Sequence record: PZ445416.1
DNA length: 50,192 nucleotides
Reading direction: 5' to 3' (one strand)
Origin: a phage
Shown: one piece after another, positions 1 to 50,192 of the stretch
Numbering within the stretch: the first letter of the stretch is position 1
How the letters are laid out: the number at the start of each line of letters is the position of its first letter
Program-made: the position numbers and the translations under genes
The notes under the pieces: generated by a model
What the model was told of the DNA's origin: nothing
The model's database searches: none
Seen by the model: the letters and a program-made list of their open reading frames with translations, nothing else

Positions 1-1584
1 ATGGGGGACTTAATCATGATTCAATGGGAAGATCTTAACGCAACGCAGAAGTTAGCGATCAAGAAAATGAGTGAGGCTAATTTCGAAAAAATGATTCGGA
101 TCTGGTTCCAGCTTATGCAGGCGCAGCAGTTCCAGCCTAACTGGCATCACCTTTACCTATGTCACGAAGTGGAGGAAATTATTGCAGGGCGACGAGGGAA
201 TACAATCTTTAACGTCACGCCAGGTTCCGGTAAAACTGAAGTGTTCTCAATTCACCTTCCGGTGTACGCAATGCTCAAGTGTAAAAAGGTGCGAAACCTT
301 AACGTGTCGTTTGCCGACAGTTTGGTTAAGCGTAACAGTAAGCGTGTCCGTGAGATTATCAGCAGCAACGAATTTCAAGAGCTATGGCCTTGCAAGTTCG
401 GCACATCGAAAGACGAGGAGATGCAGGTTCTTAACGAAGATGGAAAGGTTTGGTTTGAGTTGATATCCGCAGCGGCTGGAGGTCGTATTACAGGTTCGCG
501 TGGTGGCTACATGACGCCGGGATTCTCCGGGATGGTAATGCTAGACGATATCGACAAGCCTGATGATATGTTCTCAAAGGTTAAGCGTGAGCGTACGCAC
601 ATGCTATTAAAAAACACCATCCGATCCCGTCGTATGCACAACGAGACGCCGATTATCGCAATCCAGCAGCGACTGCACGCGCAGGATTCAACCTGGTTTA
701 TGATGAATGGCGGTATGGGTATTGAGTTTGACCAGATTTCTATCCCGGCGCTGGTGACTGAAGAATACGGAAAGACGCTTCCTGACTGGTTACAACCTTA
801 CTTCGAGCGCGACGTTTTATCGTCTGAGTATGTCGAACTTGATGGCGTCAAGCATTACTCGTTCTGGCCCAGCAAGGAAAGTGTACATGACCTGTTAGCG
901 CTTCGCGAAGCTGATCAGTACACCTTTGACTCTCAGTATCAGCAGAAGCCGATCGCGCTTGGTGGCTCCGTGTTTAACTCGGAATGGTGGACTTATTACG
1001 GCAGCAGCCTTGACGCTGACGAACCAGATCCGGGTAAGTACGACTACCGTTTCATCACTGCCGATACCGCTCAGAAGACAGGCGAGCTAAACGACTACAC
1101 AGTCTTTTGCTTGTGGGGTAAGAAGAACGATAAGGTTTACTTTATTGACGGCATTCGCGGTAAGTGGGAAGCGCCGGATATGGAGAAACAATTTACCGCC
1201 TTAGTTAATCAGGCATGGAGACACAATAAATCAATGGGCGTGCTTCGAAAAATATACGTGGAAGACAAAGCAAGCGGTACGGGCTTGATTCAGAACTTAA
1301 GGAAAAAGACCCCTATCTCAATTACACCATTGCAACGTAACAAAGATAAAGTTACCCGCGCGATGGATGCTCAGCCAGTCATTAAGGCTGGTCGCGTGGT
1401 TCTTCCAGAAGAGCACCCTATGCTTGCGGAAATCATCGCAGAACATAGCGCCTTCACTTACGATGACACCCATCCGCATGATGATATCGTCGATAACTTC
1501 ATGGATGCGGCGAATATCGAATTATTGACAATTGATGATCCTATCGAGAGAATGAAGCGACTCGCCGGGATGGTTAAGCGGTAA
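1..1584 (+). CDS. terminase large subunit
   Basis: 527-aa ORF with P-loop-like GSGKTEV near the N-terminus and acidic nuclease-type C-terminal half; sits directly upstream of portal. True start may be the ATG at 16 (MIQWEDL), preceded by GGGGGA. Confidence 0.9.
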   Translation: MGDLIMIQWEDLNATQKLAIKKMSEANFEKMIRIWFQLMQAQQFQPNWHHLYLCHEVEEIIAGRRGNTIFNVTPGSGKTEVFSIHLPVYAMLKCKKVRNLNVSFADSLVKRNSKRVREIISSNEFQELWPCKFGTSKDEEMQVLNEDGKVWFELISAAAGGRITGSRGGYMTPGFSGMVMLDDIDKPDDMFSKVKRERTHMLLKNTIRSRRMHNETPIIAIQQRLHAQDSTWFMMNGGMGIEFDQISIPALVTEEYGKTLPDWLQPYFERDVLSSEYVELDGVKHYSFWPSKESVHDLLALREADQYTFDSQYQQKPIALGGSVFNSEWWTYYGSSLDADEPDPGKYDYRFITADTAQKTGELNDYTVFCLWGKKNDKVYFIDGIRGKWEAPDMEKQFTALVNQAWRHNKSMGVLRKIYVEDKASGTGLIQNLRKKTPISITPLQRNKDKVTRAMDAQPVIKAGRVVLPEEHPMLAEIIAEHSAFTYDDTHPHDDIVDNFMDAANIELLTIDDPIERMKRLAGMVKR

Positions 1585-1601
1585 TAAATGAGATATAATT
1601 A

Positions 1602-1627
1602 GGGCTGTCAATTGACGGCCTTTTTTA
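1602..1627 (+). terminator. hairpin plus T-tract between TerL and portal
   Basis: GGGCTGTCAATTGACGGCC hairpin with one wobble, followed by TTTTTTATT. Confidence 0.4.
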
Positions 1628-1638
1628 TTGGAGGAAAC

Positions 1639-2922
1639 ATGAAAATTGTTAAGCATGATGGATATAACGATATCTTTAACGGCGGCGCGGACGGATCGCC
1701 TAAGCCATTCTTTATGGTTGATGCGTCATATAACGTCGGCTCATTCTATAACGACAACGCGACAGCGAAAAGAATTGTCGACGTGATCCCTGAAGAGATG
1801 GTTACGGCTGGTTTTAAAATATCAGGAGTCAAGGATGAAAAGGAGTTCAAATCTCTGTGGGATAGTTACAAAATTGATCCTAGCTTGGTTGATGTTCTTT
1901 GCTGGGCGCGCCTATACGGTGGAGCGGCTATTGTAGCGATCATTAACGACAACAGAATGCTAACCAGTCCAGTTAAACCTGGAGCTAAACTTGAAGGTGT
2001 GCGTGTTTATGATAGATTCGCAATTACAATCGAAAAAAGAGTAACCAATGCTCGATCGCCTCGCTATGGTGAACCTGAGATCTATAAGGTGTCTCCTGGT
2101 GACAATATTCAACCTTACTTAATCCACCACACAAGAATTTTTATTGCTGATGGTGAACGAGTAACACCTCAGACTAGAAAACAGAATCAAGGGTGGGGCG
2201 CTTCAGTTTTGAATAAGTCACTAATTGATGCGATCTGCGACTACGACTATTGCGAATCTCTAGCGACTCAGATCCTGAGGCGTAAGCAGCAGGCGGTATG
2301 GAAAGTCAAAGGTCTTGCTGAGATGTGTGATGATGATGATGCTCAGTATGCAGCGCGTTTGAGGCTGGCTCAGGTTGACGATAATTCAGGCGTAGGCCGT
2401 GCTATCGGTATCGATGCTGAGACGGAAGAATACGACGTTCTCAACTCTGATATCAGCGGAGTTCCTGAGTTCTTATCAAGCAAGATGGACCGCATCGTCT
2501 CCCTATCCGGTATCCATGAGATTATCATCAAGAATAAGAACGTAGGCGGCGTATCAGCGAGCCAAAACACAGCGCTTGAGACTTTCTATAAGCTAGTCGA
2601 TCGCAAGCGAGAGGAAGATTACAGGCCGCTTCTTGAGTTCTTGTTGCCGTTCATTGTTGACGAAGAAGAGTGGTCCATCGAGTTTGAGCCGCTGTCGGTC
2701 CCGAGCAAGAAAGAAGAATCCGAGATCACGAAGAACAACATTGAGTCGGTAACGAAAGCTATCACCGAGCAAATCATCGATCTGGAAGAAGCTCGCGACA
2801 CGTTGCGATCCATTGCGCCTGAGTTCAAACTCAAGGATGGTAATAACATCAACATTCGCGAACCGGAAGAAACAACAGAGCCGGAGCCGGGATTAGGGGA
2901 GAAGTTAGAAGATGAAGATTAA
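1639..2922 (+). CDS. portal protein
   Basis: About 427 aa, immediately after TerL; start moved to the ATG at 1639, which follows GGAGGAAAC. Size, position and acidic C-terminus are typical of siphovirus portals. Confidence 0.8.
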   Translation: MKIVKHDGYNDIFNGGADGSPKPFFMVDASYNVGSFYNDNATAKRIVDVIPEEMVTAGFKISGVKDEKEFKSLWDSYKIDPSLVDVLCWARLYGGAAIVAIINDNRMLTSPVKPGAKLEGVRVYDRFAITIEKRVTNARSPRYGEPEIYKVSPGDNIQPYLIHHTRIFIADGERVTPQTRKQNQGWGASVLNKSLIDAICDYDYCESLATQILRRKQQAVWKVKGLAEMCDDDDAQYAARLRLAQVDDNSGVGRAIGIDAETEEYDVLNSDISGVPEFLSSKMDRIVSLSGIHEIIIKNKNVGGVSASQNTALETFYKLVDRKREEDYRPLLEFLLPFIVDEEEWSIEFEPLSVPSKKEESEITKNNIESVTKAITEQIIDLEEARDTLRSIAPEFKLKDGNNINIREPEETTEPEPGLGEKLEDED

Positions 2923-3673
2923 TGGCGTTGCTACTCAGTGGCGCTATCCTGAAATGAGTGAGCGCGAAATGTCGCGCTCCTTACAGGATGTTGCAGCCAG
3001 ACTAACAGAAAGAATGCGTGACGAATTAAAGCCGATGAAATTTGACGCTACCGACGAAGAGATAGACCAAGCGGAAAGGTCATTGCTTGATTACGTCGAA
3101 TCTCTAATCGCGCCGATTATCGGATCTCTATCATCCGTCGCGCTAACTATCTATAAATTCAACTCTAAGCAGTGGTTGCGAATAGCTCGGAATGCTGGAG
3201 GTAAGAAGAATCAAGCCGTAATGCTACTTGCCCTGATTGGTCCTACCGCTGCCGAAAACTGGTACTCAGGACAATATAATCTGTGGCGATCGCAGGTGAC
3301 TACTTCTATCAGGAAATTTGCCGCCAACATGGTTACTGATTTCACTGATAAACTTCGTGCGGCATCCGGTCAGGGTAAAAGCAAGGATTTTGTTGTTGAA
3401 CTTGCTAAGGAGAGGTTTGGTATTTACCGGAATTGGGCCAAAAACAGAGCGTCGGGGATTGTCGGAACCTGGAACAGTAGACTGATGCGGCAGCGCATAA
3501 AAGACGCTGGTGTATCTTACTATTTCTGGCGCGGGGTGATGGATTTACGCGAACGTGAAAAACATGTAAGATGGGAAGGTAAGCGCATAGCGGTAGATTC
3601 CGATCACGTATTCCCGGGTGAAGAATACAACTGCCGCTGTTGGGCTGTTCCAGACTTTTCTACAGGAGATTAA
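2912..3673 (+). CDS. minor head protein (Mu F-like head morphogenesis)
   Basis: 253 aa; C-terminal motif HVFPGEEYNCRCW resembles the conserved Mu F / SPP1 gp7 signature; lies between portal and scaffold. Confidence 0.75.
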   Translation: MKINGVATQWRYPEMSEREMSRSLQDVAARLTERMRDELKPMKFDATDEEIDQAERSLLDYVESLIAPIIGSLSSVALTIYKFNSKQWLRIARNAGGKKNQAVMLLALIGPTAAENWYSGQYNLWRSQVTTSIRKFAANMVTDFTDKLRAASGQGKSKDFVVELAKERFGIYRNWAKNRASGIVGTWNSRLMRQRIKDAGVSYYFWRGVMDLREREKHVRWEGKRIAVDSDHVFPGEEYNCRCWAVPDFSTGD

Positions 3674-3675
3674 AA

Positions 3676-4788
3676 ATGAAGGCAAAGCAAAGATTCGATT
3701 CAGTAAAAATCAAGGCTCACTTTGATGATAACGGTTTTTTAGTTGACCGCCCAATCGTGGCGCGAATCGGCGCTCAGGTTTACAAAACGCCGCACGGCGA
3801 TCGAGTTGAGTTCCGTCCGGCATCCGAAGTTTTCAAGCAAGATTCCTTGCAAAGTTTTGCAGGCAAGCCGATCACAGTCGGTCACGTAACGGTGACACCC
3901 CAAAATGCTAAGGACGTTGTTGTCGGATCGTGTGCTGGCGCTGGTATTGCTTCAGGGGTTGGCGTTGAAGTTCCTTTGAGTATTTACAGCGACTACGCGA
4001 TCAGCAAAGCTAAAGCGAAGGAGGCCGGGGAATTATCTGTAGGGTATACGTCGGTAGATATTGATAAGCCAGGCTGGGGTTCAAATGAGACTGGAGAATA
4101 TATCTTCGAAGAGGATATGAAACAGGACGAAGCGCCGCCTGAAGGTTGGGTGAAATTCGACGCGGTACAGACTAATATCAAGGTCAACCATATTGCCCTA
4201 GTTTTTAAAGGTCGTGCGGGAATTGCTAAATTAAATCTTGATGCCGAACAGGAGTTCCCGTATGATAATAACGTTCAATTAACTAACGAGGACAAGCAAA
4301 TGAAAAAAATTAAGATCGACTCAGTTGATGTGGAAGTAACCGAAGACGTTGCGAACCATATCGAAAAATTAACCGCGCAGATTGCCACCATTCAGGGGAA
4401 AGCTGATGGCTTCGAAGCTGAGCGCGATGCGCTGAAGGTTAAGGTTGACTCTCTGCCGGAACTTGTGAAGGCCGAGGTAGAGAAGCAAAAAGCCGATGCC
4501 GCCGCACGCGCAGAAGTTACCGCAGTAGCAGAAACCGCAGGCGTCAAACATGATGGTCTTGATATCAAAGACGTCAAGATTGCCGTAGTTAAAGCCATGC
4601 TTGATAAAGATGTTAGTGAAAAATCAGACGCATATATCGACGCTATGTTTGATGTTGCTAAAGATTCTGATATCATGGCTATTCAGCGTAAAGCAGTAAA
4701 AGGCGACTCTATCGAAGGCGGTAAGCCGGAAGAGAAAAACGACGCCGCGCCTGTTACGCCAAATTCACGTTTAAGCAAAGTAATGTAA
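3676..4788 (+). CDS. putative scaffolding / prohead protein
   Basis: Start at MKAKQRF after GGAG; C-terminal half is Lys/Glu/Ala-rich and coiled-coil-like (KAEVEKQKADAAARAEVTAVAE); position before capsid genes. Confidence 0.55.
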   Translation: MKAKQRFDSVKIKAHFDDNGFLVDRPIVARIGAQVYKTPHGDRVEFRPASEVFKQDSLQSFAGKPITVGHVTVTPQNAKDVVVGSCAGAGIASGVGVEVPLSIYSDYAISKAKAKEAGELSVGYTSVDIDKPGWGSNETGEYIFEEDMKQDEAPPEGWVKFDAVQTNIKVNHIALVFKGRAGIAKLNLDAEQEFPYDNNVQLTNEDKQMKKIKIDSVDVEVTEDVANHIEKLTAQIATIQGKADGFEAERDALKVKVDSLPELVKAEVEKQKADAAARAEVTAVAETAGVKHDGLDIKDVKIAVVKAMLDKDVSEKSDAYIDAMFDVAKDSDIMAIQRKAVKGDSIEGGKPEEKNDAAPVTPNSRLSKVM

Positions 4789-4799
4789 GGGGAAATATC

Positions 4800-5276
4800 A
4801 TGGCACAAATTAATGCATCTTATCAGCGAGATATGGCGATTGCGCTTCCGGGTATGGTTGCGGATACTTCAAAGTACAATATTGACGGCGCTTGTGTCGT
4901 TAATGAAGGTGATGTTCTTGTTGGCGCTGCCGTACAGGTCGTTCAAGCTCAGGCGGTTGATGGTCATAAGTTGGTTAAGGCTCTTACTACCGGAACCACT
5001 CCTTACGGCGTGGCAATCCGATCTCACTGGCAGACTGTTAACGCTCAAAATCAGATGGTTTACGAAGATGGCGGCGCTATCAACGTGATGACTTCAGGCC
5101 GAGTATGGATGCTTTCCAAATCCACCGAAGCACCAACTTTCGGCTCTGCCGTTAAACTTGATGTTGATGGTCAGGAAAAATCTGATGGCACGATCGAAAC
5201 AACCTGGACCTACGCTGGCGGTTGGACTAAATACAAAGATATTCAGCTTGTTGAGGTTCAGTTGCATCAACTGTAA
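4800..5276 (+). CDS. capsid-associated protein, paralog A (decoration-like)
   Basis: 158 aa; shares the motifs YNIDGACV, GAAVQVV and GTTPYG with the downstream ORF. Confidence 0.5.
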   Translation: MAQINASYQRDMAIALPGMVADTSKYNIDGACVVNEGDVLVGAAVQVVQAQAVDGHKLVKALTTGTTPYGVAIRSHWQTVNAQNQMVYEDGGAINVMTSGRVWMLSKSTEAPTFGSAVKLDVDGQEKSDGTIETTWTYAGGWTKYKDIQLVEVQLHQL

Positions 5277-5292
5277 TTAGCGTTTAATATGG

Positions 5293-5324
5293 GGACTATC
5301 CTTTTTTGGATAGTCCTTTTTTTA
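5293..5324 (+). terminator. rho-independent terminator
   Basis: GGACTATCC, loop TTTTTT, GGATAGTCC, then TTTTTTT. Confidence 0.7.
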
Positions 5325-5337
5325 TGGAGAAATCATT

Positions 5338-6105
5338 ATGGCTTACGAAAATTTAATGTTGCGCCCGGCGTGTCCGGGAAATCTTTCTGATACTTCAACC
5401 TACAATATTGATGGCGCTTGCGTGGCTCAAGGTGACATTGAGTTCGGCGCGGCGGTTCAGGTTGTCGGCATCGTTGATGGTGTAAAAGTCGTCAAAGTAC
5501 TTTCTGATGGCGGGACTCCTTACGGTATCGCTTTCCGTTCTCAATATGAACACCTGAGCGGTAAAATTCTCGACGGCGAAGTTTGCAACGTCGTTTCTCA
5601 CGGTCGCATGTGGGCGCTTACTTCTCTTGATGAGGCTCCCGGCTTGTTCTCAAAGTTGCAGTTTGGATCTGGTGGAGTTGTTACTGGTGGGTCTGGTTCC
5701 GCAGGATGGACCTTTGCTGGCGGCTTTGTTAAGCACGAAGACGGGCACATTATTGAGGTTCAGGTGAAACAAAATGCTTTCATCGTTCCACCGCCGCCGC
5801 CCCCTGTTGTTCTTGTTGAGTCCGCTACAATCACCACTGACAAGGAAAGTCCTCAACCAAACAATGTTACGATCCAGTGTGTAGCTAATGCTCTTCCGGC
5901 TAATGCAACCGATAAGACTGGTAAATGGTCAATCGACGCTACCAATATCGCCACTGTCGATCCGGACTCAGGTCTTGTAACTCCCGTTGGTGGAGAGGTA
6001 GTCGGTGATTTCAATATTACCTGGACGGCTAACGATGCCAGCAAGACGACGGCAACCATTGCTTATCGCGTAGAAGCAGTGCCAACGCCAGAGGTTGATG
6101 CATAA
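5338..6105 (+). CDS. capsid-associated protein, paralog B with C-terminal Ig-like extension
   Basis: 255 aa; N-terminal 150 aa paralogous to 4800-5276, then a PPPPPP linker and a beta-rich domain resembling bacterial Ig-like (Big_2) folds. Confidence 0.5.
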   Translation: MAYENLMLRPACPGNLSDTSTYNIDGACVAQGDIEFGAAVQVVGIVDGVKVVKVLSDGGTPYGIAFRSQYEHLSGKILDGEVCNVVSHGRMWALTSLDEAPGLFSKLQFGSGGVVTGGSGSAGWTFAGGFVKHEDGHIIEVQVKQNAFIVPPPPPPVVLVESATITTDKESPQPNNVTIQCVANALPANATDKTGKWSIDATNIATVDPDSGLVTPVGGEVVGDFNITWTANDASKTTATIAYRVEAVPTPEVDA

Positions 6106-6126
6106 CATAAAAACACTTTGACGCTT

Positions 6127-6141
6127 TAACAAAAAGTGCTA
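6127..6141 (-). promoter_or_regulatory. isolated Box-A site (reverse orientation) before major capsid gene
   Basis: Minus strand TAGCACTTTTTGTTA between paralog B stop and terminator 6150-6177; no -10 at the cassette position. Confidence 0.45.
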
Positions 6142-6149
6142 TTATTGAA

Positions 6150-6177
6150 GCCGTGAACATAATCACGGCTTTTTTAT
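6150..6177 (+). terminator. rho-independent terminator
   Basis: GCCGTGA, loop ACATAA, TCACGGC, then TTTTTTATT. Confidence 0.7.
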
Positions 6178-6196
6178 TAACTACGGAGAAGTAATC

Positions 6197-7156
6197 ATGA
6201 CTACTAAAAAATTTGATGAAGCAGATAAAAGCAATGTTGAAATGTATCTGATCCAGGCTGGCGTAAAACAGGATGCAGCCGCAACGATGGGTATCTGGAC
6301 CGCTCAGGAACTACACCGCATCAAAAGCCAGTCCTATGAAGAAGACTACCCGGTAGGATCAGCTTTACGCGTATTCCCGGTTACAACCGATCTTTCTCCG
6401 ACTGATAAGACGTTTGAATACATGACCTTTGATAAGGTTGGTACTGCTCAGATTATCGCAGACTACACCGACGATCTTCCGCTGGTTGATGCCCTGGGTA
6501 CTTCTGAATTTGGCAAGGTGTTCCGTCTTGGTAACGCGTACCTGATCTCAATCGACGAAATCAAAGCGGGTCAGGCAACTGGTCGACCGTTATCGAACCG
6601 TAAGGCAAATGCGTGCCAGTTGGCGCATGATCAGCTTGTTAACCGCCTGGTGTTCAAAGGTTCCGCGCCGCACAAGATTGTGTCCGTGTTCAACCATCCG
6701 AACATCACCAAAATTACCTCTGGTAAATGGATTGATGTATCGACCATGAAGCCGGAAACTGCGGAAGCTGAGTTAACTCAGGCGATCGAAACCATCGAGA
6801 CGATTACTCGTGGTCAGCACCGCGCAACCAACATCCTGATCCCGCCTTCCATGCGTAAGGTTTTGGCGATTCGTATGCCTGAGACAACCATGTCTTACCT
6901 GGACTATTTTAAGTCTCAGAACTCCGGTATCGAAATCGACTCTATCGCAGAACTTGAGGATATTGACGGAGCAGGAACCAAAGGCGTACTGGTGTATGAA
7001 AAGAATCCGATGAACATGTCCATCGAGATCCCGGAAGCATTTAACATGCTGCCAGCACAACCGAAAGACTTGCACTTTAAAGTGCCTTGCACCTCTAAGT
7101 GTACTGGTCTTACAATTTATCGCCCGATGACTATTGTCTTAATCACTGGCGTGTAA
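6197..7156 (+). CDS. major capsid protein
   Basis: 319 aa, strong RBS, flanked by rho-independent terminators on both sides (high-expression unit), position after scaffold and decoration genes. Confidence 0.7.
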   Translation: MTTKKFDEADKSNVEMYLIQAGVKQDAAATMGIWTAQELHRIKSQSYEEDYPVGSALRVFPVTTDLSPTDKTFEYMTFDKVGTAQIIADYTDDLPLVDALGTSEFGKVFRLGNAYLISIDEIKAGQATGRPLSNRKANACQLAHDQLVNRLVFKGSAPHKIVSVFNHPNITKITSGKWIDVSTMKPETAEAELTQAIETIETITRGQHRATNILIPPSMRKVLAIRMPETTMSYLDYFKSQNSGIEIDSIAELEDIDGAGTKGVLVYEKNPMNMSIEIPEAFNMLPAQPKDLHFKVPCTSKCTGLTIYRPMTIVLITGV

Positions 7157-7163
7157 TATTATA

Positions 7164-7192
7164 GGGGCTAACTTAGTTAGTCCCTTTTTTAT
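7164..7192 (+). terminator. rho-independent terminator after major capsid gene
   Basis: GGGGCTAAC...GTTAGTCCC hairpin with one G-U wobble, then CTTTTTTATT. Confidence 0.6.
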
Positions 7193-7205
7193 TGGAGAAA
7201 TCAAA

Positions 7206-7493
7206 ATGGCTAAAGAAAAAACTGTTGTTATCGTAAACGTTGGTGTAGCTCTTCAGATGTTCCGTCTTGAAGATGGTTCCTTTGCTAAAGTTCTTCCAGA
7301 TGAAGAGGTCACGCTTCCGGCGTCCGTTCTTGATTTGCCTGGCCTGCGTTGCTTAATTGCTCGCGAAGAAATCGAAGTTAAAGACGACAGTGCAACCAAC
7401 CGCAAAATCCGCGCTGAAATGGCAAAGATCACTAAGCCAGATCCGTGGGATAGCAAAAGCGTTAAAGAGCTTGAGGACGGCGGCGAATATTAA
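7206..7493 (+). CDS. hypothetical head-associated protein
   Basis: 95 aa, RBS GGAGAAA, own terminator at 7501-7525. Confidence 0.5.
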   Translation: MAKEKTVVIVNVGVALQMFRLEDGSFAKVLPDEEVTLPASVLDLPGLRCLIAREEIEVKDDSATNRKIRAEMAKITKPDPWDSKSVKELEDGGEY

Positions 7494-7500
7494 TCATCAA

Positions 7501-7525
7501 GGCGCTCATGTAGCGCCTTTTTTTA
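7501..7525 (+). terminator. rho-independent terminator
   Basis: GGCGCTCATGTAGCGCC hairpin then TTTTTTT. Confidence 0.75.
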
Positions 7526-7537
7526 TGGGGGTAAATC

Positions 7538-7948
7538 ATGAATCAAGAAGCTTTAATTGCAGTTGTTGAGCAAATGCGAAAGCTGGTTCCGGCACTTCGT
7601 AAGGCTCCAGACGAAACGCTTTATGCGTGGGTAGAAATGGCTGAGCTATTTGTATGCCAGAAGACCTTTAAAGATGCATACGTCAAGGCGCTTGCTCTTT
7701 ATGCATTGCACCTTGCTTTCCTTGATGGGGCGCTAAAAGGTGAAGATGAGGATCTTGAATCGTACTCACGACGCGTTACGTCATTCTCCCTGAGCGGTGA
7801 ATTTAGCCAGACTTTCGGAGAGGTGACGAAGAACCAGTCAGGAAACATGATGCTTTCGACGCCGTGGGGTAAGATGTTCGAACAGCTTAAGGCGCGACGA
7901 CGTGGTCGATTCGCATTAATGACAGGACTCCGTGGAGGATGCCACTAA
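7538..7948 (+). CDS. putative head-tail connector/adaptor
   Basis: 136 aa, located between capsid and tail genes; function assigned by synteny only. Confidence 0.45.
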   Translation: MNQEALIAVVEQMRKLVPALRKAPDETLYAWVEMAELFVCQKTFKDAYVKALALYALHLAFLDGALKGEDEDLESYSRRVTSFSLSGEFSQTFGEVTKNQSGNMMLSTPWGKMFEQLKARRRGRFALMTGLRGGCH

Positions 7949-8319
7949 TGAACTACTCACAGATTGAAAGGATGGCTCGCAAAGGCGTGGCTTTCTTCAC
8001 CGATCCGTCAAGACCTATGAACCTGATAAAACAAGGTGAATACGGATATGATGAAAACGGATTCGAGATCCCACCAATGGAAAAGGTTATTCCAATATCC
8101 GGCGCGACGCGAAGACCGAACGCGCGTGAGATTGACGGGGAAACTATCCGCGCCTCAGATATTTTGGGGATCTTCAATAATGATCATGAAATAAACGAAG
8201 GTGACTATATAGAGATTGATGGCATTCGTCATGTTGTCGTTGATGCTCGCCCGGTTCAGGCGGCACTGAAACCAGTCGCCTATCGTCCAGTATTGCGGAG
8301 GGTATCAGTAGGTGGCTAA
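7939..8319 (+). CDS. putative head-tail joining protein
   Basis: 126 aa, overlaps neighbours by a few nucleotides (translational coupling); assigned by synteny. Confidence 0.45.
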   Translation: MPLMNYSQIERMARKGVAFFTDPSRPMNLIKQGEYGYDENGFEIPPMEKVIPISGATRRPNAREIDGETIRASDILGIFNNDHEINEGDYIEIDGIRHVVVDARPVQAALKPVAYRPVLRRVSVGG

Positions 8320-8755
8320 TTATCAGATTCGTAGATTTCAAGGCGAGATTGATGCGTGGATTAAGGCCGCTGAAAGCACGCTAGAACATGCTATTGAGAT
8401 ATTCGTAAGGGATGTTCACGATGCTCTTGTTAGTCGATCACCTGTCGATACTGGTCGATTTAAGGGTAACTGGCAGATAACTTTTAACGAAATCCCTAAC
8501 CACGCATTAAACCGATACGATAAAACTGGCGGCGTCGTCAGAGGTGAGGAGCAGGCCAAAACTTATGGCATGTTCAGCCGTGGCGGCGCGATAACATCCG
8601 TTCACTTTTCAAACATGTTGATTTATGCAAACGCTCTTGAGTACGGTCATTCACAACAAGCACCGAGCGGCGTTGTCGGCCTTGTAGCATTAAGGCTGAG
8701 ATCATATATGGCTGACGCAATCAAGCAGGCAAGGAGACAGCAAAATGCATTATGA
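8312..8755 (+). CDS. HK97 gp10-like neck/tail completion protein
   Basis: GTG start; contains SPVDTGRFKGNW, which resembles the conserved SP.DTG motif of the HK97 gp10 family. Confidence 0.55.
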   Translation: MANYQIRRFQGEIDAWIKAAESTLEHAIEIFVRDVHDALVSRSPVDTGRFKGNWQITFNEIPNHALNRYDKTGGVVRGEEQAKTYGMFSRGGAITSVHFSNMLIYANALEYGHSQQAPSGVVGLVALRLRSYMADAIKQARRQQNAL

Positions 8756-9143
8756 GTTATCAGCGGCGGCGCGAGCCGCTTTTCTATCAAAGTACAGAGA
8801 CTTTCCTCACTACATGGAAAACAGAAATTTCACACCTCCGAAGGATGGCGGCATATGGCTGAGGTTCAACTACATTGAAGGGGATACGCTTTATCTATCC
8901 ATTGACAGAAAGTGTAAATCTTACATCGCAATCGTTCAGATCGGCGTAGTGTTCCCTCCAGGCTCCGGCGTTGACGAAGCAAGATTGAAAGCAAAAGAGA
9001 TTGCTGATTTTTTCAAAGATGGTAAAATGCTTAACGTTGGTTATATTTTCGAGGGTGCAATCGTGCATCAAATTGTTAAACATGAAAGCGGGTGGATGAT
9101 TCCGGTTCGCTTTACAGTACGAGTAGACACAAAGGAGACTTAA
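8745..9143 (+). CDS. hypothetical tail-associated protein
   Basis: 132 aa, RBS AGGAGA, directly precedes the major tail protein. Confidence 0.45.
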   Translation: MHYELSAAARAAFLSKYRDFPHYMENRNFTPPKDGGIWLRFNYIEGDTLYLSIDRKCKSYIAIVQIGVVFPPGSGVDEARLKAKEIADFFKDGKMLNVGYIFEGAIVHQIVKHESGWMIPVRFTVRVDTKET

Positions 9144-9144
9144 T

Positions 9145-9813
9145 ATGCACTTACCAAATGGCGCGCAAATTTTCGTGGAAACCTCTCGCGGAGAAGAGAT
9201 CGAGGCGACCGCTGTCACTAACGCAAAAAATCCTGTTGCTACAGTTACATCTAAAGGCGACTTAGTAAAAGGCGATTACGTTATTGTAACTCAGTCAACT
9301 TGGGCTAAGATGGCTAGTCGAGTGCTAATTGTTGCTGAGGCTCAGGAAACAAGCATCACTCTTGCTGGAATTGACACCTCTGATACTCTTGTTTTTCCGG
9401 CTGGCGGTACGATGAGCTTTGCAAAAATTACTGGCTGGACTGAGATTCCTTGCGTACAGGAGATTGGTCAGGACGGCGGCGAGCAGCAGTATTACACTTA
9501 TCAGTGTTTGTCCGACGATAAAGAGCAGCAGATCCCAACGTTTAAATCTGCGGTATCGCTAACGTACACTTTCGCGCACGAATTTGATAACCCGATCTAC
9601 CCGATTCTGCGCAAGCTGGATTCGTCTGGCCAGGTAACAGCGGTTCGAATGTACGTGCCGAAAGCGAGCGAAATGCGTATGTGGGCTGGCATCTTGTCGT
9701 TTAACGATATCCCATCCACGCAGGTTAACGAAATGGAAACGGTGGAACTCGCCGTATCCCTGAAAGGTGACTTTACTTTCATTTCCTCCACTCTGGCATC
9801 GCCTGGTGCTTAA
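9145..9813 (+). CDS. major tail protein
   Basis: 222 aa, RBS AAGGAGA, followed by a terminator and then the chaperone/tape-measure block. Confidence 0.6.
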   Translation: MHLPNGAQIFVETSRGEEIEATAVTNAKNPVATVTSKGDLVKGDYVIVTQSTWAKMASRVLIVAEAQETSITLAGIDTSDTLVFPAGGTMSFAKITGWTEIPCVQEIGQDGGEQQYYTYQCLSDDKEQQIPTFKSAVSLTYTFAHEFDNPIYPILRKLDSSGQVTAVRMYVPKASEMRMWAGILSFNDIPSTQVNEMETVELAVSLKGDFTFISSTLASPGA

Positions 9814-9825
9814 ATACCATCCATA

Positions 9826-9850
9826 GGGGGCTTGCGCCCCCTTATTCATT
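9826..9850 (+). terminator. terminator-like hairpin after major tail gene
   Basis: GGGGGCTTGCGCCCCC hairpin followed by a weak T-rich run (TTATTCATTTC). Confidence 0.5.
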
Positions 9851-9889
9851 TCTGTAAAATCATCTTATCAACTTTATTCGATTAACTTT

Positions 9890-9904
9890 TAACAAAAAGT
9901 GCCA
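9890..9904 (-). promoter_or_regulatory. isolated Box-A-like site (reverse orientation) before tail chaperone gene
   Basis: Minus strand TGGCACTTTTTGTTA (one arm mismatch) immediately before the CCAATCAGGAG leader of the chaperone gene. Confidence 0.4.
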
Positions 9905-9926
9905 TCAACCAATCAGGAGAAACATC

Positions 9927-10244
9927 ATGGCTAAATTCAATTTCGTGTTGGGCCAGCTTCCAGACTTCAAACTTCCGGTGACGTTCACCATGCCAAACGG
10001 CGAGGATGCGACTATTATTTTTACAGTGCGCCACCTTTCCAGTAAAGAAGTGCAAGATATGTATGCGAAGCAGGGCGAAATGAATGATAGCGATTTCATC
10101 ACTAAGATCGCGTCAGGCTGGAATCTGGAAGAAGAATTTAACGAAGAGAATGCGCGCAAACTGGTACAGTATTATCCTTCCGCAGCATACAATCTGACGG
10201 CAACTTACATCAAGGCGCTCGCCGGACACCGAGCAAAAAACTAA
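9927..10244 (+). CDS. tail assembly chaperone (G-like)
   Basis: 105 aa, acidic, immediately upstream of the tape measure; ends in slippery heptamer A_AAA_AAC. Confidence 0.7.
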   Translation: MAKFNFVLGQLPDFKLPVTFTMPNGEDATIIFTVRHLSSKEVQDMYAKQGEMNDSDFITKIASGWNLEEEFNEENARKLVQYYPSAAYNLTATYIKALAGHRAKN

Positions 10245-10561
10245 AAAGGGCGGTTTATCTGTTATATCAGAAACCGCCGACAGAAGAGCAATTGCGATCG
10301 GTTGGCCTCAGTCTTTCTGACTATGAAGACGAGGAACCGGAAACGATAATCGGCGATACTGAAATGGTGAAGGCGTGGAATGTTTTTACGTCAATGCTCA
10401 CTCAGTGGAGAAGTTCAGGCGCTGGAGCTTATGGCCTTGACTATAATGTTTTGCCTATGTTGTTCAAAATCTATAAAATAGAAGATGAAGAACTGGCATT
10501 GCAGGACGTTAGGATCATGGAAGCGAAAGCGCTTGAAATGATTGCTAAGCAAAACAACTAA
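9927..10561 (+). CDS. tail assembly chaperone, -1 frameshift fusion product (G-T-like)
   Basis: The -1 frame is open from the slippery site (10235-10241) through 10561; an 8-bp stem GGCGGTTT/AAACCGCC begins 7 nt downstream. Confidence 0.55.
10235..10278 (+). other. programmed -1 ribosomal frameshift site (slippery heptamer plus stem-loop)
   Basis: A_AAA_AAC at 10235-10241 in the zero frame; stem 10249-10256 pairs with 10271-10278 around a 14-nt loop. Confidence 0.6.
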
Positions 10562-10600
10562 GCCGCCGTTTGGCGGTTTTTTCGTATATAGGGGGGTTAT

Positions 10601-13474
10601 ATGGTTGATAAGGTAGCAGGTCTGTCGCTTGACGTTGATGTGTCAACAGTGCAGCGCGCCGTCAAGTCACTGAAAGAGTTTTCAAAGGCCAACGACCAGG
10701 CCGCTGATTCTATGGGTTCTTTAATCAATGAGTCAGAGGTTGCAAAACAGAAGGCCAAAGAACACGCTGAACAACTCAAGCGCCAGAGAAAAGAGTATGA
10801 GGCCGTGGAGAAGGCAATCGATCCTACAGTATCAAAAATGGAAAGGTTGAAGATTGCGTCTCAGCAGCTTGATAAACTCTGGCAGCAGGGAGTCGTTCCG
10901 GATGAGACATTTTTCCGTTTGGGTGAAATGCTGGATCTGCAAAACGCAAAACTTGCTCGCAGCCGGGCTATGCTTACGGAAGAAGGTCAGGCGGCATTGC
11001 AGGAAGCGAAAGCAAAAGAGCAGGCGGCAGCACGAAGCAAGGCGTTCATGGATGCCCTGAATGGTCAAGTTAATGCGATCGGCAAGACTCATGCTGAATT
11101 GATGGAACTGAAAGCGGCTGAGCTTGGTTTATCGAAAGAAGCAGCACCACTAATCGCAAAACTTAAAGATCAAGGCCGGGCTATGAATGCAGCAGGTATT
11201 AGCGCCGGGGAATACAGGCAAGCAATGCGAATGCTTCCTGCACAGATTACCGACGTTGTTACATCTCTTGCGTCAGGTATGCCAGTTTGGATGGTTGCCA
11301 TCCAGCAAGGCGGTCAAATCAAGGACTCGTTCGGCGGGATCGGGAATACGTTTAAGGTATTGCTCAGCTATATTAATCCGGTCACAGTTGGCGTTGGTGT
11401 TCTTGTCGGTTCTTTAGGTCTTCTTGCGAAAGCTGGTTATGACTCTTACAAGTCAATAACCGATATGCAGAATGCGCTTATTGAGACTGGCGGTTATGCA
11501 GGTGTTACGGCTGAAGATCTTGATTCAGTGTCTAAAAAGATCGCGCAGACAAGTAACTCAACCATTGGGAGTATTCGCGAGATTGTAACGGAGTTGGCAA
11601 GTTCTGGTAAGTACACCCGAGAGCAGATCCAGAACATCACTAAGGCTACCGCAGAGTGGTCAGCGTCAACAGGAAAATCAGCAAGTCAAATTATTGCTGA
11701 GTTCGACAAAATCGCAAGTGATCCGGTAAAAGGTCTGAAGAAGTTAAACGAGCAATATAATTTCCTTGAAAAAGGGCAGCTTACCTATATCGATACATTA
11801 AGCCGGACGAAAGGAGAAACTGAGGCTGTATCAGAGGCTACCAAACTATTCGCAGACGTAATGGAAAAGCGAATGAAGTCGATCGCGGATAACGCTACTC
11901 CTCTGGAAAAGATGTGGAGCGATATTAAACAATGGGCTTCGGACGCGTGGGGATGGGTTGGTGATCATACGCTTGGTGCGCTAAACCTGATTATCGACGT
12001 TGTTCAGGGTACAGTGATTCAGGTTAAAATGATTCTTGCGAAGGGTGATGAGTACATCTCAAATTTTATCGCCTCAGCCATAAAGGCAACTCAGTCACTG
12101 CCTGGAATGAGTGATTTCGGCGCTGATGTGCTGAAGGAGCAGGAGAACATTGTAAAAAGTTCTCGCGACAACTACGATCAGTTAGCTTCAGAGCTTGACG
12201 CTATTAACGCTCGCGTAGAAAAAGGCGAGATGGGATACGTTGAAGCGATGAAGCAGCGTCGCACTCTTGAAAAGCAGTACAGCGAGGAAACTAAGGAAGC
12301 AATAAGGAAAGAAGCAGAAGAGATCGAGAAGCGAAACCGAGAACGAAATAAGCAGTCGAAAATTGTGCGCTCACCGACAGAGCAATTCGACAAGGAGTTA
12401 ATTTCACTCAAGGCTCAACTTAAGGTATTGCAGGAGCACAAGGAGATCGGTCAAAAACTTTCCGCGCAGAGAAAAGCGCTGTTTACGACCGAGGCGACGA
12501 TTGCTGTTCTTCGTGAAGCCAGTTCCAAGCGTCAGTTGTCTGCGGAAGAAAAAGCATTGTTGGCAAGTCAGGAGAAGGTTGTAGAACTTGCTAAACAGAA
12601 GGCTGAGATTGGCGATCAGATTGTCAAGCAACAGCAGTTGAACGCACTTACCGACAAATCACTGAAGTTTGTCAATGAGATGACGGCGGCGACGGAACAG
12701 CTTAACGCTTCACGAGGTCTTAGTACTCGCGACATGGAACGACAAGCTGAACTAGCTAAAATCACCACTGATTACATCAACTCCGGCGGCGGTGAAGGAG
12801 ACGAAAAACTCCAGAACATGATTAAGGCGCAAAATGATTACTACGCTGCGGAAGATGCCAAGCGAGCTGACTGGTTGGCAGGTGCTGAAAGTGCTTTTGC
12901 TGATTACGGTGATGCAGCAATGGATATGTACGGCAATGTTAACGAGATCGCGTCAAGTGCCCTTAACGGAATGTCAGATATGATGGTTCAATTTCTGACC
13001 ACAGGAAAAGCGAACTTTGAGGACTTTGCGAAAAATATCATCGGCATGATTATAAAGATGATTGCTCAGATGGTAATCTTCAATACGATCTCAGGCATGA
13101 TGGGCGGTAAGACGTGGAGCTTTGCTGGAGGGGCGTCGTCTGGTGCTTCTGCGGCATCACAGGCAACCCCTACGCCTGCCGTCTCTGGTTTTAGGTCTTT
13201 ATCTTCAGGCGTCGCTGTTACCTCGCTTGCTGCCGCTGCGGGTAGTGTTGCAACATCTGGATTTAACGCATCTAAATCAGCACCGAAGGCAGCAAACCAA
13301 TCAGCAGGCGGGACGGTCGTTGATGTTAGGGGTATGGAGGTTAAGGTTGATAACGGTTCAGATCCGAGAGGAATTTCTCAGGGCGTAGAAATGATGTTCA
13401 AAAAAATGATTCGCGAGTCTTGTTCGCAGGGCGGTGAGGTTTATAATTACATTCAGGAAAAAACAGGAGGCTAA
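10601..13474 (+). CDS. tail tape measure protein
   Basis: 957 aa, long coiled-coil-rich middle, Gly/Ala/Ser-rich hydrophobic C-terminal segment, canonical position after the chaperones. Confidence 0.85.
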
Positions 13475-13476
13475 TA

Positions 13477-13830
13477 ATGGCGACACTTGACACTTTCGGT
13501 TGGTGTACGCAGGTTCAAGGGGGCGGTGGCTCCCTTACCACTACCAATAATGACCGCTCCATCCAGTTTGGTAACGGATACATGCAGCTTGCGTCGTCTG
13601 GATTTAACACTACTCGACGCGAGTATTCAGTTGTCTATGCTGGGGAAGATTTCATGTCTGTTTACGACTTCTGTGACTCTCACCGCATTAAGCCGTTCGC
13701 ATGGACGCCGCCGGACGGTAAGGTCGGGGTATGGGTAGTAAAGCCTAACAGTTTGGGAGCGAAGCCAGTATCACGCGACGTGATGGAGATTAACGTCACG
13801 TTTATGGAACAGTTTACATCTATGGATTAA
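13477..13830 (+). CDS. minor tail protein (lambda M-like)
   Basis: 117 aa directly after the tape measure; RBS CAGGAGG. Confidence 0.55.
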   Translation: MATLDTFGWCTQVQGGGGSLTTTNNDRSIQFGNGYMQLASSGFNTTRREYSVVYAGEDFMSVYDFCDSHRIKPFAWTPPDGKVGVWVVKPNSLGAKPVSRDVMEINVTFMEQFTSMD

Positions 13831-13846
13831 CGCCACATAACAAAAA

Positions 13847-13868
13847 CCCGCCTTGCGCGGGTTTTTTT
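13847..13868 (+). terminator. rho-independent terminator
   Basis: CCCGCCTTGCGCGGG hairpin then TTTTTTT; identical hairpin recurs at 16026. Confidence 0.75.
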
Positions 13869-13909
13869 GTAGCTGTAGAATGGTTGCAGGTAAACAAGAG
13901 GAAAAATCA

Positions 13910-14692
13910 ATGAGCGAAAACAAAAAACTTTATGATGAAGAAAGCGGAAGAAGCCTGTTTCACAACTGCCTACAATCACTATATCCGGGAGAGATAATCA
14001 CTCTCATCGAAGTTGATGGTAGTAAGTTCGGCGCTCAGGTGTACCGATTCCACGGTGAGAATATCCAGTACACTCCAGAAGAAATCATGCAGGCCCAGCA
14101 AACTGGAACGCTACCGCCGAAGGAAATTACATTCCGTGGCGAGAAATACGGGGCGCGACCGTTCGGCATATCCGGGATCTCGTTTGACAGTTCAGGAAAG
14201 GCAACAAAACCACAATTAACGGTGGCAAACATTGATAGTCGCGTATCTGCGATGATCCGTGCATATAACGGACTAATGCAAGCTAAGGTGACTATCTGGA
14301 TAACTCAGCGTGAGCTTATTAACTCCGATGGCTCAATCGCTGATGGAGCTTACCGCAAACTGGTATACTATATCGAGCGTCCGAACTATGTTGATAAAAG
14401 CGTTGCGCGGTTCGATCTCACATCACCTTACGATATGGACGGCATCATGATTCCGTCTCGACTCACGCAAAGCGTATGCTATTGGGCGCAGCGTGGATGG
14501 TATAAAACCGGGAAGGGCTGCGGATACAACGGGCAAAATGGTTACTTCGATAAAGACAATAATCCTGTAGACGATCCGTCGCTGGATTTTTGCCCGGGAA
14601 CGGTAACGGCCTGCCGACTGCGGTTCGGCGCAAACAATGAATTGGATTTTGGCGGTTGCGCTGTCGCTTCACTACAGAGGAAAAATCAATGA
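13910..14692 (+). CDS. minor tail protein (lambda L-like)
   Basis: Start at MSENKK after AGAGGAAAAATCA; C-terminal Cys cluster (CGYNG, CPG, CRLRFG) as in L-like tail tip proteins. Confidence 0.6.
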   Translation: MSENKKLYDEESGRSLFHNCLQSLYPGEIITLIEVDGSKFGAQVYRFHGENIQYTPEEIMQAQQTGTLPPKEITFRGEKYGARPFGISGISFDSSGKATKPQLTVANIDSRVSAMIRAYNGLMQAKVTIWITQRELINSDGSIADGAYRKLVYYIERPNYVDKSVARFDLTSPYDMDGIMIPSRLTQSVCYWAQRGWYKTGKGCGYNGQNGYFDKDNNPVDDPSLDFCPGTVTACRLRFGANNELDFGGCAVASLQRKNQ

Positions 14693-15423
14693 TTAGTGCA
14701 AAAATTAAACTTGAAATTATGACTCACGCTCAGGAAGAATACCCCCGCGAATGCTGCGGGGTAGTCACCCAAAAGGGCCGCGTGCAAAAATACCATCGCA
14801 TTGATAATGTGCATCGTGATCCCGAGAATCATTTCATGATGGATGCTGTACAATACGCTTGCATTGAGGACGATGCGGAATCAACAACAATAGCAATTGT
14901 TCACAGCCACACAGGAGACGGGGCTACAACTCTACCAAGCGCTCACGATACGTGCATGTGCAACGAGATGGAAGTTACCTGGATTATTGTTAGTGTGCCG
15001 GAAGGGGATATGCGATTTGTGAAGCCGGAGAAATTGCCTCTGATTGGTCGTCCGTGGTCATTAGGTTCATTCGACTGTTACGGTCTTGTTATGGCGTGGC
15101 ACAAAGAGCACGGCGTAGAATTGCGCGATCGCCGATTGAATTTTGAATGGTGGAAACCTGAGTACGGAATTAATCTCTATCAGGATTATTACAAGCAGGA
15201 TGGCTTCGTTGAGATTCCAGATCAGAATAATCCGTCATTCGGTGATATGGTAATCATGCAGATAGGGCAAAACGTTCCGGTATGGAACCATGCAGGGATT
15301 TACCTGGGAGATAATCAGATCTTGCATCATGCCTTCGGCAAGCTATCTCGTCGTGATATTTATTCCGGATGGTATCAGGATCATACTGTTTTAATCGTTC
15401 GCCATAAGGATCTTAAATTATGA
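14689..15423 (+). CDS. tail tip assembly protein (lambda K-like: MPN/JAB plus NlpC/P60)
   Basis: JAMM-like HSHTGDGATTLPSAHD; cysteine-peptidase-like DCYGLV plus downstream His; ATGA overlap with upstream gene. Confidence 0.75.
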   Translation: MISAKIKLEIMTHAQEEYPRECCGVVTQKGRVQKYHRIDNVHRDPENHFMMDAVQYACIEDDAESTTIAIVHSHTGDGATTLPSAHDTCMCNEMEVTWIIVSVPEGDMRFVKPEKLPLIGRPWSLGSFDCYGLVMAWHKEHGVELRDRRLNFEWWKPEYGINLYQDYYKQDGFVEIPDQNNPSFGDMVIMQIGQNVPVWNHAGIYLGDNQILHHAFGKLSRRDIYSGWYQDHTVLIVRHKDLKL

Positions 15424-16019
15424 ATGATGTAAAAGTAATTAAATTGTCAGGTTCACTTGGGAGACGCTTCGGCGTCTTTCACCGTTACGCTGTTGACTCT
15501 TACCCGGAAGCCATACGGGCGCTATCCAGTCAGGTGGACGGATTTAAAGAGTACATGCAAAGCGAGGTAGGATCTCGTAGCAGGTTTGCAATATTTGTGG
15601 ATGGCGTTAACGTGGGACACCATGAAGAGGAAAAATTCAAGTGCGCGAAAGAGATAAGAATCGTACCGATCCCTACTGGCTCTAAGACAGGAGGTCTATT
15701 TCAGGTTGTATTGGGCGCGGCAATAATGGTTGCAGCATTCTATACTGGCGGCGCGTCTCTGGCTTTAATGGGCACAATGTCCTCGTCTCTGTTTATGATG
15801 GGTGGCGCTATGGTGCTGGGCGGCGTGATGCAGATGATTTCACCGCAGCCGGGTGGCGCAAACTTTGAAGTTCAATCAAGCAAGAATAAACCTTCGTACG
15901 CGTTCGGCGGTGCTGTCAATACGACGGCGGCGGGATACCCTCTCCCGGTCCCGTATGGATATCGCGCCGGAGGTGGCGCAACTTTCTCAGCAGGTTCTTA
16001 TGCCGAGGATATGAGTTAA
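15420..16019 (+). CDS. tail assembly protein (lambda I-like)
   Basis: 199 aa with Gly/Ala/Met-rich hydrophobic C-terminal half; position between K-like and J-like genes. Confidence 0.6.
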   Translation: MNDVKVIKLSGSLGRRFGVFHRYAVDSYPEAIRALSSQVDGFKEYMQSEVGSRSRFAIFVDGVNVGHHEEEKFKCAKEIRIVPIPTGSKTGGLFQVVLGAAIMVAAFYTGGASLALMGTMSSSLFMMGGAMVLGGVMQMISPQPGGANFEVQSSKNKPSYAFGGAVNTTAAGYPLPVPYGYRAGGGATFSAGSYAEDMS

Positions 16020-16025
16020 AATTAA

Positions 16026-16048
16026 CCCGCCTTGCGCGGGTTTTTTTT
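16026..16048 (+). terminator. rho-independent terminator
   Basis: CCCGCCTTGCGCGGG hairpin then TTTTTTTT, followed by TATAAT at 16054-16059 ahead of the J-like gene. Confidence 0.75.
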
Positions 16049-16096
16049 CGCCTGTATAATGAGTCCACCGATAAATAGCACAAAAAGGTAAACATC

Positions 16097-19000
16097 ATGA
16101 TTCAAAAAGTGATAAGTGGATCTAAGGGTGGGTCACAGAAGCCTCATAACCCAGTTGAGATGGAAGACAATCTAATCTCAATCAACAAAATCAAAATCCT
16201 GTTAGCTGTATCTGATGGTGAAATTGACGAAACATTCAGCCTAAAGCAGTTGATGTTTAACTCAGTTCCGGTGCAAAACGAGGATGGATCGTTCAACTTC
16301 GAAGGGGTAAAGGCTGAGTTCAGGCCGGGAACTCAGACGCAGGAATACATAAAGGGCATGGAAGATAGCTCCAGCGAGGTAACTGTAAATCGTGAGGTTA
16401 CTACCGATAACCCATACACGATCTCAGTAACCAACAAAACGCTGTCGGCAATCCGTATCAAAATGTTCATGCCTCGCGGCGTACGAATTGAAAGTAACGG
16501 CGATAAAAACGGCGTTCGCGTTGAGTACGAGGTGCAGCAAGCGGTTGATGGCGGTTCGTTTGAGACTGTTCTTACTGATGTAATCGAAGGCAAAACAATG
16601 TCGGGTTATGATCGAAGCCGTCGCGTAAACCTGCCTAACTTCAACAATCAGGTAATATTCAGAGTTGTTCGAAAGACTCCTGATTCCAATGACTCGAATG
16701 TCGTTGATGCAATCCAGGTAAGAAGCTATGCAGAGGTCATTGATGCCAAATTCCGATATCCTCTGACTGGTCTTCTTTTCGTAGAGTTCGATTCGAAGAT
16801 GTTCCCCAACCAGTTACCTACGATCTCAATTCGTAAGCGCTGGAAGATTGTAAACGTTCCGTCTAACTACGACCCAGAATCGCGAACATACAACGGCAAT
16901 TGGGATGGCACTTTCAAAAAAGCATGGACGAATAATCCGGCGTGGGTTCTTTATGACCTGATGATTAATCAGCGTTACGGCCTGGATCAGAAAGAGCTTG
17001 GTATCGCTGTCGATAAATGGGCGCTCTACGAGGCTGCGCAATATTGCGATCAGATGGTTCCTGATGGGAAGGGCGGGACGGAACCTCGATACCTTTGCGA
17101 CGTGATAATCCAGTCCCAGACTGACGCTTACAAGGTTATTCGAGATATTTGCTCAATCTTTCGAGGTATGAGCTTTTGGAATGGCGAAAGCATTTCGGTA
17201 ATCATCGACAGGCCGCGTGAACCTGCGTACATCTTCACTAACGACAACGTTGTTAATGGTGACTTCTCCTACACGTTCGCAAGCGAAAAGAGCATGTACA
17301 CGACGTGTAATGTGATGTTTGATGATGAACAAAACATGTATCAACAGGACGTTGAGCCAGTATTCGATCGTGAGGCTACTCTACGCTTCGGGAACAACGT
17401 AACGAGCATTACAGCGATCGGGTGCACTCGACGCAGCGAGGCTAACCGACGTGGGCGATGGATTCTGAAAACGAACCTACGCAGCACTACGGTAAACTTC
17501 GCTACTGGACTGGAAGGGATGATTCCGACAATCGGAGACGTGGTGGCAATATCTGATAACTTCTGGTCAAGTAACTTGACGATGAACCTGTCAGGGCGAT
17601 TGCTCGAAGTGTCAGGTAGTCAGATTTTCCTGCCGTTCCGCGTTGATGCGCGCGCAGGTGACTTTATTATCGTAAATAAGCCAGATGGCAAGCCCGTGAA
17701 GCGCACAATCTCAAGTGTTAGTGCGGATGGTAAGACCATAGAGATTAACATCGGCTTTGGCTTTCCTGTGAAGCCTAACACGGTATTCGCAATCGACCGT
17801 ACTGACATTGCGTTGCAGCAGTACGTCGTGACAAAAATCGACAAGGGCGATGATGATGAGGAATTTACCTACAAAATCACGGCGGTGGAGTACGATCCTA
17901 ACAAGTACGATGAAATTGATTACGGGGTTAACATCGACGACCGACCGACGAGCATCGTTGAGCCAGATCAGATCCCTAAGCCGAAAAACGTGAAAGTGTC
18001 CTCAGAGTCGAGAATCGTCCAGGGGATGAGCGTAGAAACGATGATTGTTAGCTGGGATAAAGTGCCGTACGCAGTTTTCTATGACGTACAGTGGCGAAAG
18101 GATAACGGCAACTGGCAAAACGTTCCGCAGACAGCAAACAAAGAGGTTTATGTTGAAGGGATTTACGCTGGCAACTATCAGGTTCGCGTTCGCTCCGTCG
18201 CTGGTTCGGGTACGACTTCAGGCTGGTCAAATATCGTCGCGGCAACATTGACGGGTAAACAGGGTGAGCCTGGCCGACCGATTAACCTTACAGCTACGGA
18301 TGATGTTGTTTTTGGCATCCGTACAAAATGGGGGTTCTCTGATGGTTCTGGAGATACGGCCTATACGGAGTTGCAACAGTCACCGGATGGAACAGTGGAT
18401 AACGCAAGTTTGCTTTCATTGATTCCGTATCCGCAGCATGAGTATTATCACTCACCGATGCCGGGAGGGAATATTGTGTGGTATCGGGTAAGGACAGTTG
18501 ACAGGATCGGTAACGTGTCTCAGTGGACTGATTTTGTCAGGGGCATGGCATCAACAAACGTTGACGATATCATCGGAGAGATTTCTGTCGATATCGAAAA
18601 CTCGCCGGGTTACGAGTGGCTTGTTGATAACGCAACCGACAACGCGTCGCAGAACGCAGCGAACGCAGAGGCAGCAATTGAGAACGCGCTGGCTAATGAC
18701 AAAGACGCGATCTACATGAAGAAGGAGAACGGAAAGCGAAAAGCGGAGTACACCAAATCACTGAAGCTAATTGCTGATGAGACTGAGGCGCGAGTAACGG
18801 CGGTTGAGCAATTGAGGGCGAGCTTTGGCGATCAGATTAGCGCAAGCAATAGTGAATTGCGTGAAGTTATCGCAACTGAGACAGGGGCGCTATCTCGTGA
18901 GATTGACCAACTCAAGGCAGAGATTGGTGATGATATTCAGGCAAGTTTGACCGATATCCGTGAAGCCATCGCGAACGAGACTGAGGCGAGAACGCAAGCT

Positions 19001-19516
19001 GACTTAACGTTAAGCGCGCGACTTGGGAATAACGAGGCAGCACTTTCTCAAAAACTTGACTCGTGGAGTAACGCCGATTCGACTGGTGCAATGTACGGCG
19101 TCAAGCTGGGTCTGAAATACAACGGCCAGGAATACAGCGCAGGAATGGCTATGTCTCTGATTGGTTCCGGGGCTGCGGTTAAAGCGCAAATTCTATTCGA
19201 AGCGTCACGATTTGCAATCATGACTGGAATGAACGGTCAGACTCAGTATCCTTTCGTTGTTGAAGGTAATCAGGTGATTCTTAATAGTGCCATCATTAAG
19301 AACGGATTCATCACGAATGCGATGATTGGTAATGTTATTCAATCGAATAACTATGTCGTTAACAAGGCTGGCTGGAGACTTGACAAGGGAGGTACATTTG
19401 AAAACTACGGAAGTGATGGTGAGGGTGCAATGAAGCAAACTAATACCACAATATCTGTTAGGGATGCGAGTGGTCGCCTGAGGGTTCAGATTGGCAGGTT
19501 GACTGGCTCATGGTAA
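16097..19516 (+). CDS. tail tip / host-specificity protein (lambda J-like)
   Basis: 1139 aa, largest tail-tip ORF, with central fibronectin-III-like repeats and a C-terminal receptor-binding region; followed by terminator. Confidence 0.8.
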   Translation: MIQKVISGSKGGSQKPHNPVEMEDNLISINKIKILLAVSDGEIDETFSLKQLMFNSVPVQNEDGSFNFEGVKAEFRPGTQTQEYIKGMEDSSSEVTVNREVTTDNPYTISVTNKTLSAIRIKMFMPRGVRIESNGDKNGVRVEYEVQQAVDGGSFETVLTDVIEGKTMSGYDRSRRVNLPNFNNQVIFRVVRKTPDSNDSNVVDAIQVRSYAEVIDAKFRYPLTGLLFVEFDSKMFPNQLPTISIRKRWKIVNVPSNYDPESRTYNGNWDGTFKKAWTNNPAWVLYDLMINQRYGLDQKELGIAVDKWALYEAAQYCDQMVPDGKGGTEPRYLCDVIIQSQTDAYKVIRDICSIFRGMSFWNGESISVIIDRPREPAYIFTNDNVVNGDFSYTFASEKSMYTTCNVMFDDEQNMYQQDVEPVFDREATLRFGNNVTSITAIGCTRRSEANRRGRWILKTNLRSTTVNFATGLEGMIPTIGDVVAISDNFWSSNLTMNLSGRLLEVSGSQIFLPFRVDARAGDFIIVNKPDGKPVKRTISSVSADGKTIEINIGFGFPVKPNTVFAIDRTDIALQQYVVTKIDKGDDDEEFTYKITAVEYDPNKYDEIDYGVNIDDRPTSIVEPDQIPKPKNVKVSSESRIVQGMSVETMIVSWDKVPYAVFYDVQWRKDNGNWQNVPQTANKEVYVEGIYAGNYQVRVRSVAGSGTTSGWSNIVAATLTGKQGEPGRPINLTATDDVVFGIRTKWGFSDGSGDTAYTELQQSPDGTVDNASLLSLIPYPQHEYYHSPMPGGNIVWYRVRTVDRIGNVSQWTDFVRGMASTNVDDIIGEISVDIENSPGYEWLVDNATDNASQNAANAEAAIENALANDKDAIYMKKENGKRKAEYTKSLKLIADETEARVTAVEQLRASFGDQISASNSELREVIATETGALSREIDQLKAEIGDDIQASLTDIREAIANETEARTQADLTLSARLGNNEAALSQKLDSWSNADSTGAMYGVKLGLKYNGQEYSAGMAMSLIGSGAAVKAQILFEASRFAIMTGMNGQTQYPFVVEGNQVILNSAIIKNGFITNAMIGNVIQSNNYVVNKAGWRLDKGGTFENYGSDGEGAMKQTNTTISVRDASGRLRVQIGRLTGSW

Positions 19517-19522
19517 TATCAA

Positions 19523-19549
19523 GGGCATCGAGAGATGCCCTTTTCTTTT
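19523..19549 (+). terminator. rho-independent terminator after J-like gene
   Basis: GGGCAT, loop CGAGAG, ATGCCC, then TTTTCTTTT. Confidence 0.65.
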
Positions 19550-19561
19550 GGAGGATTTATT

Positions 19562-19867
19562 ATGGCGTACGGTATATCAACTTGGGACACAAATGGCGTT
19601 TATAATAACTATGGAATTAAGCCCGTCACGGTTGTTGGTTGGAACTTTTTGTCAGCAGGCCAGAATTCAGCATCGTTCAGCTATCAAGTGCCACCTGGTA
19701 TGCATGTGAACTACGTTATAAGCCTTGACGACGGCGCCATTAGTGGGCCTGGCAGGAAAATTATTGCTAGCGGTAATACGATAACAGTAACGCCAGCAAA
19801 CTCACCTGGGCCAAACGTGTACCCATCATCAAACTGTTACTTAATAGCATATCTGGAGAATGATTAA
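19562..19867 (+). CDS. hypothetical tail-associated protein
   Basis: Start at MAYGIST after GGAGGA; beta-rich; downstream of J. Confidence 0.45.
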   Translation: MAYGISTWDTNGVYNNYGIKPVTVVGWNFLSAGQNSASFSYQVPPGMHVNYVISLDDGAISGPGRKIIASGNTITVTPANSPGPNVYPSSNCYLIAYLEND

Positions 19868-20556
19868 TGTCATACGGTGCTTTTATAGATGTAAACGGAA
19901 ACCCATTCATAACCCCGCTATCCACGCCATTCGCTTTATATGCGAGAGGGGAAATTAAATCAGTAAATGTTAGTGGTTCACAGGTTGCGGAGAGATATGT
20001 TCGGATACCTACAGGTGTTCCGGTTATAGCTTTTTGCAAAACAACAAACACGCAGCAGGGGACCGCGCTTTCAGCCTTTACTTTCAGAAGCGGACCCAAT
20101 GTTGGAACTGTTTATATAAGGGGGACAAATCCAGCAAACCAATCATACACACTAACATATTACATATTTGCCATATTTGAGCAGTCACTACCGAGCTGGG
20201 GTATGGCGATATGGGATGCGTCAGGAAAGCTAGTGCTGACAAATGAGACAAAAGTCCTTAGTGATTTGGTTACAATCGGCACTCCTGGATACGCTGGCGG
20301 CGGATTAAACATAGACACAACACTCAGCGGAAGCTACGCAGTTGTTCCAACTATACTTGGCAACTATCAAATTGTTATTGGCAGGCTGCCAACTGGGCAA
20401 CCCATAATAGGAAACTCAACAGCAGGCAGTTCATGCAGGTACAATGGGAGCACAACGAGAATAAATGCAGCAGCAACCACTGCAGCGGGTCAGATAATGA
20501 ACACCACAAATAATGGAAATATTATAACAGCAATCAAAACGGCAGCGTACGACTAA
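19867..20556 (+). CDS. hypothetical tail-associated protein
   Basis: 229 aa, Gly/Thr/Asn-rich, start overlaps upstream stop; last gene of the late block before a bidirectional terminator. Confidence 0.45.
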   Translation: MSYGAFIDVNGNPFITPLSTPFALYARGEIKSVNVSGSQVAERYVRIPTGVPVIAFCKTTNTQQGTALSAFTFRSGPNVGTVYIRGTNPANQSYTLTYYIFAIFEQSLPSWGMAIWDASGKLVLTNETKVLSDLVTIGTPGYAGGGLNIDTTLSGSYAVVPTILGNYQIVIGRLPTGQPIIGNSTAGSSCRYNGSTTRINAAATTAAGQIMNTTNNGNIITAIKTAAYD

Positions 20557-20579
20557 GCCCCTTGCGGGGCTTTTCTTTT
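20557..20579. terminator. bidirectional terminator between late block and cor
   Basis: GCCCCTTGCGGGGC hairpin flanked by T-tract downstream; lies between convergent genes. Confidence 0.7.
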
Positions 20580-20805
20580 ATATCGAGCAATCGTGAGATT
20601 TGAAGTTTTTCTCTGATACATAGTTGAAGGAGAATGGGTATCCAGCACGCAATACCATCTCCTTTCCGCGCATCTTAGAGCCAAAAACGTAAACCGAGTA
20701 CTCCGCGCCACCTGATTCATAAATTGCCGTGCAAGTACGCTCAGGCATCGATGAGCAACCAGTCAGGATGAATGCCGAAGCGATAATGGTGATTAACTTT
20801 TTCAT
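20578..20805 (-). CDS. cor: Cor-like superinfection-exclusion lipoprotein
   Basis: 75 aa with lipoprotein signal MKKLITIIASAFILTGC; own near-consensus promoter; position after tail genes as in T1/phi80-type phages. Confidence 0.6.
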   Translation of the reverse strand: MKKLITIIASAFILTGCSSMPERTCTAIYESGGAEYSVYVFGSKMRGKEMVLRAGYPFSFNYVSEKNFKSHDCSI

Positions 20806-20833
20806 TTGTATGTCCTCGTCGTTAGTGTGATTG

Positions 20834-20862
20834 CATTGTATGTCGCATTTACTTTTATTGCA
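20834..20862 (-). promoter_or_regulatory. sigma70-type promoter for cor-like gene
   Basis: Minus strand TTGCAA (20862-20857), 17-bp spacer, TACAAT (20839-20834), about 28 nt before the start codon. Confidence 0.55.
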
Positions 20863-20966
20863 ATAGCACGATTACAATTTTCGTGTAACAGGTGTCTATT
20901 TTTGTAACCGGAGCGGGTGTTACAAAATCCACCCCATCCGACCGCAGAGGGGTATGATAAAAACTC

Positions 20967-21022
20967 TATATAATATATATAGATAGATAATATTTAATTT
21001 TAGCTTTATATATATAATTATT
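20967..21022. repeat. TA-rich tract with element TATATAATATATATAG
   Basis: TATATAATATATATAGATAGATAAT... within the 525-bp non-coding gap between cor and the exonuclease gene; the same 16-mer recurs at 40251-40266. Confidence 0.7.
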
Positions 21023-21270
21023 GTTGTGTAACAGTTGTCTATCGTGTAACTGGTGATTTGATTGATTCGTCAAATTTCTATCATATACGTTCAAAATTTA
21101 ATCAATATGGATTCTACTTGTAGCTATCTCTGTATTTCTAAGAAAAATCGGTTACAAGTATTACACAGTAGACATCACATAAAAATAGACTTAAGCCATT
21201 GATTCCGTTAATGCTGGTTGTAACTTGAGCGATATAGACACGCTATTACACACCAATTACATGTATCCGA

Positions 21271-21298
21271 TTGACTAAACGCTGTTAATGGCTATAAT
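21271..21298 (+). promoter_or_regulatory. sigma70-type early promoter for recombination module
   Basis: TTGACT (21271-21276), 16-bp spacer, TATAAT (21293-21298); leader CATCGTAAACGAAGGAG before the ATG at 21330. Confidence 0.6.
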
Positions 21299-21329
21299 GG
21301 ATTCATCGTAAACGAAGGAGATAAACGCA

Positions 21330-22394
21330 ATGTTCCAGGTATTCACATCAAGTCAGCTTTCTAATGACGAGTATCATAGCAACGAAGGTTGGGCGGCAGA
21401 GTATGTAAGCGGTTCGAGCCTTGCAGAAATTTATCAGACTTGCCCGGCTAACTGGCGATTCAAGAAGAACGAGACGACTAAAGCGCTGGAGTTTGGTACT
21501 CAGTCGCACACCAACTTTGAGAGCCGAGATCTGTTTACTGCATCGTATGCGCGTTGTCCGGCTCCGGCAGAGTTTAAAGATCTCATTACTTCGCAGGCGG
21601 CGCTGGCAGCAAAATTAAAATCTTTTGGCCTGAAAGGTACATCCGGTAAGCAGTACCCGGACCTCATCAAAATGATGGTTGATTGTGGCGAAGACCTTAA
21701 CGTTCAATACCTGATTGAACTGATCGCAGAGGCTGAGGCTCGCGCTGAAGGAAAGAAACTCGTCGACGCTGATAAATACGACGCCTGCATGAAGATGAGA
21801 GCTATACTTGAACAGAACCCCGATCATGAAGCGTGCATCAACAGCGAAACAGCGCAGCGTGAAATCTCAATCTTCGGTGAAATATCCGGCGTCAAGGTTA
21901 AGGTTCGACTAGATCATCTTGACTATAAAGAGAATGTACCAGGTCGTGTACTGACTGGTTATGATGAGAATGGTGATCCGGTATTTGAAGACGTAATTTT
22001 CCCGGAAGCACTGATTATCACAGATTTCAAAACTACGATGAGCGCCAACCCGTTAGAGTTCCCGAGACTGGCATACAATCACGGTTATTACCTGAAGATG
22101 GCATTGCAGCATGACCTGCTACGTCGCGCAATCCAGGCTGGCGCTTTTGAAGGAAACTTCCCGGAAGATATTCCGATCGTAGTTCGATTGCTTGCGCAGG
22201 AGAAAAAAGAGCCTTATATCGCACTGGCTTACCGTATGACTATGGAGCAAATCAGGATCGGTCGTAACCAGTACATTAGCGTAGTCCACACTTACAAGGC
22301 TTGCTCTGAAATGGATGTTTGGCCTGGGTACGCTGGCGACGCAAGCGAGATCGAACTTGAAACGCCATCATGGGTGCGTTACCAAAATAAGTAA
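21330..22394 (+). CDS. PD-(D/E)xK exonuclease (RecE/YqaJ-like)
   Basis: Motifs VRLDHLD and IITDFKT fit the D...(D/E)xK nuclease signature; followed by Erf and SSB. Confidence 0.6.
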   Translation: MFQVFTSSQLSNDEYHSNEGWAAEYVSGSSLAEIYQTCPANWRFKKNETTKALEFGTQSHTNFESRDLFTASYARCPAPAEFKDLITSQAALAAKLKSFGLKGTSGKQYPDLIKMMVDCGEDLNVQYLIELIAEAEARAEGKKLVDADKYDACMKMRAILEQNPDHEACINSETAQREISIFGEISGVKVKVRLDHLDYKENVPGRVLTGYDENGDPVFEDVIFPEALIITDFKTTMSANPLEFPRLAYNHGYYLKMALQHDLLRRAIQAGAFEGNFPEDIPIVVRLLAQEKKEPYIALAYRMTMEQIRIGRNQYISVVHTYKACSEMDVWPGYAGDASEIELETPSWVRYQNK

Positions 22395-22468
22395 ACGGCA
22401 CAAATAGCTAAACAAATAATTAATGAGGTGTTATAATGCACCTCATACACCAATCAGGAGAAGTTAAT

Positions 22469-23116
22469 ATGCAATTATCACCAGAAACAAACGAAATCCT
22501 TCCTGCACTGTTCAATGCTCGCAACAAATTCGCGAAAGCAAAGAAGGACGCTAAAAACAATCACCTGAAAAATTCATACGCAACTCTTGATGCAATGATG
22601 GCGGCAGTAAGCCCGGCGCTAACCGATAACGATATCATGATCCTGCAATCAATGCTGGATACCAGCACTGAAACAACTTTCCACCTTGAGACTATGTTGA
22701 TTCACAAATCAGGGCAATGGGCCAAATTCTTCATGATGATGCCTATTGCAAAACGCGATCCGCAAGGCGTAGGATCTGCAATGACTTACGCTCGGCGCTA
22801 CTCACTCGCTGCGGCGCTGGGGATTAGTCAGAGTGATGACGATGCTCAGCTTGCAGTGAAATCTGTCAAGGACTGGAAAAAAGAACTTGATGCGTGTGAA
22901 GATATCGAATCACTGAAAGAGGTATGGGCCAGCGCCTACCGTCAGACTGACACGGCAAGTAAGTCAATTATTCAGGATCACTACAACGCACTTAAGGCTA
23001 AGTTTGAGATCGGTAAAGCTCGTGGTATTCGCCCGGCGCAACCGGAACAGAAAAAACAGGTTGAAGCAACTAGCGCGAAGCCTGTACAATCTCAATCAAT
23101 CACCAACTTCGAATAA
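22469..23116 (+). CDS. Erf-like single-strand annealing protein
   Basis: Start at MQLSPE after CAGGAGAAG; motifs NSYATLDAMM and TYARRYSLAAALG resemble the Erf family. Confidence 0.6.
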   Translation: MQLSPETNEILPALFNARNKFAKAKKDAKNNHLKNSYATLDAMMAAVSPALTDNDIMILQSMLDTSTETTFHLETMLIHKSGQWAKFFMMMPIAKRDPQGVGSAMTYARRYSLAAALGISQSDDDAQLAVKSVKDWKKELDACEDIESLKEVWASAYRQTDTASKSIIQDHYNALKAKFEIGKARGIRPAQPEQKKQVEATSAKPVQSQSITNFE

Positions 23117-23161
23117 TCATCAGGGCGGCTTCTGTCGCCCATAAATTTTAGGAGAGAAATA

Positions 23162-23587
23162 ATGCATATTATCACTGGCGAGATCCGCAAAGAACCTAAG
23201 ATTCTTGAACGTAACGGCGGCAATACTTATATCATCGAACTGGCAGAAAGCTATAAGCCTCGTGATGGCGATCGAGAATACACAAACTACACATTCTTTT
23301 TTAGCGATGGTGGAAAGCCTGGCCTTGCTGACTGGTATCGCGAAGCGTTTCAGGTTGGTCGGGTAATTTCAGTATCTTGCGAAACGTTGAAGATCTCATC
23401 CCGTGAGCACAACGGAACGATTTACAATTCATTGCAGGCAGCTGATTTCCCTAAGCTGGTATTCAGTCAACGAGGACAAAGCAATCAACAACAGCGATCG
23501 CCTCAGCAGCAACAACAGCGTTCTCAGCAGCAGTCACAACCACAACCAAATCAACAATCAACATTTGACGACGATATTCCATTCTAA
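23162..23587 (+). CDS. ssb: single-stranded DNA-binding protein
   Basis: 141 aa OB-fold-like N-terminus, Gln-rich linker and acidic C-terminal tail DDDIPF typical of SSB. Confidence 0.85.
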   Translation: MHIITGEIRKEPKILERNGGNTYIIELAESYKPRDGDREYTNYTFFFSDGGKPGLADWYREAFQVGRVISVSCETLKISSREHNGTIYNSLQAADFPKLVFSQRGQSNQQQRSPQQQQQRSQQQSQPQPNQQSTFDDDIPF

Positions 23588-23615
23588 AAAGAAGCCCCGC
23601 AATGCGGGGCTTTTT
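23587..23615. terminator. bidirectional terminator between ssb and tail fibre gene
   Basis: AAAAAGAA, GCCCCGCAATGCGGGGC hairpin, TTTTTG; convergent genes on both sides. Confidence 0.75.
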
Positions 23616-23616
23616 G

Positions 23617-25599
23617 TTACTTGTTTTCGATTAGTCTGTTAACCAACACTTCAAGCGCTGACAGTCTTGATTCAAGATCAGCGATCCTTTCCTTGTTCTG
23701 TTCATCACGAGCACGTAGCGCCTTGATTGCAGCAAGTCCATCTAAAAGCATTGGTGTCCGATCTAGGTGGTAGTACCCACCAATTAATTTGGTGTATTCC
23801 TTATCGATTCCTCGAATTTGTTGGCTGATAACACCCCTTCGGACAGTTGGCTCTTTATTTTGGTCCCTTTCTTCTTTAAACCGGAATAGTTTAAAGTCCA
23901 TGCGGTTAATGTTATCCAATGCCCCCTCGACGTTAAGATTACCAAGCACGTCTTTAAGACGTTCATCAGAGACTGCGCTCATAGTGTATTCCGACCACGG
24001 TTGCCACCCACCTTTGTTGGTGTTCACCCTTGAGTACGTGACGTTCCCTGTAGTGTAGTAGATCTGACGCCACCATACATCTTTCGGGTTATAGCTCCCT
24101 GGTAAGCTACCCTCCTTAAGACCCTGCGAGCAATAAGAGAAACAAGACCCGTAAGTGTCCGTGACAGGACCGTTAGCTGGGTTGCCAGCAACATACGACC
24201 AGCCCTGTGCAATATCGTCAAAGTTACCAAGCCATACGTCGTCACCATTCCACATCAAACCACCTTTTAGCGCTAACGATGTATCCGCACCTTCGACCCC
24301 CTCGATTTGTGGGAACTCAAGCCGCTGAAAGGTTCCGTTGCCGTCGTTGGCGCGGCGGTACAGGCGTACGATTCCGTCATCGTTTAGCTCAAGCGACATG
24401 TTATGGCGCATTGATGACGACTCAATGGTGTCGTTAGTGAGGCTGATTTTAGGCGAAGCATTCCCGCGTACCTTAACCATGCTCGACGCTCGCACTTCGC
24501 TCGGCCCGGATAATAGTCCATCCTCGTTATACGTGAGGTATGCGGTCTTTGCCGCTTCATGGTTCCCTGTAGAAATAGAGGTGGTGGATTTGCCGTCAAC
24601 CAGTTCGTTGTTAAACGTCGATTTTGTTAACAGCGCACCGCCCGCATCATTTCGGTGGGACTCCATGCCGCCGCCGTATGCAGTACCGTTCAGTTTTAGG
24701 TGCAAGGATTGGTGAGTTACGTTATCCGCGTCACCAAGCCCCACATTAGTTCGCGACGTCGGCAGATCAGCCAGGCCAGCCAGGTTGTCGGATTTAGTTA
24801 GCAGGTTTTCAGCATTAACGCTATTTGCTGCGTCTTTCGCTTCCTGAGCACTTACCGCCGCCGCATCTTTTGCGCTTACCGCATTGTCACGCGCTACCTG
24901 AGCGTCGTTTTTTGCAGAGGTTGCCGTTTGCGCTGCCGTTTGAGCGTCATTAACGTAACCTGACAGATCGCCTTTTGCGTCATTAATTGCCTGAATCGCC
25001 GCTGCCTCTTCTGTGTCAATGTGAGAGATAACAGATGATTCCTTAGATCCGATATTAGTAATAGCCTGATCTTTTGCCGCATTAATGCTATCTACAGCGC
25101 CGTCAACAATTTGCTGAGTCTGGTTCTTGATTGAGTTAGTTTCATCACGAGCCGCATTTGCTGCGTCACGAGCTAATTCAGATTGATTCTGAGCCGACTC
25201 TGCCGCCGATTTGTTCGCCTTAATTTCCTCAACGATACGGTTAAGGTTATCCATACCCAGATCTGCAATGATATCCATTGCCCCAGCAATCTCAGTCTCT
25301 TTACTTTGATAGTATCTAAGCGTCTCAGCAACGTTTTGAGCCAATCCATTAACGGTTAGTGAGTCGTTAAGCAGGATTACATACTTTCCGTCAGCGGCAG
25401 TCTGACCATCCGTAGAGATAGCCTTTAACTCTGTGTCACTCACAATATCGCTGATTACAGCCAGCTTAATTGGTTGCTCCAGGAATACGATAGTTGCACC
25501 GACTCGAATCAGAGCAAGCTGATCTTTCCATTTTGTATCGGTTCCGTGAACTGTGCCGTCTGCATCCATTGATGCCGTACCGCGTCGATATAAAGCCAT
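23617..25599 (-). CDS. tail fibre with C-terminal intramolecular chaperone (peptidase S74-like) domain
   Basis: 660 aa; C-terminus has SDERLKDV followed by a roughly 110-aa coiled-coil domain, matching the autocleavage motif of S74 chaperone domains. Confidence 0.75.
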   Translation of the reverse strand: MALYRRGTASMDADGTVHGTDTKWKDQLALIRVGATIVFLEQPIKLAVISDIVSDTELKAISTDGQTAADGKYVILLNDSLTVNGLAQNVAETLRYYQSKETEIAGAMDIIADLGMDNLNRIVEEIKANKSAAESAQNQSELARDAANAARDETNSIKNQTQQIVDGAVDSINAAKDQAITNIGSKESSVISHIDTEEAAAIQAINDAKGDLSGYVNDAQTAAQTATSAKNDAQVARDNAVSAKDAAAVSAQEAKDAANSVNAENLLTKSDNLAGLADLPTSRTNVGLGDADNVTHQSLHLKLNGTAYGGGMESHRNDAGGALLTKSTFNNELVDGKSTTSISTGNHEAAKTAYLTYNEDGLLSGPSEVRASSMVKVRGNASPKISLTNDTIESSSMRHNMSLELNDDGIVRLYRRANDGNGTFQRLEFPQIEGVEGADTSLALKGGLMWNGDDVWLGNFDDIAQGWSYVAGNPANGPVTDTYGSCFSYCSQGLKEGSLPGSYNPKDVWWRQIYYTTGNVTYSRVNTNKGGWQPWSEYTMSAVSDERLKDVLGNLNVEGALDNINRMDFKLFRFKEERDQNKEPTVRRGVISQQIRGIDKEYTKLIGGYYHLDRTPMLLDGLAAIKALRARDEQNKERIADLESRLSALEVLVNRLIENK

Positions 25600-25620
25600 A
25601 ATATAAACTCCTTAAATAAA

Positions 25621-25635
25621 TAGCACGAATTGCTA
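25621..25635 (+). promoter_or_regulatory. isolated Box-A site
   Basis: TAGCACGAATTGCTA between tail fibre start and primase terminator; only a weak hexamer (TATGAG) at the 22-bp position and no plus-strand gene downstream. Confidence 0.45.
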
Positions 25636-25673
25636 AACACAGATTTTATCATTGCTCTATGAGTCTTGCAACG

Positions 25674-25702
25674 GGCAATAAAAAACCGCCCGAAGGCGGT
25701 TA
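25674..25702 (-). terminator. rho-independent terminator after primase (minus strand)
   Basis: Minus strand CCGCCTTCGGGCGG hairpin then TTTTTTATT, immediately after the primase stop. Confidence 0.7.
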
Positions 25703-26635
25703 GAGTAGGTCACTTGCTGAGAATAACTTAGCTTGCATTCCTGAACGGTATCCTCCAGGATTCGGGATAATTATTTTTAATTGCCTGTCGTCAGCCATGT
25801 ATAAAGTCTCCTTATCTGAAGGTTCGCACGCCACTCTTACCTCGCGATCTCCTTTGTATCTGTACGCAACCATTTCGAGATTTTCAGGAGTGAAGCAGGC
25901 CCACACCTCTTGCTTTGTGTGAAATGCAATATGCTGAGCATCAATCCAATTAAGGCATAAGTAGATCGCTTTTTCAGTTTTACCAGTCACGGCAACCGAG
26001 CAACTTGTGTATTTCTTAGCGTAAAATGACTCCCTTCCTTCCTCATCAATAATCAAAATATTGCAAAACTCATCATCAAGACCGTCCTCGTGTACAAGTT
26101 GACATGGTATGGTGTGAAATACGCTCTCCCCGCCATCGTCGCGACGTTTTACGCCAACGTCGAATGATTCAGTAGGTAGCGACTCAAACATGCTTAGAGG
26201 CGTCTTTACGCGCTTCTCTGTGCGCTCCATGACTTTCATCACCGCTTCATGATCTGCCATCATGACATTGACACCAGATACCGGAGTTCGGCGCGCTTTC
26301 TTGTTTGCCTTGACGATGTATTCCTGCGGAACTTTTCCGAGAAATCTTCCCAATATATTTATGCATTCGCTATACGGCATACCAGTTAATTTCATCAACC
26401 AACCGATCCCGGAGTCGTTACCGCATGAGTTGCAGATTGCACCGCCGTCTCCTGGGGTATTCAGGTTGTCGGTCCAGCGAAAACGGTCTTTACCTCCACA
26501 GTTGGGGCAAGGTTGATGCTTCTTGTTGAATACCTCGTTAGGCAATCCGCAGACTGACTGAAAAGCCTCACGCCATAACCCCTTCATATACGGCAAGACG
26601 TCCTCTTTCTGAAACATCATAAACTCTTCGTTCAC
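25700..26635 (-). CDS. DNA primase
   Basis: N-terminal zinc-binding motif CPNCGG...CNSCG followed by a Toprim-like acidic region; adjacent to helicase. Confidence 0.65.
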   Translation of the reverse strand: MNEEFMMFQKEDVLPYMKGLWREAFQSVCGLPNEVFNKKHQPCPNCGGKDRFRWTDNLNTPGDGGAICNSCGNDSGIGWLMKLTGMPYSECINILGRFLGKVPQEYIVKANKKARRTPVSGVNVMMADHEAVMKVMERTEKRVKTPLSMFESLPTESFDVGVKRRDDGGESVFHTIPCQLVHEDGLDDEFCNILIIDEEGRESFYAKKYTSCSVAVTGKTEKAIYLCLNWIDAQHIAFHTKQEVWACFTPENLEMVAYRYKGDREVRVACEPSDKETLYMADDRQLKIIIPNPGGYRSGMQAKLFSASDLL

Positions 26636-26651
26636 TTCCAGATCTCCAAAT

Positions 26652-26696
26652 AAAAAACGCGTAGAAGGATGTTAACCCGCTACGCGTCGTTTGTTT
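26652..26696 (-). terminator. terminator/attenuator-like hairpin between HTH gene and primase
   Basis: Minus strand stem CGCGTAG / CTACGCG with 15-nt loop followed by TTTTTTA; long loop makes it weak. Confidence 0.4.
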
Positions 26697-27148
26697 TAAC
26701 TAAAAATGCTATTCGTCGTTCCAATATCTTCCTTCTTCACGACTCGCATAAACTTCTTGTTTTTGCATCGCTTCTCAAGGCACTTTCCGTTCCCATCAAA
26801 CTTCAGATCGAATCGTAGCCATGCCGCCCGGAATCCTTTGCAACCCTGTCGGCGGTAAGCACGATGCGCTGCTTCAGCGCCTTGCCATGAAATCATATTG
26901 CGATCTTTCCAGCCTTGCACCGTCTGATTGCTAACTTTTAGAGCCTTTGCGCAGGCCGCAGGACCACCGTAATATTCGATAAGAGCATCCAATCGCGCTC
27001 TCAGTCCTGCGCGCGTTTCTTCTTTATGGATATAAAATCCGCAGCGCTGGCGAGGCTTTTTATCTTTACCGCGTCGTGTTCCGTTGTTACCATTGATGTG
27101 ACGTTTATCGATTTCACCAGTAGACTCTGCGATACGTTTCATATTCAT
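26696..27148 (-). CDS. HTH DNA-binding protein (YdaS/Cro-like)
   Basis: Start moved to MNMKR after AGGAG; segment GGPAACAKALKVSNQTVQGWK resembles YdaS/XRE-type helix-turn-helix; basic N-terminus. Confidence 0.5.
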   Translation of the reverse strand: MNMKRIAESTGEIDKRHINGNNGTRRGKDKKPRQRCGFYIHKEETRAGLRARLDALIEYYGGPAACAKALKVSNQTVQGWKDRNMISWQGAEAAHRAYRRQGCKGFRAAWLRFDLKFDGNGKCLEKRCKNKKFMRVVKKEDIGTTNSIFS

Positions 27149-27161
27149 CTTAATTCTCCTG

Positions 27162-27204
27162 TAGCACTTTTTGCTAAAAACGTTTACTGTATGCCGTGTA
27201 TTAT
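27162..27204 (+). promoter_or_regulatory. Box-A cassette (putative phage promoter/operator) upstream of helicase
   Basis: TAGCACTTTTTGCTA, 22 bp, TATTAT; in the divergent gap between the HTH gene and helicase. Confidence 0.6.
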
Positions 27205-27242
27205 ATCGTAAACGATACAACGATTCAAAGGATTAAATAGCC

Positions 27243-29261
27243 GTGACAATTAACATCAAAAAGCAAATCGCATTACTTGGCGAGGACTATATAAAACGCA
27301 CTCAAGAACGATTCACTGTTGGTGAGGTCGTTCCGTATCCGTACCAGGTTGTTGCTTATGCTGAGATCGCAAAACGCCTATCAAATTATGAGCATCCATT
27401 CTTTGTTAAAGCGTCAGTATCGGCGGGTAAGACCATCATTTTTGCTATGGTTGCAAAGCAGTGTCAAAAAATGGGCTTGAAAATGCTTGTGCTGGCACGC
27501 CAGGGTGAGATTGTCGATCAGGATAGTGAAGAGATCGACAATTTCGGGGTGACTAACTCTATATTCTCAGCGTCACTTGGAATCAAGTCTTGCTACTTCC
27601 CGATCGTGGTAGGCTCTGAGGGTACTGTTGCAAATGGTTTAAATAATGAGCTAGCTGATTTTGTCCCTCACGTAATCGGGATAGATGAATGTCACCAGGT
27701 GGATTGGGAAGACCTTGCACAAGCCATAGATGGCAAGGAAACGATGGAACAGATGCGGGAAGAGAAGGGAAAAATCATTATGGAAGGGGGGATTTCTCTG
27801 ATTGGTAATGATGGGAAGCCTTTACTTGGAACTAAGCGAAGCCAGTACACGATCGTAATAATGGAGATGATGCGTCGCTGTAAAGAGGTTCACGGGCATG
27901 ACCTAAGAATATTTGGTATGACGGGATCTGAATTTCGCGGCGTTGTTCCTATTCTTGTTGAGAATCCAAAGGCGTTAGGATTCTGGCGCGAGCGCGTTAC
28001 TGATATTGACACCAACTACCTCATTGAGTTTGGCTCTGTCGTTCCGACGATATTCGGTTCAACGGATGGCGCTCACTACGATCTGGATAAGTTCAAAGCG
28101 TCAAGCGAGGACGGCGTTCAGGACTTTACAGAGAAAGATATGAAAGCGATGGAAGATGAAATTCTTCATGACAAATCTCTGACTCAGCGAATCATGCAAA
28201 TGGTCGCCAAAAAGGCTGAAGAGCGCAACGCGGTCCTGATTACATGTGCCGGGGTGCGTCACTGTAAAGAGGCAGCGGCGGCACTTCCTCCAGGAAGCAC
28301 CTATGCAATCATCACTGGAGATACAGACACCAAAACTCGCAAGAAGATTCTGGACGATGTGAGGTCCGGGAAGATTAAATACACCTTTCAGGTAATGGCT
28401 CTCACGACTGGCGTTAACGTTCCAAATTGGGATTTCAGTGTCATACTTCGCAAAATAGGATCACTCACGCTGTTGATTCAACTTTTGGGTAGGGGTATGC
28501 GATTGCTTAAATCCTGGCAGGTTGCTGAAGGAATGGTTAAGCAAGATCATCTTGTATGGGATTTCGCTGGCACTATGGATGAGTTGGGGCAACTTTATTT
28601 CGATCCTATACTTGAGCAGGCTCAATTCCAAAAGCGTTTTGAAAATGGCAAAGACCCGAAAACGTGTCCGAAGTGTGGTTGCGTAAATAGCTTCTACGCT
28701 CGCCGATGCGTTAACGTTATCGATGGTGAGCGTTGTGATCATTTCTGGACTTCTCAGATTTGCGAGGACCAGGTGGATGAGCGAACCGGGAAAATCCTTG
28801 TCAAAGGGTGTGGTGCCGAGAATGACGTTGTCGCCCGAGTTTGTCGTTGCTGTGATGTGTCACTTGTCGATCCTAACCTGAAATTGTCCGGCAAGGCGTA
28901 CACCAAGAATGACTGGTACGAGGTAAAGAATTTTGAGGTAACGCTAACCAAAAACCAAAAGGGTGTGATATACAAATACACACTGATTAACGATGATGGT
29001 GATGAGTTCAAGGCGTATGAAAAGTTCTTCCCCGAGTCTGACTCTAAGATTTGCGGTACACTATGGAAAACTAAAGGTGTATTGCCACACGTATCAGATC
29101 CTAAAATGCGCCGCTACTTTATCGGAATGAAGAACGCCATCAAGATCGTGCAATACGCACATCATATTGCTCACCCGGTGCGCGTAACTCATCGTCGCAA
29201 CCAGAAGAAAGAAGATATTATTAGTCGGAAGGATTTTGGAATGGAGGATATCCCGGAATGA
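27243..29261 (+). CDS. DExH-box DNA helicase
   Basis: GTG start; Walker A SAGKTII and motif II GIDECHQ; C-terminal Cys clusters (CPKCGC, CRCC) suggest a zinc finger. Confidence 0.8.
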   Translation: MTINIKKQIALLGEDYIKRTQERFTVGEVVPYPYQVVAYAEIAKRLSNYEHPFFVKASVSAGKTIIFAMVAKQCQKMGLKMLVLARQGEIVDQDSEEIDNFGVTNSIFSASLGIKSCYFPIVVGSEGTVANGLNNELADFVPHVIGIDECHQVDWEDLAQAIDGKETMEQMREEKGKIIMEGGISLIGNDGKPLLGTKRSQYTIVIMEMMRRCKEVHGHDLRIFGMTGSEFRGVVPILVENPKALGFWRERVTDIDTNYLIEFGSVVPTIFGSTDGAHYDLDKFKASSEDGVQDFTEKDMKAMEDEILHDKSLTQRIMQMVAKKAEERNAVLITCAGVRHCKEAAAALPPGSTYAIITGDTDTKTRKKILDDVRSGKIKYTFQVMALTTGVNVPNWDFSVILRKIGSLTLLIQLLGRGMRLLKSWQVAEGMVKQDHLVWDFAGTMDELGQLYFDPILEQAQFQKRFENGKDPKTCPKCGCVNSFYARRCVNVIDGERCDHFWTSQICEDQVDERTGKILVKGCGAENDVVARVCRCCDVSLVDPNLKLSGKAYTKNDWYEVKNFEVTLTKNQKGVIYKYTLINDDGDEFKAYEKFFPESDSKICGTLWKTKGVLPHVSDPKMRRYFIGMKNAIKIVQYAHHIAHPVRVTHRRNQKKEDIISRKDFGMEDIPE

Positions 29262-29674
29262 TTACAGACAAAGGCGATTATTTGGAGTTTTACGAACGAG
29301 ATCCCAGTGATACGCGAAAGGAGGATGCGCACCAGGTAGATTGCGTGTCCTGGCTGAAATACAATTTCCCACACCTTCTATTTTGGCACACTGTCAATGA
29401 AGGTGAAAAAACAATCACTTCAGCACTCAGGGATGAGCAGGCTGGATTACTTAAAGGTGTGTCAGATTTCGTTATCCTGATTGGTGTTAACTCACGATAC
29501 CCGTTTGCAGCAATAGAACTCAAACGGGTTAATAAGTCAGGCAAAGGAAAGGCGTCACCAGTCAGCGACAAGCAAAGGGAATTTCTCCGAAAGGTCAGGG
29601 AGCGTGGCGGCTTCCCCGCCGTCGCATACGGATTTGAGCAATTCAAGGTCGCAATTTACGAATTGATGAAATAG
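29258..29674 (+). CDS. VRR-NUC domain nuclease
   Basis: 138 aa with D...ELK-type catalytic pattern (VSDFVI, AAIELKR) typical of VRR-NUC; coupled to helicase stop. Confidence 0.65.
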   Translation: MITDKGDYLEFYERDPSDTRKEDAHQVDCVSWLKYNFPHLLFWHTVNEGEKTITSALRDEQAGLLKGVSDFVILIGVNSRYPFAAIELKRVNKSGKGKASPVSDKQREFLRKVRERGGFPAVAYGFEQFKVAIYELMK

Positions 29675-29714
29675 CACTTTTTGTTAAAACTGCTGGAATG
29701 GAATCTGGCATTAT
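29672..29714 (+). promoter_or_regulatory. Box-A cassette upstream of dam
   Basis: TAGCACTTTTTGTTA, 22 bp, CATTAT; TAG is the stop codon of the VRR-NUC gene. Confidence 0.6.
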
Positions 29715-29741
29715 TATCTCACCGAAACGAGAGGACTAAAG

Positions 29742-30455
29742 ATGAAAGACTTTAATGATATTGAAACCATCGACTTTGCAGAAACTGGTTGCTCATTCAC
29801 TCGCGAAGCAATAGCATCAGGCGGTTATTATCAGGCATTGAAAACGCCAACCTGCAAAGAGATTTCAGGGCGTCGATACAAGGGAACAAATACCCCTGAC
29901 GCTGTTCGTGATTTATGGTCAACTCCGCGCGAGGTTATTGCATACCTTGAGGGGCGATACGGAAAATATGATCTCGACGCTGCGGCAAGCGAAGAAAATA
30001 AAGTTTGCGATAAGTTCTACTCTCAGGAAACAAACTGCTTAAAACGTTGGTGGGGTAAGAATAAGCACGTTTGGTTAAACCCCCCTTATAGCAGACCCGA
30101 TATATTCGTCAAGAAGGCTATTGAGCAAATGGAGCACAATAACCAGATCGATATACTGTTACCCGCCGATAACTCTACGGCGTGGTTTACTGAAGCTCGA
30201 CAGAACGCAGCTGAAATAATCTGGATTGAAGCGGACTTGACTGAGGATATTGACGGCAATGAATACGCGCGATCCGGTCGCCTGGCTTTCATATCCGGTG
30301 AAACTGGAAAGGCCGTAGACGGTAATAACAAAGGTTCGGTAATTTTTATTATGCGCGAACTTAAAGAAGGTGAGGTGCAACAGACTCACTACATCCCAAT
30401 CACAAGCATTTGCCCTTCGGTGAAAAACAAACGAGCAAAGGTGAGGAAAGTATGA
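29742..30455 (+). CDS. dam: DNA N6-adenine methyltransferase (phage Dam-like)
   Basis: Catalytic NPPY motif (WLNPPYS) and upstream acidic SAM-binding region; 237 aa. Confidence 0.75.
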   Translation: MKDFNDIETIDFAETGCSFTREAIASGGYYQALKTPTCKEISGRRYKGTNTPDAVRDLWSTPREVIAYLEGRYGKYDLDAAASEENKVCDKFYSQETNCLKRWWGKNKHVWLNPPYSRPDIFVKKAIEQMEHNNQIDILLPADNSTAWFTEARQNAAEIIWIEADLTEDIDGNEYARSGRLAFISGETGKAVDGNNKGSVIFIMRELKEGEVQQTHYIPITSICPSVKNKRAKVRKV

Positions 30456-30703
30456 TGAGCGAAAAAATGGTTCCTGTTAAATTAACTGAGCAAGGTTTAT
30501 GGCTACTTTATCGAGCTACGTGCTGCGAGATTATGGAGCGAAATGGATTGACTAAGGATGTTATTGGTTGCGATCTGTGGGAGTTCACTAGTTCTCTTGA
30601 TATGTCTTTCGAAGAGATAAGGAATGAATACATTGAGAATTGGCCATTAATCATCCAAAAAGACGTAGAAGAACTTTCTTCTGAGATAATCACACAGCAC
30701 TAA
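30452..30703 (+). CDS. hypothetical protein
   Basis: Start at MMSEK after GAGGAAAG, overlapping the dam stop; 83 aa. Confidence 0.45.
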   Translation: MMSEKMVPVKLTEQGLWLLYRATCCEIMERNGLTKDVIGCDLWEFTSSLDMSFEEIRNEYIENWPLIIQKDVEELSSEIITQH

Positions 30704-30737
30704 TTGCTAAAACTACCCGGCGAAAGTCGGGTATAGT
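30695..30737 (+). promoter_or_regulatory. Box-A cassette
   Basis: CAGCACTAATTGCTA, 22 bp containing hairpin ACCCGGCGAAAGTCGGGT, TATAGT; upstream stop TAA is inside the box. Confidence 0.6.
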
Positions 30738-30769
30738 TATTTCATGGAAACGAAATGAGGAATCAGAAG

Positions 30770-30979
30770 ATGGCACGCATTAACGCAAACTTTTTCAATA
30801 TCGCCCAGCAGTCTGCAAAAATGGCCGTTCATATTACGAACAAGCAAGGCGGCAACTTCGATTGGGATATTGCTATGAACTTCCTTAAAATGTCTTATTA
30901 CCGTTGCTCGGTTGAAGAAGTCGAAGGCTTTATCTCTGACGTGGAGAAAATAACTAATGCTGATAAAAAAGAAAGGTAA
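30770..30979 (+). CDS. hypothetical protein
   Basis: Start at MARIN after GAGGAA, downstream of Box-A cassette 30695-30737. Confidence 0.45.
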   Translation: MARINANFFNIAQQSAKMAVHITNKQGGNFDWDIAMNFLKMSYYRCSVEEVEGFISDVEKITNADKKER

Positions 30980-31229
30980 GCGCGAAGTGTGGGAGCACGC
31001 AAAGGAATGCGGAATCTCAGACGATATAGCACTAATAGCAAAATATTTCGATATAAAGGATGTTAGCATTATCTCAAACGGAAAGATTTCATTTATGGAA
31101 GATATGCCGAGAAAAATGCATAGAGTGCCAGCTACCCCATCACTTGAATTTTATCGTGAAGAAGGAAAGAGAATTGAGCGAGAACGAAAAACAGCAAAGA
31201 GCAACAAGTCTTCCAGGCTTAAACATTAA
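30957..31229 (+). CDS. hypothetical protein (frame-ambiguous region)
   Basis: 90-aa ORF overlapping a second long ORF in another frame over a Lys/Glu/Arg-rich AAG/GAA-repetitive stretch. Confidence 0.35.
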   Translation: MLIKKKGKREVWEHAKECGISDDIALIAKYFDIKDVSIISNGKISFMEDMPRKMHRVPATPSLEFYREEGKRIERERKTAKSNKSSRLKH

Positions 31230-31461
31230 CTTAGATGACTACCAGACCATATGGATCGGAAAGAAGCAGGTTAAGAAAATCCCTTTCTCTGATTGGTTGC
31301 CTCCTGACTTCGTTAATGTGCTTTGCACTATTGGGATCGAGCAAGAGTTGCATATAGGTTATTACTCACCAGGTAGAAACAGTATGATGCTTGAGGTTAA
31401 TGGAAAACTGGTTGAGTTTAAATCTTCAGATCTAGGATTCTGGTTAAAGGCTGTGGCATGA
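31060..31461 (+). CDS. hypothetical protein (frame-ambiguous region)
   Basis: 133-aa ORF; its C-terminal 80 aa look protein-like but the N-terminal part overlaps 30957-31229; no convincing RBS. Confidence 0.35.
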   Translation: MLALSQTERFHLWKICREKCIECQLPHHLNFIVKKERELSENEKQQRATSLPGLNINLDDYQTIWIGKKQVKKIPFSDWLPPDFVNVLCTIGIEQELHIGYYSPGRNSMMLEVNGKLVEFKSSDLGFWLKAVA

Positions 31462-31539
31462 GACTTTATTTTGCTGTAGTATTAACACCGCTAATTTCAT
31501 TTTCAGTAATGTATTTCATTATCATGTAAGGATTAAAAT

Positions 31540-32691
31540 ATGTCACAATCTAAAATCACTACCGAGCAACTTATCGAAGAACGCATGAACGGACTTACAC
31601 TTCGCGAGATCGCGGAAAAGTACGGTATGCACATTCGCACGGTTGAAGCTCGCCACGCAAAATTGGCAAAAGAAGGCCACTTCCACGGTAACGAGCATGT
31701 CGCTAAGAACGTACCGGAAGGATTCATGGTAAAAGGTACATCAACGATGATTCGCGGAGATGGGACCGAGGTAGTGCGCTGGGTTAAAACCGATCAGGAC
31801 CGTGAGAAGATCGCGGCAATGATGGAAGCGGCGCGCATTGCATTCTGTGAAGACCTGCCGCGAGCAAAGCCAACCGAGCTACTAGCCTCGCAAGGGCTTA
31901 CGACAGCGATGGGTAAGTTGGCGCTCTATCCGGTGTTCGATCTTCATATTGGTGCGCTTGCTCATAAGCATGAATGCGGTGAGAACTATTCCACCGACGT
32001 AGCGGAAAAAGTGCTTAGCGACTTCTTTAATTACGCGATCGATATCGCGCCGAACGCAGAGAAGGCTGTTCTGTTAATCGGCGGCGACTTCCTTCACTCT
32101 GACGGCCTTGATGCAGTTACCCCGGCAAGTGGTCACGTTCTTGATCAGGACTCACGATACGCAAAATTAGTTCATGTTGCGATTCGTTCGGTACGCCGAG
32201 CCATCGACAAAATGCTTATGAAACACAAAGAAGTCGAGGTCCAGGTTATCGAAGGGAACCACGATCAGTCTGGGATGATTTGGCTGCGAGCTGCAATGTC
32301 GGCATATTATGAAGACGAGCCGCGAGTATTCGTTGACGTTAGTCCTATGATTCTGCATAAGACTCGTTGGGGAAATACCTTGCTGGGATACACTCACGGG
32401 CACACTATGAAAAAGGCAGACACGCGACTTGCAGCAATGGCGGCAGATTTCCGGTCAGACTTCGGTGAGAGCAAGTATGTGTATACTCATAGCGGTCACT
32501 GGCATCACCAGACAATCACTGAGCACTCGCTTGGTATTGATGAAGTACACGGTCAGTTAGGCGCGAAAGATGCATACGCCGCGCGAGGCGGGTGGCGCTC
32601 ATATCGCCAGGCGGCGGTAATAGTTTACGATAAACAGTTTGGTGAAATCGGTCGATTCATCTACCGTCCAGAAATGACAGGATCGCACTAA
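31540..32691 (+). CDS. metallophosphoesterase with N-terminal HTH domain
   Basis: N-terminal LTLREIAEKYGMHIRTVEARHAKL is HTH-like; calcineurin-type motifs GGDFLHSDG, EGNHDQ, GHTHG and GHWHH. Confidence 0.65.
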   Translation: MSQSKITTEQLIEERMNGLTLREIAEKYGMHIRTVEARHAKLAKEGHFHGNEHVAKNVPEGFMVKGTSTMIRGDGTEVVRWVKTDQDREKIAAMMEAARIAFCEDLPRAKPTELLASQGLTTAMGKLALYPVFDLHIGALAHKHECGENYSTDVAEKVLSDFFNYAIDIAPNAEKAVLLIGGDFLHSDGLDAVTPASGHVLDQDSRYAKLVHVAIRSVRRAIDKMLMKHKEVEVQVIEGNHDQSGMIWLRAAMSAYYEDEPRVFVDVSPMILHKTRWGNTLLGYTHGHTMKKADTRLAAMAADFRSDFGESKYVYTHSGHWHHQTITEHSLGIDEVHGQLGAKDAYAARGGWRSYRQAAVIVYDKQFGEIGRFIYRPEMTGSH

Positions 32692-32725
32692 TTGCTAAAG
32701 ATACCCGAATCCCTTCGGGTATAGT
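32683..32725 (+). promoter_or_regulatory. Box-A cassette
   Basis: TCGCACTAATTGCTA, 22 bp with perfect IR ATACCCGAA/TTCGGGTAT, TATAGT. Confidence 0.6.
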
Positions 32726-32754
32726 AATCACATCGAAAACAAAGAGGATATATC

Positions 32755-32931
32755 ATGAAACTAGTTAAGTGCATCCGAAATGACTCCAAAACACTTCCAT
32801 TCCGCGTAAATCAGATCTATAGTGTTGGTTATGATTTCGGTGGGGGATTATTTGAGATTCACGATGGTCGAGGTTCAGCAATCCAGGCTCCTCTGAACGG
32901 CAGCTATCTGGAATTTATTGCGATAGATTAA
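32755..32931 (+). CDS. small hypothetical protein (58 aa)
   Basis: ORF MKLVKCIRND..., absent from the supplied track; sits at the canonical distance downstream of Box-A cassette 32683-32725 with RBS AAAGAGGA. Confidence 0.4.
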   Translation: MKLVKCIRNDSKTLPFRVNQIYSVGYDFGGGLFEIHDGRGSAIQAPLNGSYLEFIAID

Positions 32932-33049
32932 CAATATCATTCATCACCTTACAGGCTGGCATGATTTACATGCTGGCCTTTTTGCGTTGTGTCAAATAAA
33001 TTTGAAGGTTAAAATCAACTCACTTGTTCAAAAAATATATGGTGAGATT

Positions 33050-33265
33050 ATGAAAGAATTTTTAACCGCAGCTACGTCTAGCACGGGCGGGGCTTCATTA
33101 GTGGGGGCGGCGACCGGGCAACTTTATATTGCTGGCGCTACATTCATTTGCTTTCTGCTTTTTGGTGCTTGGGGCGCATACTGGAAGTATCGTGATAGCA
33201 AGGCGATTCAGGAAGCGTTAAACGATGGCGATCTAAATAAGGCACTTAAGATCAGGGGGAGATAA
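33050..33265 (+). CDS. putative holin
   Basis: 71 aa with one strongly hydrophobic segment ([21 protein letters not shown]) and charged C-terminus; stop overlaps the endolysin start. Confidence 0.55.
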
Positions 33266-33753
33266 TGAGCTTAAAAAATAACGTTATAGGCGCATCGATC
33301 GGGGCTGCTTTGACGTTGACGCCTACCCTACTGGAACGAATCGAAGGGATAGAATACGAGGTGTATTACGATATCGCCGGAGTCCCTACCGTATGCAGCG
33401 GAATAACCGGGCCTGACGTCATACCTGGTAAGAAATACACTAAGCGAGAATGCGATGCATTGCTGATAAAACATATCGGCGTCGCTCAGCGATACGTTGA
33501 CAAAAAGGTGAATGTTGATATTCCGGTAACGATGCGCGCGTCACTGTACAGCTTCACTTTCAACGTTGGTACTGGCGCGTTCGGATCTTCTACAATGCTT
33601 AAGCTAATAAATCAGAGTAAGCACAAGGAAGCGTGCAATCAGTTATGGCGATGGGTATACTACTACAACCCAAAAACAAAAAAGCGAGAAGTGTCTAGAG
33701 GACTCAAGAACCGACGCGCTGAAGAATACGCGTATTGCGTTAAGGAATTATGA
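33265..33753 (+). CDS. endolysin (lysozyme-like muramidase)
   Basis: 162 aa; N-terminal [26 protein letters not shown] resembles the catalytic E...D...T region of GH24 phage lysozymes. Confidence 0.75.
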
Positions 33754-34154
33754 TGAAACTGAAGAAAACGTGCATTGCGATTGCAGTGGCTTTTGGTGTT
33801 ATTTCCCTATCCGGTTGCTCGACGGCATCTGCCCTGAGCGGTTTAATCGGATCTAAACCGGAAGTTACAGCACAAATCGGAGAGGAGAACACAAAGCAAT
33901 TAGCAGGAGTAACCGCAAAATCCGAAGATAAGCGAGATGTTAAAGTTGAGAAGTCCAATGTAGGAAAGATTGACTCTTCCTTGAAGAAGTCAATTGAAGT
34001 GTCAACCATTAAGGCTAACACGGTTAACGCTGAAAGCATCACAGTAACAAAACCGGAAAACTGGTACGATGCTATCGTTGGCTGGATTCTCGTTTTTATC
34101 GGTCTATTGCTGGTTTATTTTTCACTTCGTAAGGACGAAAAAAAGGAGGCGTAA
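33750..34154 (+). CDS. unimolecular spanin (lipoprotein with C-terminal transmembrane anchor)
   Basis: Lipobox LSGC after a signal peptide, plus C-terminal TM helix [13 protein letters not shown]; overlaps endolysin stop. Confidence 0.7.
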
Positions 34155-34168
34155 GCCTCCTTTCTTTT
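34138..34168. terminator. bidirectional terminator at lysis cassette end
   Basis: AAAAAAA, GGAGGCGTAAGCCTCC hairpin, TTTCTTTT; between convergent spanin and minus-strand early genes. Confidence 0.6.
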
Positions 34169-34382
34169 ATGCATCATCCCACATGTAACTTTCGTTCGTG
34201 AGTTTTGCGTATTCGCGAACTTCAATCTCACAGGTGTCTCCGTACATCTCAGCGACCTTCTTCTCGTTCGCTACCGCCGTTTCTTCATCCCATCCATCAG
34301 CCTTGCTGTAAATGGTAGGAATCTCACTGCTAGTGCCGTTAGAGTGGTTGTAAACGCGAACTACTAAAAATTTGTTAGCCAT
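34167..34382 (-). CDS. hypothetical protein
   Basis: Start moved to MANKF after AAGGAAAG; downstream of Box-A cassette 34420-34462. Confidence 0.5.
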   Translation of the reverse strand: MANKFLVVRVYNHSNGTSSEIPTIYSKADGWDEETAVANEKKVAEMYGDTCEIEVREYAKLTNESYMWDDA

Positions 34383-34419
34383 GATGCTTTCCTTCAGGTC
34401 GTTTCGTTTCGATGAAACA

Positions 34420-34462
34420 AATATACCCGATACGAGATCGGGTGTTTTAACAAAAAGTGCTA
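34420..34462 (-). promoter_or_regulatory. Box-A cassette (minus strand)
   Basis: Minus strand TAGCACTTTTTGTTA, 22 bp with IR CCCGAT/ATCGGG, TATATT, leader CATCGAAACGAAACGA. Confidence 0.6.
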
Positions 34463-34571
34463 TTTGTACCTTTTTACGTGAAGTAGCAACTCCCCCTCCT
34501 GGTCGCAAAGATTATGCTCGCTTTCGTTACTAGCCCTCATTGAAGTGAGTAACAGACTCAACAACCCTTGC

Positions 34572-34979
34572 TCAAATTCTTCTTTCGTAAGCTGGAGCCT
34601 TGCGCACAATTCGACGTTCTGATCTATCAATGTTTCTACGTTCGCCAAACAAATCTTCATCACTCATCTCTCCAATGTGCATCATTTCCCACGTATACCG
34701 ATTGTTGTAGCCATCAATACACATCAGCTTCATCATTACAGGGCGCTTAATCTTTCCCTTGCACCAGTAAAACCCATCCTTGCAATCAAGATAACCCTCA
34801 GTCACGCAGCGCGCGCAAAACTCCTTAGATAGCGCGCTTGTAAATTCACGGCGAGTCATTCCGGCGGCCTTAGCAAATCGCTCACTTTCCTTGTGGGCGT
34901 ATATAAATTTCGCTATGTGCTGTCGAGTGTATTTGTCGTAACCTTCGCAGAACCTGAACAGATCTAAAAGAAGAAGCAT
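34572..34979 (-). CDS. hypothetical Cys-rich protein
   Basis: 135 aa; Cys cluster CARCVTEGYLDCKDGFYWCKG; start lies 5 nt after the stop of the upstream P-loop gene. Confidence 0.5.
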   Translation of the reverse strand: MLLLLDLFRFCEGYDKYTRQHIAKFIYAHKESERFAKAAGMTRREFTSALSKEFCARCVTEGYLDCKDGFYWCKGKIKRPVMMKLMCIDGYNNRYTWEMMHIGEMSDEDLFGERRNIDRSERRIVRKAPAYERRI

Positions 34980-34983
34980 ATTA

Positions 34984-36552
34984 TTAACCCATCAGTCGAG
35001 GATTGATGAAAACAATATCATCAATCCGGCAAGTGTAGTTCATCTCTTCGAGCGTTATCAGCAGGCTGTCGATTCGCTCAGATACTTTCTGTTGACCGTT
35101 GAACGGCGTAACGTTACGGCACTTTGCAACAATGCTATGAATCGGAGCGCGCCCTTTATTCTTCTTTGCGATCTCAGTGATAACATCAATCAGCTTACGA
35201 GATTCAGCCTCATCACCAGCATACCCGGCGGCGCTTGCGGACGACAGATAAGTCCTGGAAAGCTCATTGAAAATCATAATCGCTTCCTGCATTGTCTCAA
35301 GATCAATCTCACGATTAGATCGGTTCGGTGATTCACCCTCCCAATTCTTGATCGTGTGAAGAACTGAAGCAATGCGCAAGGCGTGCTTATCGAACTTACC
35401 GAGATGACCGCGTAGCATTGAGTGAGAGTATTTGCCCCCGGCGGCGAAATCAGGCTCCATCGCCTGGCGAGCAAGGTTTAATTCACGCATAGCGTTACGG
35501 CTTACAGAGAGAACAACGTTGTCTTCCTTCATGATGTTGTGAACGAGTCTGTAATATTTGCTAACCAGTCCGCGATCGACTTCTTTATACAATGCATCAC
35601 CATTTTCATCACAAAGAATACGAGTACCTAAAAGCGGTTCCTCGCGAACCAATAGGAAACGCTCAGATACACCGATACCGCGCTGGCCTGCGTCCATGAT
35701 ACCCTTGATTGTTTCATCCTGCGCAATGACGCAGATCGAACCGACCGGGCAAAGAGATAAGTTGTTGTCTTGGTTTGAACGCGCGACCTCCATATGGTTT
35801 TTATCCCACGCCTTAAGGATAAGTTCGCTGTTTGATTTCTTATCAGAGCCGCCATAAGTCAGGCCGAGCAATGTGTTGATTGCTGTCGCCTCATCAGAGA
35901 TTACTGAGAAGTGACCTTGAACAGCCGCCACCTTCGCAAGACCTTCAGGTGTAGGATCTGATACAGCGAAAACAATATCAGCCATCTTCTTGATCTTTTC
36001 TTCCAGTTTTTCCTTGTCCTCGTATAGCGCTGCCGTCGTGTTACCCTTCGGGTCGTTTTTAATTTCCTTCTCGACCTGACGTAGCTGACTGGTTAAACGG
36101 ATACGTTCCTTTTTTCGCTCTTCATTCAGTCGCTGAATCTCTGCGCGCATAGGCGTAATCGCTGCGGAGTTAATCGCAGATTTACCTGTTGACGGTGGCT
36201 GGCTGATTACCATGTAAAGAGCGGTTGGTTGTTCTTCTCCGTGATATTGCACCCAAAACTTCCCGAGCATCGCGGCTGATATGCACCCAATGAAATGAGC
36301 GTACGCAGACGAAACAGGGAACTGTACAGACTCGGCCTTTGCTTTTGCATATTCGAATACCAGGTTATCGCCACCTAACGAAATCAGAGGGAACTTATCG
36401 TTGCCGCTATTGATATCGATCGGATCTTGCCAAAATGAAACTGAGTCACCATAGCTGTTTTCACGAATTGCTATCGCCACCGGATTAACTCCAGTGCTAT
36501 TGGCGATCTCAATAATCTGTTGGTAATTCAGTTTTGGCTTAATATTAAACAT
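34984..36552 (-). CDS. P-loop NTPase of unknown function
   Basis: Start moved to MFNIK after AAGGAG; Walker A-like QPPSTGKSA, then long coiled-coil and helical regions; no further family assignment possible. Confidence 0.6.
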   Translation of the reverse strand: MFNIKPKLNYQQIIEIANSTGVNPVAIAIRENSYGDSVSFWQDPIDINSGNDKFPLISLGGDNLVFEYAKAKAESVQFPVSSAYAHFIGCISAAMLGKFWVQYHGEEQPTALYMVISQPPSTGKSAINSAAITPMRAEIQRLNEERKKERIRLTSQLRQVEKEIKNDPKGNTTAALYEDKEKLEEKIKKMADIVFAVSDPTPEGLAKVAAVQGHFSVISDEATAINTLLGLTYGGSDKKSNSELILKAWDKNHMEVARSNQDNNLSLCPVGSICVIAQDETIKGIMDAGQRGIGVSERFLLVREEPLLGTRILCDENGDALYKEVDRGLVSKYYRLVHNIMKEDNVVLSVSRNAMRELNLARQAMEPDFAAGGKYSHSMLRGHLGKFDKHALRIASVLHTIKNWEGESPNRSNREIDLETMQEAIMIFNELSRTYLSSASAAGYAGDEAESRKLIDVITEIAKKNKGRAPIHSIVAKCRNVTPFNGQQKVSERIDSLLITLEEMNYTCRIDDIVFINPRLMG

Positions 36553-36581
36553 CACAATAAACTCCTTAGTTGACGGTGTAA

Positions 36582-36624
36582 ATGATACACCGCCAATGGT
36601 ACACGCGTTTTGCAAAAAGTGCTA
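36582..36624 (-). promoter_or_regulatory. Box-A cassette (minus strand) upstream of P-loop gene
   Basis: Minus strand TAGCACTTTTTGCAA, 22 bp, TATCAT, IR GGTGTA/TACACC. Confidence 0.55.
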
Positions 36625-36628
36625 TTGG

Positions 36629-37045
36629 TTATAAGTATTTGGCCTCAAAGGTTGTGCCGTCTGCGATACTAAAACCAACCTCTTCGCGAAATAAGGTCCA
36701 GCGACAACCATCTTCATCAAAGATGTAACCAGCTACGCCACCGAGAGCGCGACCGCTTTCAACCTGGTAACGCTTGCCAACTTTGAATGATTTTTTCATT
36801 GGGTTGCGATGGTCAAGCCCGGTGCACTTGAGCGTCTTTGTTTTCAACTCAGTGAACTTCGCGAAGAAGATTTCATCAGATCCGTGAATCTGTAATTCAT
36901 CATGCTTTTCAAGTTTTAAATACTTCCCGCATTTTAATTTTACTTCGCGAGTGCCATCATAGCGCTCACGACCTTTGTATAGGTTGTTTACTTCAAATCC
37001 TGTGATTTTATCTGCGTGAGTGCATTTCAGTTTGATGGATTTCAT
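36629..37045 (-). CDS. hypothetical protein
   Basis: 138 aa, RBS CAGGAG, downstream of Box-A cassette 37082-37124. Confidence 0.5.
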   Translation of the reverse strand: MKSIKLKCTHADKITGFEVNNLYKGRERYDGTREVKLKCGKYLKLEKHDELQIHGSDEIFFAKFTELKTKTLKCTGLDHRNPMKKSFKVGKRYQVESGRALGGVAGYIFDEDGCRWTLFREEVGFSIADGTTFEAKYL

Positions 37046-37081
37046 TTCGTTAACTCCTGATTGGTTATCTTGAATAAGGTC

Positions 37082-37124
37082 ACTTTATCAAATGACCTTA
37101 CGGCAATATTAACAAATCGTGCTA
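37082..37124 (-). promoter_or_regulatory. Box-A cassette (minus strand)
   Basis: Minus strand TAGCACGATTTGTTA, 22 bp, TAAAGT enclosed by IR AAGGTCA/TGACCTT, leader CCAATCAGGAG. Confidence 0.55.
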
Positions 37125-37125
37125 T

Positions 37126-37335
37126 TTACCAGGGAATATAATCGTCGTCGTCCTCATCAATATCATCGCCAGGTAACTCGAAGTTTGGATTATATTCGCT
37201 TTCTGCGTCCATATCCATATTCCCTAGAGCGTCCTCAAGTGTGATTTCTTTATATGCAACCTTGATACACCATTCCGCACTAAGCCCGGCATCAAGAGCG
37301 GCAAAATAACGAGTCCAGAAATTATCCCGTTCCAT
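37126..37335 (-). CDS. small acidic protein
   Basis: ATG at 37335 (track start is a TTG one codon upstream); C-terminus LPGDDIDEDDDDYIPW is strongly acidic. Confidence 0.5.
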   Translation of the reverse strand: MERDNFWTRYFAALDAGLSAEWCIKVAYKEITLEDALGNMDMDAESEYNPNFELPGDDIDEDDDDYIPW

Positions 37336-37338
37336 CAA

Positions 37339-37563
37339 TTAACTCCATGAATTAATGTAAATTGAGTTAGCCTCAAGCGTAGCGCGCACATCAGCATCTG
37401 TTGCATTTACTAAGCGCGAGCCTGGCGTGCTGCCGATAACGTTATTACCGTTACGAGTCTTAGTTACCGTCATTGAAATAAAACCGGAAGACTTATCCAT
37501 TTTGATAACTACACGGCCTTTCGCGTTCAGGTGCTTGATGATATTCTCAACTTTAATGCTCAT
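37339..37563 (-). CDS. hypothetical protein
   Basis: 74 aa, RBS AAAGGA, downstream of Box-A cassette 37596-37639. Confidence 0.5.
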   Translation of the reverse strand: MSIKVENIIKHLNAKGRVVIKMDKSSGFISMTVTKTRNGNNVIGSTPGSRLVNATDADVRATLEANSIYINSWS

Positions 37564-37595
37564 TTTTAATTCCTTTGTTTGTTTGGTGTGGGAGT

Positions 37596-37639
37596 AATAT
37601 ACCTTACTCCCTGCTGATTGTCTTTAGCTATTCGTGCTA
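37596..37639 (-). promoter_or_regulatory. Box-A cassette (minus strand, variant box)
   Basis: Minus strand TAGCACGAATAGCTA, 23 bp, TATATT, IR GGGAGTAA/TTACTCCC. Confidence 0.5.
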
Positions 37640-37779
37640 TCAGTACTCAGAAATTACTTTGCACTCTTTGATTGTGCCGCCTAGAACTACTTTCTGCATC
37701 ATTGCCTTTTGGTGGCTATCGTAAACGCGAACATTTTTTACGCTGTTAAATTTGCCAGTATAGAAAGTGTGAATATAAA

Positions 37780-38100
37780 TCATTTTTTACCGTCCCAAGT
37801 TTGATACGCCGTCACCAGGTTGATGCTATGATCTAACTCATCAATGCTTAGCGATCCGATTCGAACCAATTCTTTTTCATGCTTGATATCAATCATCCTG
37901 CCATATGGATGACCTGGAACGTATTTGAACAGTCGCTTGCTGTCGGCAATGTCGGCATTGATCCCGTAGAATCTACCTACCGCCGCCTTCACGCGCTCCA
38001 TGATATTTTTTTCGTGAATTGCCGCCGCGTTATTCAGTGCCGCAACCGTGCTTCCGTTAATCTTCGGTGACTTCGTTGTGATTTTGTAAGTGTGGTTCAT
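37780..38100 (-). CDS. hypothetical protein
   Basis: 106 aa, in an operon-like arrangement with the two upstream genes. Confidence 0.5.
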   Translation of the reverse strand: MNHTYKITTKSPKINGSTVAALNNAAAIHEKNIMERVKAAVGRFYGINADIADSKRLFKYVPGHPYGRMIDIKHEKELVRIGSLSIDELDHSINLVTAYQTWDGKK

Positions 38101-38117
38101 TACTCCCCCTTAACCAG

Positions 38118-38318
38118 TCAGGATAGCTTTCGCGCTTCATCAATGATAACAGGTTCGAGGCGCTCAAGTCGAACGCGGAACGTGTTCATAAATCCCTCGT
38201 TGTTCTTCAATAATTCGAAGGCATCCGTAGCTTCAATTGCGCTATTTCCCATGTAGGCAACTACTCTCTTTTTCGTCTTGCGTGAGATCGCAACCACGCG
38301 GTAGATATTATCACTCAT
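38118..38318 (-). CDS. hypothetical protein
   Basis: Start at MSDNIY; ATGAGTGA overlap with the upstream stop. Confidence 0.45.
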   Translation of the reverse strand: MSDNIYRVVAISRKTKKRVVAYMGNSAIEATDAFELLKNNEGFMNTFRVRLERLEPVIIDEARKLS

Positions 38319-38682
38319 ACAATGCCTCCTTAACACGATCCGCAATGCAGGAGTTTACAGTGATTGAGTAGTTAGCCACGCCCCATAATGCAATATTGCC
38401 AAGCTCGGTACGCATTGATGGATTGTTAAGCTGGATTATTGTCTCTCCAGTATCATTATCAATAAAGCGAGACACGCCTAAATGGTCCACAGCGCGGGTT
38501 ACTCGGTTCACGCACTCCATTGCATCACTTACGCCGTAATAAGCGCTTAGAGCGGCTCTCACTCCATTCTCTTGCTTGTTGTAAATCTTGCGCGCAATGT
38601 TCTCGATCGCTACATTCTCTTTCTCGTCAGTCTGGATTGCTGTGCTTGCTGAGAAGTCTAGGTCTACGAATTGTTTAAACAT
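38311..38682 (-). CDS. hypothetical protein
   Basis: Start moved to MFKQF, at the canonical distance from Box-A cassette 38714-38756 with leader ACGAGG. Confidence 0.5.
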   Translation of the reverse strand: MFKQFVDLDFSASTAIQTDEKENVAIENIARKIYNKQENGVRAALSAYYGVSDAMECVNRVTRAVDHLGVSRFIDNDTGETIIQLNNPSMRTELGNIALWGVANYSITVNSCIADRVKEALYE

Positions 38683-38713
38683 GGTGATTACCTCGTTTTC
38701 TGTTGATGGGATG

Positions 38714-38756
38714 ACTATACCAGCCATCCTTGATGCGCGTTTAGCAATTTGTGCTA
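38714..38756 (-). promoter_or_regulatory. Box-A cassette (minus strand)
   Basis: Minus strand TAGCACAAATTGCTA, 22 bp, TGgTATAGT, IR GGATG/CATCC. Confidence 0.6.
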
Positions 38757-39092
38757 TTAAGCAATATCGAACTCAGCGGCGTACGCTTCTTTGAAGCCAG
38801 CTTCACGCATGGTGCGCTTACTGATTTTGCGCGGGAATTTGTACTGGCTGTTAGGCATCACCCACCAGAAGCAAGCTGTCTCGCGAACGATTTCATATTT
38901 ACCGTAACGAGTGAAGGTGTCGCGCTCCATGTCAGGCTGGTTAACACAGGTCAGGAATTTAACTTCCTTGTCTTCAGTTTTGATTTCTTCCCAAACGAAG
39001 GAGTCCATTCCGTTAACCTTGCAAGCAACCATGATGTACTCAAAGCCGTTTTCGATTTTGATGATTTCGTTACCGCGATTTTCGTATTTCAT
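38757..39092 (-). CDS. hypothetical protein
   Basis: 111 aa, RBS CAGGAG, downstream of Box-A cassette 39131-39173. Confidence 0.5.
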   Translation of the reverse strand: MKYENRGNEIIKIENGFEYIMVACKVNGMDSFVWEEIKTEDKEVKFLTCVNQPDMERDTFTRYGKYEIVRETACFWWVMPNSQYKFPRKISKRTMREAGFKEAYAAEFDIA

Positions 39093-39130
39093 TTTCTTGC
39101 TCCTGATGTGTATCTCGTTTCGATGAGGTA

Positions 39131-39173
39131 ATTATGCCAAATCACACCGATCGAGTTTTAACAAAAAGTGCTA
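39131..39173 (-). promoter_or_regulatory. Box-A cassette (minus strand)
   Basis: Minus strand TAGCACTTTTTGTTA (stop of the methyltransferase-like gene inside box), 22 bp, CATAAT, leader CCTCATCGAAACGAGA. Confidence 0.6.
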
Positions 39174-39862
39174 TCCGCGATCGCTTTAAAAAATCCCCTG
39201 GGTGATAGGGATCGTATCAACTTAGTTTTGGCAGATTTGCCGCCTAGCTTGCTGTGCTGCGCAGAGTACCCGTCAGGCAGGCTTACAGGTTTTCTTTCAG
39301 GCATGACAAAATCGTCAGAGGTCCACAGACAAGTTTTCTTCGGGTAAGCATCGCGCGGCGCAATATACATAGGGAACCAGGGATGCGCGTCATTCTCAGG
39401 AAGATAGCCGCCATACTCCCAGGGATTGAAGGAGTGATTTGGTTTTCTCCACACAGACGACAGGACGCTAACCGGATTCTCAATGATGTAAGTCACACCC
39501 AGGCTATCGCCAATGTTCGCGGCAATCCTTGCGGTGGCAACGGCCTTTTCCTGGAATAACGGATCGCGTTCACGCTTTCTTGCGAAGTGGGCGGCACCGC
39601 TAACAGCCAGGTCGGTACACGGAGGGAAAGCCATAATGAAATCCGGCTTGCCATACACACCAGCGATAGCATCACGCTCAAACGCTGCGTCAATGAACAC
39701 GTTCACATACTCAATGTTCGGATGCTCCACCCGGGCATTGTACTTTGCATAATCCCCGTGATCGGCTCCGTCAAAGTTGAAGCACATCACCTTGTGACCT
39801 TGCTTAGCCAGTTCATGACCAGCAAGACCGGAACCGTCGAATAGCGACCAGATTAATTTCAT
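39158..39862 (-). CDS. C5-cytosine methyltransferase-like protein
   Basis: Start moved to MKLIW after AGGAG; motif order FDGSG (I), FPPCTDLAVSG (IV, Thr in place of the usual Gln), IIENP (VI); short at 234 aa. Confidence 0.55.
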   Translation of the reverse strand: MKLIWSLFDGSGLAGHELAKQGHKVMCFNFDGADHGDYAKYNARVEHPNIEYVNVFIDAAFERDAIAGVYGKPDFIMAFPPCTDLAVSGAAHFARKRERDPLFQEKAVATARIAANIGDSLGVTYIIENPVSVLSSVWRKPNHSFNPWEYGGYLPENDAHPWFPMYIAPRDAYPKKTCLWTSDDFVMPERKPVSLPDGYSAQHSKLGGKSAKTKLIRSLSPRGFFKAIADSTFC

Positions 39863-39895
39863 TGCAAATCTCCTACTGATTGGTTGATGTGATGA

Positions 39896-39939
39896 ATCAT
39901 ACACTGCCAGCCTGACCAAGTCGTTAGCAAAAAATGCTA
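39896..39939 (-). promoter_or_regulatory. Box-A cassette (minus strand) upstream of C5-methyltransferase-like gene
   Basis: Minus strand perfect palindrome TAGCATTTTTTGCTA, 23 bp, TATGAT, leader CCAATCAGTAGGAG. Confidence 0.6.
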
Positions 39940-40020
39940 TTCCAATAGTTGCTCATTATTCCACCAGTAATGGAATATCTGGAATAATTGCGATCCCGAT
40001 TGATCTCGAATGATGAAATG

Positions 40021-40090
40021 TGATTGTTGCATGATGTGCAACTGTTGATGTGATTGTTGCTTGGAATGCAATGATTGTGAGAGGGAGGAT
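40021..40090. repeat. iteron-like direct repeats and short palindromes
   Basis: 13-mer ATGTGATTGTTGC at 40028 and 40058 (30-bp register), plus palindromes TTGCATGATGTGCAA and TTGC-N6-TGCAA. Confidence 0.55.
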
Positions 40091-40129
40091 TTAGTGTTAC
40101 CCGGTTCGCCTGGTGGTCATCTCCATTTT

Positions 40130-40144
40130 TAGCAAAACGTACTA
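40130..40144 (-). promoter_or_regulatory. isolated Box-A-like site within AT-rich hub
   Basis: Plus strand TAGCAAAACGTACTA (minus strand TAGTACGTTTTGCTA); no hexamer at the cassette position. Confidence 0.4.
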
Positions 40145-40230
40145 TCGATTACACTTTAACTTGTCACGATTGTAATATTTGTCTAGAATCGCACTTGTGA
40201 CAAAATTACGCACTGTGACGCATAACAATA

Positions 40231-40300
40231 GACATATAGATATATGTATATATATAATATATATAGTGTTTTTTTTATTTATATATATAGATAATCATAT
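40231..40300. repeat. TA-rich tract with element TATATAATATATATAG (second copy)
   Basis: TATATGTATATATATAATATATATAG...ATATATATAGATAAT inside the 630-bp non-coding hub between the divergent early clusters. Confidence 0.7.
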
Positions 40301-40548
40301 TGTAATAGTTGTGTATAGCTGTCTTACATTGTCTAGCGTACTGTTGGCATATTTCTATCTGCATGTTTATATATACAGTACTTTTTTGAGAGCTATATAT
40401 TTCTATGGTTACTCTAGACAGCTAGACAAATGTTACACGGCTTAAAATTGACTCGCAGGCATTGACAGCTCTACATCACGTTGTCACAATGGCAATTGTT
40501 GACACATTATGACGCCATTTACACACAAATAGACAAAGAGGATATATT

Positions 40549-41064
40549 ATGAGCAATACCAATCAGGAATTAAAAATCACCGATATGATTCGCCTAACCT
40601 GTGATGCAATGTACCGCGACAAAGGCATGACCGAGTTCTCTTTCGTGGCTGATGATATGGCCCTAGAAGCAGCGCGATTCTACTTCCGTGGCCAGGAGGT
40701 AAGCGATGCCGATCTTGAATCTGCCGCTGCCGGATGGGTGGACCAGAACCAGGGGGAGGTAGAGAAGCGATTCAAATCTGCTTTCATCACTCCAATCATT
40801 ACCCGACACTTTTGCAAGTATGGCAAGGTGGCAAAGGTGAAGGTAGGCCGGAATGACGCGGCAATCACGATGATAACCGTTATCGTTACAGACGAAGAGG
40901 TTCCAGTGAAGAAACGCCGTAGCCGGAAAAAAGTTAGCCTGGCCGACTGCCTGGACTCGTTTGATGTTGATGTTAGCAAGCTATCAGATAGCGAGTTAAT
41001 GGTTCGTGATGTGAATGAGATCGTGCGCCAGATGAAAGCGCATATTGAAAAGTGTGGACTGTAA
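40549..41064 (+). CDS. hypothetical protein (first gene of rightward early cluster)
   Basis: 171 aa, RBS AAAGAGGA, directly downstream of the AT-rich hub. Confidence 0.5.
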   Translation: MSNTNQELKITDMIRLTCDAMYRDKGMTEFSFVADDMALEAARFYFRGQEVSDADLESAAAGWVDQNQGEVEKRFKSAFITPIITRHFCKYGKVAKVKVGRNDAAITMITVIVTDEEVPVKKRRSRKKVSLADCLDSFDVDVSKLSDSELMVRDVNEIVRQMKAHIEKCGL

Positions 41065-41070
41065 GGAGAG

Positions 41071-41316
41071 ATGAGTATGAGCAAGATTAAGCATGACGCC
41101 CTGAAAGGTATCTTGATGCGACTAAACCCAGGCGAAGCATTCCAGCTTAACCCCGAGACGTTTGGATTCAATGGTGATTATCGTACAACCTTCGAATTTG
41201 TAAGGTATGTAAAGAAAGAGTTTGGATTCGAAGTTATTCACGCAGGTCTTATCAATGGCATCCAGACATTCATCTTTAAGCCAAATGAGATTCGTTGCTT
41301 CACGATGATGAAATAG
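41071..41316 (+). CDS. hypothetical protein
   Basis: 81 aa, RBS AAGGAGAG; its stop TAG is the first triplet of Box A at 41314. Confidence 0.5.
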   Translation: MSMSKIKHDALKGILMRLNPGEAFQLNPETFGFNGDYRTTFEFVRYVKKEFGFEVIHAGLINGIQTFIFKPNEIRCFTMMK

Positions 41317-41356
41317 CACTTTTTGTTAAAGCCCGGTCGAGCGGATCGGGTATTAT
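41314..41356 (+). promoter_or_regulatory. Box-A cassette
   Basis: TAGCACTTTTTGTTA, 22 bp, TATTAT, leader CATCGACACGATACAGAGGA. Confidence 0.6.
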
Positions 41357-41388
41357 CTTCTCATCGACACGATACAGAGGAATCGAAG

Positions 41389-41583
41389 ATGGAAATGCAA
41401 ATTGATGTGGTTGTTGTTCAGCGCGACTCAACTCATGAAAAGGGTCTGTTCAAGAAAGGAACCGAAATCACGATCGACCTTGAGGATATGGTTGCATATC
41501 ACTCGGGCCTTACCTGGAACGTGGTGCGCGTAGGCAGCGACTACAAACTCAAAGGCTTTAACACTTACTTTGCGGAGGTTTAA
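41389..41583 (+). CDS. hypothetical protein
   Basis: Start moved to MEMQID after CAGAGGAA, at canonical cassette distance. Confidence 0.5.
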   Translation: MEMQIDVVVVQRDSTHEKGLFKKGTEITIDLEDMVAYHSGLTWNVVRVGSDYKLKGFNTYFAEV

Positions 41584-41585
41584 TC

Positions 41586-42056
41586 ATGGCGACAATTACC
41601 GTATTCCTGGCTAAAGATGAGATTGATGGCGAAATGTCATTCTTCGCGTTTGAGCACAAGACCGGATCGCACTGGCACATGTACAGTCACTACACGGTTA
41701 TTGATATCAACTCATACGCTTGCGATTCGCTAAATGAAAAACTTGGTCGATTCATTGAGCATGTTAAATTAAGAGATGGTGGCGAGTGGAATGATAAGCA
41801 TGAAGGTCGACGCATGTGTGACATGATTGATCCTGTTTATCTGGAGTCGTTCGAGCTTGATGCTGATGTTGCCATTAAGGTGAGAAAGTCGGGTGAATTG
41901 TTGCCAGGGATGCGTGTGCTGACTGGTTACTCGGGCCGTAAGGTGTGGCGCACTGTATCCAAGATTCGCCAGCGTTCGGCAACATGCTATAGCGTATTCT
42001 TTGATGATGGTTGGAATATGATTTCCGGCAGTGAGGTAAAGTATCTCACCAAATAG
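41586..42056 (+). CDS. hypothetical protein
   Basis: 156 aa; stop TAG is the first triplet of Box A at 42054. Confidence 0.5.
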   Translation: MATITVFLAKDEIDGEMSFFAFEHKTGSHWHMYSHYTVIDINSYACDSLNEKLGRFIEHVKLRDGGEWNDKHEGRRMCDMIDPVYLESFELDADVAIKVRKSGELLPGMRVLTGYSGRKVWRTVSKIRQRSATCYSVFFDDGWNMISGSEVKYLTK

Positions 42057-42096
42057 CACGAATTGTTAAAACCGGATCGGGGTATCTTGCTATAGT
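42054..42096 (+). promoter_or_regulatory. Box-A cassette
   Basis: TAGCACGAATTGTTA, 22 bp with IR GGGGTA/TACCCC, TGcTATAGT. Confidence 0.6.
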
Positions 42097-42134
42097 TACC
42101 CCATCAAAACGAGATACCAATCAGAGGATTCACC

Positions 42135-42365
42135 ATGTCAATCGTCAAGAACCAACAAGCCATCGACTCAACCAGCCACAACCGCTTTGCTATTTTCATC
42201 ACATCTATAGGTCGCCGATTTGCAGTTAAGGCCGCGCCTGGTGGATACAAAACATACATGGAGGATAACGGGAAATGGGTGTGGTGCGAAAACCTAGCCA
42301 ACTTCCTGGTATGGAACGCAGACCTGCAAGGATTCGATGATATCAGCACTTTAATTGAGGAGTAA
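42135..42365 (+). CDS. hypothetical protein
   Basis: 76 aa, leader CCAATCAGAGGA. Confidence 0.5.
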   Translation: MSIVKNQQAIDSTSHNRFAIFITSIGRRFAVKAAPGGYKTYMEDNGKWVWCENLANFLVWNADLQGFDDISTLIEE

Positions 42366-42371
42366 ATAATA

Positions 42372-42599
42372 ATGCCACGTTACAGTAACCTAACCAAACT
42401 AGTCCGCGTCAACGGGCATATGATCCCGGCTAAATCTACTCACTGCGCGAAAGGCGCAAAGCACGGATTATATTTCAAGTGGCGCGGTCAATGGAACTTC
42501 ACGGCGGTGAGCAATTTTTACATGCGAGTTCCAGGTGATGACCCGCAATCGGTAGTAGAAAACTCAATAGGTGACAACAAGATCGAGGTGCTAAAATGA
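42372..42599 (+). CDS. hypothetical protein
   Basis: 75 aa, basic and Cys/His-containing. Confidence 0.45.
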   Translation: MPRYSNLTKLVRVNGHMIPAKSTHCAKGAKHGLYFKWRGQWNFTAVSNFYMRVPGDDPQSVVENSIGDNKIEVLK

Positions 42600-42706
42600 A
42601 CTTCAATACAATAGCTCTATGGTCTGCCGTCTGGTTCTTCTGCATGGGTCACGTTATGGTCGGCATCGTGGTAATGCTTCTCCTGTGCGCGGGGGCGTTC
42701 GAATGA
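42596..42706 (+). CDS. putative small membrane peptide (36 aa)
   Basis: ATGA overlap with upstream stop; almost entirely hydrophobic (ALWSAVWFFCMGHVMVGIVVMLLL); absent from the supplied track. Confidence 0.35.
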   Translation: MNFNTIALWSAVWFFCMGHVMVGIVVMLLLCAGAFE

Positions 42707-42876
42707 TGCGAATATTGATTTGCATGATGGCGGCTGTCGCCCTGGCTATCCTGGTAGTGTCCGGCTGCGGCGAGGTCAAAGAGCGATGCCATGAAACCGG
42801 GAGCCAGGCTACTACTTTCGTGATGGTTGGCAACGTTTTGCTACCAATCACATCAAATGAAATCACTTGCGAATAG
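42703..42876 (+). CDS. putative small lipoprotein (57 aa)
   Basis: Start MMRIL overlaps the previous stop; signal peptide with lipobox-like VVSGC. Confidence 0.4.
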   Translation: MMRILICMMAAVALAILVVSGCGEVKERCHETGSQATTFVMVGNVLLPITSNEITCE

Positions 42877-42884
42877 AGGTTAAT

Positions 42885-43076
42885 ATGGCTGACTTTATGC
42901 ACCAAATGATTGCAGTATTCAAAGGTAGCGAAGATGAGGAAGTAAAAGAGTGCTTTACTGTCGACAAGCCTTATAACGCTTCTCTGACCAGCTTCGGTAA
43001 CATCTCATTGCTTGATGATAATGGCGACCCCTGGGTATTCGATGAAGATACGGATTGCTTCGAAATTAAAGAATAG
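42885..43076 (+). CDS. hypothetical acidic protein
   Basis: Start at MADFMHQ after AGAGG; stop TAG is the first triplet of Box A at 43074. Confidence 0.5.
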   Translation: MADFMHQMIAVFKGSEDEEVKECFTVDKPYNASLTSFGNISLLDDNGDPWVFDEDTDCFEIKE

Positions 43077-43116
43077 CACTTTTTGTTAAAACGCGATCAT
43101 ATGGTTGCGATATAGT
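43074..43116 (+). promoter_or_regulatory. Box-A cassette
   Basis: TAGCACTTTTTGTTA, 22 bp, TATAGT, leader CACATCAACAACGAATGAGGA. Confidence 0.6.
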
Positions 43117-43147
43117 AACCACATCAACAACGAATGAGGACGAGAAC

Positions 43148-43636
43148 ATGAAAATTAAATTACTGTGCACTGGAGGTTACAAAGGCTTTACTCGCAACCT
43201 GGAGTCAGACCCGATTATCGTTGACGCTGTGAAGTGTGATGATAGCACGGGCGGCTACCGTGTTAAGGTTGACGATCTGGTAAAAGCTGGCGTGTACGAT
43301 CTGGATTATGGACTTTCGGTTAGCCCGGTAGTCGGTCCGGCAGACTTCAATGAGAAAAACGGAACGATGTTCTTCTTCGAGTGGGAAGTCCAGGCAAATC
43401 CTAAGCCGCGCAAGGTTCGACTTCTCAATAGTGGCGGATACCCGATGCGCTCGGGGTATGAGAACCGCACGTTCCCGGTTATCGTTGATTTTGAAGAAAT
43501 CACTAGCAACCTGGCATACGTTAACGATGAGCAGTTGCGAGCGGTTGGATTTGTCGGCGGTATGAATAAAGAGGCGCTCTGCTTCTTCCATCGAGATCCA
43601 GAACCGTTCGATATTGAGTGCGAGTTAGTTTACTAA
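43148..43636 (+). CDS. hypothetical protein
   Basis: 162 aa; stop TAA overlaps Box A at 43635. Confidence 0.5.
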   Translation: MKIKLLCTGGYKGFTRNLESDPIIVDAVKCDDSTGGYRVKVDDLVKAGVYDLDYGLSVSPVVGPADFNEKNGTMFFFEWEVQANPKPRKVRLLNSGGYPMRSGYENRTFPVIVDFEEITSNLAYVNDEQLRAVGFVGGMNKEALCFFHRDPEPFDIECELVY

Positions 43637-43677
43637 GCACGAATTGTTAAAAGGGGATTTGTCCTGACTGGTATAAT
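43635..43677 (+). promoter_or_regulatory. Box-A cassette
   Basis: AAGCACGAATTGTTA, 22 bp with IR GGGGATT/AATCCCC, TGgTATAAT. Confidence 0.6.
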
Positions 43678-43707
43678 CCCCACATCAACCACTAAGAGGA
43701 AAGCATC

Positions 43708-44214
43708 ATGTTAAAATTAGAATACGTAAAATTCCCGATTAAATTTATCAGCCTGGGTTGCGGTGAAATTACACTCACCAGTGAAGATAAAGGCAAGTGG
43801 GCCACTGATGAGGTGTCTCAGCTTAAGTTGGATTGGTTTATCAATCGGCACAATGAAGTAAATCCTGAAAACTCAGCCAAGAAGGATTACCATTACATTA
43901 TTAGTGGTAGTCAGGATGCGTACGGAAAGTATGATGGTTGGAAAACTGATCGATCCATCTTCCACCCCGCAAAGCCAGAAATTAAACCGATGTTACAATG
44001 CACTCAGATCGAGAACATGCCATTGAGCGCTACGCTAAAGGGCGTCCAACTTGATAGCGAATCCTGGACCGAGATTACCGCCACACCTAAAACTATTGAG
44101 GTGCATGATGATGTAGTGATTCTCCTATTGCATTACGGCAGCTTTAAGCACAAAACGGTATCAGGTGAAATAAGCATTAAGCGCGGAACACTTGTACGCT
44201 ATGAGGTGAAATAA
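43708..44214 (+). CDS. hypothetical protein
   Basis: 168 aa; RBS AAGAGGAAAG. Confidence 0.5.
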   Translation: MLKLEYVKFPIKFISLGCGEITLTSEDKGKWATDEVSQLKLDWFINRHNEVNPENSAKKDYHYIISGSQDAYGKYDGWKTDRSIFHPAKPEIKPMLQCTQIENMPLSATLKGVQLDSESWTEITATPKTIEVHDDVVILLLHYGSFKHKTVSGEISIKRGTLVRYEVK

Positions 44215-44363
44215 TGGCGGCGTGGATTTTGATTATCTTGATGAGTACCGGGCCGGATCACGTATACATGGAAAGTCAGCAATCATGCAACAAGGCTCGG
44301 GAAGTAATTGCAGAGAGCAAGCCGTTCGGATACGAAGTAAAAACGATGTGCGTTAAACGATAG
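44214..44363 (+). CDS. small hypothetical protein (49 aa)
   Basis: ATG overlaps upstream TAA; hydrophobic N-terminus (AAWILIILMS); stop TAG is the first triplet of Box A at 44361; absent from the track. Confidence 0.35.
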   Translation: MAAWILIILMSTGPDHVYMESQQSCNKAREVIAESKPFGYEVKTMCVKR

Positions 44364-44403
44364 CACGAATTGCTAAACCTTCCGCAAGGCCATTTGATAT
44401 AGT
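44361..44403 (+). promoter_or_regulatory. Box-A cassette
   Basis: TAGCACGAATTGCTA, 22 bp with IR AAGGCCA/TGGCCTT, TGaTATAGT. Confidence 0.6.
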
Positions 44404-44443
44404 GGCCTTATTGAAGCAAGGCAACCAATCAGAGGAATCAGCT

Positions 44444-44650
44444 ATGGCTACACGACTAACTCAGTGGCAGATTTACGACAAGGCCTCACACCTTCGTGAA
44501 TCGCTTCGCGGACTGGCACCGAACGACCGCATGGAGATTATCGGGCACGCATTGCACGAACTCACGTCTCAGGACGTAATCTATCACTCATGCGGCAATA
44601 AATTCTGGAACGTGACATTCGAGGTAAAGAAAGATGAGCAAAACTCATAA
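44444..44650 (+). CDS. hypothetical protein
   Basis: Start moved to MATRLTQ after CCAATCAGAGGA. Confidence 0.5.
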   Translation: MATRLTQWQIYDKASHLRESLRGLAPNDRMEIIGHALHELTSQDVIYHSCGNKFWNVTFEVKKDEQNS

Positions 44651-44921
44651 GTTAAAAATCTCCCCGGTACATTTCATTGGTGTAATGAACGGAACCAAAA
44701 CGGCAGAGTTCCGCGTCAATGACCGCAACTTCCAGGTTGGTGATATCCTTGAGCTACGCGAGTTCGATCGTGACGAGCTTACCGGGTGGGAAGTTCACGC
44801 CAGGGTGTCCGATGTTACAGATGTGACGCCATACATCAATCGCGGTTATGACGAGCAAGAATGCGACTTCACGCAGTACGTGATGTTATCAATCAAGCCC
44901 TACAGGAAGATTAGACCATGA
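44634..44921 (+). CDS. ASCH / DUF3850-like protein (PUA-like fold)
   Basis: HKLKISPVHFIGVMNGTKTAEFRVNDRNFQVGDILELRE resembles the DUF3850/ASCH signature as I remember it. Confidence 0.55.
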   Translation: MSKTHKLKISPVHFIGVMNGTKTAEFRVNDRNFQVGDILELREFDRDELTGWEVHARVSDVTDVTPYINRGYDEQECDFTQYVMLSIKPYRKIRP

Positions 44922-45556
44922 AATTTGAGTGTGTATCGAGTAGCGGATCTGGTTTTAAGTGGGGAAAAACTTACAAAGGTGTTCGCGTAAATGATGACAG
45001 CTTCATCATTACTGATGAGAACGGTTGCAACGTGAACGTTGTACGGCGTCACGAATATCAGGAAATTTTCCTGCCTTATGGCGGTAGCTCAAAATATATC
45101 TTCCATCGAATCGTGGATGGTGTTAAATTTAACGACGTAATCGAAGCAATCAACCAACTGCATAATAAAGAGGTAAAATTTATGAAATTCGAATGTATCA
45201 GCGATAACACCAAAAAATTTACTGTTGGAAAAATCTATGACGTTCCATCTGAGCACGCTAAGCACACGACTGTAATTACCGATGACACGGGCCATAACCG
45301 CATCGCAACGATCACTCACAATGGTGAGGGTCTTCGTTGGAACAGTGGCGGCACTAAGTTCGCAACTTTCGGTAAGAAGAGTAAGCGCACTTTCTGCGTC
45401 AACGACAAGATCAATACCAGCAAGATTAGCAACGTCAAGCCTATTAATGTTGACCGCAAGCCAGCGATGAAGTTTGAAGAGAAAGCGGATTTATCCATCC
45501 TGGCTGTGGCGCTTGTTCTCCTGGTGGCTTCGATTTCGCTGATGTTCATCATGTAA
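44918..45556 (+). CDS. membrane-anchored protein with internal tandem repeat
   Basis: Residues 1-90 and 91-180 both begin MKFEC(V/I)S... and share G(K)xYxxV; C-terminal TM helix ILAVALVLLVASISLMFIM. Confidence 0.55.
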   Translation: MKFECVSSSGSGFKWGKTYKGVRVNDDSFIITDENGCNVNVVRRHEYQEIFLPYGGSSKYIFHRIVDGVKFNDVIEAINQLHNKEVKFMKFECISDNTKKFTVGKIYDVPSEHAKHTTVITDDTGHNRIATITHNGEGLRWNSGGTKFATFGKKSKRTFCVNDKINTSKISNVKPINVDRKPAMKFEEKADLSILAVALVLLVASISLMFIM

Positions 45557-45609
45557 TTTCAATTGGGAATCGGCTCTGAACGGTTCCCCTTTCTTTTGGA
45601 GAAAACACT

Positions 45610-45720
45610 ATGCCAGACTTTTCTAACTGGAATAACGAGCCACCATCATTTCAGGATTTGCTATTCTGCCTCCTGGTCCTGACATTATCTCTTAAGGGTG
45701 TTTTATGGCTACTATCATGA
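45610..45720 (+). CDS. possible small hydrophobic peptide (36 aa)
   Basis: ORF MPDFSNWNNEPPSFQDLLFCLLVLTLSLKGVLWLLS with upstream GGAG; overlaps the start of 45705-45923 in another frame, so only one may be real. Confidence 0.25.
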   Translation: MPDFSNWNNEPPSFQDLLFCLLVLTLSLKGVLWLLS

Positions 45721-45923
45721 CAGCAGAAGATGCAGCGCGTGACGCAGTGGAAGGAATGCGCCCAAATACCTCCAGAATCGCACACTACTACAAATCTGAG
45801 GTGTCGGCAGTGCAATTGGTCCACGAAATTTTAATGCTACCACAAGTCGATTCAGCGCGCGTGGTGACGTGCTTAAAAAATTATTTTTGCATCACTATTA
45901 AAACGAATAGCACGAATTGCTAA
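45705..45923 (+). CDS. hypothetical protein
   Basis: 72 aa; stop TAA lies inside Box A at 45908-45922. Confidence 0.35.
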   Translation: MATIMTAEDAARDAVEGMRPNTSRIAHYYKSEVSAVQLVHEILMLPQVDSARVVTCLKNYFCITIKTNSTNC

Positions 45924-45950
45924 AACCTATCAAGGTGAATGCGCTATGAT
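45908..45950 (+). promoter_or_regulatory. Box-A cassette
   Basis: TAGCACGAATTGCTA, 22 bp, TATGAT. Confidence 0.6.
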
Positions 45951-45980
45951 TCCCCTACACCAACAAACGAGGAAACGATA

Positions 45981-46427
45981 ATGAAACACTTAATCTGCAT
46001 TGAAGCGCCTAACGATGAATACACTCTGCACGGCATTGGAATGTTCAAAGGTCACTACATGACAGCAAGTATTCATGATTCGCGTTGCGTCAATGGCGAT
46101 CTGATGATTACGTCAAAAGAAGTAAATCCGTACATTATGCAGAATCTTGGCAATAACGAATATATGGCCTATGGATGCAACGCAGTGTATAAGCACATTA
46201 AGATCCGCAAGCGCGTCGTGCGTGCATTCAAGAAGATTGCAATGAAGTACTGGAAGATGAGCAAGAAGGACGCCGGGCGCTGGGCGCGTAATGTTGCTGA
46301 CGCATACTTCTACCGTAACGGTGAGTCCTGCTACTTCCTGATCGATGAAATTATGGAAAACTACGGCGGCGACTTCAGCCAGTGCAGCTTTGACGATTGG
46401 GTTAATTATGAGATCAGTTGCTGGTAA
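45981..46427 (+). CDS. hypothetical protein
   Basis: Start moved to MKHLI after ACGAGGAAACG; Cys/Tyr/Trp-rich; stop followed immediately by Box A at 46428. Confidence 0.5.
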   Translation: MKHLICIEAPNDEYTLHGIGMFKGHYMTASIHDSRCVNGDLMITSKEVNPYIMQNLGNNEYMAYGCNAVYKHIKIRKRVVRAFKKIAMKYWKMSKKDAGRWARNVADAYFYRNGESCYFLIDEIMENYGGDFSQCSFDDWVNYEISCW

Positions 46428-46470
46428 TAGCACGAATTGCTAAAACTTGCTCAAGGGTATTTGATAGAAT
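46428..46470 (+). promoter_or_regulatory. Box-A cassette upstream of HAD phosphatase gene
   Basis: TAGCACGAATTGCTA, 22 bp, TGaTAGAAT, leader CCAATCAGAGGA. Confidence 0.6.
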
Positions 46471-46510
46471 GCCCTTCGTTGAGTTAAGCAACCAATCAGA
46501 GGAATAAATC

Positions 46511-47122
46511 ATGGATAAAATTACCATTTGGGGACAGACAATCAACCTGTTTCTCGGCACGCGCCGCGTAGCAATCTTTGACTTTGATGGAACACTTAGC
46601 GATGGATCTGGTCGACTTCACCTGCTACCTACAAAGGATTTGCAATTAACTGAAAGCTGGTCCGAGTTTAACCGCGCGGCAATATTTGATAACCCAATCA
46701 AGAGTACGATTGAAGTGATGAACTCTATGTTTGCCGCTGGGTATCATGTGATCATTTTAACCGGGCGAAGTGATGAGGTGCGTTACGCATCTGAGTTATG
46801 GCTTAAGCATCACGGCGCTCGATATGATTACTTAGTCATGCGACCGCATACCGACAACCGCAAAGACACGGTAATGAAAGAAGAGGCAGTGCGCGCGATC
46901 GGCATTGAGAACATTCTGGCGGCCTGGGATGACTCACCGCAAATTATTCCATTATTCCGCTCGCTTGGAATAACAACTTACGCTGTAGTTGACTATGGCG
47001 ATAACGTTCACAATCATTTAAAATCTCACGGGGTAGATGAGGTTTGCAATCATGAACCATCTGAGCCGCTACCGCCATTTGGTGAGAAAATTTGCATTAA
47101 GTGCAAGGAGTTATTGAAGTGA
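46511..47122 (+). CDS. HAD-family phosphatase (polynucleotide 3'-phosphatase-like)
   Basis: N-terminal DxDGT motif (IFDFDGTL) typical of HAD phosphatases such as the T4 Pnkp phosphatase domain; C-terminal CxxC pair. Confidence 0.65.
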   Translation: MDKITIWGQTINLFLGTRRVAIFDFDGTLSDGSGRLHLLPTKDLQLTESWSEFNRAAIFDNPIKSTIEVMNSMFAAGYHVIILTGRSDEVRYASELWLKHHGARYDYLVMRPHTDNRKDTVMKEEAVRAIGIENILAAWDDSPQIIPLFRSLGITTYAVVDYGDNVHNHLKSHGVDEVCNHEPSEPLPPFGEKICIKCKELLK

Positions 47123-47230
47123 ACCTATACGAATTTATTGCATCGCACCCGGTATTGACGGTTATCATTCTGCTAATCATCAATCACACTATCATCAATG
47201 TGGCAAAATTATTTTTAGGGAGATGCTAAC

Positions 47231-47803
47231 ATGAAAACAGCTATCATTTTAAACGGCGCACCTGGTGCGGGAAAGGACACTATCGGATGCATCCTGGCTG
47301 ACACTTACGATCACGTAGCGCTACGCAGCTTCAAAGCGCCAATGTTTGAGATTGCCCGAGCAATCCTGGGTGAGACTAATTTCGAGTATTTCATGTTCTT
47401 GTACGAGGACCGTCGCTATAAAGAAGAGCCAACATCAATCCTGAACGGTAAAAGCCCACGCCAGTTCATGATCTGGATTAGCGAGGAGGTCATCAAGCCG
47501 CAGTTCGGAAATCGCTTCTTCGGTATGCGAGCGGAAAGCAAGGTGAAAGAGTCGCACTCCCTTTCGGTATTTACTGACGGTGGATTCAAAGATGAGATCC
47601 TACAAATGATTGAAGGTGATATCCAGGTTAAGCTATGTCGAATCCATCGCAACGGTTGCAGCTTTGATAACGACAGCCGAGACTATATCTATCTTGACGA
47701 TATGATCGGGGTCAACGGTTATCAGGAATGTGACTTCTTTTCTGTCGAAGGCCATCCAGAAATTACCGCTCAGCACATAGCCGCCACGTTCATCAACAAA
47801 TAG
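47231..47803 (+). CDS. P-loop kinase (polynucleotide 5'-kinase / nucleotide kinase-like)
   Basis: Walker A LNGAPGAGKDT at residues 7-17; 190 aa; adjacent to the HAD phosphatase gene. Confidence 0.6.
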   Translation: MKTAIILNGAPGAGKDTIGCILADTYDHVALRSFKAPMFEIARAILGETNFEYFMFLYEDRRYKEEPTSILNGKSPRQFMIWISEEVIKPQFGNRFFGMRAESKVKESHSLSVFTDGGFKDEILQMIEGDIQVKLCRIHRNGCSFDNDSRDYIYLDDMIGVNGYQECDFFSVEGHPEITAQHIAATFINK

Positions 47804-47843
47804 CACGAATTGCTAAAACTTCGGTGGGGTGATTTGATATAGT
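47801..47843 (+). promoter_or_regulatory. Box-A cassette
   Basis: TAGCACGAATTGCTA (TAG is the kinase stop), 22 bp, TGaTATAGT, leader CATCGACAACGAAGAGAG. Confidence 0.6.
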
Positions 47844-47875
47844 TACCTCATCGACAACGAAGAGAGAAAATCGAA

Positions 47876-48085
47876 ATGATGGTATCAACTGATAAGTTTT
47901 TCACTTGCAATAAAACTTCTGAAGTATTCGAACTGGTTCATACTGATAATGGTGACTTCATGCATGACGGTTGCGACGTTTTCATTGAAGTGAAAGAAAG
48001 CGACTATGACGATGGGGTTTATTATAACCCGGCAGTGAACACTCAGTTTTTTACCCCGATCGAAGATGAAGGAGAAGAAGCATGA
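47876..48085 (+). CDS. hypothetical acidic protein
   Basis: 69 aa, RBS AGAGAGAAA, downstream of cassette 47801-47843. Confidence 0.5.
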   Translation: MMVSTDKFFTCNKTSEVFELVHTDNGDFMHDGCDVFIEVKESDYDDGVYYNPAVNTQFFTPIEDEGEEA

Positions 48086-48405
48086 TCACGATTAACCTGT
48101 CAGATAAACAAGCGCGTGAAATCCTCGACACTATCGGCGAACAGCTTCACGTAAAAGGCGCTACCGCTGAGATTCTTAACCAGATCGAAAGACAGCTAAC
48201 TCCGGTGTCGACGAATCAAGCTGAGTTCGCAGCATGGAAAAGCGAACGCATTACGCCAAATATTATCAAGGCATGGAAGCGCAAGCATAAAAAAGAAATC
48301 AATGTTGAGGATAAGCTAACGGAAGTTTTGAATAACTTCACTAAATATCAAATCGCATACATGGAAAGGGTAACAGGTTTTCATTTAATTAGTGGGGATA
48401 AATAA
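48082..48405 (+). CDS. hypothetical protein
   Basis: 107 aa, start overlaps upstream stop. Confidence 0.5.
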   Translation: MITINLSDKQAREILDTIGEQLHVKGATAEILNQIERQLTPVSTNQAEFAAWKSERITPNIIKAWKRKHKKEINVEDKLTEVLNNFTKYQIAYMERVTGFHLISGDK

Positions 48406-48635
48406 TGTTCGGTTTAAGCGAAGCGGAGTGGAACGTAGTAAAGCGTGCAGCTAAGGAATTAAACAAATTCGTCAGTGGAATGAAGAAAGAAGATCGTAAA
48501 AACGACAAGATCATGATTGACGTGATTTCGACTCACCACAAAAAGGTCGAGCTACTCATTGACCGATACAAATTTGTCTGGACTGCCGGGTATATTGCTG
48601 GGCGCGTAGGGAACAAAGAAGGGGATTACGAATAA
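48405..48635 (+). CDS. hypothetical protein
   Basis: 76 aa, start overlaps upstream stop. Confidence 0.5.
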   Translation: MFGLSEAEWNVVKRAAKELNKFVSGMKKEDRKNDKIMIDVISTHHKKVELLIDRYKFVWTAGYIAGRVGNKEGDYE

Positions 48636-48838
48636 TGGCTAACTTACCGAAGAAAGGCGAGCAGGTTCGATGTGTCACTTCACGCAATAGCGATGCTTTC
48701 TCAGCAGGGTGCGCGTACGATGTGGAAAAGGTTAGTAAATCAAAGAGATTGGTATTCGTATACGGCGATGATGGAAACCTGCACGAGATTGATTACCCGC
48801 AGGATATGACTAAGGGGCAATTCGAAATTAATGATTGA
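48635..48838 (+). CDS. hypothetical protein
   Basis: 67 aa, start overlaps upstream stop. Confidence 0.5.
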   Translation: MANLPKKGEQVRCVTSRNSDAFSAGCAYDVEKVSKSKRLVFVYGDDGNLHEIDYPQDMTKGQFEIND

Positions 48839-48864
48839 CCTAAATCCCTGAGCGGTGATAGTAT
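48835..48864 (+). promoter_or_regulatory. sigma70-type promoter with extended -10
   Basis: TTGACC (48835-48840), 18-bp spacer including TG, TAGTAT (48859-48864); followed by a ~135-nt structured untranslated region. Confidence 0.45.
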
Positions 48865-49002
48865 TAATCCCGTAGATAGACGAGGCGCAACTAAGCGCAA
48901 CGCGTGAGACGATTCTCACACTTCCAGCTAACAAGCTCGGTTGCATAGTGGTTAAGCAACGCCGCAGACCCGTAAGCGGCAACAATTCAAGAGGATTGCA
49001 TA

Positions 49003-49164
49003 ATGCAAAAAACTAAAGACGAATCAGTCAAAATTGAAATTAAAGTAACTCGCAACGGTGAAACCACTCGTTATAAAAAACGATTAAATCCTGGCGAGGC
49101 TGTTATTGGTCGCATTGCTGGCGTTATGATTAAGGCGCAGGAAGATGAAGCGATTCAAAGTTAA
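49003..49164 (+). CDS. small hypothetical protein (53 aa)
   Basis: ORF MQKTKDESVKIEIKVTRNGE... with RBS AAGAGGA; absent from the supplied track. Confidence 0.4.
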   Translation: MQKTKDESVKIEIKVTRNGETTRYKKRLNPGEAVIGRIAGVMIKAQEDEAIQS

Positions 49165-49330
49165 ATTAATTATTCGAAAGATGGGAATGTTTTGCCAGTC
49201 TTGCAAGCAATCTTTCGAAACTGAATTATCAGCAACCAGTCAGGCAGAAGCCATCACGAAAGCAAAAAAACTTTCCGGCGCTAACCTTGACACTCACAAA
49301 ATAAATATTGAATTAATCAAGGAGATTTAA
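49145..49330 (+). CDS. hypothetical protein
   Basis: 61 aa with CQSC motif; start uncertain (49145 overlaps previous ORF; alternative ATG at 49181). Confidence 0.35.
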   Translation: MKRFKVKLIIRKMGMFCQSCKQSFETELSATSQAEAITKAKKLSGANLDTHKINIELIKEI

Positions 49331-49331
49331 C

Positions 49332-49559
49332 ATGACAATTTTTTTATTGATTATCGCTGGTGTTGTTATTTTTGGTGCTGGTTTGTTTGCTGGCTTCGCA
49401 CTTGTTGCGGCAGCAATTGCGATGGACGCTAAGGATAAAACTGGTGTATGGCTGACATACTCGCCTAAGAAGGATCAATGGGAAATGACTGGCGACCTTG
49501 CTCACTGCTACTCTAAAGCTCAGACCCACCCTAAAGGCATTAAACGACGATTGTCGTGA
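49332..49559 (+). CDS. small membrane protein
   Basis: RBS AAGGAGA; N-terminal TM helix IFLLIIAGVVIFGAGLFAGFALVAAAI; followed by terminator. Confidence 0.5.
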   Translation: MTIFLLIIAGVVIFGAGLFAGFALVAAAIAMDAKDKTGVWLTYSPKKDQWEMTGDLAHCYSKAQTHPKGIKRRLS

Positions 49560-49569
49560 TAAACACTAA

Positions 49570-49590
49570 CCCGCTCCGGCGGGTTTTTTT
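49570..49590 (+). terminator. rho-independent terminator before TerS
   Basis: CCCGCTCCGGCGGG hairpin then TTTTTTT. Confidence 0.75.
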
Positions 49591-49610
49591 ATGCCTGCAA
49601 TATGGTAAAA

Positions 49611-49625
49611 TAGCACTAAATGTTA
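49611..49625 (+). promoter_or_regulatory. isolated Box-A site over the TerS leader
   Basis: TAGCACTAAATGTTA immediately downstream of extended -10-like TGgTAAAAT (49603-49611) and 18 nt before the TerS ATG. Confidence 0.5.
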
Positions 49626-49643
49626 AACAGAGAGGATGTATTT

Positions 49644-50168
49644 ATGAGTGAACCTAAGAACGCTCCCGTAGTCCAGGGGGGTAATTTCAAAGAGCTATAC
49701 AAGAAAAAGTTTGGCACTGTACTCGCGAAAAACCGGGCAATGACGCCTGAGCAATTATTCGATCTGTCAGTGAAGTATTTCGAATGGGCCGAGGACAACG
49801 CAATCAAGGCGTCAGAATCAGCCAGCTTTCAAGGTGGCGTTTATGAATCGCTTGTTCATAAGCCGCGCGTCTTCACCTGGACCGGATACCGACTGTTCAT
49901 CGGTGCAAGCGAGGCCGCAATCATTAAGTGGAAGCGAGAGGAAGAATACAGTGAGGTTATGGAGTTTGTGGAATCGGTAATCAACGAGCAAAAATTCCAG
50001 CTTGCCGCCAACGGTGTTATTAATGCCTCCTTTATCGGTAAGGATCTCGGAATCGATAAGCCAGCCTCAATCAATATCGAAAACTCGTCAGCTTCCGCAT
50101 CGACAGTAGTCGCCACTACTGAGGATGCAATGAAGGACGCAGTAAATAGCATTCTTGACATGCTTTAA
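49644..50168 (+). CDS. terminase small subunit
   Basis: Start at MSEPKN after AGAGAGGA; about 175 aa, directly precedes TerL in a circular reading of the window; assignment from position and remembered family resemblance. Confidence 0.6.
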   Translation: MSEPKNAPVVQGGNFKELYKKKFGTVLAKNRAMTPEQLFDLSVKYFEWAEDNAIKASESASFQGGVYESLVHKPRVFTWTGYRLFIGASEAAIIKWKREEEYSEVMEFVESVINEQKFQLAANGVINASFIGKDLGIDKPASINIENSSASASTVVATTEDAMKDAVNSILDML

Positions 50169-50192
50169 CGTTAGGGGCGCGCGAGCGCCCAC

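What the first reader, a model, noticed from the sequence alone, without database searches (positions are those of the whole stretch)
33050..34154. Lysis cassette uses a single-gene unimolecular spanin
After holin and lysozyme there is one ORF with an N-terminal lipoprotein signal (LSGC) and a C-terminal transmembrane helix, with no embedded or adjacent second spanin gene. One polypeptide therefore spans both membranes, the less common alternative to the two-component Rz/Rz1 system.
Basis: partly seen in the sequence, partly recalled or inferred. Interest (0 to 1): 0.35.

Follow-up and report, generated by a model that had tools for sequence, protein, structure and literature searches.

The report
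T1-type single-protein spanin, already known
The last gene of this phage's lysis cassette encodes a single protein anchored in both bacterial membranes, and it is a close copy (78% identical) of the well-studied gp11 "unimolecular spanin" of coliphage T1, so the reading is right but nothing new.

Summary
The window is a complete T1-like siphophage genome (Drexlerviridae, Tunavirus-like), collinear with phage T1. Bases 33050-34154 hold three tightly coupled genes. The holin (33050-33265, 71 aa) is 100% identical to T1 gp13. The lysozyme-family endolysin (33265-33753, 162 aa) is 98% identical to T1 gp12. The third ORF (33753 or 33750 to 34154, 133/134 aa) is 78% identical over its full length to T1 gp11, the prototype unimolecular spanin. 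That ORF has an LSGC lipobox (Cys22, Ser at +2), an 81-residue cysteine-free periplasmic segment and a C-terminal transmembrane helix. In 18 relatives I found no conserved embedded or adjacent second spanin frame, and synonymous variation is high along most of the gene. A six-frame scan of the whole window found no other lipoprotein candidate that also has a transmembrane segment. A hairpin terminator and convergent genes follow the stop codon. The literature reports that T1 gene 11, with the same LSGC lipobox, complements a lambda Rz/Rz1 defect. Homologues occur in 1126 of 50,697 deposited phage records. Novelty: already known. Interest: low.

The parts
32953..32989 (+). Terminator-like hairpin plus T-run upstream of the lysis cassette. 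It closes the preceding unit (the DUF7244 gene at 32755-32931).
   Evidence: 11-pair stem with 6 G-C pairs, followed by TTTTTGCGTTG.
33050..33265 (+). Holin, 71 aa. The T1-family literature classes it as a class II pinholin. It has a weakly hydrophobic Gly/Ala-rich segment followed by the hydrophobic segment [16 protein letters not shown].
   Evidence: phrog_2877 holin at E 1.9e-38. 100% identical to T1 ST13/gp13. Hydropathy. Pinholin assignment for the T1 family from PMC6139136 and PMC11447400.
33265..33753 (+). Endolysin, 162 aa, a T4-lysozyme-type muramidase with the E27-x8-D36-x5-T42 motif. It has a weakly hydrophobic N-terminal segment, [17 protein letters not shown], and is a predicted SAR endolysin.
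   Evidence: PF00959 at E 3.8e-33. phrog_7 endolysin at E 2.8e-50. 98% identical to T1 gp12. The motif and N-terminal segment are read directly from the translation. 'Predicted SAR endolysin' for T1 Gp12 from PMC11447400.
33753..34154 (+). Unimolecular spanin, 133 aa (134 aa if the extra in-frame ATG at 33750 is used). Layout: signal peptide residues 1-21; lipobox LSGC with the lipidated Cys22; an 81-residue periplasmic segment without Cys; TMD at about residues 103-125; basic/acidic cytoplasmic tail RKDEKKEA.
   Evidence: 78% identity to T1 gp11 over the full length, E 7e-76. phrog_1804 'Rz-like spanin' at E 9.9e-48. Lipobox and hydropathy. AlphaFold helix 102-132. Start codon comparison with T1.
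34142..34173 (.). Intrinsic-terminator hairpin, AAAGGAGGC-GTAA-GCCTCCTTT followed by CTTTTATGCA, with the spanin stop codon in its loop. An A-run lies on the other side, so it probably also serves the convergent minus-strand genes.
   Evidence: and the sequence. The equivalent T1 position is annotated as a rho-independent terminator (T1 43966-43988).

Best explanation
The third gene of the cassette (33753-34154) encodes a T1 gp11-type unimolecular spanin.

Inferred pathway, by orthology with T1 gp11 and standard lipoprotein biogenesis:
1. The precursor is exported by Sec and lipidated at Cys22 of the LSGC lipobox. Signal peptidase II then cleaves it.
2. [quoted passage not shown]
3. The C-terminal helix (about residues 103-125) stays in the inner membrane, with the charged tail in the cytoplasm. 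One polypeptide of about 81 periplasmic residues therefore threads through the peptidoglycan mesh and tethers both membranes.
4. The intact murein holds the protein in check during the latent period.
5. At lysis time the pinholin (33050-33265) depolarises the inner membrane. The membrane-tethered SAR endolysin (33265-33753) is released and degrades the wall.
6. The freed spanins diffuse laterally, oligomerise and collapse. This fuses the inner and outer membranes and removes the last barrier to virion release.

Shown here: gene order, sequence features, orthology, and the absence of a second spanin frame. Taken from the literature on T1 gp11: complementation of lambda Rz/Rz1 and the need for the lipobox Cys. 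Inferred: the topology of this particular protein, and the fusion step itself, which remains a model even for T1.
For: - Orthology: 78% identity and 88% positives, with no gaps, to T1 gp11 over 133 of 133 residues.
- Synteny: the same holin-endolysin-spanin-terminator order as T1 ST13-ST12-ST11. The whole window is collinear with T1.
- Family hit: phrog_1804 'Rz-like spanin' at E 9.9e-48 across the whole profile.
- Protein features: lipobox LSGC, Ser at +2, no Cys in the periplasmic part, C-terminal TMD.
- Conservation: these features hold across relatives down to 34% identity in five Drexlerviridae genera and in an Autographiviridae phage. G21, C22 and S23 are invariant.
- No second frame: no conserved alternate-frame ORF and no lipobox-bearing embedded frame in the window or any of 18 relatives. 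The one regex hit, MGGC at residue 4 of a 21-aa ORF in L017, has no signal peptide.
- Synonymous-site variability is 0.47-0.71 in eleven of twelve sliding windows along the gene, higher than in the holin (0.38) and endolysin (0.34). This argues against a hidden overlapping gene. The last window is 0.33 on only 9 sites and adjoins the terminator stem.
- Close relatives already annotate this gene as 'U-spanin', 'spanin' or 'Rz-like spanin'.
- Literature: gp11 is the prototype u-spanin and complements the lambda RzRz1 defect. Its lipobox is LSGC. The Cys-to-Ser lipobox construct gp11AWAS appears only in the legend of the complementation figure (Fig. 10c); the passage read does not state its result. 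T1-family u-spanins sit in cassettes with a pinholin and a SAR endolysin (PMC6139136). The same description is given for TLS Gp69 and T1 Gp11 in PMC11447400.
Against: - No experiment on this particular allele exists. It differs from T1 gp11 at 29 of 133 positions.
- The beta-rich periplasmic fold reported for the family could not be confirmed. The single-sequence AlphaFold model has pLDDT below 55 across residues 25-100.
- No Pfam family matches. Only a sub-threshold NCBIfam 'spanin2' hit was found, 23.8 bits against an 80-bit cut-off.
- No solved structure matches.
- The membrane-fusion step is a model even for T1. PMC6139136 and PMC7830690 both say mechanistic data are lacking.
Confidence: 0.95

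Rival explanations
1. The cassette really uses a two-component spanin. Its o-spanin or i-spanin partner is embedded in another frame of this ORF, or lies elsewhere in the genome and was overlooked.
For: - Embedded o-spanin genes are missed very often by annotation: 196 of 528 in PMC6139136.
- The window has short alternate-frame ORFs inside the gene: 33770-33856 (28 aa) and 34069-34188 (39 aa).
- A separate small lipoprotein gene exists at 42703-42876.
Against: - None of the alternate-frame ORFs has a lipobox or signal peptide.
- The 39-aa ORF is missing in relatives whose spanin is 99% identical (L002, L003) and in T1.
- The 28-aa ORF is absent from all relatives outside the Tunavirus-like group.
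- Synonymous sites vary freely along most of the gene.
- The main-frame protein itself carries both anchors, and there is no N-terminal-TMD coiled-coil protein in or next to the cassette.
- The 42703 lipoprotein is about 9 kb away in the early region and equals T1 ST72. Its neighbours show no hydrophobic N-terminal segment in their translations.
- T1 gene 11 alone substitutes for Rz plus Rz1 (PMC6139136).
Confidence: 0.02
2. The ORF is a membrane lipoprotein with a different job, for example superinfection exclusion or receptor blocking like Cor or Llp. On this view it merely sits next to the lysis genes, and outer-membrane disruption is done by something else.
For: - T1-like phages do encode small lipoproteins with exclusion functions, such as Cor at 20578-20805.
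- Spanin-less phages that use other outer-membrane disruptors exist (bioRxiv 10.1101/515445, listed).
Against: - The ORF is translationally coupled to the endolysin and is the last gene of the cassette.
- It is an ortholog of a protein reported to complement the lambda spanin defect (PMC6139136).
- The dual-anchor architecture is conserved across distant relatives, and the gene stays linked to holin and endolysin genes even where the gene order is rearranged, as in Minorna.
Confidence: 0.02
3. This allele is a decayed or non-functional copy. The spanin is far more diverged from T1's than its neighbours are, which could reflect relaxed constraint.
For: 45 of 133 codons vary at the amino-acid level among 12 close relatives, against 7 of 162 in the endolysin and 2 of 71 in the holin.
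Against: - The reading frame is intact in all 12 relatives and the length is fixed at 133 codons. One relative, L005, has a sense codon in place of the stop and reads on.
- The lipobox, TMD and a set of periplasmic residues (A40, Q41, G43, N46, K48, G52, S68, D74, S76, K79, A93) are invariant down to 34% identity.
- Proteins identical at 99% occur in independently isolated lytic phages.
- Spanins are reported to be an extremely diverse class in general (PMC6139136).
Confidence: 0.01

Closest known systems
Phage T1 gp11 (ST11, YP_003934.1), the prototype unimolecular spanin
   Same: - 133 aa in both, with 78% identity and no gaps.
- Identical signal-peptide end and lipobox ([16 protein letters not shown]).
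- C-terminal TMD and the KKEA tail.
- The same position after gp13 holin and gp12 endolysin, followed by the same terminator.

   Different: - 29 substitutions, concentrated in the periplasmic segment (for example LIGSKPEV against LLSDSPDV, and KVEKSNV against KVSDSNI) and in the TMD.
- T1 has a Cys inside the TMD (C110) that the window allele lacks.
- The window has an extra in-frame ATG one codon upstream that T1 lacks.
Spanins of near-identical T1-like phages (vB_EcoS_SH2, Eco_BIFF, SH6, CLB_P3, ISF002)
   Same: 92-99.3% protein identity and the same cassette. RefSeq and GenBank annotate the gene as 'Rz-like spanin', 'spanin' or 'U-spanin'.
   Different: Essentially nothing. Some GenBank records still call it 'hypothetical protein' or 'lipoprotein'.
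Lambda Rz/Rz1 two-component spanin
   Same: The same role, as the last step of Gram-negative lysis. The same overall topology of the assembled unit, with a lipid anchor in the outer membrane and a TMD in the inner membrane. The same position as the last gene of the lysis cassette. T1 gp11 can replace it functionally (PMC6139136).
   Different: - One polypeptide instead of two, and no embedded +1-frame gene.
- The TMD is C-terminal rather than N-terminal.
- No periplasmic cysteines, so no disulfide-linked dimers.
- The periplasmic domain is reported as beta-strand-rich rather than coiled-coil or proline-rich.
- No detectable sequence similarity (PMC6139136).
gp11-family u-spanins of Drulisvirus podophages (Minorna, KP34) and Webervirus Klebsiella phages
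   Same: The same family at 35-41% identity, with the same lipobox-plus-C-terminal-TMD architecture and the conserved SALTGLxGSKPExxAQxGxEN motif.
   Different: In Minorna the gene order is spanin-holin-endolysin, not holin-endolysin-spanin. The virion morphotype and host also differ.

Membership tests
T1 gp11 u-spanin family (Kongari et al. 2018, PMC6139136) | At least 40% sequence identity over at least 40% of the length to a family member | tested here: met
   78% identity over 100% of the length to T1 gp11, E 7e-76. phrog_1804 at E 9.9e-48.
T1 gp11 u-spanin family | N-terminal outer-membrane lipoprotein signal: a lipobox, with no Asp at +2 | tested here: met
   [21 protein letters not shown]|CST. 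The lipobox is LSGC, identical to the one named for gp11 in PMC6139136, with Ser at +2. The test used a regular expression and hydropathy, not LipoP or SignalP.
T1 gp11 u-spanin family | A single C-terminal transmembrane domain | tested here: met
   [22 protein letters not shown] followed by RKDEKKEA. The KD17 maximum is 2.69 at residue 107. The AlphaFold model has a helix at 102-132 with pLDDT 77-84.
T1 gp11 u-spanin family | No cysteine in the periplasmic domain | tested here: met
   The only Cys residues are C7 in the signal peptide and C22, the lipidation site.
T1 gp11 u-spanin family | Located in a lysis cassette with holin and endolysin genes (pinholin plus SAR endolysin in the T1 family) | tested here: met
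   The gene overlaps the endolysin stop codon. The holin is 100% and the endolysin 98% identical to T1's. The pinholin and SAR character rests on weak hydrophobic segments seen in the sequence and on the literature (PMC6139136, PMC11447400); it was not tested experimentally.
T1 gp11 u-spanin family | Periplasmic domain dominated by beta-strands after a short helix | tested here: inconclusive
   The single-sequence AlphaFold model is of low confidence there, with pLDDT 45-54 and no strands called. Alternating polar and apolar residues, as in [21 protein letters not shown], are compatible with strands (read by eye).
T1 gp11 u-spanin family | Complements a lambda Rz/Rz1 lysis defect, with function dependent on the lipobox Cys | not testable with these tools
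   Complementation is reported for T1 gp11 in PMC6139136. The Cys-to-Ser lipobox variant is listed only in a figure legend there, with no stated result. Neither has been done for this allele.
T1 gp11 u-spanin family | A single gene: no embedded, overlapped or adjacent partner spanin gene | tested here: met
   No conserved or lipobox-bearing alternate-frame ORF in the window or 18 relatives. No sustained dip in synonymous variability. A terminator and convergent genes lie downstream. The whole-window lipoprotein scan found no other candidate.
Two-component Rz/Rz1-type spanin | An i-spanin with an N-terminal TMD and a coiled-coil periplasmic domain, plus a separate o-spanin lipoprotein gene (embedded, overlapped or adjacent) | tested here: not met
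   The only TMD of the protein outside its signal peptide is C-terminal. No second lipoprotein frame was found.

The most novel reading that the evidence does not exclude
The most novel reading that remains open concerns evolution, not function. The spanin is a local hotspot of divergence and allele exchange inside an otherwise near-invariant cassette.

- Protein identity to T1 is 78% for the spanin, against 100% for the holin and 98% for the endolysin.
- Two allele groups are visible. A 'LIGSKPEV...' type is shared with SH2 and Eco_BIFF. A 'LLSDSPDV...' type is shared by T1, JMPW2 and IME18.
- These groups do not follow whole-genome relatedness. IME18 is the best 24-kb match to the window yet carries the T1-type allele.

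This could mean that the periplasmic and TMD parts of u-spanins are tuned to host envelope properties and are swapped by recombination.
Probability: 0.3. Interest if true: 0.15.

Novelty: already known. Interest (0 to 1): 0.07.

Why it matters
It matters little beyond correct annotation. The gene should be labelled 'unimolecular spanin (T1 gp11 family)' with its start at 33753, and the cassette described as pinholin, SAR endolysin and u-spanin. The family remains of general interest because how a beta-rich single-chain tether would fuse two membranes is still unresolved and no structure exists. This window adds only one more natural allele to a family already present in more than a thousand deposited phage genomes.

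Tried and rejected
- **Embedded or overlapping second gene.** I listed all same-strand alternate-frame ORFs of at least 20 aa in the window gene and 18 relatives. None has a lipoprotein signal and none is positionally conserved beyond near-identical genomes. Sliding-window synonymous variability showed no sustained trough. Rejected.
- **Separated two-component spanin elsewhere.** A six-frame lipoprotein scan of the whole window returned only Cor, the spanin, a 57-aa lipoprotein of unknown function (phrog_8628, equal to T1 ST72) whose neighbours show no TMD in their translations, and two weak non-genic hits. Rejected.
- **Pfam.** No family matches the spanin.
- **NCBIfam.** Only a sub-threshold 'spanin2' match.
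- **PDB sequence search.** Nothing meaningful.
- **Single-sequence AlphaFold.** It was informative only for the two terminal helices. The periplasmic part is of low confidence, so I ran no fold search.
- **Primary experimental papers.** Kongari et al. 2018 J Virol (PMC6206483) and Summer et al. 2007 (PMID 17900620) are not held in the library. Their results are cited only as relayed by PMC6139136, PMC7830690, PMC9636201 and PMC11447400.
- **Large protein-database searches.** I deliberately did not spend them on the search for homologous proteins or the search of protein representatives, because orthology to T1 gp11 was already decisive.

Full report
**Observation**

Bases 33050-34154 carry three same-strand, translationally coupled ORFs.

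- ORF 1 runs from ATG 33050 to TAA 33265 and encodes 71 aa. The 92-aa TTG-started version in the ORF list (from 32987) is only the mechanical upstream extension.
- ORF 2 runs from 33265 to 33753 and encodes 162 aa. Its ATG shares a base with the first gene's stop codon (TAATG).
- ORF 3 runs from 33750 or 33753 to 34154. Two consecutive ATGs overlap the second gene's TGA (ATGATGA).

PHROGs assigns ORF 1 to phrog_2877 (holin) at E 1.9e-38. ORF 2 matches phrog_7 (endolysin) and Pfam PF00959 (Phage_lysozyme) at E 3.8e-33. ORF 3 matches phrog_1804 ('Rz-like spanin') at E 9.9e-48 over the whole profile.

- Signal peptide: a basic n-region and a hydrophobic h-region ending in the lipobox L-S-G-C, with Cys22 counted from the second ATG.
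- Ser at +2, which by the established Lol sorting rule means outer-membrane sorting rather than inner-membrane retention.
- An 81-residue hydrophilic segment rich in Ser, Lys, Thr, Glu and Val, with no cysteine.
- A C-terminal hydrophobic stretch, [22 protein letters not shown], with a 17-residue Kyte-Doolittle mean of 2.69.
- The charged tail RKDEKKEA.

A single-sequence AlphaFold2 model folds residues 102-132 as one helix at pLDDT 77-84 and residues 4-19 as the signal-peptide helix. Everything between is of low confidence.

**Is it more than chance?**

I scanned all six frames of the 50,192-base window for lipoprotein signals. The criteria were a basic residue in the n-region, a hydrophobic core, no acidic residue before the lipobox, and the Cys at residue 13-36. 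This gave six candidate ORFs. Only ORF 3 also has a downstream segment of transmembrane hydrophobicity. The other credible lipoproteins are Cor (20578-20805, minus strand; phrog_1119 at E 1.1e-29) and a 57-aa protein of unknown function at 42703-42876 (phrog_8628).

**What the window is**

The cassette DNA is about 95% identical to the T1-like coliphages and Shigella phages Eco_BIFF, phiD2-2, SH6, CLB_P3 and ISF002. A 24-kb stretch is 91-93% identical to IME18 and the Sfin phages. The whole window is collinear with phage T1 (NC_005833), starting at the large terminase gene. So the window is a complete genome of a Tunavirus-like member of the Drexlerviridae.

**Orthology with T1**

T1's annotated cassette is ST13 holin, ST12 endolysin and ST11 'Rz-like spanin', followed by a rho-independent terminator and convergent genes. 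The window's proteins are 100%, 98% and 78% identical to these three, each over the full length without gaps. T1 has ATA where the window has its first ATG (AACTATAATGAAAC against AATTATGATGAAAC). The conserved start is therefore the second ATG, 33753, which gives 133 aa as in T1. The AAGGA Shine-Dalgarno element lies 8 nt upstream of it.

**The second-gene test**

I tested this in four ways.

1. I extracted the orthologous gene from 11 close relatives (78-99% protein identity, IMG/VR loci L002-L012). I added six distant ones (34-50% identity): BEK12B, tonnikala, CS01, ABTNL-2, Minorna and AHS24.
2. In every one, the main frame keeps a lipobox (LSGC, VSGC or LTGC), a small residue at +2 and a C-terminal TMD. 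The only cysteines after the lipidation site fall inside the TMD.
3. Same-strand alternate-frame ORFs are 20-80 aa, have no lipoprotein signal and shift or vanish between relatives.
   - The 39-aa ORF at window 34069-34188 is absent from L002 and L003, whose spanins are 99% identical, and from T1.
   - The 28-aa GTG ORF at 33770-33856 exists only in the Tunavirus-like group.
   - The one regex hit, MGGC in a 21-aa ORF of L017, has no signal peptide.
4. Among 12 close sequences, the fraction of amino-acid-invariant degenerate codons showing synonymous variation is 0.52 for the spanin gene. It ranges from 0.47 to 0.71 in eleven of the twelve 20-codon windows along the gene.
   - The last window is 0.33 on only 9 sites and adjoins the terminator stem.
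   - The holin value is 0.38 and the endolysin value 0.34.
   - An overlapping functional frame would depress this value, and no sustained dip is seen.

Downstream, the stop codon lies in the loop of a 9-bp hairpin followed by a T-run (34142-34173). The next ORFs are on the minus strand. Upstream of the holin there is only a 58-aa DUF7244 protein without hydrophobic segments, followed by another terminator-like hairpin.

The small lipoprotein at 42703-42876 lies about 9 kb away in the early region. It is 89% identical to T1 ST72 (T1 2099-2272), and the translations of its neighbours show no hydrophobic N-terminal segment. It is not a separated o-spanin with an i-spanin partner.

**Mechanism**

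What follows rests on the literature for the ortholog and on general lipoprotein biology, not on experiments with this allele.

- PMC6139136 (Kongari et al. [quoted passage not shown]
- The same paper reports that gene 11 complements the lambda RzRz1 lysis defect, and that gp11 is the prototype u-spanin with the wild-type lipobox LSGC.
- A gp11 variant with an AWAC lipobox still complements. A Cys-to-Ser lipobox construct, gp11AWAS, appears in the legend of that figure, but the passage I read does not state its result.
- The same paper reports that the gp11 family is the largest u-spanin family, with 28 of 58 members.
- It also reports that no u-spanin has a periplasmic cysteine, and that the periplasmic domain is predicted as a short helix followed by four or more beta-strands.
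- All T1-family members except two sit in cassettes with a pinholin and a SAR endolysin.
- PMC11447400 likewise calls the T1 holin a class II pinholin and T1 Gp12 a predicted SAR endolysin.

The window's sequences are compatible with this picture.

- The holin has a Gly/Ala-rich, weakly hydrophobic first segment and a strongly hydrophobic second one.
- The endolysin begins with the weakly hydrophobic [17 protein letters not shown].
- The endolysin carries the T4-lysozyme-type E27-x8-D36-x5-T42 motif (read from the sequence).

The working model, relayed by PMC6139136, PMC7830690 and PMC9636201, is as follows. The u-spanin tethers the inner and outer membranes through the murein mesh and is held in check by intact peptidoglycan. 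After endolysin action it oligomerises and collapses, fusing the two membranes. Both PMC6139136 and PMC7830690 stress that this last step lacks direct mechanistic evidence.

**Comparison and membership**

The ORF meets every testable defining feature of the T1 gp11 family:

- sequence identity to a family member;
- lipobox;
- C-terminal TMD;
- no periplasmic Cys;
- cassette context;
- single-gene status.

The beta-rich fold was inconclusive with the one cheap model I ran, and complementation cannot be tested with these tools. The ORF fails the defining features of two-component Rz/Rz1 systems, although it works like them.

Pfam has no model for this family. NCBIfam gives only a sub-threshold 'spanin2' hit of 23.8 bits against a cut-off of 80. 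No solved structure is related by sequence.

The family is common. tblastn finds homologues in 1126 of 50,697 deposited phage records, mostly Klebsiella and Escherichia phages. These include Autographiviridae podophages such as Minorna and KP34, where the gene order is spanin-holin-endolysin. Many records already label the gene 'U-spanin'.

**Verdict**

The feature is an ortholog of the founding member of its class, with 99.3%-identical proteins already in GenBank (vB_EcoS_SH2). It is therefore already known.

The only mildly interesting residue is evolutionary. The spanin is much more diverged than its two cassette partners, and its alleles fall into two groups that do not track whole-genome similarity. 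This hints at recombinational exchange or fast adaptation of this gene.

Noticed in passing
window 33753-34154 compared with 33050-33753: The spanin is a local divergence hotspot. It is 78% identical to T1 at the protein level, against 100% for the holin and 98% for the endolysin. Among 12 close relatives, 45 of 133 spanin codons vary at the amino-acid level, against 7 of 162 in the endolysin and 2 of 71 in the holin. Two allele groups appear: a LIGSKPEV type and a T1-like LLSDSPDV type. They do not follow whole-genome similarity, since IME18 is the best 24-kb match yet has the T1-type allele. This suggests recombinational allele exchange.
   Followed up: partly
window 33750-33755: There are two consecutive in-frame ATGs at the spanin start. 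T1 has ATA in place of the first, so the conserved start is 33753. Gene callers that take the longest ORF will give 134 aa.
   Followed up: yes
window 42703-42876 (+): A small predicted lipoprotein of 57 aa with lipobox VSGC and two Cys in its 35-residue mature part. It matches phrog_8628 (unknown function) and is 89% identical to T1 ST72. It lies in the early region and its translated neighbours show no TMD. Its function is unknown and it is not part of the lysis cassette.
   Followed up: partly
window 20578-20805 (-): A Cor superinfection-exclusion lipoprotein homologue (phrog_1119 at E 1.1e-29) with lipobox LTGC. It is in the same position as T1 ST30.
   Followed up: partly
window 34166-34461; ORF 34170-34382 (-): About 300 bp immediately after the spanin terminator has no counterpart in T1. 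It encodes a 71-aa acidic protein (MANKFLVVRVYNHS...; phrog_27210, unknown function). A terminator-like hairpin lies on the minus strand at 34443-34425.
   Followed up: partly
window 32676-32718 and 36626-36631: Compared with T1, the window lacks two HNH homing-endonuclease genes. T1 ST15 (T1 42028-42510) lies just upstream of the lysis cassette, and T1 ST8 (T1 46085-46624) is the other. In the window only 42-bp and 5-bp junctions remain.
   Followed up: partly
window 32953-32989 and 32990-33049: A strong terminator-like hairpin sits only about 70 bp upstream of the holin start, and no sigma-70 consensus promoter was detected between it and the holin gene. How the cassette is transcribed, whether by read-through or from a non-consensus late promoter, was not resolved.
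   Followed up: no
window 1-50192: The window appears to be a complete T1-like genome written to start at the large terminase gene. Window position 1 corresponds to T1 8945, and the window is collinear with T1 throughout.
   Followed up: partly
L013 (IMG/VR copy of phage ADB-2), 1501-1898: The ADB-2 spanin homologue matches over one base fewer than the others. This is consistent with the frameshift or sequencing error that PMC6139136 proposes to explain why ADB-2's spanin homologue lacks an N-terminal lipoylation signal.
   Followed up: no

Follow-up and report, generated by a model that had tools for sequence, protein, structure and literature searches.

Marbox-like putative promoter cassettes in the modular leftward non-structural arm of a T1-like coliphage

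Promoter-early stem-loops (PeSLs) are mobile regulatory cassettes of the T4-type phages RB49 and phi1 (PMC2839356). Their stem-loop lies most often between the -35 and -10 elements or over the -10, they have been shown to be both promoters and terminators, and they act as joints for gene shuffling. The marbox has been defined as GCANNWWNTGNNAAA (PMC12052159), and a second consensus, GCAHWWWWTGYYAAA, has also been published (PMC6900184). Published class II sites are in the forward orientation, clustered at -41 or -41.5, and have no -35. Among helicases of the DUF3987 family, AgaPH is a 5'-3' helicase whose activity depends on Walker A and B, and phage DUF3987/SF6 helicases have been proposed to be replicative (Kazlauskas et al. 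2016). In phage SECphi27, a 128-aa protein triggers the Mokosh type I system (Stokar-Avihail et al., bioRxiv 10.1101/2022.08.27.505566); this trigger is dispensable, a frameshift at codon 7 being viable.

The stretch analysed here, called the window, is 50,192 nucleotides of phage DNA (PZ445416.1). Its positions 34167-39862 form a contiguous minus-strand cluster, read from 39862 to 34167 (Table 1), across which (34-40 kb) the GC skew is negative. This cluster belongs to a T1-like (Tunavirus) coliphage and is its conserved leftward non-structural arm; we hold this identity, and that of its modules, with high confidence. It is matched by 188 phage records, the best being Tunavirus genomes at 94-96% identity; identity to known Shigella and Escherichia phages is about 95%. 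The initial annotation had recognised the cluster but counted eleven genes, whereas there are twelve, of 234, 111, 123, 66, 106, 47, 74, 69, 138, 522, 135 and 71 aa in the order of reading. T1 ST1-ST10 (NC_005833) correspond gene for gene. In content the cluster is T1's gene 1-10 arm with three genes added: nine genes agree with T1 in order, size and sequence, the methyltransferase-like, 111-aa and 71-aa genes are the additions, and the T1 HNH endonuclease ST8 is missing from the window. A core of gp6-like, (methyltransferase), gp7-like, helicase and gp10-like genes recurs in Rtp, SECphi27, a Tlsvirus and a Webervirus. Seven short transcription units make up the arm, a modular and hyperplastic array with a mixed cargo: a replication module, a methyltransferase-like gene, a member of the Mokosh-trigger family, an SSB-tail-like protein and seven family-restricted ORFans. 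The start of the third gene was placed at ATG 38682 rather than 38727, because the upstream ATG precedes the predicted transcription start site; relatives annotate 372 nt. The hairpin that closes the cluster is an annotated terminator in T1 and SA12KD.

Table 1. Genes, promoter cassettes and closing hairpin of the leftward arm (positions in the window)
Feature	Coordinates	Strand	Details
Compact C5-cytosine-methyltransferase-like gene, 234 aa	39158..39862	-	motifs, phrog_757, AF2 and Foldseek
111-aa ORFan	38757..39092	-	phrog_29431; absent from T1
123-aa ORFan, T1 gp1 homologue	38311..38682	-	phrog_11577; start codon corrected
66-aa ORFan, T1 gp2 homologue	38118..38318	-	phrog_6503
106-aa ORFan, T1 gp3 homologue	37780..38100	-	phrog_10555
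47-aa ORFan, T1 gp4 homologue	37640..37783	-	phrog_3955
74-aa ORFan, T1 gp5 homologue	37339..37563	-	phrog_4344
69-aa T1 gp6 homologue	37126..37335	-	conserved N-terminal domain, acidic tail, ...DDYIPW tip
138-aa T1 gp7 homologue	36629..37045	-	C-terminal domain homologous to SECphi27 Mokosh type I trigger
DUF3987 (SF6/MCM-related) helicase, T1 gp9 homologue, 522 aa	34984..36552	-	PF13148, phrog_2373
135-aa winged-helix domain protein, T1 gp10 homologue	34572..34979	-	directly downstream of helicase gene
71-aa ORFan	34167..34382	-	phrog_27210; cassette-bounded insertion, absent from T1 and EF3-1
Cassette P1	39889..39940	-	box 39922-39940 (1 mismatch), -10 TATGAT 39896-39901, predicted start about 39889; heads methyltransferase gene
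Cassette P2	39124..39174	-	box 39156-39174, -10 CATAAT 39131-39136, hairpin; heads 111-aa gene
Cassette P3	38707..38757	-	box 38739-38757, -10 TATAGT 38714-38719, hairpin around -10; heads four genes
Cassette P4	37589..37640	-	box 37622-37640 (1 mismatch), -10 TATATT 37596-37601, hairpin; heads 74- and 69-aa genes
Cassette P5	37075..37125	-	box 37107-37125 (1 mismatch), -10 TAAAGT 37082-37087, hairpin; heads 138-aa gene
Cassette P6	36575..36625	-	box 36607-36625, -10 TATCAT 36582-36587, hairpin around -10; heads helicase and partner
Cassette P7	34413..34463	-	box 34445-34463, terminator-like hairpin in spacer, -10 TATATT 34420-34425; heads 71-aa gene
Bidirectional terminator-like hairpin	34142-34163	both	closes cluster; common to convergent lysis operon

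The 522-aa P-loop protein is, by its sequence matches, a DUF3987 helicase (PF13148, Pfam E 3e-42; phrog_2373 'DNA helicase', 8e-234), a more definite assignment than the 523-aa Walker-A protein of the initial annotation. The nucleotide-binding motifs themselves were correctly noted: Walker A (G123 K124 S125) and Walker B (D220 E221) are invariant among seven homologues from several genera. T1 gp9 is about 100% identical to it. This is the best-conserved gene in the arm, with 55-60% identity between genera, and so a housekeeping role in replication is the most likely one. The protein agrees with AgaPH and the phage SF6 helicases in its Pfam family and in Walker A and B, but the window helicase has neither a PriCT domain nor a fused primase, and its gene is followed by that of a family-specific winged-helix protein. 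A Zn-ribbon primase gene lies 8 kb away. The 135-aa partner, whose gene begins 4 nt past the helicase stop codon, has a winged-helix fold and is always encoded just downstream of the helicase. Its reputation as Cys-rich does not survive alignment, in which C87 is the only invariant cysteine, C11 is nearly so, and the CxxC at 55-58, C66 and C73 are all variable among homologues.

The methyltransferase-like assignment made earlier holds. In an alignment of 25 sequences, FDGSG, FPPC, ENPV and RSLTPRGF are the conserved motifs of the 234-aa family, and the protein matches phrog_757 'DNA methyltransferase' at 1.5e-83. It has no Pfam match itself, falling below the PF00145 threshold, which four of its 25 relatives pass (best 1.3e-6). 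The top PDB matches found by Foldseek for its AF2 model (pLDDT 85) are the DNMT3A/3B catalytic domains and the prophage CP-933R methyltransferase 3g7u. Judged from sequence and model, the protein is a compact C5-cytosine-methyltransferase-like enzyme. It resembles PF00145, DNMT3 and 3g7u in motifs I (FxGxG), IV (PC) and VI (ENx), in a motif IX-like RxLTPR and in its Rossmann-type fold; it differs from C5-cytosine methyltransferases in being only 234 aa long, in lacking both a recognisable motif X and a classical target-recognition domain, and in carrying T rather than Q after the catalytic Cys. The enzyme would probably methylate the phage's own DNA against restriction. Its gene heads the arm in the window, while in other genera it stands beside a gp6-like gene; it is absent from T1. 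The box of P2 is embedded in its last codons.

Two of the smaller proteins offer leads. The 138-aa protein, whose family has 26 representatives, matches the SECphi27 128-aa protein in BLASTP (60% identity over 75 aa, E 9e-31); the homology is confined to the C-terminal domain, the N-terminal halves being unrelated. The SECphi27 trigger gene, which was identified by means of the sequence in the supplement and the mutation position 6995, occupies the same place, between the methyltransferase/gp6 genes and the helicase. As the SECphi27 homologue shows, at least this one family of the cluster is accessory and interacts with host defence, and the Tunavirus version may share the triggering property. 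The 69-aa protein, of a family present in 453 phage records, ends in DDDDYIPW, a tip that resembles the C-terminal tip of SSB and is best regarded as a lead. The YIPW end is found in 60 of 61 cluster representatives, and the family ends in IPFW, FPF or MPF in other genera; in four other genera, a gene of this type lies directly upstream of a short methyltransferase. The protein probably docks onto a protein that binds the SSB tail. As the initial annotation had it, most small proteins escape assignment: they are phage-family ORFans without known function in PHROGs, with nothing significant in Pfam, NCBIfam, PADLOC and PDB sequence searches. The likely replication helicase, on the other hand, is a result of the kind that it had named as speaking against its view.

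The arm is punctuated by a repeated cassette, consisting of a 19-20 bp box (ATAGCACnwwTTGyTAAAa), a fixed gap of 20 nt and a -10 hexamer, usually with a stem-loop in the spacer or around the -10. The window has about 26 of them, seven of which lie in the cluster. The initial annotation had seen one cassette for every one to three genes; the repeat is real and far above chance, but the seven units hold 1, 1, 4, 2, 1, 2 and 1 genes. It had also taken the cassettes to signal strong early expression. They head almost all non-structural units, including those of the primase, an SF2 helicase, Dam and the lysis operon, and therefore do not mark early genes; their density in the cluster, one per 0.8 kb, equals that in the rightward arm. 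The cassettes are the general promoter type of this phage, not specific to the cluster or to early genes, and thus not to strong expression. The fixed gap places the box centre near -40 relative to the predicted start, where, 7 nt past the hexamer, C-1 and A+1 are conserved. Of the cassettes, 83% carry G at -14, and about half have the complete TG motif. With 16-18 nt spacing, the best match to a -35 scores 2.4/6 on average, so a usable -35 is lacking. Conservation of the box extends to T1, Rtp (of another subfamily), SECphi27, a Tlsvirus, a Webervirus and a Kyungwonvirus. Hairpins with z < -2 occur in 18 of 27 cassettes; at helicase promoters orthologous to P6 in four genera, the hairpin is kept and the stem sequences differ.

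The published 15-mer GCANNWWNTGNNAAA has 20 exact matches in the window, against 0.97 expected and at most four in any of 200 Markov shuffles, and the box variants TTTT, TAAT and AAAT fit GCAHWWWWTGYYAAA too. In a matrix of 60 sites from six phages, the ATA prefix, C4, T8, Y11 and Y12 are conserved though outside the search pattern, and variation occurs only where the marbox is degenerate. The half-site spacing, CAC(k)-7 nt-AAA, is that of micF and fits the description of an A-site GCAC and a B-site CAAA. Taken by its sequence, the box is a consensus marbox, placed and oriented as in class II promoters, the position relative to +1 resting on the predicted -10. Given this arrangement and the lack of a usable -35, the cassette is most likely a promoter to which host sigma70 RNA polymerase would be recruited by a host activator of the MarA/SoxS/Rob type, probably Rob, which is constitutively present; no phage protein would then be needed, and no MarA/SoxS homologue is encoded in the window. 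We put real dependence of these promoters on MarA, SoxS or Rob at somewhat short of an even chance. Unstressed cells contain little MarA and SoxS, Rob is abundant but largely inactive without inducers, and laboratory K-12 readily supports T1 growth, which counts against activator dependence; no host-factor screen known to us has implicated rob, marA or soxS. Because G at -14 and the TG motif are so frequent, many cassettes could also act as extended -10 promoters without an activator. The older 19-20-mer marbox consensus ends in Y, where the phage boxes mostly have A, and only five sites fit this stricter pattern. In the available literature, which did not extend to the T1 (2004) and Rtp (2006) genome papers, no description of a marbox link of T1-type cassettes was found; the repeats may already be described as promoters in those two papers.

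Other readings of the box and of the cassettes have to be weighed. It is unlikely that the box serves a phage-specified protein, such as the Cro-like regulator encoded at 26696-27148 or one delivered with the virion, or a direct contact of RNA polymerase, with the likeness to a marbox being a coincidence. An HTH regulator is encoded (phrog_2856; P22_Cro at 5.5e-5, below threshold), and the partial dyad symmetry of the GAAT variant (TAGCA-N5-TGCTA) may reflect a dimeric phage or host protein at the box. However, the TTTT variant (TAGCA...TGTTA), which is just as common, breaks the dyad, and asymmetric recognition is therefore favoured; the window encodes no AraC-type protein with two HTH motifs, and a protein that appears only after infection would come too late for the first promoters, whereas the box is shared by all non-structural units. 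Coincidence would draw on the common G at -14 and on a -10 region that may suffice alone, but a consensus of roughly 20 bits, with orientation and distance both correct, is unlikely to be matched by chance. We consider it very improbable that the cassettes are terminators and recombination scars only, with a single promoter in the divergent region serving the whole arm. Although the SA12KD annotators named several of these hairpins terminators, and two cassettes were detected as terminator-like or terminator-resembling, most of the hairpins have no U-tract, the -10 hexamer stands at a fixed distance with conserved C-1/A+1 and G-14, the analogous PeSLs proved to be promoters as well as terminators, and there is no cassette-independent consensus promoter facing leftward just upstream of P1.

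The initial annotation had viewed the cluster as mainly a strongly expressed early island of host-takeover and anti-defence genes, which is possible but on balance doubtful. Many of the genes are small family-restricted ORFans, the gene content is hypervariable, a methyltransferase could guard against restriction, and the SSB-tail-like tip suggests that a host protein is targeted. One family does interact with defence, since its SECphi27 homologue can be dispensed with and is detected by Mokosh type I, but detection by a defence system does not amount to anti-defence activity, and none of the proteins could be matched to known defence or anti-defence families. Moreover, the largest and best-conserved genes are the replication helicase module, and the cassettes are not specific to early genes. 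The preferred reading, in which a non-structural arm of this identity is transcribed from activator-recruiting cassettes, is as a whole somewhat better than an even bet.

Compared with EF3-1, SA12KD and T1, all insertion and deletion junctions fall at cassettes, and two insertions are flanked by duplicated cassette sequence of 56-63 bp. Gene content is thus hyperplastic, with cassette-bounded insertions and deletions. From this observed breakpoint pattern, we infer that the cassette may also be a recombination joint and attenuator, and exchange between cassettes would insert, delete or swap small gene units in the manner of PeSLs. In contrast to the window cassettes, PeSLs carry a consensus sigma70 -35 and an AT-rich upstream region; the upstream element in the window is of the marbox type and lies 5 bp further from the -10 than the PeSL -35. 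The likeness is in the short repeated promoter with a stem-loop, in the placing of the loop over the -10 or between it and the upstream element, and in the distribution of cassettes between small non-essential ORFans, with insertions, deletions and replacements bounded by them. Host marboxes are degenerate, occur once per promoter and, in class II promoters, serve a stress regulon, whereas about 26 near-consensus copies sit in this virulent phage. Nevertheless, the cassettes resemble class II MarA/SoxS/Rob(/RamA) promoters such as micF in box sequence, half-site spacing, forward orientation, a centre near -41, the absence of a -35 and a canonical -10.

Genes on both strands of the window are preceded by repeated copies of the motif ATAGCACnnnTTGyTAAA. 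Grainger's group describes the marbox as 5'-GCANNWWNTGNNAAA-3' (PMC12052159), and a stricter marbox consensus is GCAHWWWWTGYYAAA (PMC6900184). The window contains 20 exact matches to GCANNWWNTGNNAAA, with 0.97 expected, and many of the box copies additionally satisfy the stricter consensus. The box has the features of a marbox, with an A-site GCAC and a B-site YAAA lying 7 nt apart. When a cassette is defined as a box with at most one mismatch and a -10-like hexamer 19-21 nt downstream, there are about 26 cassettes in the window, and seven of these (P1 to P7) belong to the minus-strand cluster, where they head units of 1, 1, 4, 2, 1, 2 and 1 genes.

A matrix built from 60 sites in six phages reads ATA-GCAC-k-w-w-T-T-G-y-T-AAA-a, followed by 20 unconserved nucleotides and TAtaaT, with a G at -14 in 83% of the sites and a C-1/A+1 seven nucleotides past the hexamer. 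Positions outside the search pattern are also conserved, in the direction predicted by the longer marbox consensus, and variation within the box is restricted to positions that are degenerate in the marbox. Box, spacing and -10 are also kept in Rtp and in four further genera, where the spacer sequences are wholly different. In a scan of viral contigs, boxes in multiple copies were found only in contigs of about 46-53 kb that resemble T1 relatives.

The gap between the box and the -10 is fixed at 20 nt. Placing the hexamer at positions -12 to -7 sets the 15-mer at approximately -47 to -33, centred at about -40, relative to a predicted start site, and all of the phage cassettes are in the forward orientation. 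The class II sites published for MarA, SoxS, Rob and RamA are forward, cluster at -41/-41.5, overlap the -35 position and have no recognisable -35. An ordinary promoter reading, in which the TTGyTA of the box is itself the -35, is ruled out, because this sequence lies 22 nt from the -10 and is too distant. At a spacing of 16-18 nt the closest sequence to a -35 agrees on average at 2.4 of 6 positions, so the cassettes have no recognisable -35, and the -10 is canonical. The lack of a usable -35 also explains why a standard sigma70 scan gave no promoter excess (18 against 13.7 expected). A search for a MarA/SoxS-like activator encoded by the phage itself gave no homologue in any frame of the window; the sole annotated phage regulator is a Cro-like protein with a single HTH.

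On the sequence evidence, it is concluded that the cassettes represent the general promoters of the T1-like family, with what appears to be the full architecture of class II mar/sox/rob promoters. That a host activator (MarA, SoxS or Rob) really drives them is possible, with the balance leaning slightly the other way. Rob is constitutively abundant, and for this reason would be the obvious candidate. A wider proposal, offered tentatively and at not quite an even chance, is that in T1-family phages almost all non-structural transcription is wired to host MarA/SoxS/Rob, by way of some 25 class II marboxes per genome that are close to the consensus, and that the cassettes double as recombination joints for accessory genes. 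Under this proposal, the regulators of multidrug tolerance and of bile, oxidative and salicylate responses would be required for the expression of phage genes or would adjust it. The occurrence of consensus MarA/SoxS/Rob boxes in the class II configuration is the most interesting result; in the literature covered, to which the original T1 and Rtp genome papers do not belong, neither a description of it, nor the box sequence, nor any link of the marbox or of Rob/MarA/SoxS to T1-like phages was found.

The initial annotation had taken the promoter cassettes of the cluster as a marker of strong early expression. This does not hold, because the rightward arm and the replication/lysis region carry cassettes at the same density, which makes cassette density uninformative on the cluster or on early timing. 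Several further sites are listed in the table. The box ahead of the small-terminase gene may be a regulatory site heading the structural operon, and the two sites at which a hairpin follows a weak -10 may yield short non-coding or antisense transcripts. The 5' leaders start with conserved bases (C-A-T-C-G/A-A-A-A-C-G-A...), and several leaders have ACCAATCAGAGGA ahead of the start codon in common; this conserved sequence may be a common leader or a translation-initiation element.

Coordinates of the features discussed, in the window unless another record is named
Feature	Record	Coordinates	Strand	Remarks
Cluster of twelve genes		39862-34167	-	Products, in order: 234, 111, 123, 66, 106, 47, 74, 69, 138, 522, 135 and 71 aa
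Cassettes P1 to P7		39889, 39124, 38707, 37589, 37075, 36575, 34413	-	Approximate predicted transcription starts
Start of 123-aa gene		38682	-	
Terminator		34142-34163		Common to lysis operon and cluster
Divergent non-coding region		39941-40548		TTGTCAC/GTGACAA and CTAGACA repeats
AT-rich core of divergent region		40229-40406		
24-nt direct repeat in divergent region		40018-40071		
Degenerate box in divergent region		40129-40145		GTAC replaces GCAC; T1 and EF3-1 counterparts perfect, without a -10
Box in methyltransferase gene		39156-39174	-	Embedded in final codons (C-terminus ...ADSTFC, then stop)
Box in gene of Cro-like regulator		26694-26712	-	Embedded in last codons; heads primase gene
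Box ahead of small-terminase gene		49613-49627	+	Exact, marbox-type; 16 nt upstream of start codon; no -10 hexamer at usual distance; conserved in T1 and EF3-1
Antisense site in structural block		9855-9905	-	Past major tail gene; box, weak -10, immediate terminator-like hairpin, no ORF
Site between tail-fibre and primase genes		25620-25700	+	Box, weak -10, immediate terminator-like hairpin, no ORF
Interval of conserved 5' leaders		34413-47860		
SSB-like protein		23162-23587	+	
Primase gene		25700-26635		
Dam-family gene		29742-30455		
Helicase residues 138-195		35973-36141	-	
gp6-like and methyltransferase pair, Webervirus	L007	3483-4422		
gp6-like and methyltransferase pair, Warwickvirus (SECphi27)	L008	4001-4946		
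gp6-like and methyltransferase pair, Tlsvirus	L009	4001-5119		
gp6-like and methyltransferase pair, Kyungwonvirus	L010	3974-5176		

A hairpin more stable than those of shuffled sequences (z < -2) is present in 18 of 27 cassettes. In P7 and some other cassettes it is located in the spacer and followed by a T-rich -10, which gives a terminator-like arrangement; in the rest its two arms lie on either side of the -10. Of the cassettes in the cluster, only two have the look of an intrinsic terminator. At the orthologous helicase promoters of the window, SECphi27, the Tlsvirus phage and Rtp, the position of the hairpin is kept and the stem sequences are unrelated, which argues for selection on the structure. 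When the arm is compared with the relatives EF3-1, SA12KD and T1, every insertion or deletion junction falls at a cassette. T1 and EF3-1 do not have the 71-aa unit. Duplicated cassettes border an insertion of 400 bp in EF3-1 (the 63-bp P2 cassette) and one of 360 bp in SA12KD (the 56-bp P3 cassette). The HNH gene of T1 is inserted at P6, and the entire content of the P3-P1 interval is missing in T1.

Matches to the 5.7-kb region were found in 188 phage records; the best of them are Tunavirus genomes from Shigella and Escherichia phages, about 50 kb long and 94-96% identical. It corresponds gene for gene to the ST1-ST10 arm of coliphage T1, and an equivalent arm is present in Rtp, SECphi27, a Tlsvirus, a Webervirus and a Kyungwonvirus. 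On one side the cluster is flanked by a convergent lysis operon, and on the other by 600 bp of non-coding divergent sequence. Since the T1 record and the annotated 2.8-kb terminal repeat of T1 begin in the region corresponding to this divergent sequence, pac and/or an origin is probably located there.

The initial description of the region was largely right, apart from the gene count, the cysteines of one protein, and the cassette, which is genome-wide and not specific to the cluster. The minus-strand cluster stands, and its eleven genes become twelve according to the ORF list and the annotations of relatives. For the 123-aa gene a start at 38727 was rejected, because this longer ORF begins upstream of the predicted transcription start. 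Paralogy of the 123-aa and 106-aa proteins is ruled out (BLASTP E 0.3). A search of the cluster proteins against NCBIfam gave zero matches, PADLOC gave just weak matches below significance, sequence and profile searches of the PDB with the methyltransferase, the helicase and the 138-aa family gave no significant match, and an Rfam scan of 33.5-41.5 kb found no credible family.

The P-loop protein with a tightly coupled partner was correctly recognised at the outset, the two genes being separated by a gap of 4 nt. The 522-aa protein matches PF13148 (DUF3987) at 3e-42 (score 145.6 bits, cut-off 27; 355 of the 364 model positions covered), and its phrog match is 'DNA helicase'. Walker A GKS (residues 123-125) and Walker B DE (220-221) are invariant in the seven homologues compared, and with 55-60% identity across genera the helicase gene is the most conserved of the arm. 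Published work places DUF3987 among the SF6, MCM-related replicative helicases found in phages, and one member is a Walker-dependent 5'-3' helicase. Association with a primase is frequent in this family and not strictly defining; here neither fusion nor adjacency was found, with the gene of the phage's Zn-ribbon primase 8 kb away. An SF2 helicase is also encoded elsewhere in the window. Residues 138-195 of the helicase are conserved in 7 of 7 homologues and are the only part with weak PDB matches, to coiled-coil proteins. The 135-aa partner, always found downstream of the helicase, forms a narrow family of 16 clusters. It had been called Cys-rich; its cysteines are not conserved, and zinc binding is ruled out on this ground. 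Helicase and partner would make up a replication module, in which the 135-aa protein could be a loader, an origin-binding factor or a regulatory factor. The expectation that the region serves host takeover and anti-defence holds in part: the arm has accessory genes as well as defence-related and unknown ones, but the backbone of the arm appears to be this replication module.

The 234-aa C5-methyltransferase-like protein falls short of the gathering score of PF00145, with no Pfam match at E <= 0.1. Its family comprises about 5000 phage proteins, typically some 230 aa long, with the conserved motifs FxGxG, PPC, ENP and RSLTPRGF, and the protein matches phrog_757. C5 motifs I, IV and VI take the form F8-D-G10-S11-G12, P80-P81-C82 and E128-N129-P130, invariant or nearly so, and four of 25 relatives touch PF00145 (best 1.3e-6). 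The top Foldseek matches of the model (pLDDT 85) are DNMT3A/3B, DIM2 and the prophage methyltransferase 3g7u, at E 1e-5 to 1e-3 and TM 0.45-0.52. Motif X, GN(A/V), is not visible, and the roughly 90 aa that separate ENP from RSLTPR could act as a recognition domain. The C-terminus is unlike that of other genera because a promoter box is embedded there. This is the second methyltransferase of the phage, beside a Dam-family gene, and protective self-methylation is its likely role.

In the 69-aa protein an N-terminal domain of wide conservation (453 records) precedes a tail that ends in DDDDYIPW, with YIPW present in 60 of 61 representatives. This tail is similar to the SSB C-terminal tip (DDDIPF), both having an acidic stretch followed by hydrophobic-Pro-aromatic-COOH. 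In other genera, proteins resembling the T1 product gp6 have an acidic or CxC...CxxC segment and then a terminal IPFW, FPF or MPF, the CxC...CxxC knuckle taking the place of the acidic stretch. 'SSB C-terminal-tip mimic' is a working name rather than an established family, and it is hypothesised that the 69-aa protein might dock in the manner of an SSB tail. The phage's own SSB-like protein, which has no Pfam match at E <= 0.001, ends in FDDDIPF, the same tip as in E. coli SSB.

In four other genera the gp6-like gene is immediately upstream of a short C5-methyltransferase-like gene. This adjacency suggests that the two form a functional pair, which would have been separated in Tunavirus. Several records misname the small gene 'cytosine methylase'. 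A fusion of the gp6-like domain to the methyltransferase in Klebsiella phages is ruled out; the domain is a separate 79-aa ORF in a different frame, overlapped by a mis-called methyltransferase start.

Homology between the 138-aa protein and SECphi27 gp13 is limited to a conserved domain in the C-terminal 75 aa (E 9e-31). Gp13 is recognised as the '128-aa protein of unknown function' of Stokar-Avihail et al. from their supplement, which lists the sequence of the trigger gene and an escape mutation at 6995, a frameshift at codon 7. SECphi27 escapes Mokosh type I when gp13 is lost, and expressing gp13 together with this system is toxic; by analogy, the 138-aa/gp13 family would be dispensable and sensed by a defence system. 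The seven remaining small proteins are ORFans confined to the T1-like phage family.

Should the boxes prove to be true marboxes, a classic family of virulent coliphages would sense the antibiotic and stress regulatory state of the host at its promoters. Phage susceptibility would be tied to mar/sox/rob status, for example in mar-derepressed clinical isolates, or on exposure to bile or salicylate in the gut. This would be relevant to phage therapy and phage-antibiotic interactions, and the cassettes would provide a compact natural collection of strong class II promoters for the study of these activators. Independently of the marbox reading, the insertions and deletions bounded by cassettes indicate a route of accessory-gene exchange among T1-like phages. 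Candidates for experiments are the homologue of the Mokosh trigger, the SSB-tail-like protein, the short C5-methyltransferase family and the helicase/winged-helix pair.

Two known systems offer a comparison. The PeSLs of T4-type phages consist of a promoter and a stem-loop, mostly between the -35 and -10 or over the -10, and work both as terminators or attenuators and as the joints at which modules are shuffled. The phage cassettes are similar, in that they are repeated units of promoter and stem-loop between small ORFs, and bound insertions, deletions and replacements between related genomes. By this analogy the arm is seen as an array of exchangeable mini-operons with PeSL-like joints, which would explain why every few genes have a cassette of their own. 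With the class II promoters of MarA, SoxS and Rob, the cassettes have in common the marbox sequence, its orientation and centring near -41, the missing -35 and the canonical -10.

What the first reader, a model, noticed from the sequence alone, without database searches (positions are those of the whole stretch)
34572..36552. Large P-loop protein translationally coupled to a Cys-rich partner
The 523-aa protein has a single Walker A-like motif (QPPSTGKSA) around residue 140 followed by long helical regions; its stop is 5 nt before the start of a 135-aa protein with the cluster CARCVTEGYLDCKDGFYWCKG. This is not the replicative helicase, primase or terminase, all of which are found elsewhere. 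A coupled ATPase plus zinc-finger-like pair is unexplained.
Basis: partly seen in the sequence, partly recalled or inferred. Interest (0 to 1): 0.5.

Follow-up and report, generated by a model that had tools for sequence, protein, structure and literature searches.

The report
T1 phage MCM-like helicase plus winged-helix partner
The large P-loop protein is the already-annotated MCM-like (DUF3987) DNA helicase of T1-type phages, probably their replicative helicase, and its small "Cys-rich" neighbour is a basic winged-helix protein of unknown role whose cysteines are not conserved, so it is not a zinc finger.

Summary
The sequence observation holds. Two minus-strand genes, 34984-36552 (522 aa) and 34572-34979 (135 aa), are separated by 4 nt. 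The interpretation mostly fails.

The window is a T1-like phage (Tunavirus), and the pair are the orthologues of T1 ST9 and ST10.

**Small protein.** It models as a basic winged helix followed by a conserved acidic D-x-E-L-F motif. The four "cluster" cysteines are retained in only 2-20 of 33 homologues. The family is confined to T1-like phages and has no assigned function.

**Linkage.** Tight spacing is common in this genome (17 of 49 junctions), but the two-gene unit is conserved across the family. The finding is ordinary for the helicase. The partner's role is open; a helicase or origin accessory factor is my inference.

The parts
34984..36552 (-). DUF3987 / MCM-like (SF6, AAA+) DNA helicase, 522 aa; orthologue of phage T1 ST9
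36175..36201 (-). Walker A / P-loop QPPSTGKSA (residues 118-126)
   Evidence: Q118, P119, P120, S121, G123 and K124 are invariant in 39 homologues down to 34% identity. The motif follows strand 113-117 and precedes a helix in the model.
35890..35904 (-). Putative Walker B VISDE (residues 217-221)
   Evidence: I218, S219 and E221 are invariant and lie at the end of strand 214-219. The assignment is by position and motif logic, not by residue-level superposition.
35656..35667 (-). SERF motif (residues 296-299), candidate arginine finger resembling the MCM 'SRF' motif
   Evidence: S296, E297 and R298 are invariant and F299 is at least 90% conserved, just before strand 299-303. The resemblance to MCM SRFD comes from my own knowledge and is an inference.
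35005..35214 (-). C-terminal winged-helix domain of the helicase (residues ~447-516)
34980..34983 (-). 4-nt spacer between the helicase stop (TAA 34984-34986) and the partner ATG (34977-34979)
   Evidence: Read directly from the sequence. There is no strong Shine-Dalgarno sequence upstream of the partner ATG, only ...GAUGGGUUAAUAAU-AUG. A small gap or a few-nt overlap is conserved across the family.
34572..34979 (-). 135-aa basic winged-helix protein; orthologue of T1 ST10 ('hypothetical protein'); PHROG 2794
34761..34925 (-). Winged-helix core of the partner (residues ~19-73): H19-28, H32-38, recognition helix H43-61, wing E64-67/E70-73
   Evidence: The core (residues 1-82) is basic in all 33 homologues, median pI 9.4.
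34755..34817 (-). The 'Cys cluster' CARCVTEGYLDCKDGFYWCKG (residues 55-75); not a conserved metal site
   Evidence: C55 is retained in 9/33, C58 in 8/33, C66 in 2/33 and C73 in 20/33 homologues. Only C11 is invariant. More divergent family members lack the cluster entirely.
34647..34664 (-). Conserved acidic-aromatic motif SDEDLF (residues 106-111); family consensus [ST]-D-[DE]-E-L-F
   Evidence: D107 and F111 are invariant and L110 is conserved in 31/33. In several genera the protein ends one residue after this motif.
36582..36625 (-). Promoter-like cassette upstream of the helicase: a copy of the family's 21-nt repeat (ATAGCACTTTTTGCAAA, 36609-36625) and a -10-like TATCAT (36582-36587) 22 nt downstream
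   Evidence: The repeat is described for TLS with unknown function (PMC11447400). No copy lies between the helicase and the partner.
34425..34463 (-). Next copy of the repeat (34447-34463) plus a terminator-like hairpin (34425-34443), marking the downstream end of the two-gene unit

Best explanation
The window is a T1-like phage genome, and the pair are the orthologues of T1 ST9 and ST10.

**Helicase (ST9 orthologue).** It is a DUF3987-family AAA+ ATPase of the MCM-related (SF6, pre-sensor-II-insert) kind. It has an N-terminal helical region, an ATPase core with Walker A (K124), a putative Walker B (D220/E221) and an SERF candidate arginine finger, and a C-terminal winged helix. I infer that it assembles into a ring and unwinds DNA at the phage replication fork. 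The stand-alone Zn-ribbon primase and the host DNA polymerase III would work with it, because T1-type phages encode no polymerase.

**Partner (ST10 orthologue).** It is a basic winged-helix protein followed by an acidic D-x-E-L-F motif. It is made from the same short transcript and is probably translated by re-initiation 4 nt after the helicase stop. Its cysteines are incidental, not a zinc site. My best guess is that it is a DNA-binding accessory of the helicase: an origin-binding or loading factor, or an adaptor to host replisome proteins through the acidic motif.

**Shown versus inferred.** Family membership, the folds, conservation of the pair and non-conservation of the cysteines are shown here. 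Ring formation, fork function, polarity, any physical complex and the partner's role are inferred.

**Approximate probabilities.**
- The large protein is a DUF3987/MCM-like helicase: 0.9.
- It is the phage's replicative helicase: 0.7.
- The partner has a winged-helix fold without structural zinc: 0.85.
- The partner acts in replication with the helicase: 0.35-0.4.
For: **Identity of the phage and genes**
- The region is about 95% identical to Shigella phages Sfin-1 and phi2457T (Tunavirus).
- The T1 record has the same pair, ST9 and ST10.

**Helicase**
- Pfam DUF3987, 3e-42; PHROG 2373 'DNA helicase', 8e-234.
- Walker A, the SDE and SERF motifs and others are invariant in 39 homologues.
- AF2 pLDDT 90.4.

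**Literature**
- DUF3987 was assigned to SF6 as distantly MCM-related, with a C-terminal wHTH, and predicted to be a replicative helicase (PMC4889955).
- The PriCT-DUF3987 protein AgaPH unwinds DNA 5'→3' and needs its Walker A and B motifs (PMC11724360).
- T1 and TLS have no DNA polymerase gene (PMC11447400).

**No rival fork helicase**
- The other helicase is SF2 RadD-like, and Pfam recognises only the Zn-ribbon domain in the primase.
- No other ORF of 300 aa or more could be one.

**Context in distant relatives**
- At 24-37% identity, in five of the six distinct distant loci the DUF3987 gene lies near the SF2 helicase. In two of them (L084, L087) it is also next to the Zn-ribbon primase and followed by exonuclease genes (with Erf in L084), and VRR-NUC follows the SF2 helicase in L082. 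The sixth, Pseudomonas phage Amjad_SA (L088), is annotated only as hypothetical proteins.

**Partner**
- AF2 pLDDT 84.6 with a helix-turn-helix plus beta-hairpin wing.
- Basic core, median pI 9.4.
- Cys cluster not conserved.
- Pair and small spacing conserved in all but 3 of 76 readable loci.
- A single promoter-like cassette precedes the pair and the next one follows it.
- A paper on a T1-like relative notes that no helicase loader or origin-binding protein has been recognised in such genomes (PMC8004638).
Against:
- **Tight spacing is uninformative alone.** It occurs at about 35% of junctions in this genome.
- **The downstream ORF is not one family.** In distant DUF3987 phages the abutting downstream small ORFs are unrelated to this partner and to each other. 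A winged-helix partner is therefore not a general requirement of DUF3987 helicases.
- **The helicase has its own winged helix.** Related mobile-element helicases such as SaPI Rep load themselves without a partner (PMC9371898).
- **No origin signal nearby.** There is no iteron array or origin-like signal next to the pair.
- **Gene location.** In Tunavirus the helicase lies about 8 kb from the primase and among small early genes, not in the replication module.
- **Motif assignments are unverified.** Walker B, sensor and arginine-finger assignments were not checked by residue-level superposition.
- **No experimental data.** No genetic or biochemical data for ST9 or ST10 were found. Profile searches against PDB sequences found nothing.
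Confidence: 0.6

Rival explanations
1. The partner is a transcription regulator rather than a replication factor. For example, it could be the protein that binds the 21-nt intergenic repeat (aaATAGCACnnnTTGnTAAAA) found before most early and middle genes of T1-like phages. Its position after the helicase would then be only conserved synteny.
For: - It has a basic winged-helix fold typical of MarR/ArsR/PadR-type regulators.
- There are 23 oriented copies of the repeat in the window against 0.5 expected. Each has a fixed 22-nt distance to a -10-like box, so there is no properly spaced -35 and an activator is plausible.
- The repeat's function is an acknowledged open question (PMC11447400).
- The repeat and the partner family co-occur: the repeat is present in T1-like loci and absent from all seven partner-less distant loci.
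Against: - The co-occurrence is fully confounded by phylogeny.
- Two T1-like loci that have the partner show no exact repeat match (L028, L047).
- The genome has other candidate DNA binders, such as the Cro-like regulator at 26696-27220.
- The partner gene itself sits behind such a repeat.
- The conserved acidic DxELF tail is not explained by this model.
Confidence: 0.22
2. The DUF3987 protein is a genuine helicase or translocase but not the fork helicase. It would act in recombination-dependent replication, repair, host-DNA takeover or counter-defence, while the phage recruits host DnaB for bulk replication.
For: - In Tunavirus the gene is remote from the primase/SF2-helicase/Erf module and is embedded among small early genes.
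- The phage relies on host enzymes for polymerisation (PMC11447400), so it could borrow DnaB as well.
- The MCM relatives MCM8/9 and ComM, which are among the structural neighbours, act in recombination.
Against: - In more distant relatives the gene sits next to the primase.
- The phage encodes its own primase, which normally pairs with a phage helicase.
- DUF3987 is repeatedly fused or adjacent to primases (PMC4889955, PMC5862659).
- AgaPH binds its primase-polymerase (PMC11724360).
Confidence: 0.15
3. The partner is an unrelated small early protein, for host takeover or anti-defence, that merely shares a mini-operon with the helicase. Its winged helix would serve protein-protein contacts, as in cullin, kleisin or ScpA winged helices.
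For: - The family is lineage-restricted, as accessory genes often are.
- Tight junctions between unrelated genes are common here.
Against: - Its presence is near-universal and its position fixed across 835 records and several subfamilies. That is more typical of core functions than of accessory ones.
- The core is uniformly basic.
Confidence: 0.13
4. One reading: a novel ATPase plus zinc-finger complex unrelated to the known replication proteins.
For: Six cysteines in 135 residues, with a CxxC-x7-C-x6-C spacing in this particular phage.
Against: - The cluster cysteines are replaced by I, L, M, S or G in most homologues.
- They map to a helix and a beta-hairpin of a winged helix, not to knuckles.
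- The ATPase has clear family membership in a helicase family.
Confidence: 0.02

Closest known systems
DUF3987 (PF13148) helicases, e.g. AgaPH (PriCT-DUF3987) of a Seonamhaeicola mobile element and the phage proteins discussed by Kazlauskas et al. 2016
   Same: Full-length match to the Pfam model. Conserved Walker A and B motifs, a C-terminal winged helix and an association with primases in related genomes. AgaPH is a Walker-dependent 5'→3' helicase that forms an oligomer (PMC11724360).
   Different: There is no PriCT or AEP primase domain. The N-terminus is a short helical region. In Tunavirus the primase is DnaG/T7-type (Zn ribbon) and about 8 kb away. Activity and polarity are untested for the T1-type protein.
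Archaeal/eukaryotic MCM (SF6) and bacterial prophage or mobile-element MCM-like helicases (Bacillus cereus BcMCM, SCCmec Cch)
   Different: There is no Pfam MCM hit and no MCM N-terminal OB/Zn domain. Sequence identity is 10-16%. A long helical hairpin (residues 122-189) follows the P-loop. MCM moves 3'→5', whereas the one tested DUF3987 member moves 5'→3'.
SaPI Rep / PriRep self-loading initiator-helicases
   Same: They are mobile-element AAA+ helicases whose C-terminal winged helix recognises the origin (PMC9371898). This is a plausible model for the helicase's own winged helix.
   Different: SaPI origins are iteron arrays immediately downstream of rep. No iterons lie near this gene. Here an extra, separate winged-helix protein is encoded downstream.
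Winged-helix helicase co-factors and initiators (Cdt1/WhiP with MCM; lambda O; SPP1 G38P)
   Same: A small DNA-binding winged-helix protein encoded next to, and possibly acting with, a replicative helicase. This is analogy only.
MarR/ArsR/PadR-type winged-helix transcription regulators
   Different: No Pfam HTH family match. There is an additional N-terminal helix and a C-terminal helical region with an acidic motif. No dimerisation helices typical of MarR are evident.

Membership tests
DUF3987 (PF13148) helicase family | Score above Pfam's gathering threshold over most of the model | tested here: met
   145.6 bits against a cut-off of 27; model positions 2-355 of 364. PHROG 2373 over the full length.
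DUF3987 (PF13148) helicase family | [quoted passage not shown] | tested here: met
   QPPSTGKS and (I)SDE columns are invariant or nearly so in 39 homologues. The motifs are described for the family in PMC11724360.
DUF3987 (PF13148) helicase family | [quoted passage not shown] | tested here: met
DUF3987 (PF13148) helicase family | Genomic association with a primase (fused or adjacent) | tested here: inconclusive
   The primase is not adjacent in this window; it lies at 25700-26635. It is adjacent in relatives at ~35% identity (L084, L087).
DUF3987 (PF13148) helicase family | ATP-dependent DNA unwinding by an oligomer | not testable with these tools
   Shown only for AgaPH (PMC11724360).
MCM proper (PF00493, SF6) | MCM AAA+ fold of the pre-sensor-II-insert clade | tested here: met
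MCM proper (PF00493, SF6) | Sequence membership (Pfam MCM) and an N-terminal OB-fold/Zn domain | tested here: not met
   No Pfam MCM or MCM_N/OB hit at E≤0.1. The N-terminal ~95 residues are helical. The protein is MCM-like but not an MCM.
DnaB/T7 gp4 (SF4, RecA-fold) replicative helicases | RecA-type core and DnaB_C homology | tested here: not met
   No Pfam or NCBIfam hit. The structural neighbours are AAA+, not RecA-fold.
Zinc finger / zinc ribbon (partner) | Four conserved Cys/His ligands in knuckle geometry | tested here: not met
Winged helix-turn-helix fold (partner) | H1-H2-turn-H3 followed by a beta-hairpin wing | tested here: met
Known helicase loaders / origin-binding proteins (DnaC, lambda O/P, SPP1 G38P/G39P, Cdt1) | Homology to one of these families | tested here: not met
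   No Pfam, NCBIfam or PDB sequence hits. The PHROG has unknown function. Any loader or origin-binding role would be by analogy only.

The most novel reading that the evidence does not exclude
ST10-type proteins could be the missing origin-binding or loading co-factor, or the host-replisome adaptor, of a bacterial-virus MCM-like helicase. In that reading, a lineage-specific winged-helix protein positions the DUF3987 ring on phage DNA. Its conserved acidic D-x-E-L-F motif would then couple the ring to host Pol III, clamp or SSB-interacting proteins in a phage that has no polymerase of its own. This would be functionally analogous to Cdt1/WhiP with MCM. A variant of the idea is that it is the long-sought binder of the enigmatic 21-nt intergenic repeats of T1-like phages.
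Probability: 0.3. Interest if true: 0.55.

Novelty: already known. Interest (0 to 1): 0.22.

Why it matters
**Helicase.** Little is new. The gene is already labelled 'DNA helicase' in RefSeq, and the family was assigned to MCM-like helicases in 2016. The useful correction concerns the T1-family literature. The DUF3987 protein is the more plausible fork helicase.

**Partner.** This is a conserved protein of unknown function in a classic model phage family, found in more than 800 sequenced phages, many of them therapy candidates. T1-like phages replicate with host polymerase, and no origin, initiator or loader is known for them. A family-wide winged-helix protein co-expressed with the helicase is therefore a cheap, testable candidate for one of these roles.

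Tried and rejected
- **PDB sequence searches.** Single-sequence and profile searches with both proteins gave only chance hits.
- **NCBIfam.** No hits for either protein.
- **Partner as a duplicate of the helicase's C-terminal winged helix.** Profile-profile comparison found nothing.
- **Downstream small ORFs of distant DUF3987 phages as homologues of the partner.** They are not. The only match is a 16-residue stretch around 'DNELF' in L084 at 2.6% probability, too weak to use.
- **Rosetta-stone fusion in Vibrio phage Vc1.** BFVD lists a 'DNA primase' of 529 aa and a 'helicase' of 345 aa that resemble the partner. The current Vc1 record has a normal, separate helicase and a 128-aa partner, so these are probably old annotation artefacts.
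- **Origin next to the gene (SaPI model).** No iteron array or local k-mer clustering beyond shuffles lies near 34-37 kb. GC skew only follows transcription direction.
- **RNA-structure-mediated translational coupling.** A long-range stem (35159-35174 with 34960-34975) appears in the MFE and centroid structures. The fold is no more stable than shuffles, z = -0.14.
- **Clamp-binding or SSB-tail mimicry by SDEDLF.** I considered this from memory of the QL[SD]LF and DDDIPF motifs. Only the L-F and the acidity match, so I kept it as speculation.
- **Literature on T1 ST9/ST10, defence-escape mutants and T1 genetics.** Nothing relevant was found.
- **afdb50 fold library.** It was unavailable.
Full report
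**1. The observation**

The region holds two minus-strand ORFs. The large one runs from ATG 36552 to TAA 34984-34986 and encodes 522 aa. It is preceded by a strong AAGGAG 9 nt upstream. From the ATG, QPPSTGKSA is residues 118-126.

The small ORF runs from ATG 34979 to 34572 and encodes 135 aa. It starts 4 nt after the helicase stop and contains CARCVTEGYLDCKDGFYWCKG at residues 55-75. The description is accurate apart from '5 nt' and the numbering.

**2. What genome this is**

The 3-kb region is about 95% identical to Shigella phages phi2457T and Sfin-1 and to many other Tunavirus (Drexlerviridae) genomes. The window is essentially a complete T1-like genome starting at the large terminase gene.

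In phage T1 itself the same genes are ST9 and ST10. ST10 is 'hypothetical protein'. The T1-length contig L009 carries a 99.6%-identical helicase and a 99.3%-identical partner.

**3. The large protein**

- **Family.** It matches Pfam DUF3987 over almost the whole model (3e-42, 145.6 bits against a cut-off of 27). It matches PHROG 2373 'DNA helicase' end to end (8e-234).
- **Conservation.** An alignment of 39 homologues down to 34% identity keeps Q118, P119, P120, S121, G123 and K124 (Walker A), I218, S219 and E221 (the VISDE strand end, putative Walker B), A277, D279 and E280, and S296, E297 and R298 (SERF).
- **Model.** The AlphaFold2 model is confident (pLDDT 90.4, pTM 0.88). It has a short N-terminal helical region and an alpha/beta ATPase core. 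A helical lid and a C-terminal winged helix (residues ~447-516) complete it.
- **Sequence-only searches.** Searches against PDB chains find nothing, so the relationship is visible only at the profile or fold level.

This agrees with the literature. Kazlauskas, Krupovic and Venclovas (2016) placed DUF3987 in SF6 as a distant MCM relative. [quoted passage not shown] A PriCT-DUF3987 protein, AgaPH, was later shown to be an oligomeric, Walker A/B-dependent 5'→3' helicase that binds its primase-polymerase (PMC11724360).

**4. Is it 'not the replicative helicase'?**

- The other helicase (27243-29261) is an SF2 ResIII/Helicase_C enzyme most similar to RadD. It is followed by a VRR-NUC nuclease in the Sfin-1 annotation.
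- The primase (25700-26635) is a stand-alone 311-aa protein in which Pfam recognises only a T7-gp4-type Zn ribbon, with no helicase domain.
- No other ORF of 300 aa or more could be a ring helicase.
- T1-type phages have no DNA polymerase gene (PMC11447400).
- In phages whose DUF3987 protein is only 24-37% identical, five of the six distinct loci place the gene near the SF2 helicase. Two of them (L084, L087) also place it next to the Zn-ribbon primase and upstream of exonuclease genes (with Erf in L084), and VRR-NUC follows the SF2 helicase in L082. The sixth, L088, carries only hypothetical proteins.

The most economical reading is that the DUF3987 protein is the phage's fork helicase. It would work with the phage primase and host Pol III. 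This remains an inference, since no genetics or biochemistry for ST9 was found. I put it at about 0.7. The main alternative is that it serves recombination or repair while host DnaB is borrowed.

**5. The small protein**

- **Distribution.** It has no Pfam, NCBIfam or PDB sequence match and belongs to PHROG 2794, function unknown. The family is small and lineage-restricted. There are 16 clusters in the 5.8-billion-protein search and only 20 representative clusters among 1.84 billion proteins with a profile search. There are 835 phage records, essentially all T1-like, nearly always 'hypothetical protein' and occasionally 'YdbL'.
- **Zinc-finger idea.** It fails on conservation. Across 33 distinct partners taken from the loci, C55 is kept in 9, C58 in 8, C66 in 2 and C73 in 20. 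The replacements are I, L, M, S or G. Only C11 is invariant. More divergent members lack the cluster altogether.
- **Charge and tail.** The winged-helix core is basic in every homologue (median pI 9.4). After it comes a conserved [ST]-D-[DE]-E-L-F motif. D107 and F111 are invariant, and in several genera the motif is almost the C-terminus.

**6. Is the pair a functional unit?**

*In favour*
- The helicase-to-partner order, with a gap of 0-7 nt or a few-nt overlap, holds in all but 3 of the 76 loci where the junction could be read, with helicase identity down to 53%.
- The partner has no strong Shine-Dalgarno sequence of its own.
- The family's promoter-like cassette occurs upstream of the helicase (36582-36625). 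It next occurs only after the partner (34447-34463, with a terminator-like hairpin), so the two genes form one mini-operon.

*Against over-reading*
- 17 of 49 same-strand junctions in Sfin-1 are equally tight.
- In distant DUF3987 phages the abutting downstream ORFs are unrelated proteins.
- The helicase has its own winged helix, and related SaPI Rep helicases self-load (PMC9371898).
- No iterons or origin-like features lie nearby.
- A predicted long-range mRNA stem covering the partner's first codons is not statistically supported (z = -0.14).
- An apparent fusion in Vibrio phage Vc1 disappeared on inspection of the current record.

**7. Mechanism proposed**

*Shown here*
- The large protein is a DUF3987 member with an MCM-like AAA+ fold and a C-terminal winged helix.
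- The partner is a basic winged-helix protein with an acidic motif and no conserved zinc site.
- The two genes form a conserved bicistronic unit.

*Inferred*
- The helicase forms a ring and drives the phage fork.
- The partner is made in a fixed ratio by re-initiation. It acts as a DNA-binding accessory, either in origin recognition or loading, or as an adaptor to host replisome proteins through the acidic motif (probability ~0.35-0.4).
- A paper on a T1-like relative notes that no loader or origin-binding protein has been recognised in these genomes (PMC8004638), which leaves room for this idea.

*Main rival*
- The partner could be a transcription factor (~0.2), possibly the binder of the 21-nt repeat aaATAGCACnnnTTGnTAAAA, whose function is an open question (PMC11447400).
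- The repeat occurs 23 times here against 0.5 expected. It always lies in the direction of transcription, 22 nt from a -10-like box with a hairpin in between.
- It is absent from the seven distant loci that lack the partner, but that correlation is confounded by phylogeny.

**8. Comparison with what is known, and novelty**

The helicase is a member of DUF3987. The Pfam threshold, the Walker motifs and the C-terminal wHTH are all met here. Primase adjacency is not met in this genus but is met in relatives. It is MCM-like in fold but not an MCM, because it has no Pfam MCM hit and no N-terminal OB/Zn domain. It is not DnaB-like. The partner has a winged-helix fold but belongs to no named family, and it is not a zinc finger.

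Identical or near-identical proteins are already in public records, and the helicase is already annotated as such. The finding is therefore 'already known' for its main component. The residual interest lies in the uncharacterised partner.

**9. Verdict**

The pair is an ordinary replication gene plus a conserved winged-helix protein of unknown role. Interest is 0.22. The most novel reading not excluded is the Cdt1-like co-factor, host-replisome adaptor or repeat binder, at about 0.3 probability with moderate interest if true.

Noticed in passing
window-wide, 23 sites, e.g. 6126-6142, 29671-29687, 34447-34463, 36609-36625, 39158-39174, 41313-41329, 43073-43089: An oriented intergenic repeat ATAGCACnnnTTGnTAA has 23 copies against 0.5 expected and nearly always lies in the direction of transcription. 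Most copies are followed by a short hairpin and a TATAGT-like box about 22 nt after TTGYTA, then a Shine-Dalgarno sequence and ATG. The 22-nt spacing is too long for a normal sigma-70 -35/-10 pair. The repeat is described for phage TLS with unknown function (PMC11447400).
   Followed up: partly
window 39920-40550: This divergent, AT-rich intergenic region lies between the leftward and rightward early gene blocks. It holds (TA)n runs, four to five CTAGACA/TAGACA copies, a tandem ATGTGATTGTTGC repeat and several inverted repeats. It is a candidate early control region or replication origin. The k-mer clustering is only marginally above shuffles.
   Followed up: partly
window 27243-29261 (+) and 25700-26635 (-): The gene usually called 'the helicase' of T1-like phages is an SF2 RadD-like enzyme (NCBIfam RadD, 1.8e-59, below the equivalog cut-off). 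It is transcribed divergently from a stand-alone Zn-ribbon primase, and a VRR-NUC gene follows it in Sfin-1. It looks like a repair or recombination helicase rather than a fork helicase.
   Followed up: partly
L082 4837-5001, L085/L086 3822-4004, L087 4123-4395, L088 3812-4057: In distant DUF3987 phages a small ORF of 54-90 aa abuts or overlaps the helicase start. In three of the loci (L082, L085, L086) it looks like a helix-turn-helix protein, supported by weak Pfam hits for L082 only. The T1-type helicase instead has three short N-terminal helices (residues 10-40) that might be a fused equivalent.
   Followed up: no
window 35986-36189 (helicase residues 122-189): A long two-helix hairpin rich in K, E and R is inserted directly after the Walker A helix of the AAA+ core. 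It falls within the span matched by the Pfam DUF3987 model. Its function is unknown; it could be an arm for partner or DNA contacts.
   Followed up: no
window 34167-34508 (-): The mechanical ORF is 113 aa from a TTG start. PHROG 27210 matches only residues 43-113 and the RefSeq homologue is 71 aa, so the real start is probably the ATG at 34382, just after a repeat cassette and hairpin.
   Followed up: partly
window 34960-34975 and 35159-35174: A 16-nt inverted repeat (88% complementary) pairs the first codons of the partner with a segment inside the helicase 3' end. It is present in the predicted MFE and centroid mRNA structures. The overall fold is no more stable than shuffles (z = -0.14).
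   Followed up: yes
L084 6551-6850: The unrelated 99-aa ORF downstream of a distant DUF3987 helicase (precomputed Pfam label T4_Y16D) ends in ...WPDNELFSEDLY. This resembles the partner's SDE(D/E)LF motif. It may be a convergent short linear motif or chance.
   Followed up: partly
BFVD entries A0A6M5CCU5 and A0A6M5CB08 (Vibrio phage Vc1); L090: UniProt/BFVD proteins named 'DNA primase' (529 aa) and 'Helicase' (345 aa) from Vc1 contain partner-like segments. The current GenBank version instead shows a normal 527-aa DUF3987 gene and a separate 128-aa partner, so these are probably artefacts of an earlier annotation.
   Followed up: yes

Follow-up and report, generated by a model that had tools for sequence, protein, structure and literature searches.

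A short Dcm-like protein of a Tunavirus phage as a probable orphan DNA cytosine-C5 methyltransferase

A phage genome of 50,192 nucleotides (sequence record PZ445416.1, the whole of which we refer to as the window) encodes, besides a Dam-type adenine methyltransferase, a second candidate, a protein of 234 residues with motifs in the order of the cytosine-C5 methyltransferases but with Thr in place of the usual Gln after the catalytic Cys. The question raised by this locus is whether so small a protein is a working DNA cytosine methyltransferase and, if it is, which sequence it would modify. The genes concerned, and the ribosome-binding site of the shorter one, are as follows:

39158 to 39862, minus strand: coding sequence of the 234-residue Dcm-like C5 cytosine methyltransferase (open reading frame, PHROG 757, homologues, AlphaFold2 model and fold matches)
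39870 to 39874, minus strand: AGGAG ribosome-binding site, read directly from the sequence, 7 nt upstream of the ATG
29742 to 30455, plus strand: the other methyltransferase of the phage, a Dam-type N6-adenine enzyme (PF05869, E 2.4e-69)

By analogy with a studied relative, we consider it highly probable that the 234-residue protein works as a DNA cytosine-C5 methyltransferase, SAM-dependent and orphan, within the family typified by the Dcm of phage K42. Neither the gene nor its family is new, and both the annotation as a cytosine methyltransferase and the triggering of a retron have been described before.

The gene and its family

As given by the list of open reading frames and its translation, the coding sequence comprises 234 codons and a TAA stop (39158-39160), with the ATG at 39862. 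The mechanical list extends the frame upstream to a TTG at 39919, yielding 253 residues; since all homologues begin at the ATG, which is also the codon served by the AGGAG, we take ATG 39862 and not TTG 39919 as the true start. Translation bore out the original prediction of an open reading frame carrying FDGSG, FPPCTDLAVSG and IIENP in that order, and the Pfam match at 29742-30455 likewise upheld its view that the 234-residue protein is a second methyltransferase beside Dam.

On sequence grounds, the protein belongs over its full length to the short phage Dcm-like methyltransferases, which have about 210-260 residues: PHROG 757 ('DNA methyltransferase') covers residues 1-231 with an E of 1.5e-83, and a word-indexed protein search returned 4997 relatives (best E 1.5e-154), the best 120 of which comprise 158-259 residues, mostly 225-250, with some bearing the name 'C-5 cytosine-specific DNA methylase'. 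An exhaustive profile search yielded 1939 clusters at 50% identity, nearly all of about 200-260 residues, so that the short length is the norm of the family rather than a truncation. With tblastn, the gene was found in 1514 of 50,697 phage records, the carriers being Escherichia, Klebsiella and Salmonella siphoviruses, larger myoviruses, Vibrio phages and records deposited as Campylobacter phages. The records of this last kind (for example C7, 134,946 bp, and E6, 49,946 bp) carry the gene at 40-54% protein identity, and the same range is seen in coliphages and Klebsiella phages with similar genome size, suggesting that the Campylobacter-labelled records are mislabelled enterobacterial phages.

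The window protein had no match in Pfam (PF00145 included, at E <= 1) or in NCBIfam, nor among PDB sequences by single sequence or by two profiles, and PADLOC returned a marginal Type II methyltransferase match only (E 0.007). Fourteen of 27 close homologues matched PF00145, over profile positions 4-94 only, and three homologues passed its gathering cut-off of 22 bits (28.5, 25.4 and 24.7 bits). The Tunavirus orthologs are labelled 'DNA methylase', 'DNA methyltransferase', 'DNA cytosine methyltransferase', 'putative site specific DNA methylase' or 'hypothetical protein', and the closest copy, that of Shigella phage phi2457T (98.7% protein identity), is annotated as hypothetical. The lesson for annotation is that this family, scoring below the cut-offs of both Pfam and NCBIfam, often ends up as 'hypothetical' even though structure and published experiments identify it.

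Fold, conserved motifs and a reduced recognition region

An AlphaFold2 model built from 27 sequences (mean pLDDT 87.3, pTM 0.87) clearly displays, as a prediction, the C5-methyltransferase fold. In a Foldseek search of the PDB, the best 50 matches were all DNMT3A, 3B or 3C (top E 9e-07), and about 171-192 of the 234 modelled residues align to 13 C5 methyltransferases. In the predicted order of strands, strand 1 is followed by FDGSG and strand 4 by PPC, strand 5 closes with ENP, and the last strand carries KKTCLW. The corresponding features, for which conservation was counted in 71 family members, each 30-55% identical to the window protein, are:

39827 to 39841, minus strand: motif I, FDGSG (residues 8-12), AdoMet-binding loop after beta-1, aligned by hhalign to SLFDGIATG of DNMT3A
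39596 to 39628, minus strand: motif IV, FPPCTDLAVSG (residues 79-89), with the Cys82 codon at 39617-39619, aligned to SPCNDLS of DNMT3A
39473 to 39487, minus strand: motif VI, IIENP (residues 126-130), with Glu128, at the end of predicted strand 124-129
39323 to 39340, minus strand: KKTCLW (residues 175-180), putative counterpart of motif VIII, on predicted strand 177-181 (K175 in 70 of 71 members, T177 in 70, W180 in 71)
39233 to 39319, minus strand: residues 182-210, candidate minimal target-recognition region (variable columns, indels, pLDDT)
39191 to 39214, minus strand: RSLSPRGF (residues 217-224), junction of the last two helices (conservation; AlphaFold2 helices 211-218 and 222-232)

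Invariant throughout the 71 members are C82, E128, P130, P147, Y173, W180 and P188, while F79, P80, G89, K96, N129, K175, T177, R217, S218, P221 and G223 are kept in at least 90% of them. Given the strength of the PHROG 757 match, the 4997 relatives and the invariance of C82, E128 and P130, the match to the motifs is not due to chance. Motif I, sitting behind predicted strand 3-7, has the family form [FY]-D-x-[TS]-G, in which the first Gly of the window protein's FDGSG is variable. In motif IV, the PPC (residues 80-82) follows predicted strand 75-78. The suspicion, voiced in the original prediction, that Pro-Cys-Thr is atypical and renders the chemistry doubtful did not survive this comparison, as Thr83 is found in 63 of the 71 members next to a Cys82 present in all of them and close to a Phe79 present in 65; Pro-Cys-Thr is a signature of the family, not a defect, and DNMT3A likewise lacks the Gln. 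With the DNMT3A catalytic-domain sequence used here, which is identical to PDB chain 5yx2_A, hhalign aligned residues 1-90 of the family profile to residues 6-91 of that domain (E 3.3e-4), spanning motifs I-IV and pairing SLFDG with SLFDG and FPPCTDLAVSG with GGSPCNDLSIVN of DNMT3A. From this pairing, a residue other than Gln after the catalytic Cys has a precedent in an active enzyme, the Pro-Cys-Asn-Asp-Leu of DNMT3A resembling the Pro-Cys-Thr of the phage family.

Motif VI was placed from the predicted structure and from the superposition of the K42 authors, with the sequence alignments stopping short of it; N129 is kept in 69 of 71 members between the invariant E128 and P130, the Val of Glu-Asn-Val thus being Pro family-wide. 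The classical R-x-R of motif VIII is absent, the corresponding strand carrying K175-K176-T-C-L-W, and we surmise that KKTCLW is the equivalent of R-x-R. Near the C-terminus, RSLSPRGF (R217 and G223 each in 69 of 71 members, P221 in 67, R222 in 56) is the probable counterpart of motif X, represented by GRSW in DNMT3A and GN in M.HhaI. The C-terminal half is tied to the C5 methyltransferases only through the predicted structure: hhalign offered no sequence support for the equivalences of motifs VI, VIII and X, aligning the profile with DNMT3A in the N-terminal half only and with E. coli K-12 Dcm over just 27 columns round motif IV (E 0.25).

Between its counterparts of motifs VIII and X, the window protein does not have a variable target-recognition domain with motif IX. 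The approximately 30 poorly conserved residues at 182-210, which precede the two C-terminal helices in the model, may constitute a minimal recognition region; residues 201-220 are modelled with pLDDT blocks of 68-73 and have no long secondary-structure elements. The original description of a protein of C5 type, unusually short and lacking an obvious target-recognition domain, agrees with the C5 fold and with this strong reduction of the recognition region.

How this protein relates to better-known enzymes has to be read with some care. The catalytic domain of DNMT3A or DNMT3B is 13-16% identical to the window protein and differs from it in having about 285 residues, motif IX, a tetramer interface, ENV and R-x-R, in contrast to the ENP and K-K of the phage family; the likeness does not point to any kinship beyond shared membership of the C5-methyltransferase superfamily. 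With E. coli Dcm and M.EcoRII (PF00145), the chemistry would be shared and the target is reportedly the same for homologues, but E. coli Dcm has 472 residues and a large recognition domain, compared with 234 residues and a reduced one here. Judged from the sequence, 'Dcm-like' is a functional name that does not imply close homology to E. coli Dcm.

One position seemed at odds with activity. Residue 29 (39776-39778), which follows strand 2, is Asn in the window protein, whereas 66 of the 71 family members have an Asp there that probably binds the cofactor ribose. We counted this departure as a possible point against activity, yet the 27 close homologues from enterobacterial phages all share Asn29, and one of them, the K42/Bas06 enzyme, is active.

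Activity, target sequence and the cost of a retron trigger

Analysis of the window protein itself gives its fold, its conserved residues and the family to which it belongs, whereas its activity and chemistry are attributed by analogy with a 55%-identical relative. Phage K42, which is 95.4% identical to the BASEL phage KarlJaspers (Bas06), evades retron Ec86 (Eco1) only on loss or silencing of its 711-bp dcm, and expression of this gene is toxic only in retron-bearing cells; K42 Dcm raises 5mC on Ec86 msDNA as determined by LC-MS but a C82A/E128A/K175A/K176A mutant does not, and 34 of 35 Ec86-sensitive phages of the collection encode dcm (bioRxiv 10.1101/2023.08.16.553469; the final version of this study by Wang et al. 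is cited as Cell Rep 2024;43:114857). K175 and K176 were called substrate-binding residues in that work (bioRxiv 10.1101/2023.08.16.553469), the four residues having been mutated together with their individual roles not separated. Bas06_0055 of KarlJaspers, 711 bp like K42 dcm and annotated 'Dcm-like C5 cytosine methyltransferase', encodes a protein of 236 residues that is 55% identical to the 234-residue window protein over 229 residues (E 5e-88), with C82, E128, K175 and K176 at identical positions in both. The two phages, both Drexlerviridae of differing subfamilies (Tunavirus for the window phage, Hanrivervirus for KarlJaspers), also encode Dam and carry the gene in a leftward block of small genes. 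The 45% of residues that differ are mostly at 30-70 and 183-205, and the latter may be the stretch that reads DNA.

A second relative, gp52 of Pantoea phage vB_PagS_AAS23, is a DNA cytosine methyltransferase 51% identical to the window protein (E 2e-79), in which BLASTP found no conserved domain and which was recognised by HHpred (PMC8004638). As in the window phage, Dam accompanies the cytosine methyltransferase in AAS23, although the host genus is different. AAS23 DNA was reported to be Dam- and Dcm-methylated from restriction digests with a panel including EcoRII and MboI (PMC8004638), patterns of virion DNA in which the phage enzyme is not separable from a Dcm that the host may itself possess. 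The original prediction had left both substrate and specificity open; in view of the 5mC made on DNA by the 55%-identical homologue and the reported Dcm methylation of AAS23 DNA, this hardly applies any longer to the substrate, whereas for the exact specificity it stands.

Based on the C5-methyltransferase fold and the conserved residues, we surmise that Cys82 of the Pro-Pro-Cys loop would attack C6 of a flipped-out cytosine, with Glu128 of Glu-Asn-Pro protonating N3 as the general acid and with Lys175 and Lys176 on the next strand holding the base and backbone in replacement of Arg-x-Arg, and that the methyl group would then be passed to C5. The architecture would be DNMT3-like but minimal, nearly devoid of a target-recognition domain.

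Would the group transferred have to be a methyl? In a CmoX-like C5-carboxymethyltransferase, carboxy-SAM from the host CmoA would give rise to 5-carboxymethylcytosine. CmoX has Ser before Pro-Pro-Cys, is usually encoded beside a phage CmoA and bears, in place of the motif X Asn, an Arg (R350) that contacts the carboxymethyl group (PMC12783734); R222, at the start of the last helix of the window protein, is a possible counterpart of R350. Several features render this reading very improbable: 1) the window protein has F-P-P-C and not S-P-P-C, the Phe being that of most family members (65/71); 2) its 55%-identical homologue makes 5mC; 3) nothing resembling CmoA came to light when the E. coli protein was searched by tblastn against the whole window (E <= 10). 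The proteins also differ in size, the chain of CmoX from Synechococcus phage S-B43 in PDB 8yf3 having 333 residues, compared with 234. We give slightly less credence still to an RNA (tRNA) m5C methyltransferase like Dnmt2, or to a catalytically idle DNA-binding protein, either of which is difficult to reconcile with catalytic residues that do not vary and with the results for K42.

For an active DNA cytosine-C5 methyltransferase, as we prefer to read the protein, we lean by analogy toward the inner C of CCWGG as the target. Altering either C of the CCTGG in msDNA abolishes Ec86 defence (bioRxiv 10.1101/2023.08.16.553469); CCWGG was assumed for K42 Dcm by its authors from the name, and the msDNA mutants signify that both Cs are needed and no more. 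The genome harbors 105 CCWGG sites vs. 107 expected from a Markov model, neither depleted nor in excess, implying that the presumed targets are present and unavoided, a count that is uninformative on specificity. A base-resolution methylome was not found in the literature on Tunavirus and Webervirus.

A different target, in the form of a shorter motif overlapping the CC of msDNA, or of hairpin or single-stranded DNA, is a less likely but serious alternative that overlaps with our main claim of an active enzyme. In its favor, the stretch from the motif VIII-like strand to the C-terminal helices has just about 30 residues, poorly conserved at that, although the highly conserved insert at 138-173 could provide recognition contacts as well. 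It is also in keeping with the nearest folds being DNMT3 enzymes, which read only CpG, and with the recognition region of E. coli Dcm being without detectable similarity. The published assignment of CCWGG consists of analogy and three msDNA mutants, yet among these a change in either C sufficed to abolish retron triggering, and the DNA of AAS23 was reported as Dcm-methylated with EcoRII in the digest panel. The low 5mC of msDNA in dcm-carrying MG1655 without the phage enzyme suggests that the phage enzyme may be more than a duplicate of host Dcm; on the other hand, methylation of CCWGG does not create an R-mC site for McrBC, in keeping with phages that grow on K-12. A bolder version, which we regard as doubtful, is that this is the smallest known sequence-specific C5 DNA methyltransferase, either with a new specificity (a short motif, structured or single-stranded DNA) or with a new minimal module for five bases, perhaps as a dimer; if true, a new specificity or recognition mode would be moderately interesting.

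With CCWGG as the favored target, replicating phage DNA would be the substrate, and methylation of the inner C would shield the 105 genomic sites from EcoRII-type enzymes, a protection that is probably relevant when the phage outpaces host Dcm or on dcm-minus hosts. The same activity would methylate the msDNA of retron Ec86 (Eco1) and thereby set off the abortive-infection defence, which is its known cost, and the presence of the gene predicts sensitivity to Ec86-carrying strains such as BL21. The broader benefit foreseen originally, a wide protection against restriction by two methyltransferases, finds no backing in the BASEL study, which saw among Drexlerviridae no pattern tying methyltransferase content to restriction resistance.

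In the same whole-genome counts against the Markov model, several palindromes of the restriction-site type were under-represented (GGCC 75 vs. 119, CTAG 35 vs. 65, GATC 242 vs. 318 and AGCT 147 vs. 197 expected), among them six-base ones (GAATTC 1 vs. 8, CTGCAG 1 vs. 6, CAGCTG 2 vs. 9.5), and CCSGG was commoner than expected (72 vs. 48).

Genomic setting and the upstream intergenic region

The window is the genome of a Tunavirus (T1-like, Drexlerviridae), and the DNA surrounding the gene is 89-94% identical to that of many Escherichia and Shigella Tunavirus phages with genomes of about 50 kb. The methyltransferase gene heads a leftward run of small genes, all belonging to PHROGs of unknown function, and PHROG annotation of these neighbours, all small, disclosed no nuclease partner; nor is any domain fused to the 234-residue protein. 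Leftward transcription would start beside a large divergent intergenic region, and from this position early expression is probable. A promoter scan near the gene found 7 candidates vs. 5.5 expected from shuffled sequence, not above chance, and the terminator scan did not surpass shuffled sequence either. The sole terminator-like hairpin near the gene (39195-39211, minus strand) falls inside the coding sequence toward its 3' end, probably by chance; in annotated relatives, the terminator is located further downstream, past the next small gene. On the 5' side, escape mutants of K42 had a single base changed 9 bp ahead of the start of dcm (bioRxiv 10.1101/2023.08.16.553469), pointing to the importance, in a relative, of the region on the side of the ribosome-binding site.

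The intergenic region itself was delimited from the sequence:

39863 to 40548, no strand assigned: 686-bp intergenic region with an AT-rich core, between the leftward methyltransferase gene and the first rightward gene (40549-41064)

This region could be regulatory or a replication origin. Its core, at about 40230-40380, is very AT-rich and (TA)n-like, and lies between the arms of a 16-nt inverted repeat, TGTAATATTTGTCTAG at 40171-40186 and CTAGACAAATGTTACA at 40422-40437, with 94% complementarity; a 27-nt imperfect inverted repeat pairs 40177-40203 with 40481-40507. Closer to the methyltransferase gene and upstream of it, 40018-40071 contains two 24-nt direct repeats 30 nt apart, ATGTGATTGTTGCATGATGTGCAA and ATGTGATTGTTGCTTGGAATGCAA. 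These fall in a 44-residue open reading frame with a TTG start (39937-40071, minus strand), for which PHROG offers no match; phage SA12KD has instead a different open reading frame, of 77 residues, which overlaps the start of the methyltransferase gene.

Follow-up and report, generated by a model that had tools for sequence, protein, structure and literature searches.

The largest non-coding gap of a T1-like phage genome: a probable left-end control region with a candidate packaging site, predicted early promoters and a duplicated TA-rich module

The window analysed here, that is the whole stretch of 50,192 bp, comprises the entire genome of a T1-like phage (Tunavirus, Drexlerviridae). The record begins with the large terminase gene (ORF 1-1584), and the small terminase gene, whose product belongs to the Pfam family GP3_package, is located at 49620-50168. 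The largest non-coding stretch of the genome lies at 39863-40548 and measures 686 bp if the leftward DNA methylase gene starts, as is most likely, at the ATG at 39862, which follows a Shine-Dalgarno sequence; the earlier note had correctly singled it out as a large gap between divergent genes. The second-largest non-coding stretch is 524 bp long (20806-21329), and all the remaining ones stay below 190 bp. To the right, the gap is bounded by the first rightward gene (gp1, 40549-41064; PHROG 11083), a homologue of the first T1 gene, and the first two rightward genes together span 40549-41316, inside the terminal repeat by homology to T1. Two open reading frames within the gap, one of 88 codons (40179-40445) crossing the TA tract and one of 44 codons, were considered as genes, and frame-breaking indels among relatives argue against both. 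No known RNA family was found in the gap either (no Rfam match at E ≤ 1).

The region is 90-96% identical to the matching gap of Tunavirus phages including Sfin-3, SA12KD and XJA18, and in an alignment of the gap from 12 Tunavirus genomes conserved blocks alternate with diverged ones. Positions 39922-40150 are conserved in all 12 genomes, T1 included, while 40150-40228 and 40300-40460 diverge strongly between the clade containing the window and the clade containing T1. The layout can still be recognised in other subfamilies and genera of the Drexlerviridae, namely in Klebsiella phage KMI8, in TLS and in the Rtp-like phages MSK and SU57.

T1 belongs to the classic T phages and is notorious for contaminating laboratories. 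The target sequence of its terminase, its early promoters and its origin are nevertheless not defined at base resolution in the accessible literature, and comparison of the gaps yields candidates for each: a 15-bp dyad array (pac), three early promoters, and a duplicated TA module (origin or master early control). Judged by homology, the gap is in the main orthologous to a region that is already known, namely the left end of T1, with pac site and early promoters, and for this window most of what we describe is that expected orthologue. We consider it probable that the gap is a T1-type left-end control region, in which the packaging start and divergent transcription are joined. In the accessible literature we did not find a description of the dyad array as a pac candidate, of the orphan repeat copy, of the ATTCCA cluster or of the duplicated TA-and-box module, all of which are set out below.

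The dyad array and the probable packaging start

The features of the left part of the gap, with the starts of public records of T1-like phages projected onto the window, are as follows.

40018-40071, plus strand: dyad array, two TTGC-N7-GCAA dyads (40027-40041 and 40057-40071) 30 bp apart
40013-40116, plus strand: likely pac cleavage zone, given by the starts of T1-like public records; packaging rightward
40013: record start of a contig of phage EC22.5-2
40026: record start of T1, phi2457T, JMPW1, JMPW2, FCWL1 and Chapo
40080-40081: record start of Shfl1 and S2_02
40094: record start of SH2
40114: record start of IME167 and Henu5_2
40072-40126: purine-rich block GTGAGAGGGAGGA, then the short inverted repeat CCCGGTTCGCCTGG (40100-40113), both conserved across the 12 Tunavirus genomes

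Each dyad is preceded by the 13-mer ATGTGATTGTTGC, which occurs exactly twice in the 50,192 bp, at 40018 and 40048. The earlier note had reported this repeat in its proper 30-bp register, with coordinates (40028 and 40058) that had slipped by ten bases, and the palindromes it listed are present: TTGCATGATGTGCAA at 40027 and TTGC-N6-TGCAA at 40027 and 40057. Its "iterons" are the left arms of the two TTGC-N7-GCAA dyads. About half of the relatives have lost the exact direct repeat of the 13-mer and show ACGTGATTATTGC plus GGTTGATTTGTTGC in its place, whereas nearly all Tunavirus loci retain the two dyads with their spacing of 30 bp; the Rtp-like phage MSK possesses four such dyads, with spacings of 30, 17 and 30 bp. 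The dyads are absent from the gap of TLS and are therefore not universal in the family. An origin built on iterons would call for at least three direct repeats in register, and the 13-mers are poor candidates for origin iterons: there are two copies, they are not conserved as direct repeats, and they are located where packaging starts have been documented in T1, MSK, SU57 and TLS.

The first position of T1 corresponds to position 40026 of the window, the base immediately to the left of the first dyad, and the RefSeq and GenBank records of T1 annotate positions 1-2800 as a repeat region. The pac site of T1 has been placed in this untranslated region (PMC7718038). It should be noted that several public records had their first base set simply to agree with T1, as stated for KanT1 (PMC13164509), and since some authors copy the T1 start, the identical starts at 40026 are not independent of each other. 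Besides the T1 start, the interval 40013-40116 contains five further record starts that are distinct from one another. For MSK, PhageTerm gave a forward packaging start at position 36,862 of the record (PMC8421802), which maps in the homologous gap, 39 nt to the right of the last of the four dyads; the SU57 record was opened at a step in read frequency (PMC7718038), about 18 nt to the right of the MSK start. Both starts lie 39-60 nt from the dyad array. These read-based starts fall in the block homologous to 40072-40126, which is recognisable in KMI8, MSK and TLS. The pac site of TLS was restriction-mapped by way of a submolar fragment (PMC11447400), and the gap to which it was mapped is homologous to that of the window.

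The left part of the gap (about 39990-40130) is thus best read, on these homologies, as the pac region, and the start of the terminal redundancy, i.e. the first headful end, falls at the gap by homology only. The pac site, with the boundary of terminal redundancy, is the best-documented function of the gap and was absent from the earlier note. Because the dyad pair is conserved and the MSK start lies beside the array, we take the dyad array as the candidate recognition site of the small terminase, and we infer that cutting is spread over about 100 bp near the dyads, a pattern that headful phages usually show. The small terminase, whose gene lies 9.6 kb downstream (49620-50168), would recognise the TTGC-N7-GCAA pair, the first cut in the concatemer would be made within about 100 bp of the dyads, and headfuls would be filled rightward, so that approximately 2.8 kb to the right would become the terminal repeat. 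A pac signal of this kind matters for generalised transduction by T1-like phages as well as for the correct opening of genome records; transduction of plasmids by the cloned T1 pac site was reportedly described by Liebeschuetz and Ritchie in 1986. A Dam-regulated pac of the P1 type was also considered and rejected, since the GATC sites at 39992 and 40002 (there are 242 genome-wide) read GATT in about half of the relatives.

Predicted promoters in both directions

Predicted promoters and associated repeats were placed at the following positions.

40161-40189, plus strand: P_A (predicted), TTGTCA-17-TAGAAT, score 10/12
40229-40258, plus strand: P_B (predicted), inside the TA core, TAGACA-18-TATAAT, score 11/12, present in 12/12 genomes
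40462-40490, plus strand: P_C (predicted, proximal), TTGACA-17-CACAAT with TG extension, score 10/12; the first gene follows at 40549
39896-39940, minus strand: predicted promoter of the methylase cluster, repeat ATAGCATTTTTTGCTAACG (39922-39940) and -10 hexamer TATGAT (39896-39901), spacing 20 nt
40127-40145, minus strand: orphan repeat copy ATAGTACGTTTTGCTAAAA, one mismatch to the consensus, conserved in all relatives
39938-39988: ATTCCA cluster, two TATTCCA followed by two TGGAATA (39938, 39957, 39971, 39980), upstream of the leftward promoter

As an alternative to an origin, the earlier note had proposed a bank of strong promoters, and sequence comparison supports the gap as a putative bank of rightward early sigma-70 promoters: of the 15 best sigma-70 matches in the whole genome, three are concentrated in a stretch of about 330 bp inside it, with spacers in the 16-18 nt range, on the strand of the downstream genes and with positions that are kept in diverged relatives. 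P_A is found at the same alignment column in 11 of the 12 genomes, in versions which include TTGACC-17-TACAAT and TTGATT-17-TATGAT, and has equivalents in the metagenomic relatives L023 and L025 (TTGACT-17-TACAAT and TTGATT-16-TATACT), so that it is retained across five different sequence versions in total. P_C exceeds the threshold in seven of the 12 genomes, its -35 core TTGAC is present in all 12, and the annotations of phages SA12KD and SA30RD mark it as a promoter; in the T1 clade its -10 hexamer is poor (AACACT). For T1-like phages, no mapped transcript 5' ends turned up in a search of the literature. P_A, P_B and P_C would be read by unmodified host RNA polymerase and would serve the first two genes (40549-41316), in the terminal repeat. 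P_B lies in a TA tract, where hexamers resembling a -10 arise by chance, and it is without counterpart in the second large gap described below.

Leftward transcription appears to use a distinct type of promoter, which the earlier note did not mention. The element ATAGCACNNNTTGNTAAAA is present in 24 copies in the genome, against 0.15 expected, co-oriented with the genes; in about 19 of the 24 copies a -10 hexamer follows exactly 19 nt downstream, and then a common leader sequence. The palindromic core of the repeat, TAGCA-N5-TGCTA, would be centred near -42 by our own calculation. The copy at 39922-39940 departs from the consensus ATAGCACnnnTTGnTAAAA at three positions and has its -10 hexamer in place, as expected of a promoter of this repeat type, and in relatives, Klebsiella phage KMI8 included, that hexamer is kept as TATGAT or TATAGT. 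The leftward methylase cluster would accordingly be driven by a repeat-type promoter, composed of TAGCA-N5-TGCTA near -42 and the -10 hexamer. For TLS, a 21-nt direct repeat aaATAGCACnnnTTGnTAAAA was reported without an assigned function (PMC11447400), and both minus-strand copies in the gap (39922-39940 and 40127-40145) match it. The copy at 40127 is atypical, however, having GAACCG in place of the -10 hexamer and thus no -10 at the fixed 19-nt distance. No rightward (plus-strand) element of the repeat type was found in the gap, the first one being located at 41313, after the second rightward gene, and because of this rightward transcription out of the gap is assigned to promoters of the canonical type.

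The ATTCCA cluster is conserved in all 12 Tunavirus gaps and about 85% identical in Drexlerviridae of Klebsiella and Enterobacter; TLS carries a different tandem palindrome in its place, and it is absent from the gaps of MSK and SU57. The reading of the gap as a left end gives no account of the role of its most conserved parts, i.e. the TA cores and the ATTCCA cluster.

The TA core, its boxes and the second hub

The right part of the gap contains a TA-rich core with boxes on its two sides, and the same layout recurs about 19 kb away (hub 2), a duplication absent from the earlier note.

40228-40300: TA core 1, containing P_B, almost invariant in 12 genomes despite markedly diverged flanks
40171-40185, plus strand: box site 1 TGTAATATTTGTCTA (motif TGTAAY-N3-TGTCTA), overlapping the spacer and the -10 of P_A
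40301-40315, plus strand: box site 2 TGTAATAGTTGTGTA, one mismatch
40324-40336, plus strand: partial box TTACATTGTCTAG, beside box site 2
40361-40385: second TA block CATGTTTATATATACAGTAC, in which CATGTTTATATATACAGTA is invariant in 12/12 genomes
40414-40437, minus strand: box site 3, inverted, TGTAACATTTGTCTAG with an extra TGTCTAG, ending 24 nt upstream of the -35 of P_C
20806-21329: hub 2, between the divergent cor and exonuclease VIII genes, layout as in the gap
20884 (plus), 21027 (plus) and 21247 (minus): box sites of hub 2, in the order +, +, - as in the gap
about 20953-21020: TA core of hub 2, invariant in six aligned genomes
21271-21298, plus strand: predicted strong promoter of hub 2, TTGACT-16-TATAAT, with the inverted box 10 nt upstream of its -35

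The tract of almost pure TA noted earlier at 40231-40300 has an A+T content of 88.6%, the highest of any 70-nt stretch in the genome, a value equalled by the tract at 20953; the 60-nt window from 40234 is the least stable duplex of the genome (-53 kcal/mol against a mean of -82), as would be expected of an AT-rich unwinding element adjacent to repeats. A cruciform in the TA core was considered as well, and its folding is no better than that of shuffled sequence (z = -0.3). In the second TA block, the base that follows CATGTTTATATATACAGTA varies among C, A and G in the 12 genomes, and related TTTATACAGT motifs are present in L023, in L025 and in hub 2 of MSK. When CATGTTTATATATACAGTA was examined as a LexA box, 16 of 20 positions were alike by our own count, but it has ATG where CTG is required.

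With at most one mismatch allowed, the 15-mer TGTAAY-N3-TGTCTA is matched six times in the genome where 0.34 matches would be expected. Each of the two large gaps contains three of these sites, and there are none elsewhere. The repeated words listed in the earlier note are likewise concentrated here: three of the eight genome copies of TTGTCAC/GTGACAA and four of the five of TGTCTAG/CTAGACA are in the gap. The GTCACA/TGTGAC and GTCTAG words are specific to the clade, phages of the T1 clade having CGATTAACA/TGTTAATC at the same places, with CGATTAACA three times at the position of box site 3. The box motif itself is, as far as these comparisons go, a degenerate two-part site. A clean clade-specific swap of box specificity is not borne out, as hub 2 of T1 (94% identical to the window) keeps TGTAAC boxes.

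The TA core of one gap can be aligned with that of the other (E about 8e-7), and in both gaps the inverted box stands just upstream of a strong canonical promoter. Hub 2 is 92-94% identical in the records of T1, ADB-2 and LHE71. MSK too has two hubs, with a common core ATATCTATATATATCAACC..TTATTATTATT and words of its own; because the MSK hubs share this core, which differs from the Tunavirus cores, the two hub copies seem to evolve in concert. This pattern points to one sequence-specific factor that may act on both hubs. The gp1 protein was considered as the box-binding protein and set aside: its structural model is confident, gives no significant fold match, and the sequence type of gp1 does not track the box words.

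The TA core and the TGTAAY-N3-TGTCTA boxes would accordingly form a separate module, bound by a sequence-specific factor, which would either tune the early promoters or serve as an origin. In the first case the module would be purely regulatory, the boxes being operators at which a regulator of phage or host origin represses or stimulates the early sigma-70 promoters in both hubs, and the TA core being bent or upstream-activating DNA or a platform for nucleoid proteins, without any role in replication. The positions of the boxes fit this well, since box 1 overlaps the spacer and the -10 of P_A, box 3 and its equivalent in hub 2 stand just upstream of the -35 of P_C and of the exonuclease promoter, and a partial box overlaps the ribosome-binding site of gp1; in addition, both hubs precede operons with canonical rather than repeat-type promoters, and the phage encodes a predicted transcriptional regulator, a helix-turn-helix protein (26696-27220). 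Neither the near-invariance of a TA sequence of approximately 70 bp nor the position of the core, 160-250 bp upstream of the proximal promoters, is accounted for by operators, however; no regulator was matched to the boxes, and the B-box variants (TGTCTA versus TGTATA) agree fully between the hubs in only four of six genomes. We regard a purely regulatory module as possible and would adopt it no more than tentatively.

In the second case the TA core at 40228-40300 would unwind, the boxes would bind a phage initiator or helicase loader, P_A would activate or prime replication, and hub 2 would be a second origin; such a role could coexist with the pac and promoter functions assigned to the remainder of the gap. 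Several observations speak in its favour: the core combines the lowest duplex stability of the genome with near-invariance amid diverging flanks, all six boxes of the genome belong to the two hubs, whose boxes follow one order of orientation, and the cores of the hubs are alike within Tunavirus and alike within MSK but unlike between the two, so that the same factor seems to read both. A promoter is directed into the core. The genome has genes for a primase, a DUF3987 helicase (34984-36615), an SF2 helicase, a single-strand binding protein and, beside the primase, a helix-turn-helix protein, and none for a polymerase. The papers on SU57 and TLS report no origin, the former finding none resembling oriC (PMC7718038) and the latter no lambda-type iterons in the helicase gene or elsewhere (PMC11447400). 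Against this, the literature search found no experimental tie of the region to replication for T1-like phages, the iterons of the earlier note belong to the packaging part rather than to the TA module, and boxes overlapping promoters or lying upstream of them are equally expected of operators. The relaxed DnaA box and the IHF consensus have no match in the gap, nor do the consensus patterns of LexA, CRP and ArcA, and the region shows no similarity to plasmid origins. A phage with replication proteins of its own, on the other hand, need not have DnaA and IHF sites. The AT-rich core with repeated boxes on its two sides (three boxes per hub, in mixed orientation) does resemble an origin in layout, while the DnaA and IHF consensus was not found and no initiator could be named. 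An origin role of the TA module is neither supported nor refuted by these data, and we hold it to be rather unlikely; the fuller proposal, in which the two modules are the origin pair of T1-like phages, evolving in concert, independent of DnaA, activated by the core-directed promoter and read by a phage protein, we regard as doubtful.

That the gap is nothing else than an AT-rich spacer carrying one promoter and some chance features is extremely improbable, for although short two-copy repeats are common in AT-rich DNA and a sigma-70 scan of the region returned seven sites where 4.5 were expected, this is already contradicted by the comparative data, i.e. by block-wise conservation across genera, by motif counts far above those of shuffled controls and by the paralogous second hub.

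Relation to known systems

Whichever role the TA module has, the left-end control region which we consider probable shares elements with several phages. Regarding the module, an AT-rich core accompanied by boxes, by a promoter into the core or by both is likewise found at the lambda ori, at oriL and oriR of SPP1, at the primary origin of T7 and at oriF and oriG of T4, and oriL/oriR of SPP1 are present in two copies per genome, as is the TA module here; compared with those origins the boxes of the gap are few and partly inverted, and the likeness is one of sequence layout alone. The early region of T7 (A1, A2, A3) likewise has tandem sigma-70 promoters at the left end, before small early genes and in or near the terminal repeat. 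T7, however, has exact direct terminal repeats in place of headful redundancy, and the promoters predicted here are weaker matches.

With respect to packaging, P22 and Sf6 have small terminases of the same Pfam family (GP3_package), and there, as probably here, packaging proceeds by headfuls from a preferred start. In the end regions of P22 the apparent cuts scatter over about 100 bp, as they would here. The pac of P22, however, is a single asymmetric sequence of 22 bp inside the small-terminase gene, whereas the candidate of the window is a 15-bp dyad that is repeated and lies in non-coding DNA, 9.6 kb upstream of the gene for the small terminase. In this regard the pac of SPP1 (pacL, pacC, pacR) is closer, as it also consists of repeated short sites at helical spacing beside the cut, with unidirectional packaging, although its terminase is unrelated, its box sequences are others and the sites described here are candidates only.

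The closest counterpart remains the left end of T1 itself (NC_005833, AY216660), which is orthologous and about 80% identical over the shared part. It differs in the diverged blocks (40150-40228 and 40300-40460), in the box word (TGTTAATC in T1 versus TGTCTAG here) and in lacking a methylase gene beside the gap, and T1 has an annotated repeat, whereas the end in the window is placed by homology. In T1, too, the region separates the last gene read leftward from the first one read rightward (PHROG 11083), and the dyad pair, the TA cores and the positions of the promoters are as in the window.

The genome-wide repeat element

The putative promoter-type repeat ATAGCACNNNTTGNTAAAA, which corresponds to the 21-nt repeat of phage TLS, is present in 24 copies genome-wide in the window, nearly all of them in the orientation of the genes. 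Example copies are:
42053-42071, 43073-43091 and 45907-45925, plus strand
34445-34463 and 39156-39174, minus strand

From the element to the downstream -10 hexamer the distance is exactly 19 nt (in about 19 of the 24 copies), the spacer often containing a GC hairpin, and the copies share a leader 3' of the -10, CATCGAAACGA..GAGGA. The palindromic core of the element, TAGCA-N5-TGCTA, would lie near -42, a position resembling that of a class II activator site. The function of this type of repeat is given as unknown in the TLS paper (PMC11447400).

A second hub, methyltransferases and a candidate regulator

The other large non-coding hub of the window (20806-21329) is likewise divergent, with cor on one side and the exonuclease VIII gene on the other. 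Both the TA core and the TGTAAC-N3-TGTCTA boxes of the gap under study recur there, and the core of this second hub is invariant among the six Tunavirus genomes compared. Two DNA methyltransferase genes and one regulator gene should also be mentioned:
29742-30455, Dam-family DNA methyltransferase (PF05869)
39158-39862, DNA methyltransferase adjoining the gap (PHROG 757 match; no Pfam family matched)
26696-27220, minus strand, protein of 174 residues carrying a Cro-like helix-turn-helix and matching PHROG 2856 (transcriptional regulator)

The last of these genes is located directly upstream of the primase gene, and its product is a candidate for binding the repeat element or the hub boxes.

Short motifs inside the gap

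Of the 20 positions of GCATGTTTATATATACAGTA (40361-40380), 16 fit the consensus of the LexA box, TACTGTATATATATACAGTA; the right half is perfect, ATG replaces the essential CTG, and CATGTTTATATATACAGTA is invariant (12 of 12 genomes). Inside the 3' end of the leftward repeat element, AAGTCGTTA (39915-39923) is identical to the final nine bases of P22's 22-bp pac sequence in the form cited by the TLS paper (PMC11447400); the chance expectation is estimated at about 0.07, and the match is therefore probably a coincidence. Preceded by a Shine-Dalgarno-like GGGAGGA, the following ORF holds several of the differences among relatives at third codon positions:
40094-40132, 12-codon ORF, GTG TTA CCC GGT TCG CCT GGT GGT CAT CTC CAT TTT TAG

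This pattern may be coincidental, since the same stretch contains a short inverted repeat.

The TATTCCA/TGGAATA cluster in related phages

One further cluster is about 85% conserved as far as the Drexlerviridae of Klebsiella and Enterobacter:
39938-39988, TATTCCA twice, then TGGAATA twice

It is absent from the Rtp-like phages (MSK, SU57), and in TLS a tandem AGACCGATTGGTCT palindrome stands in its place.
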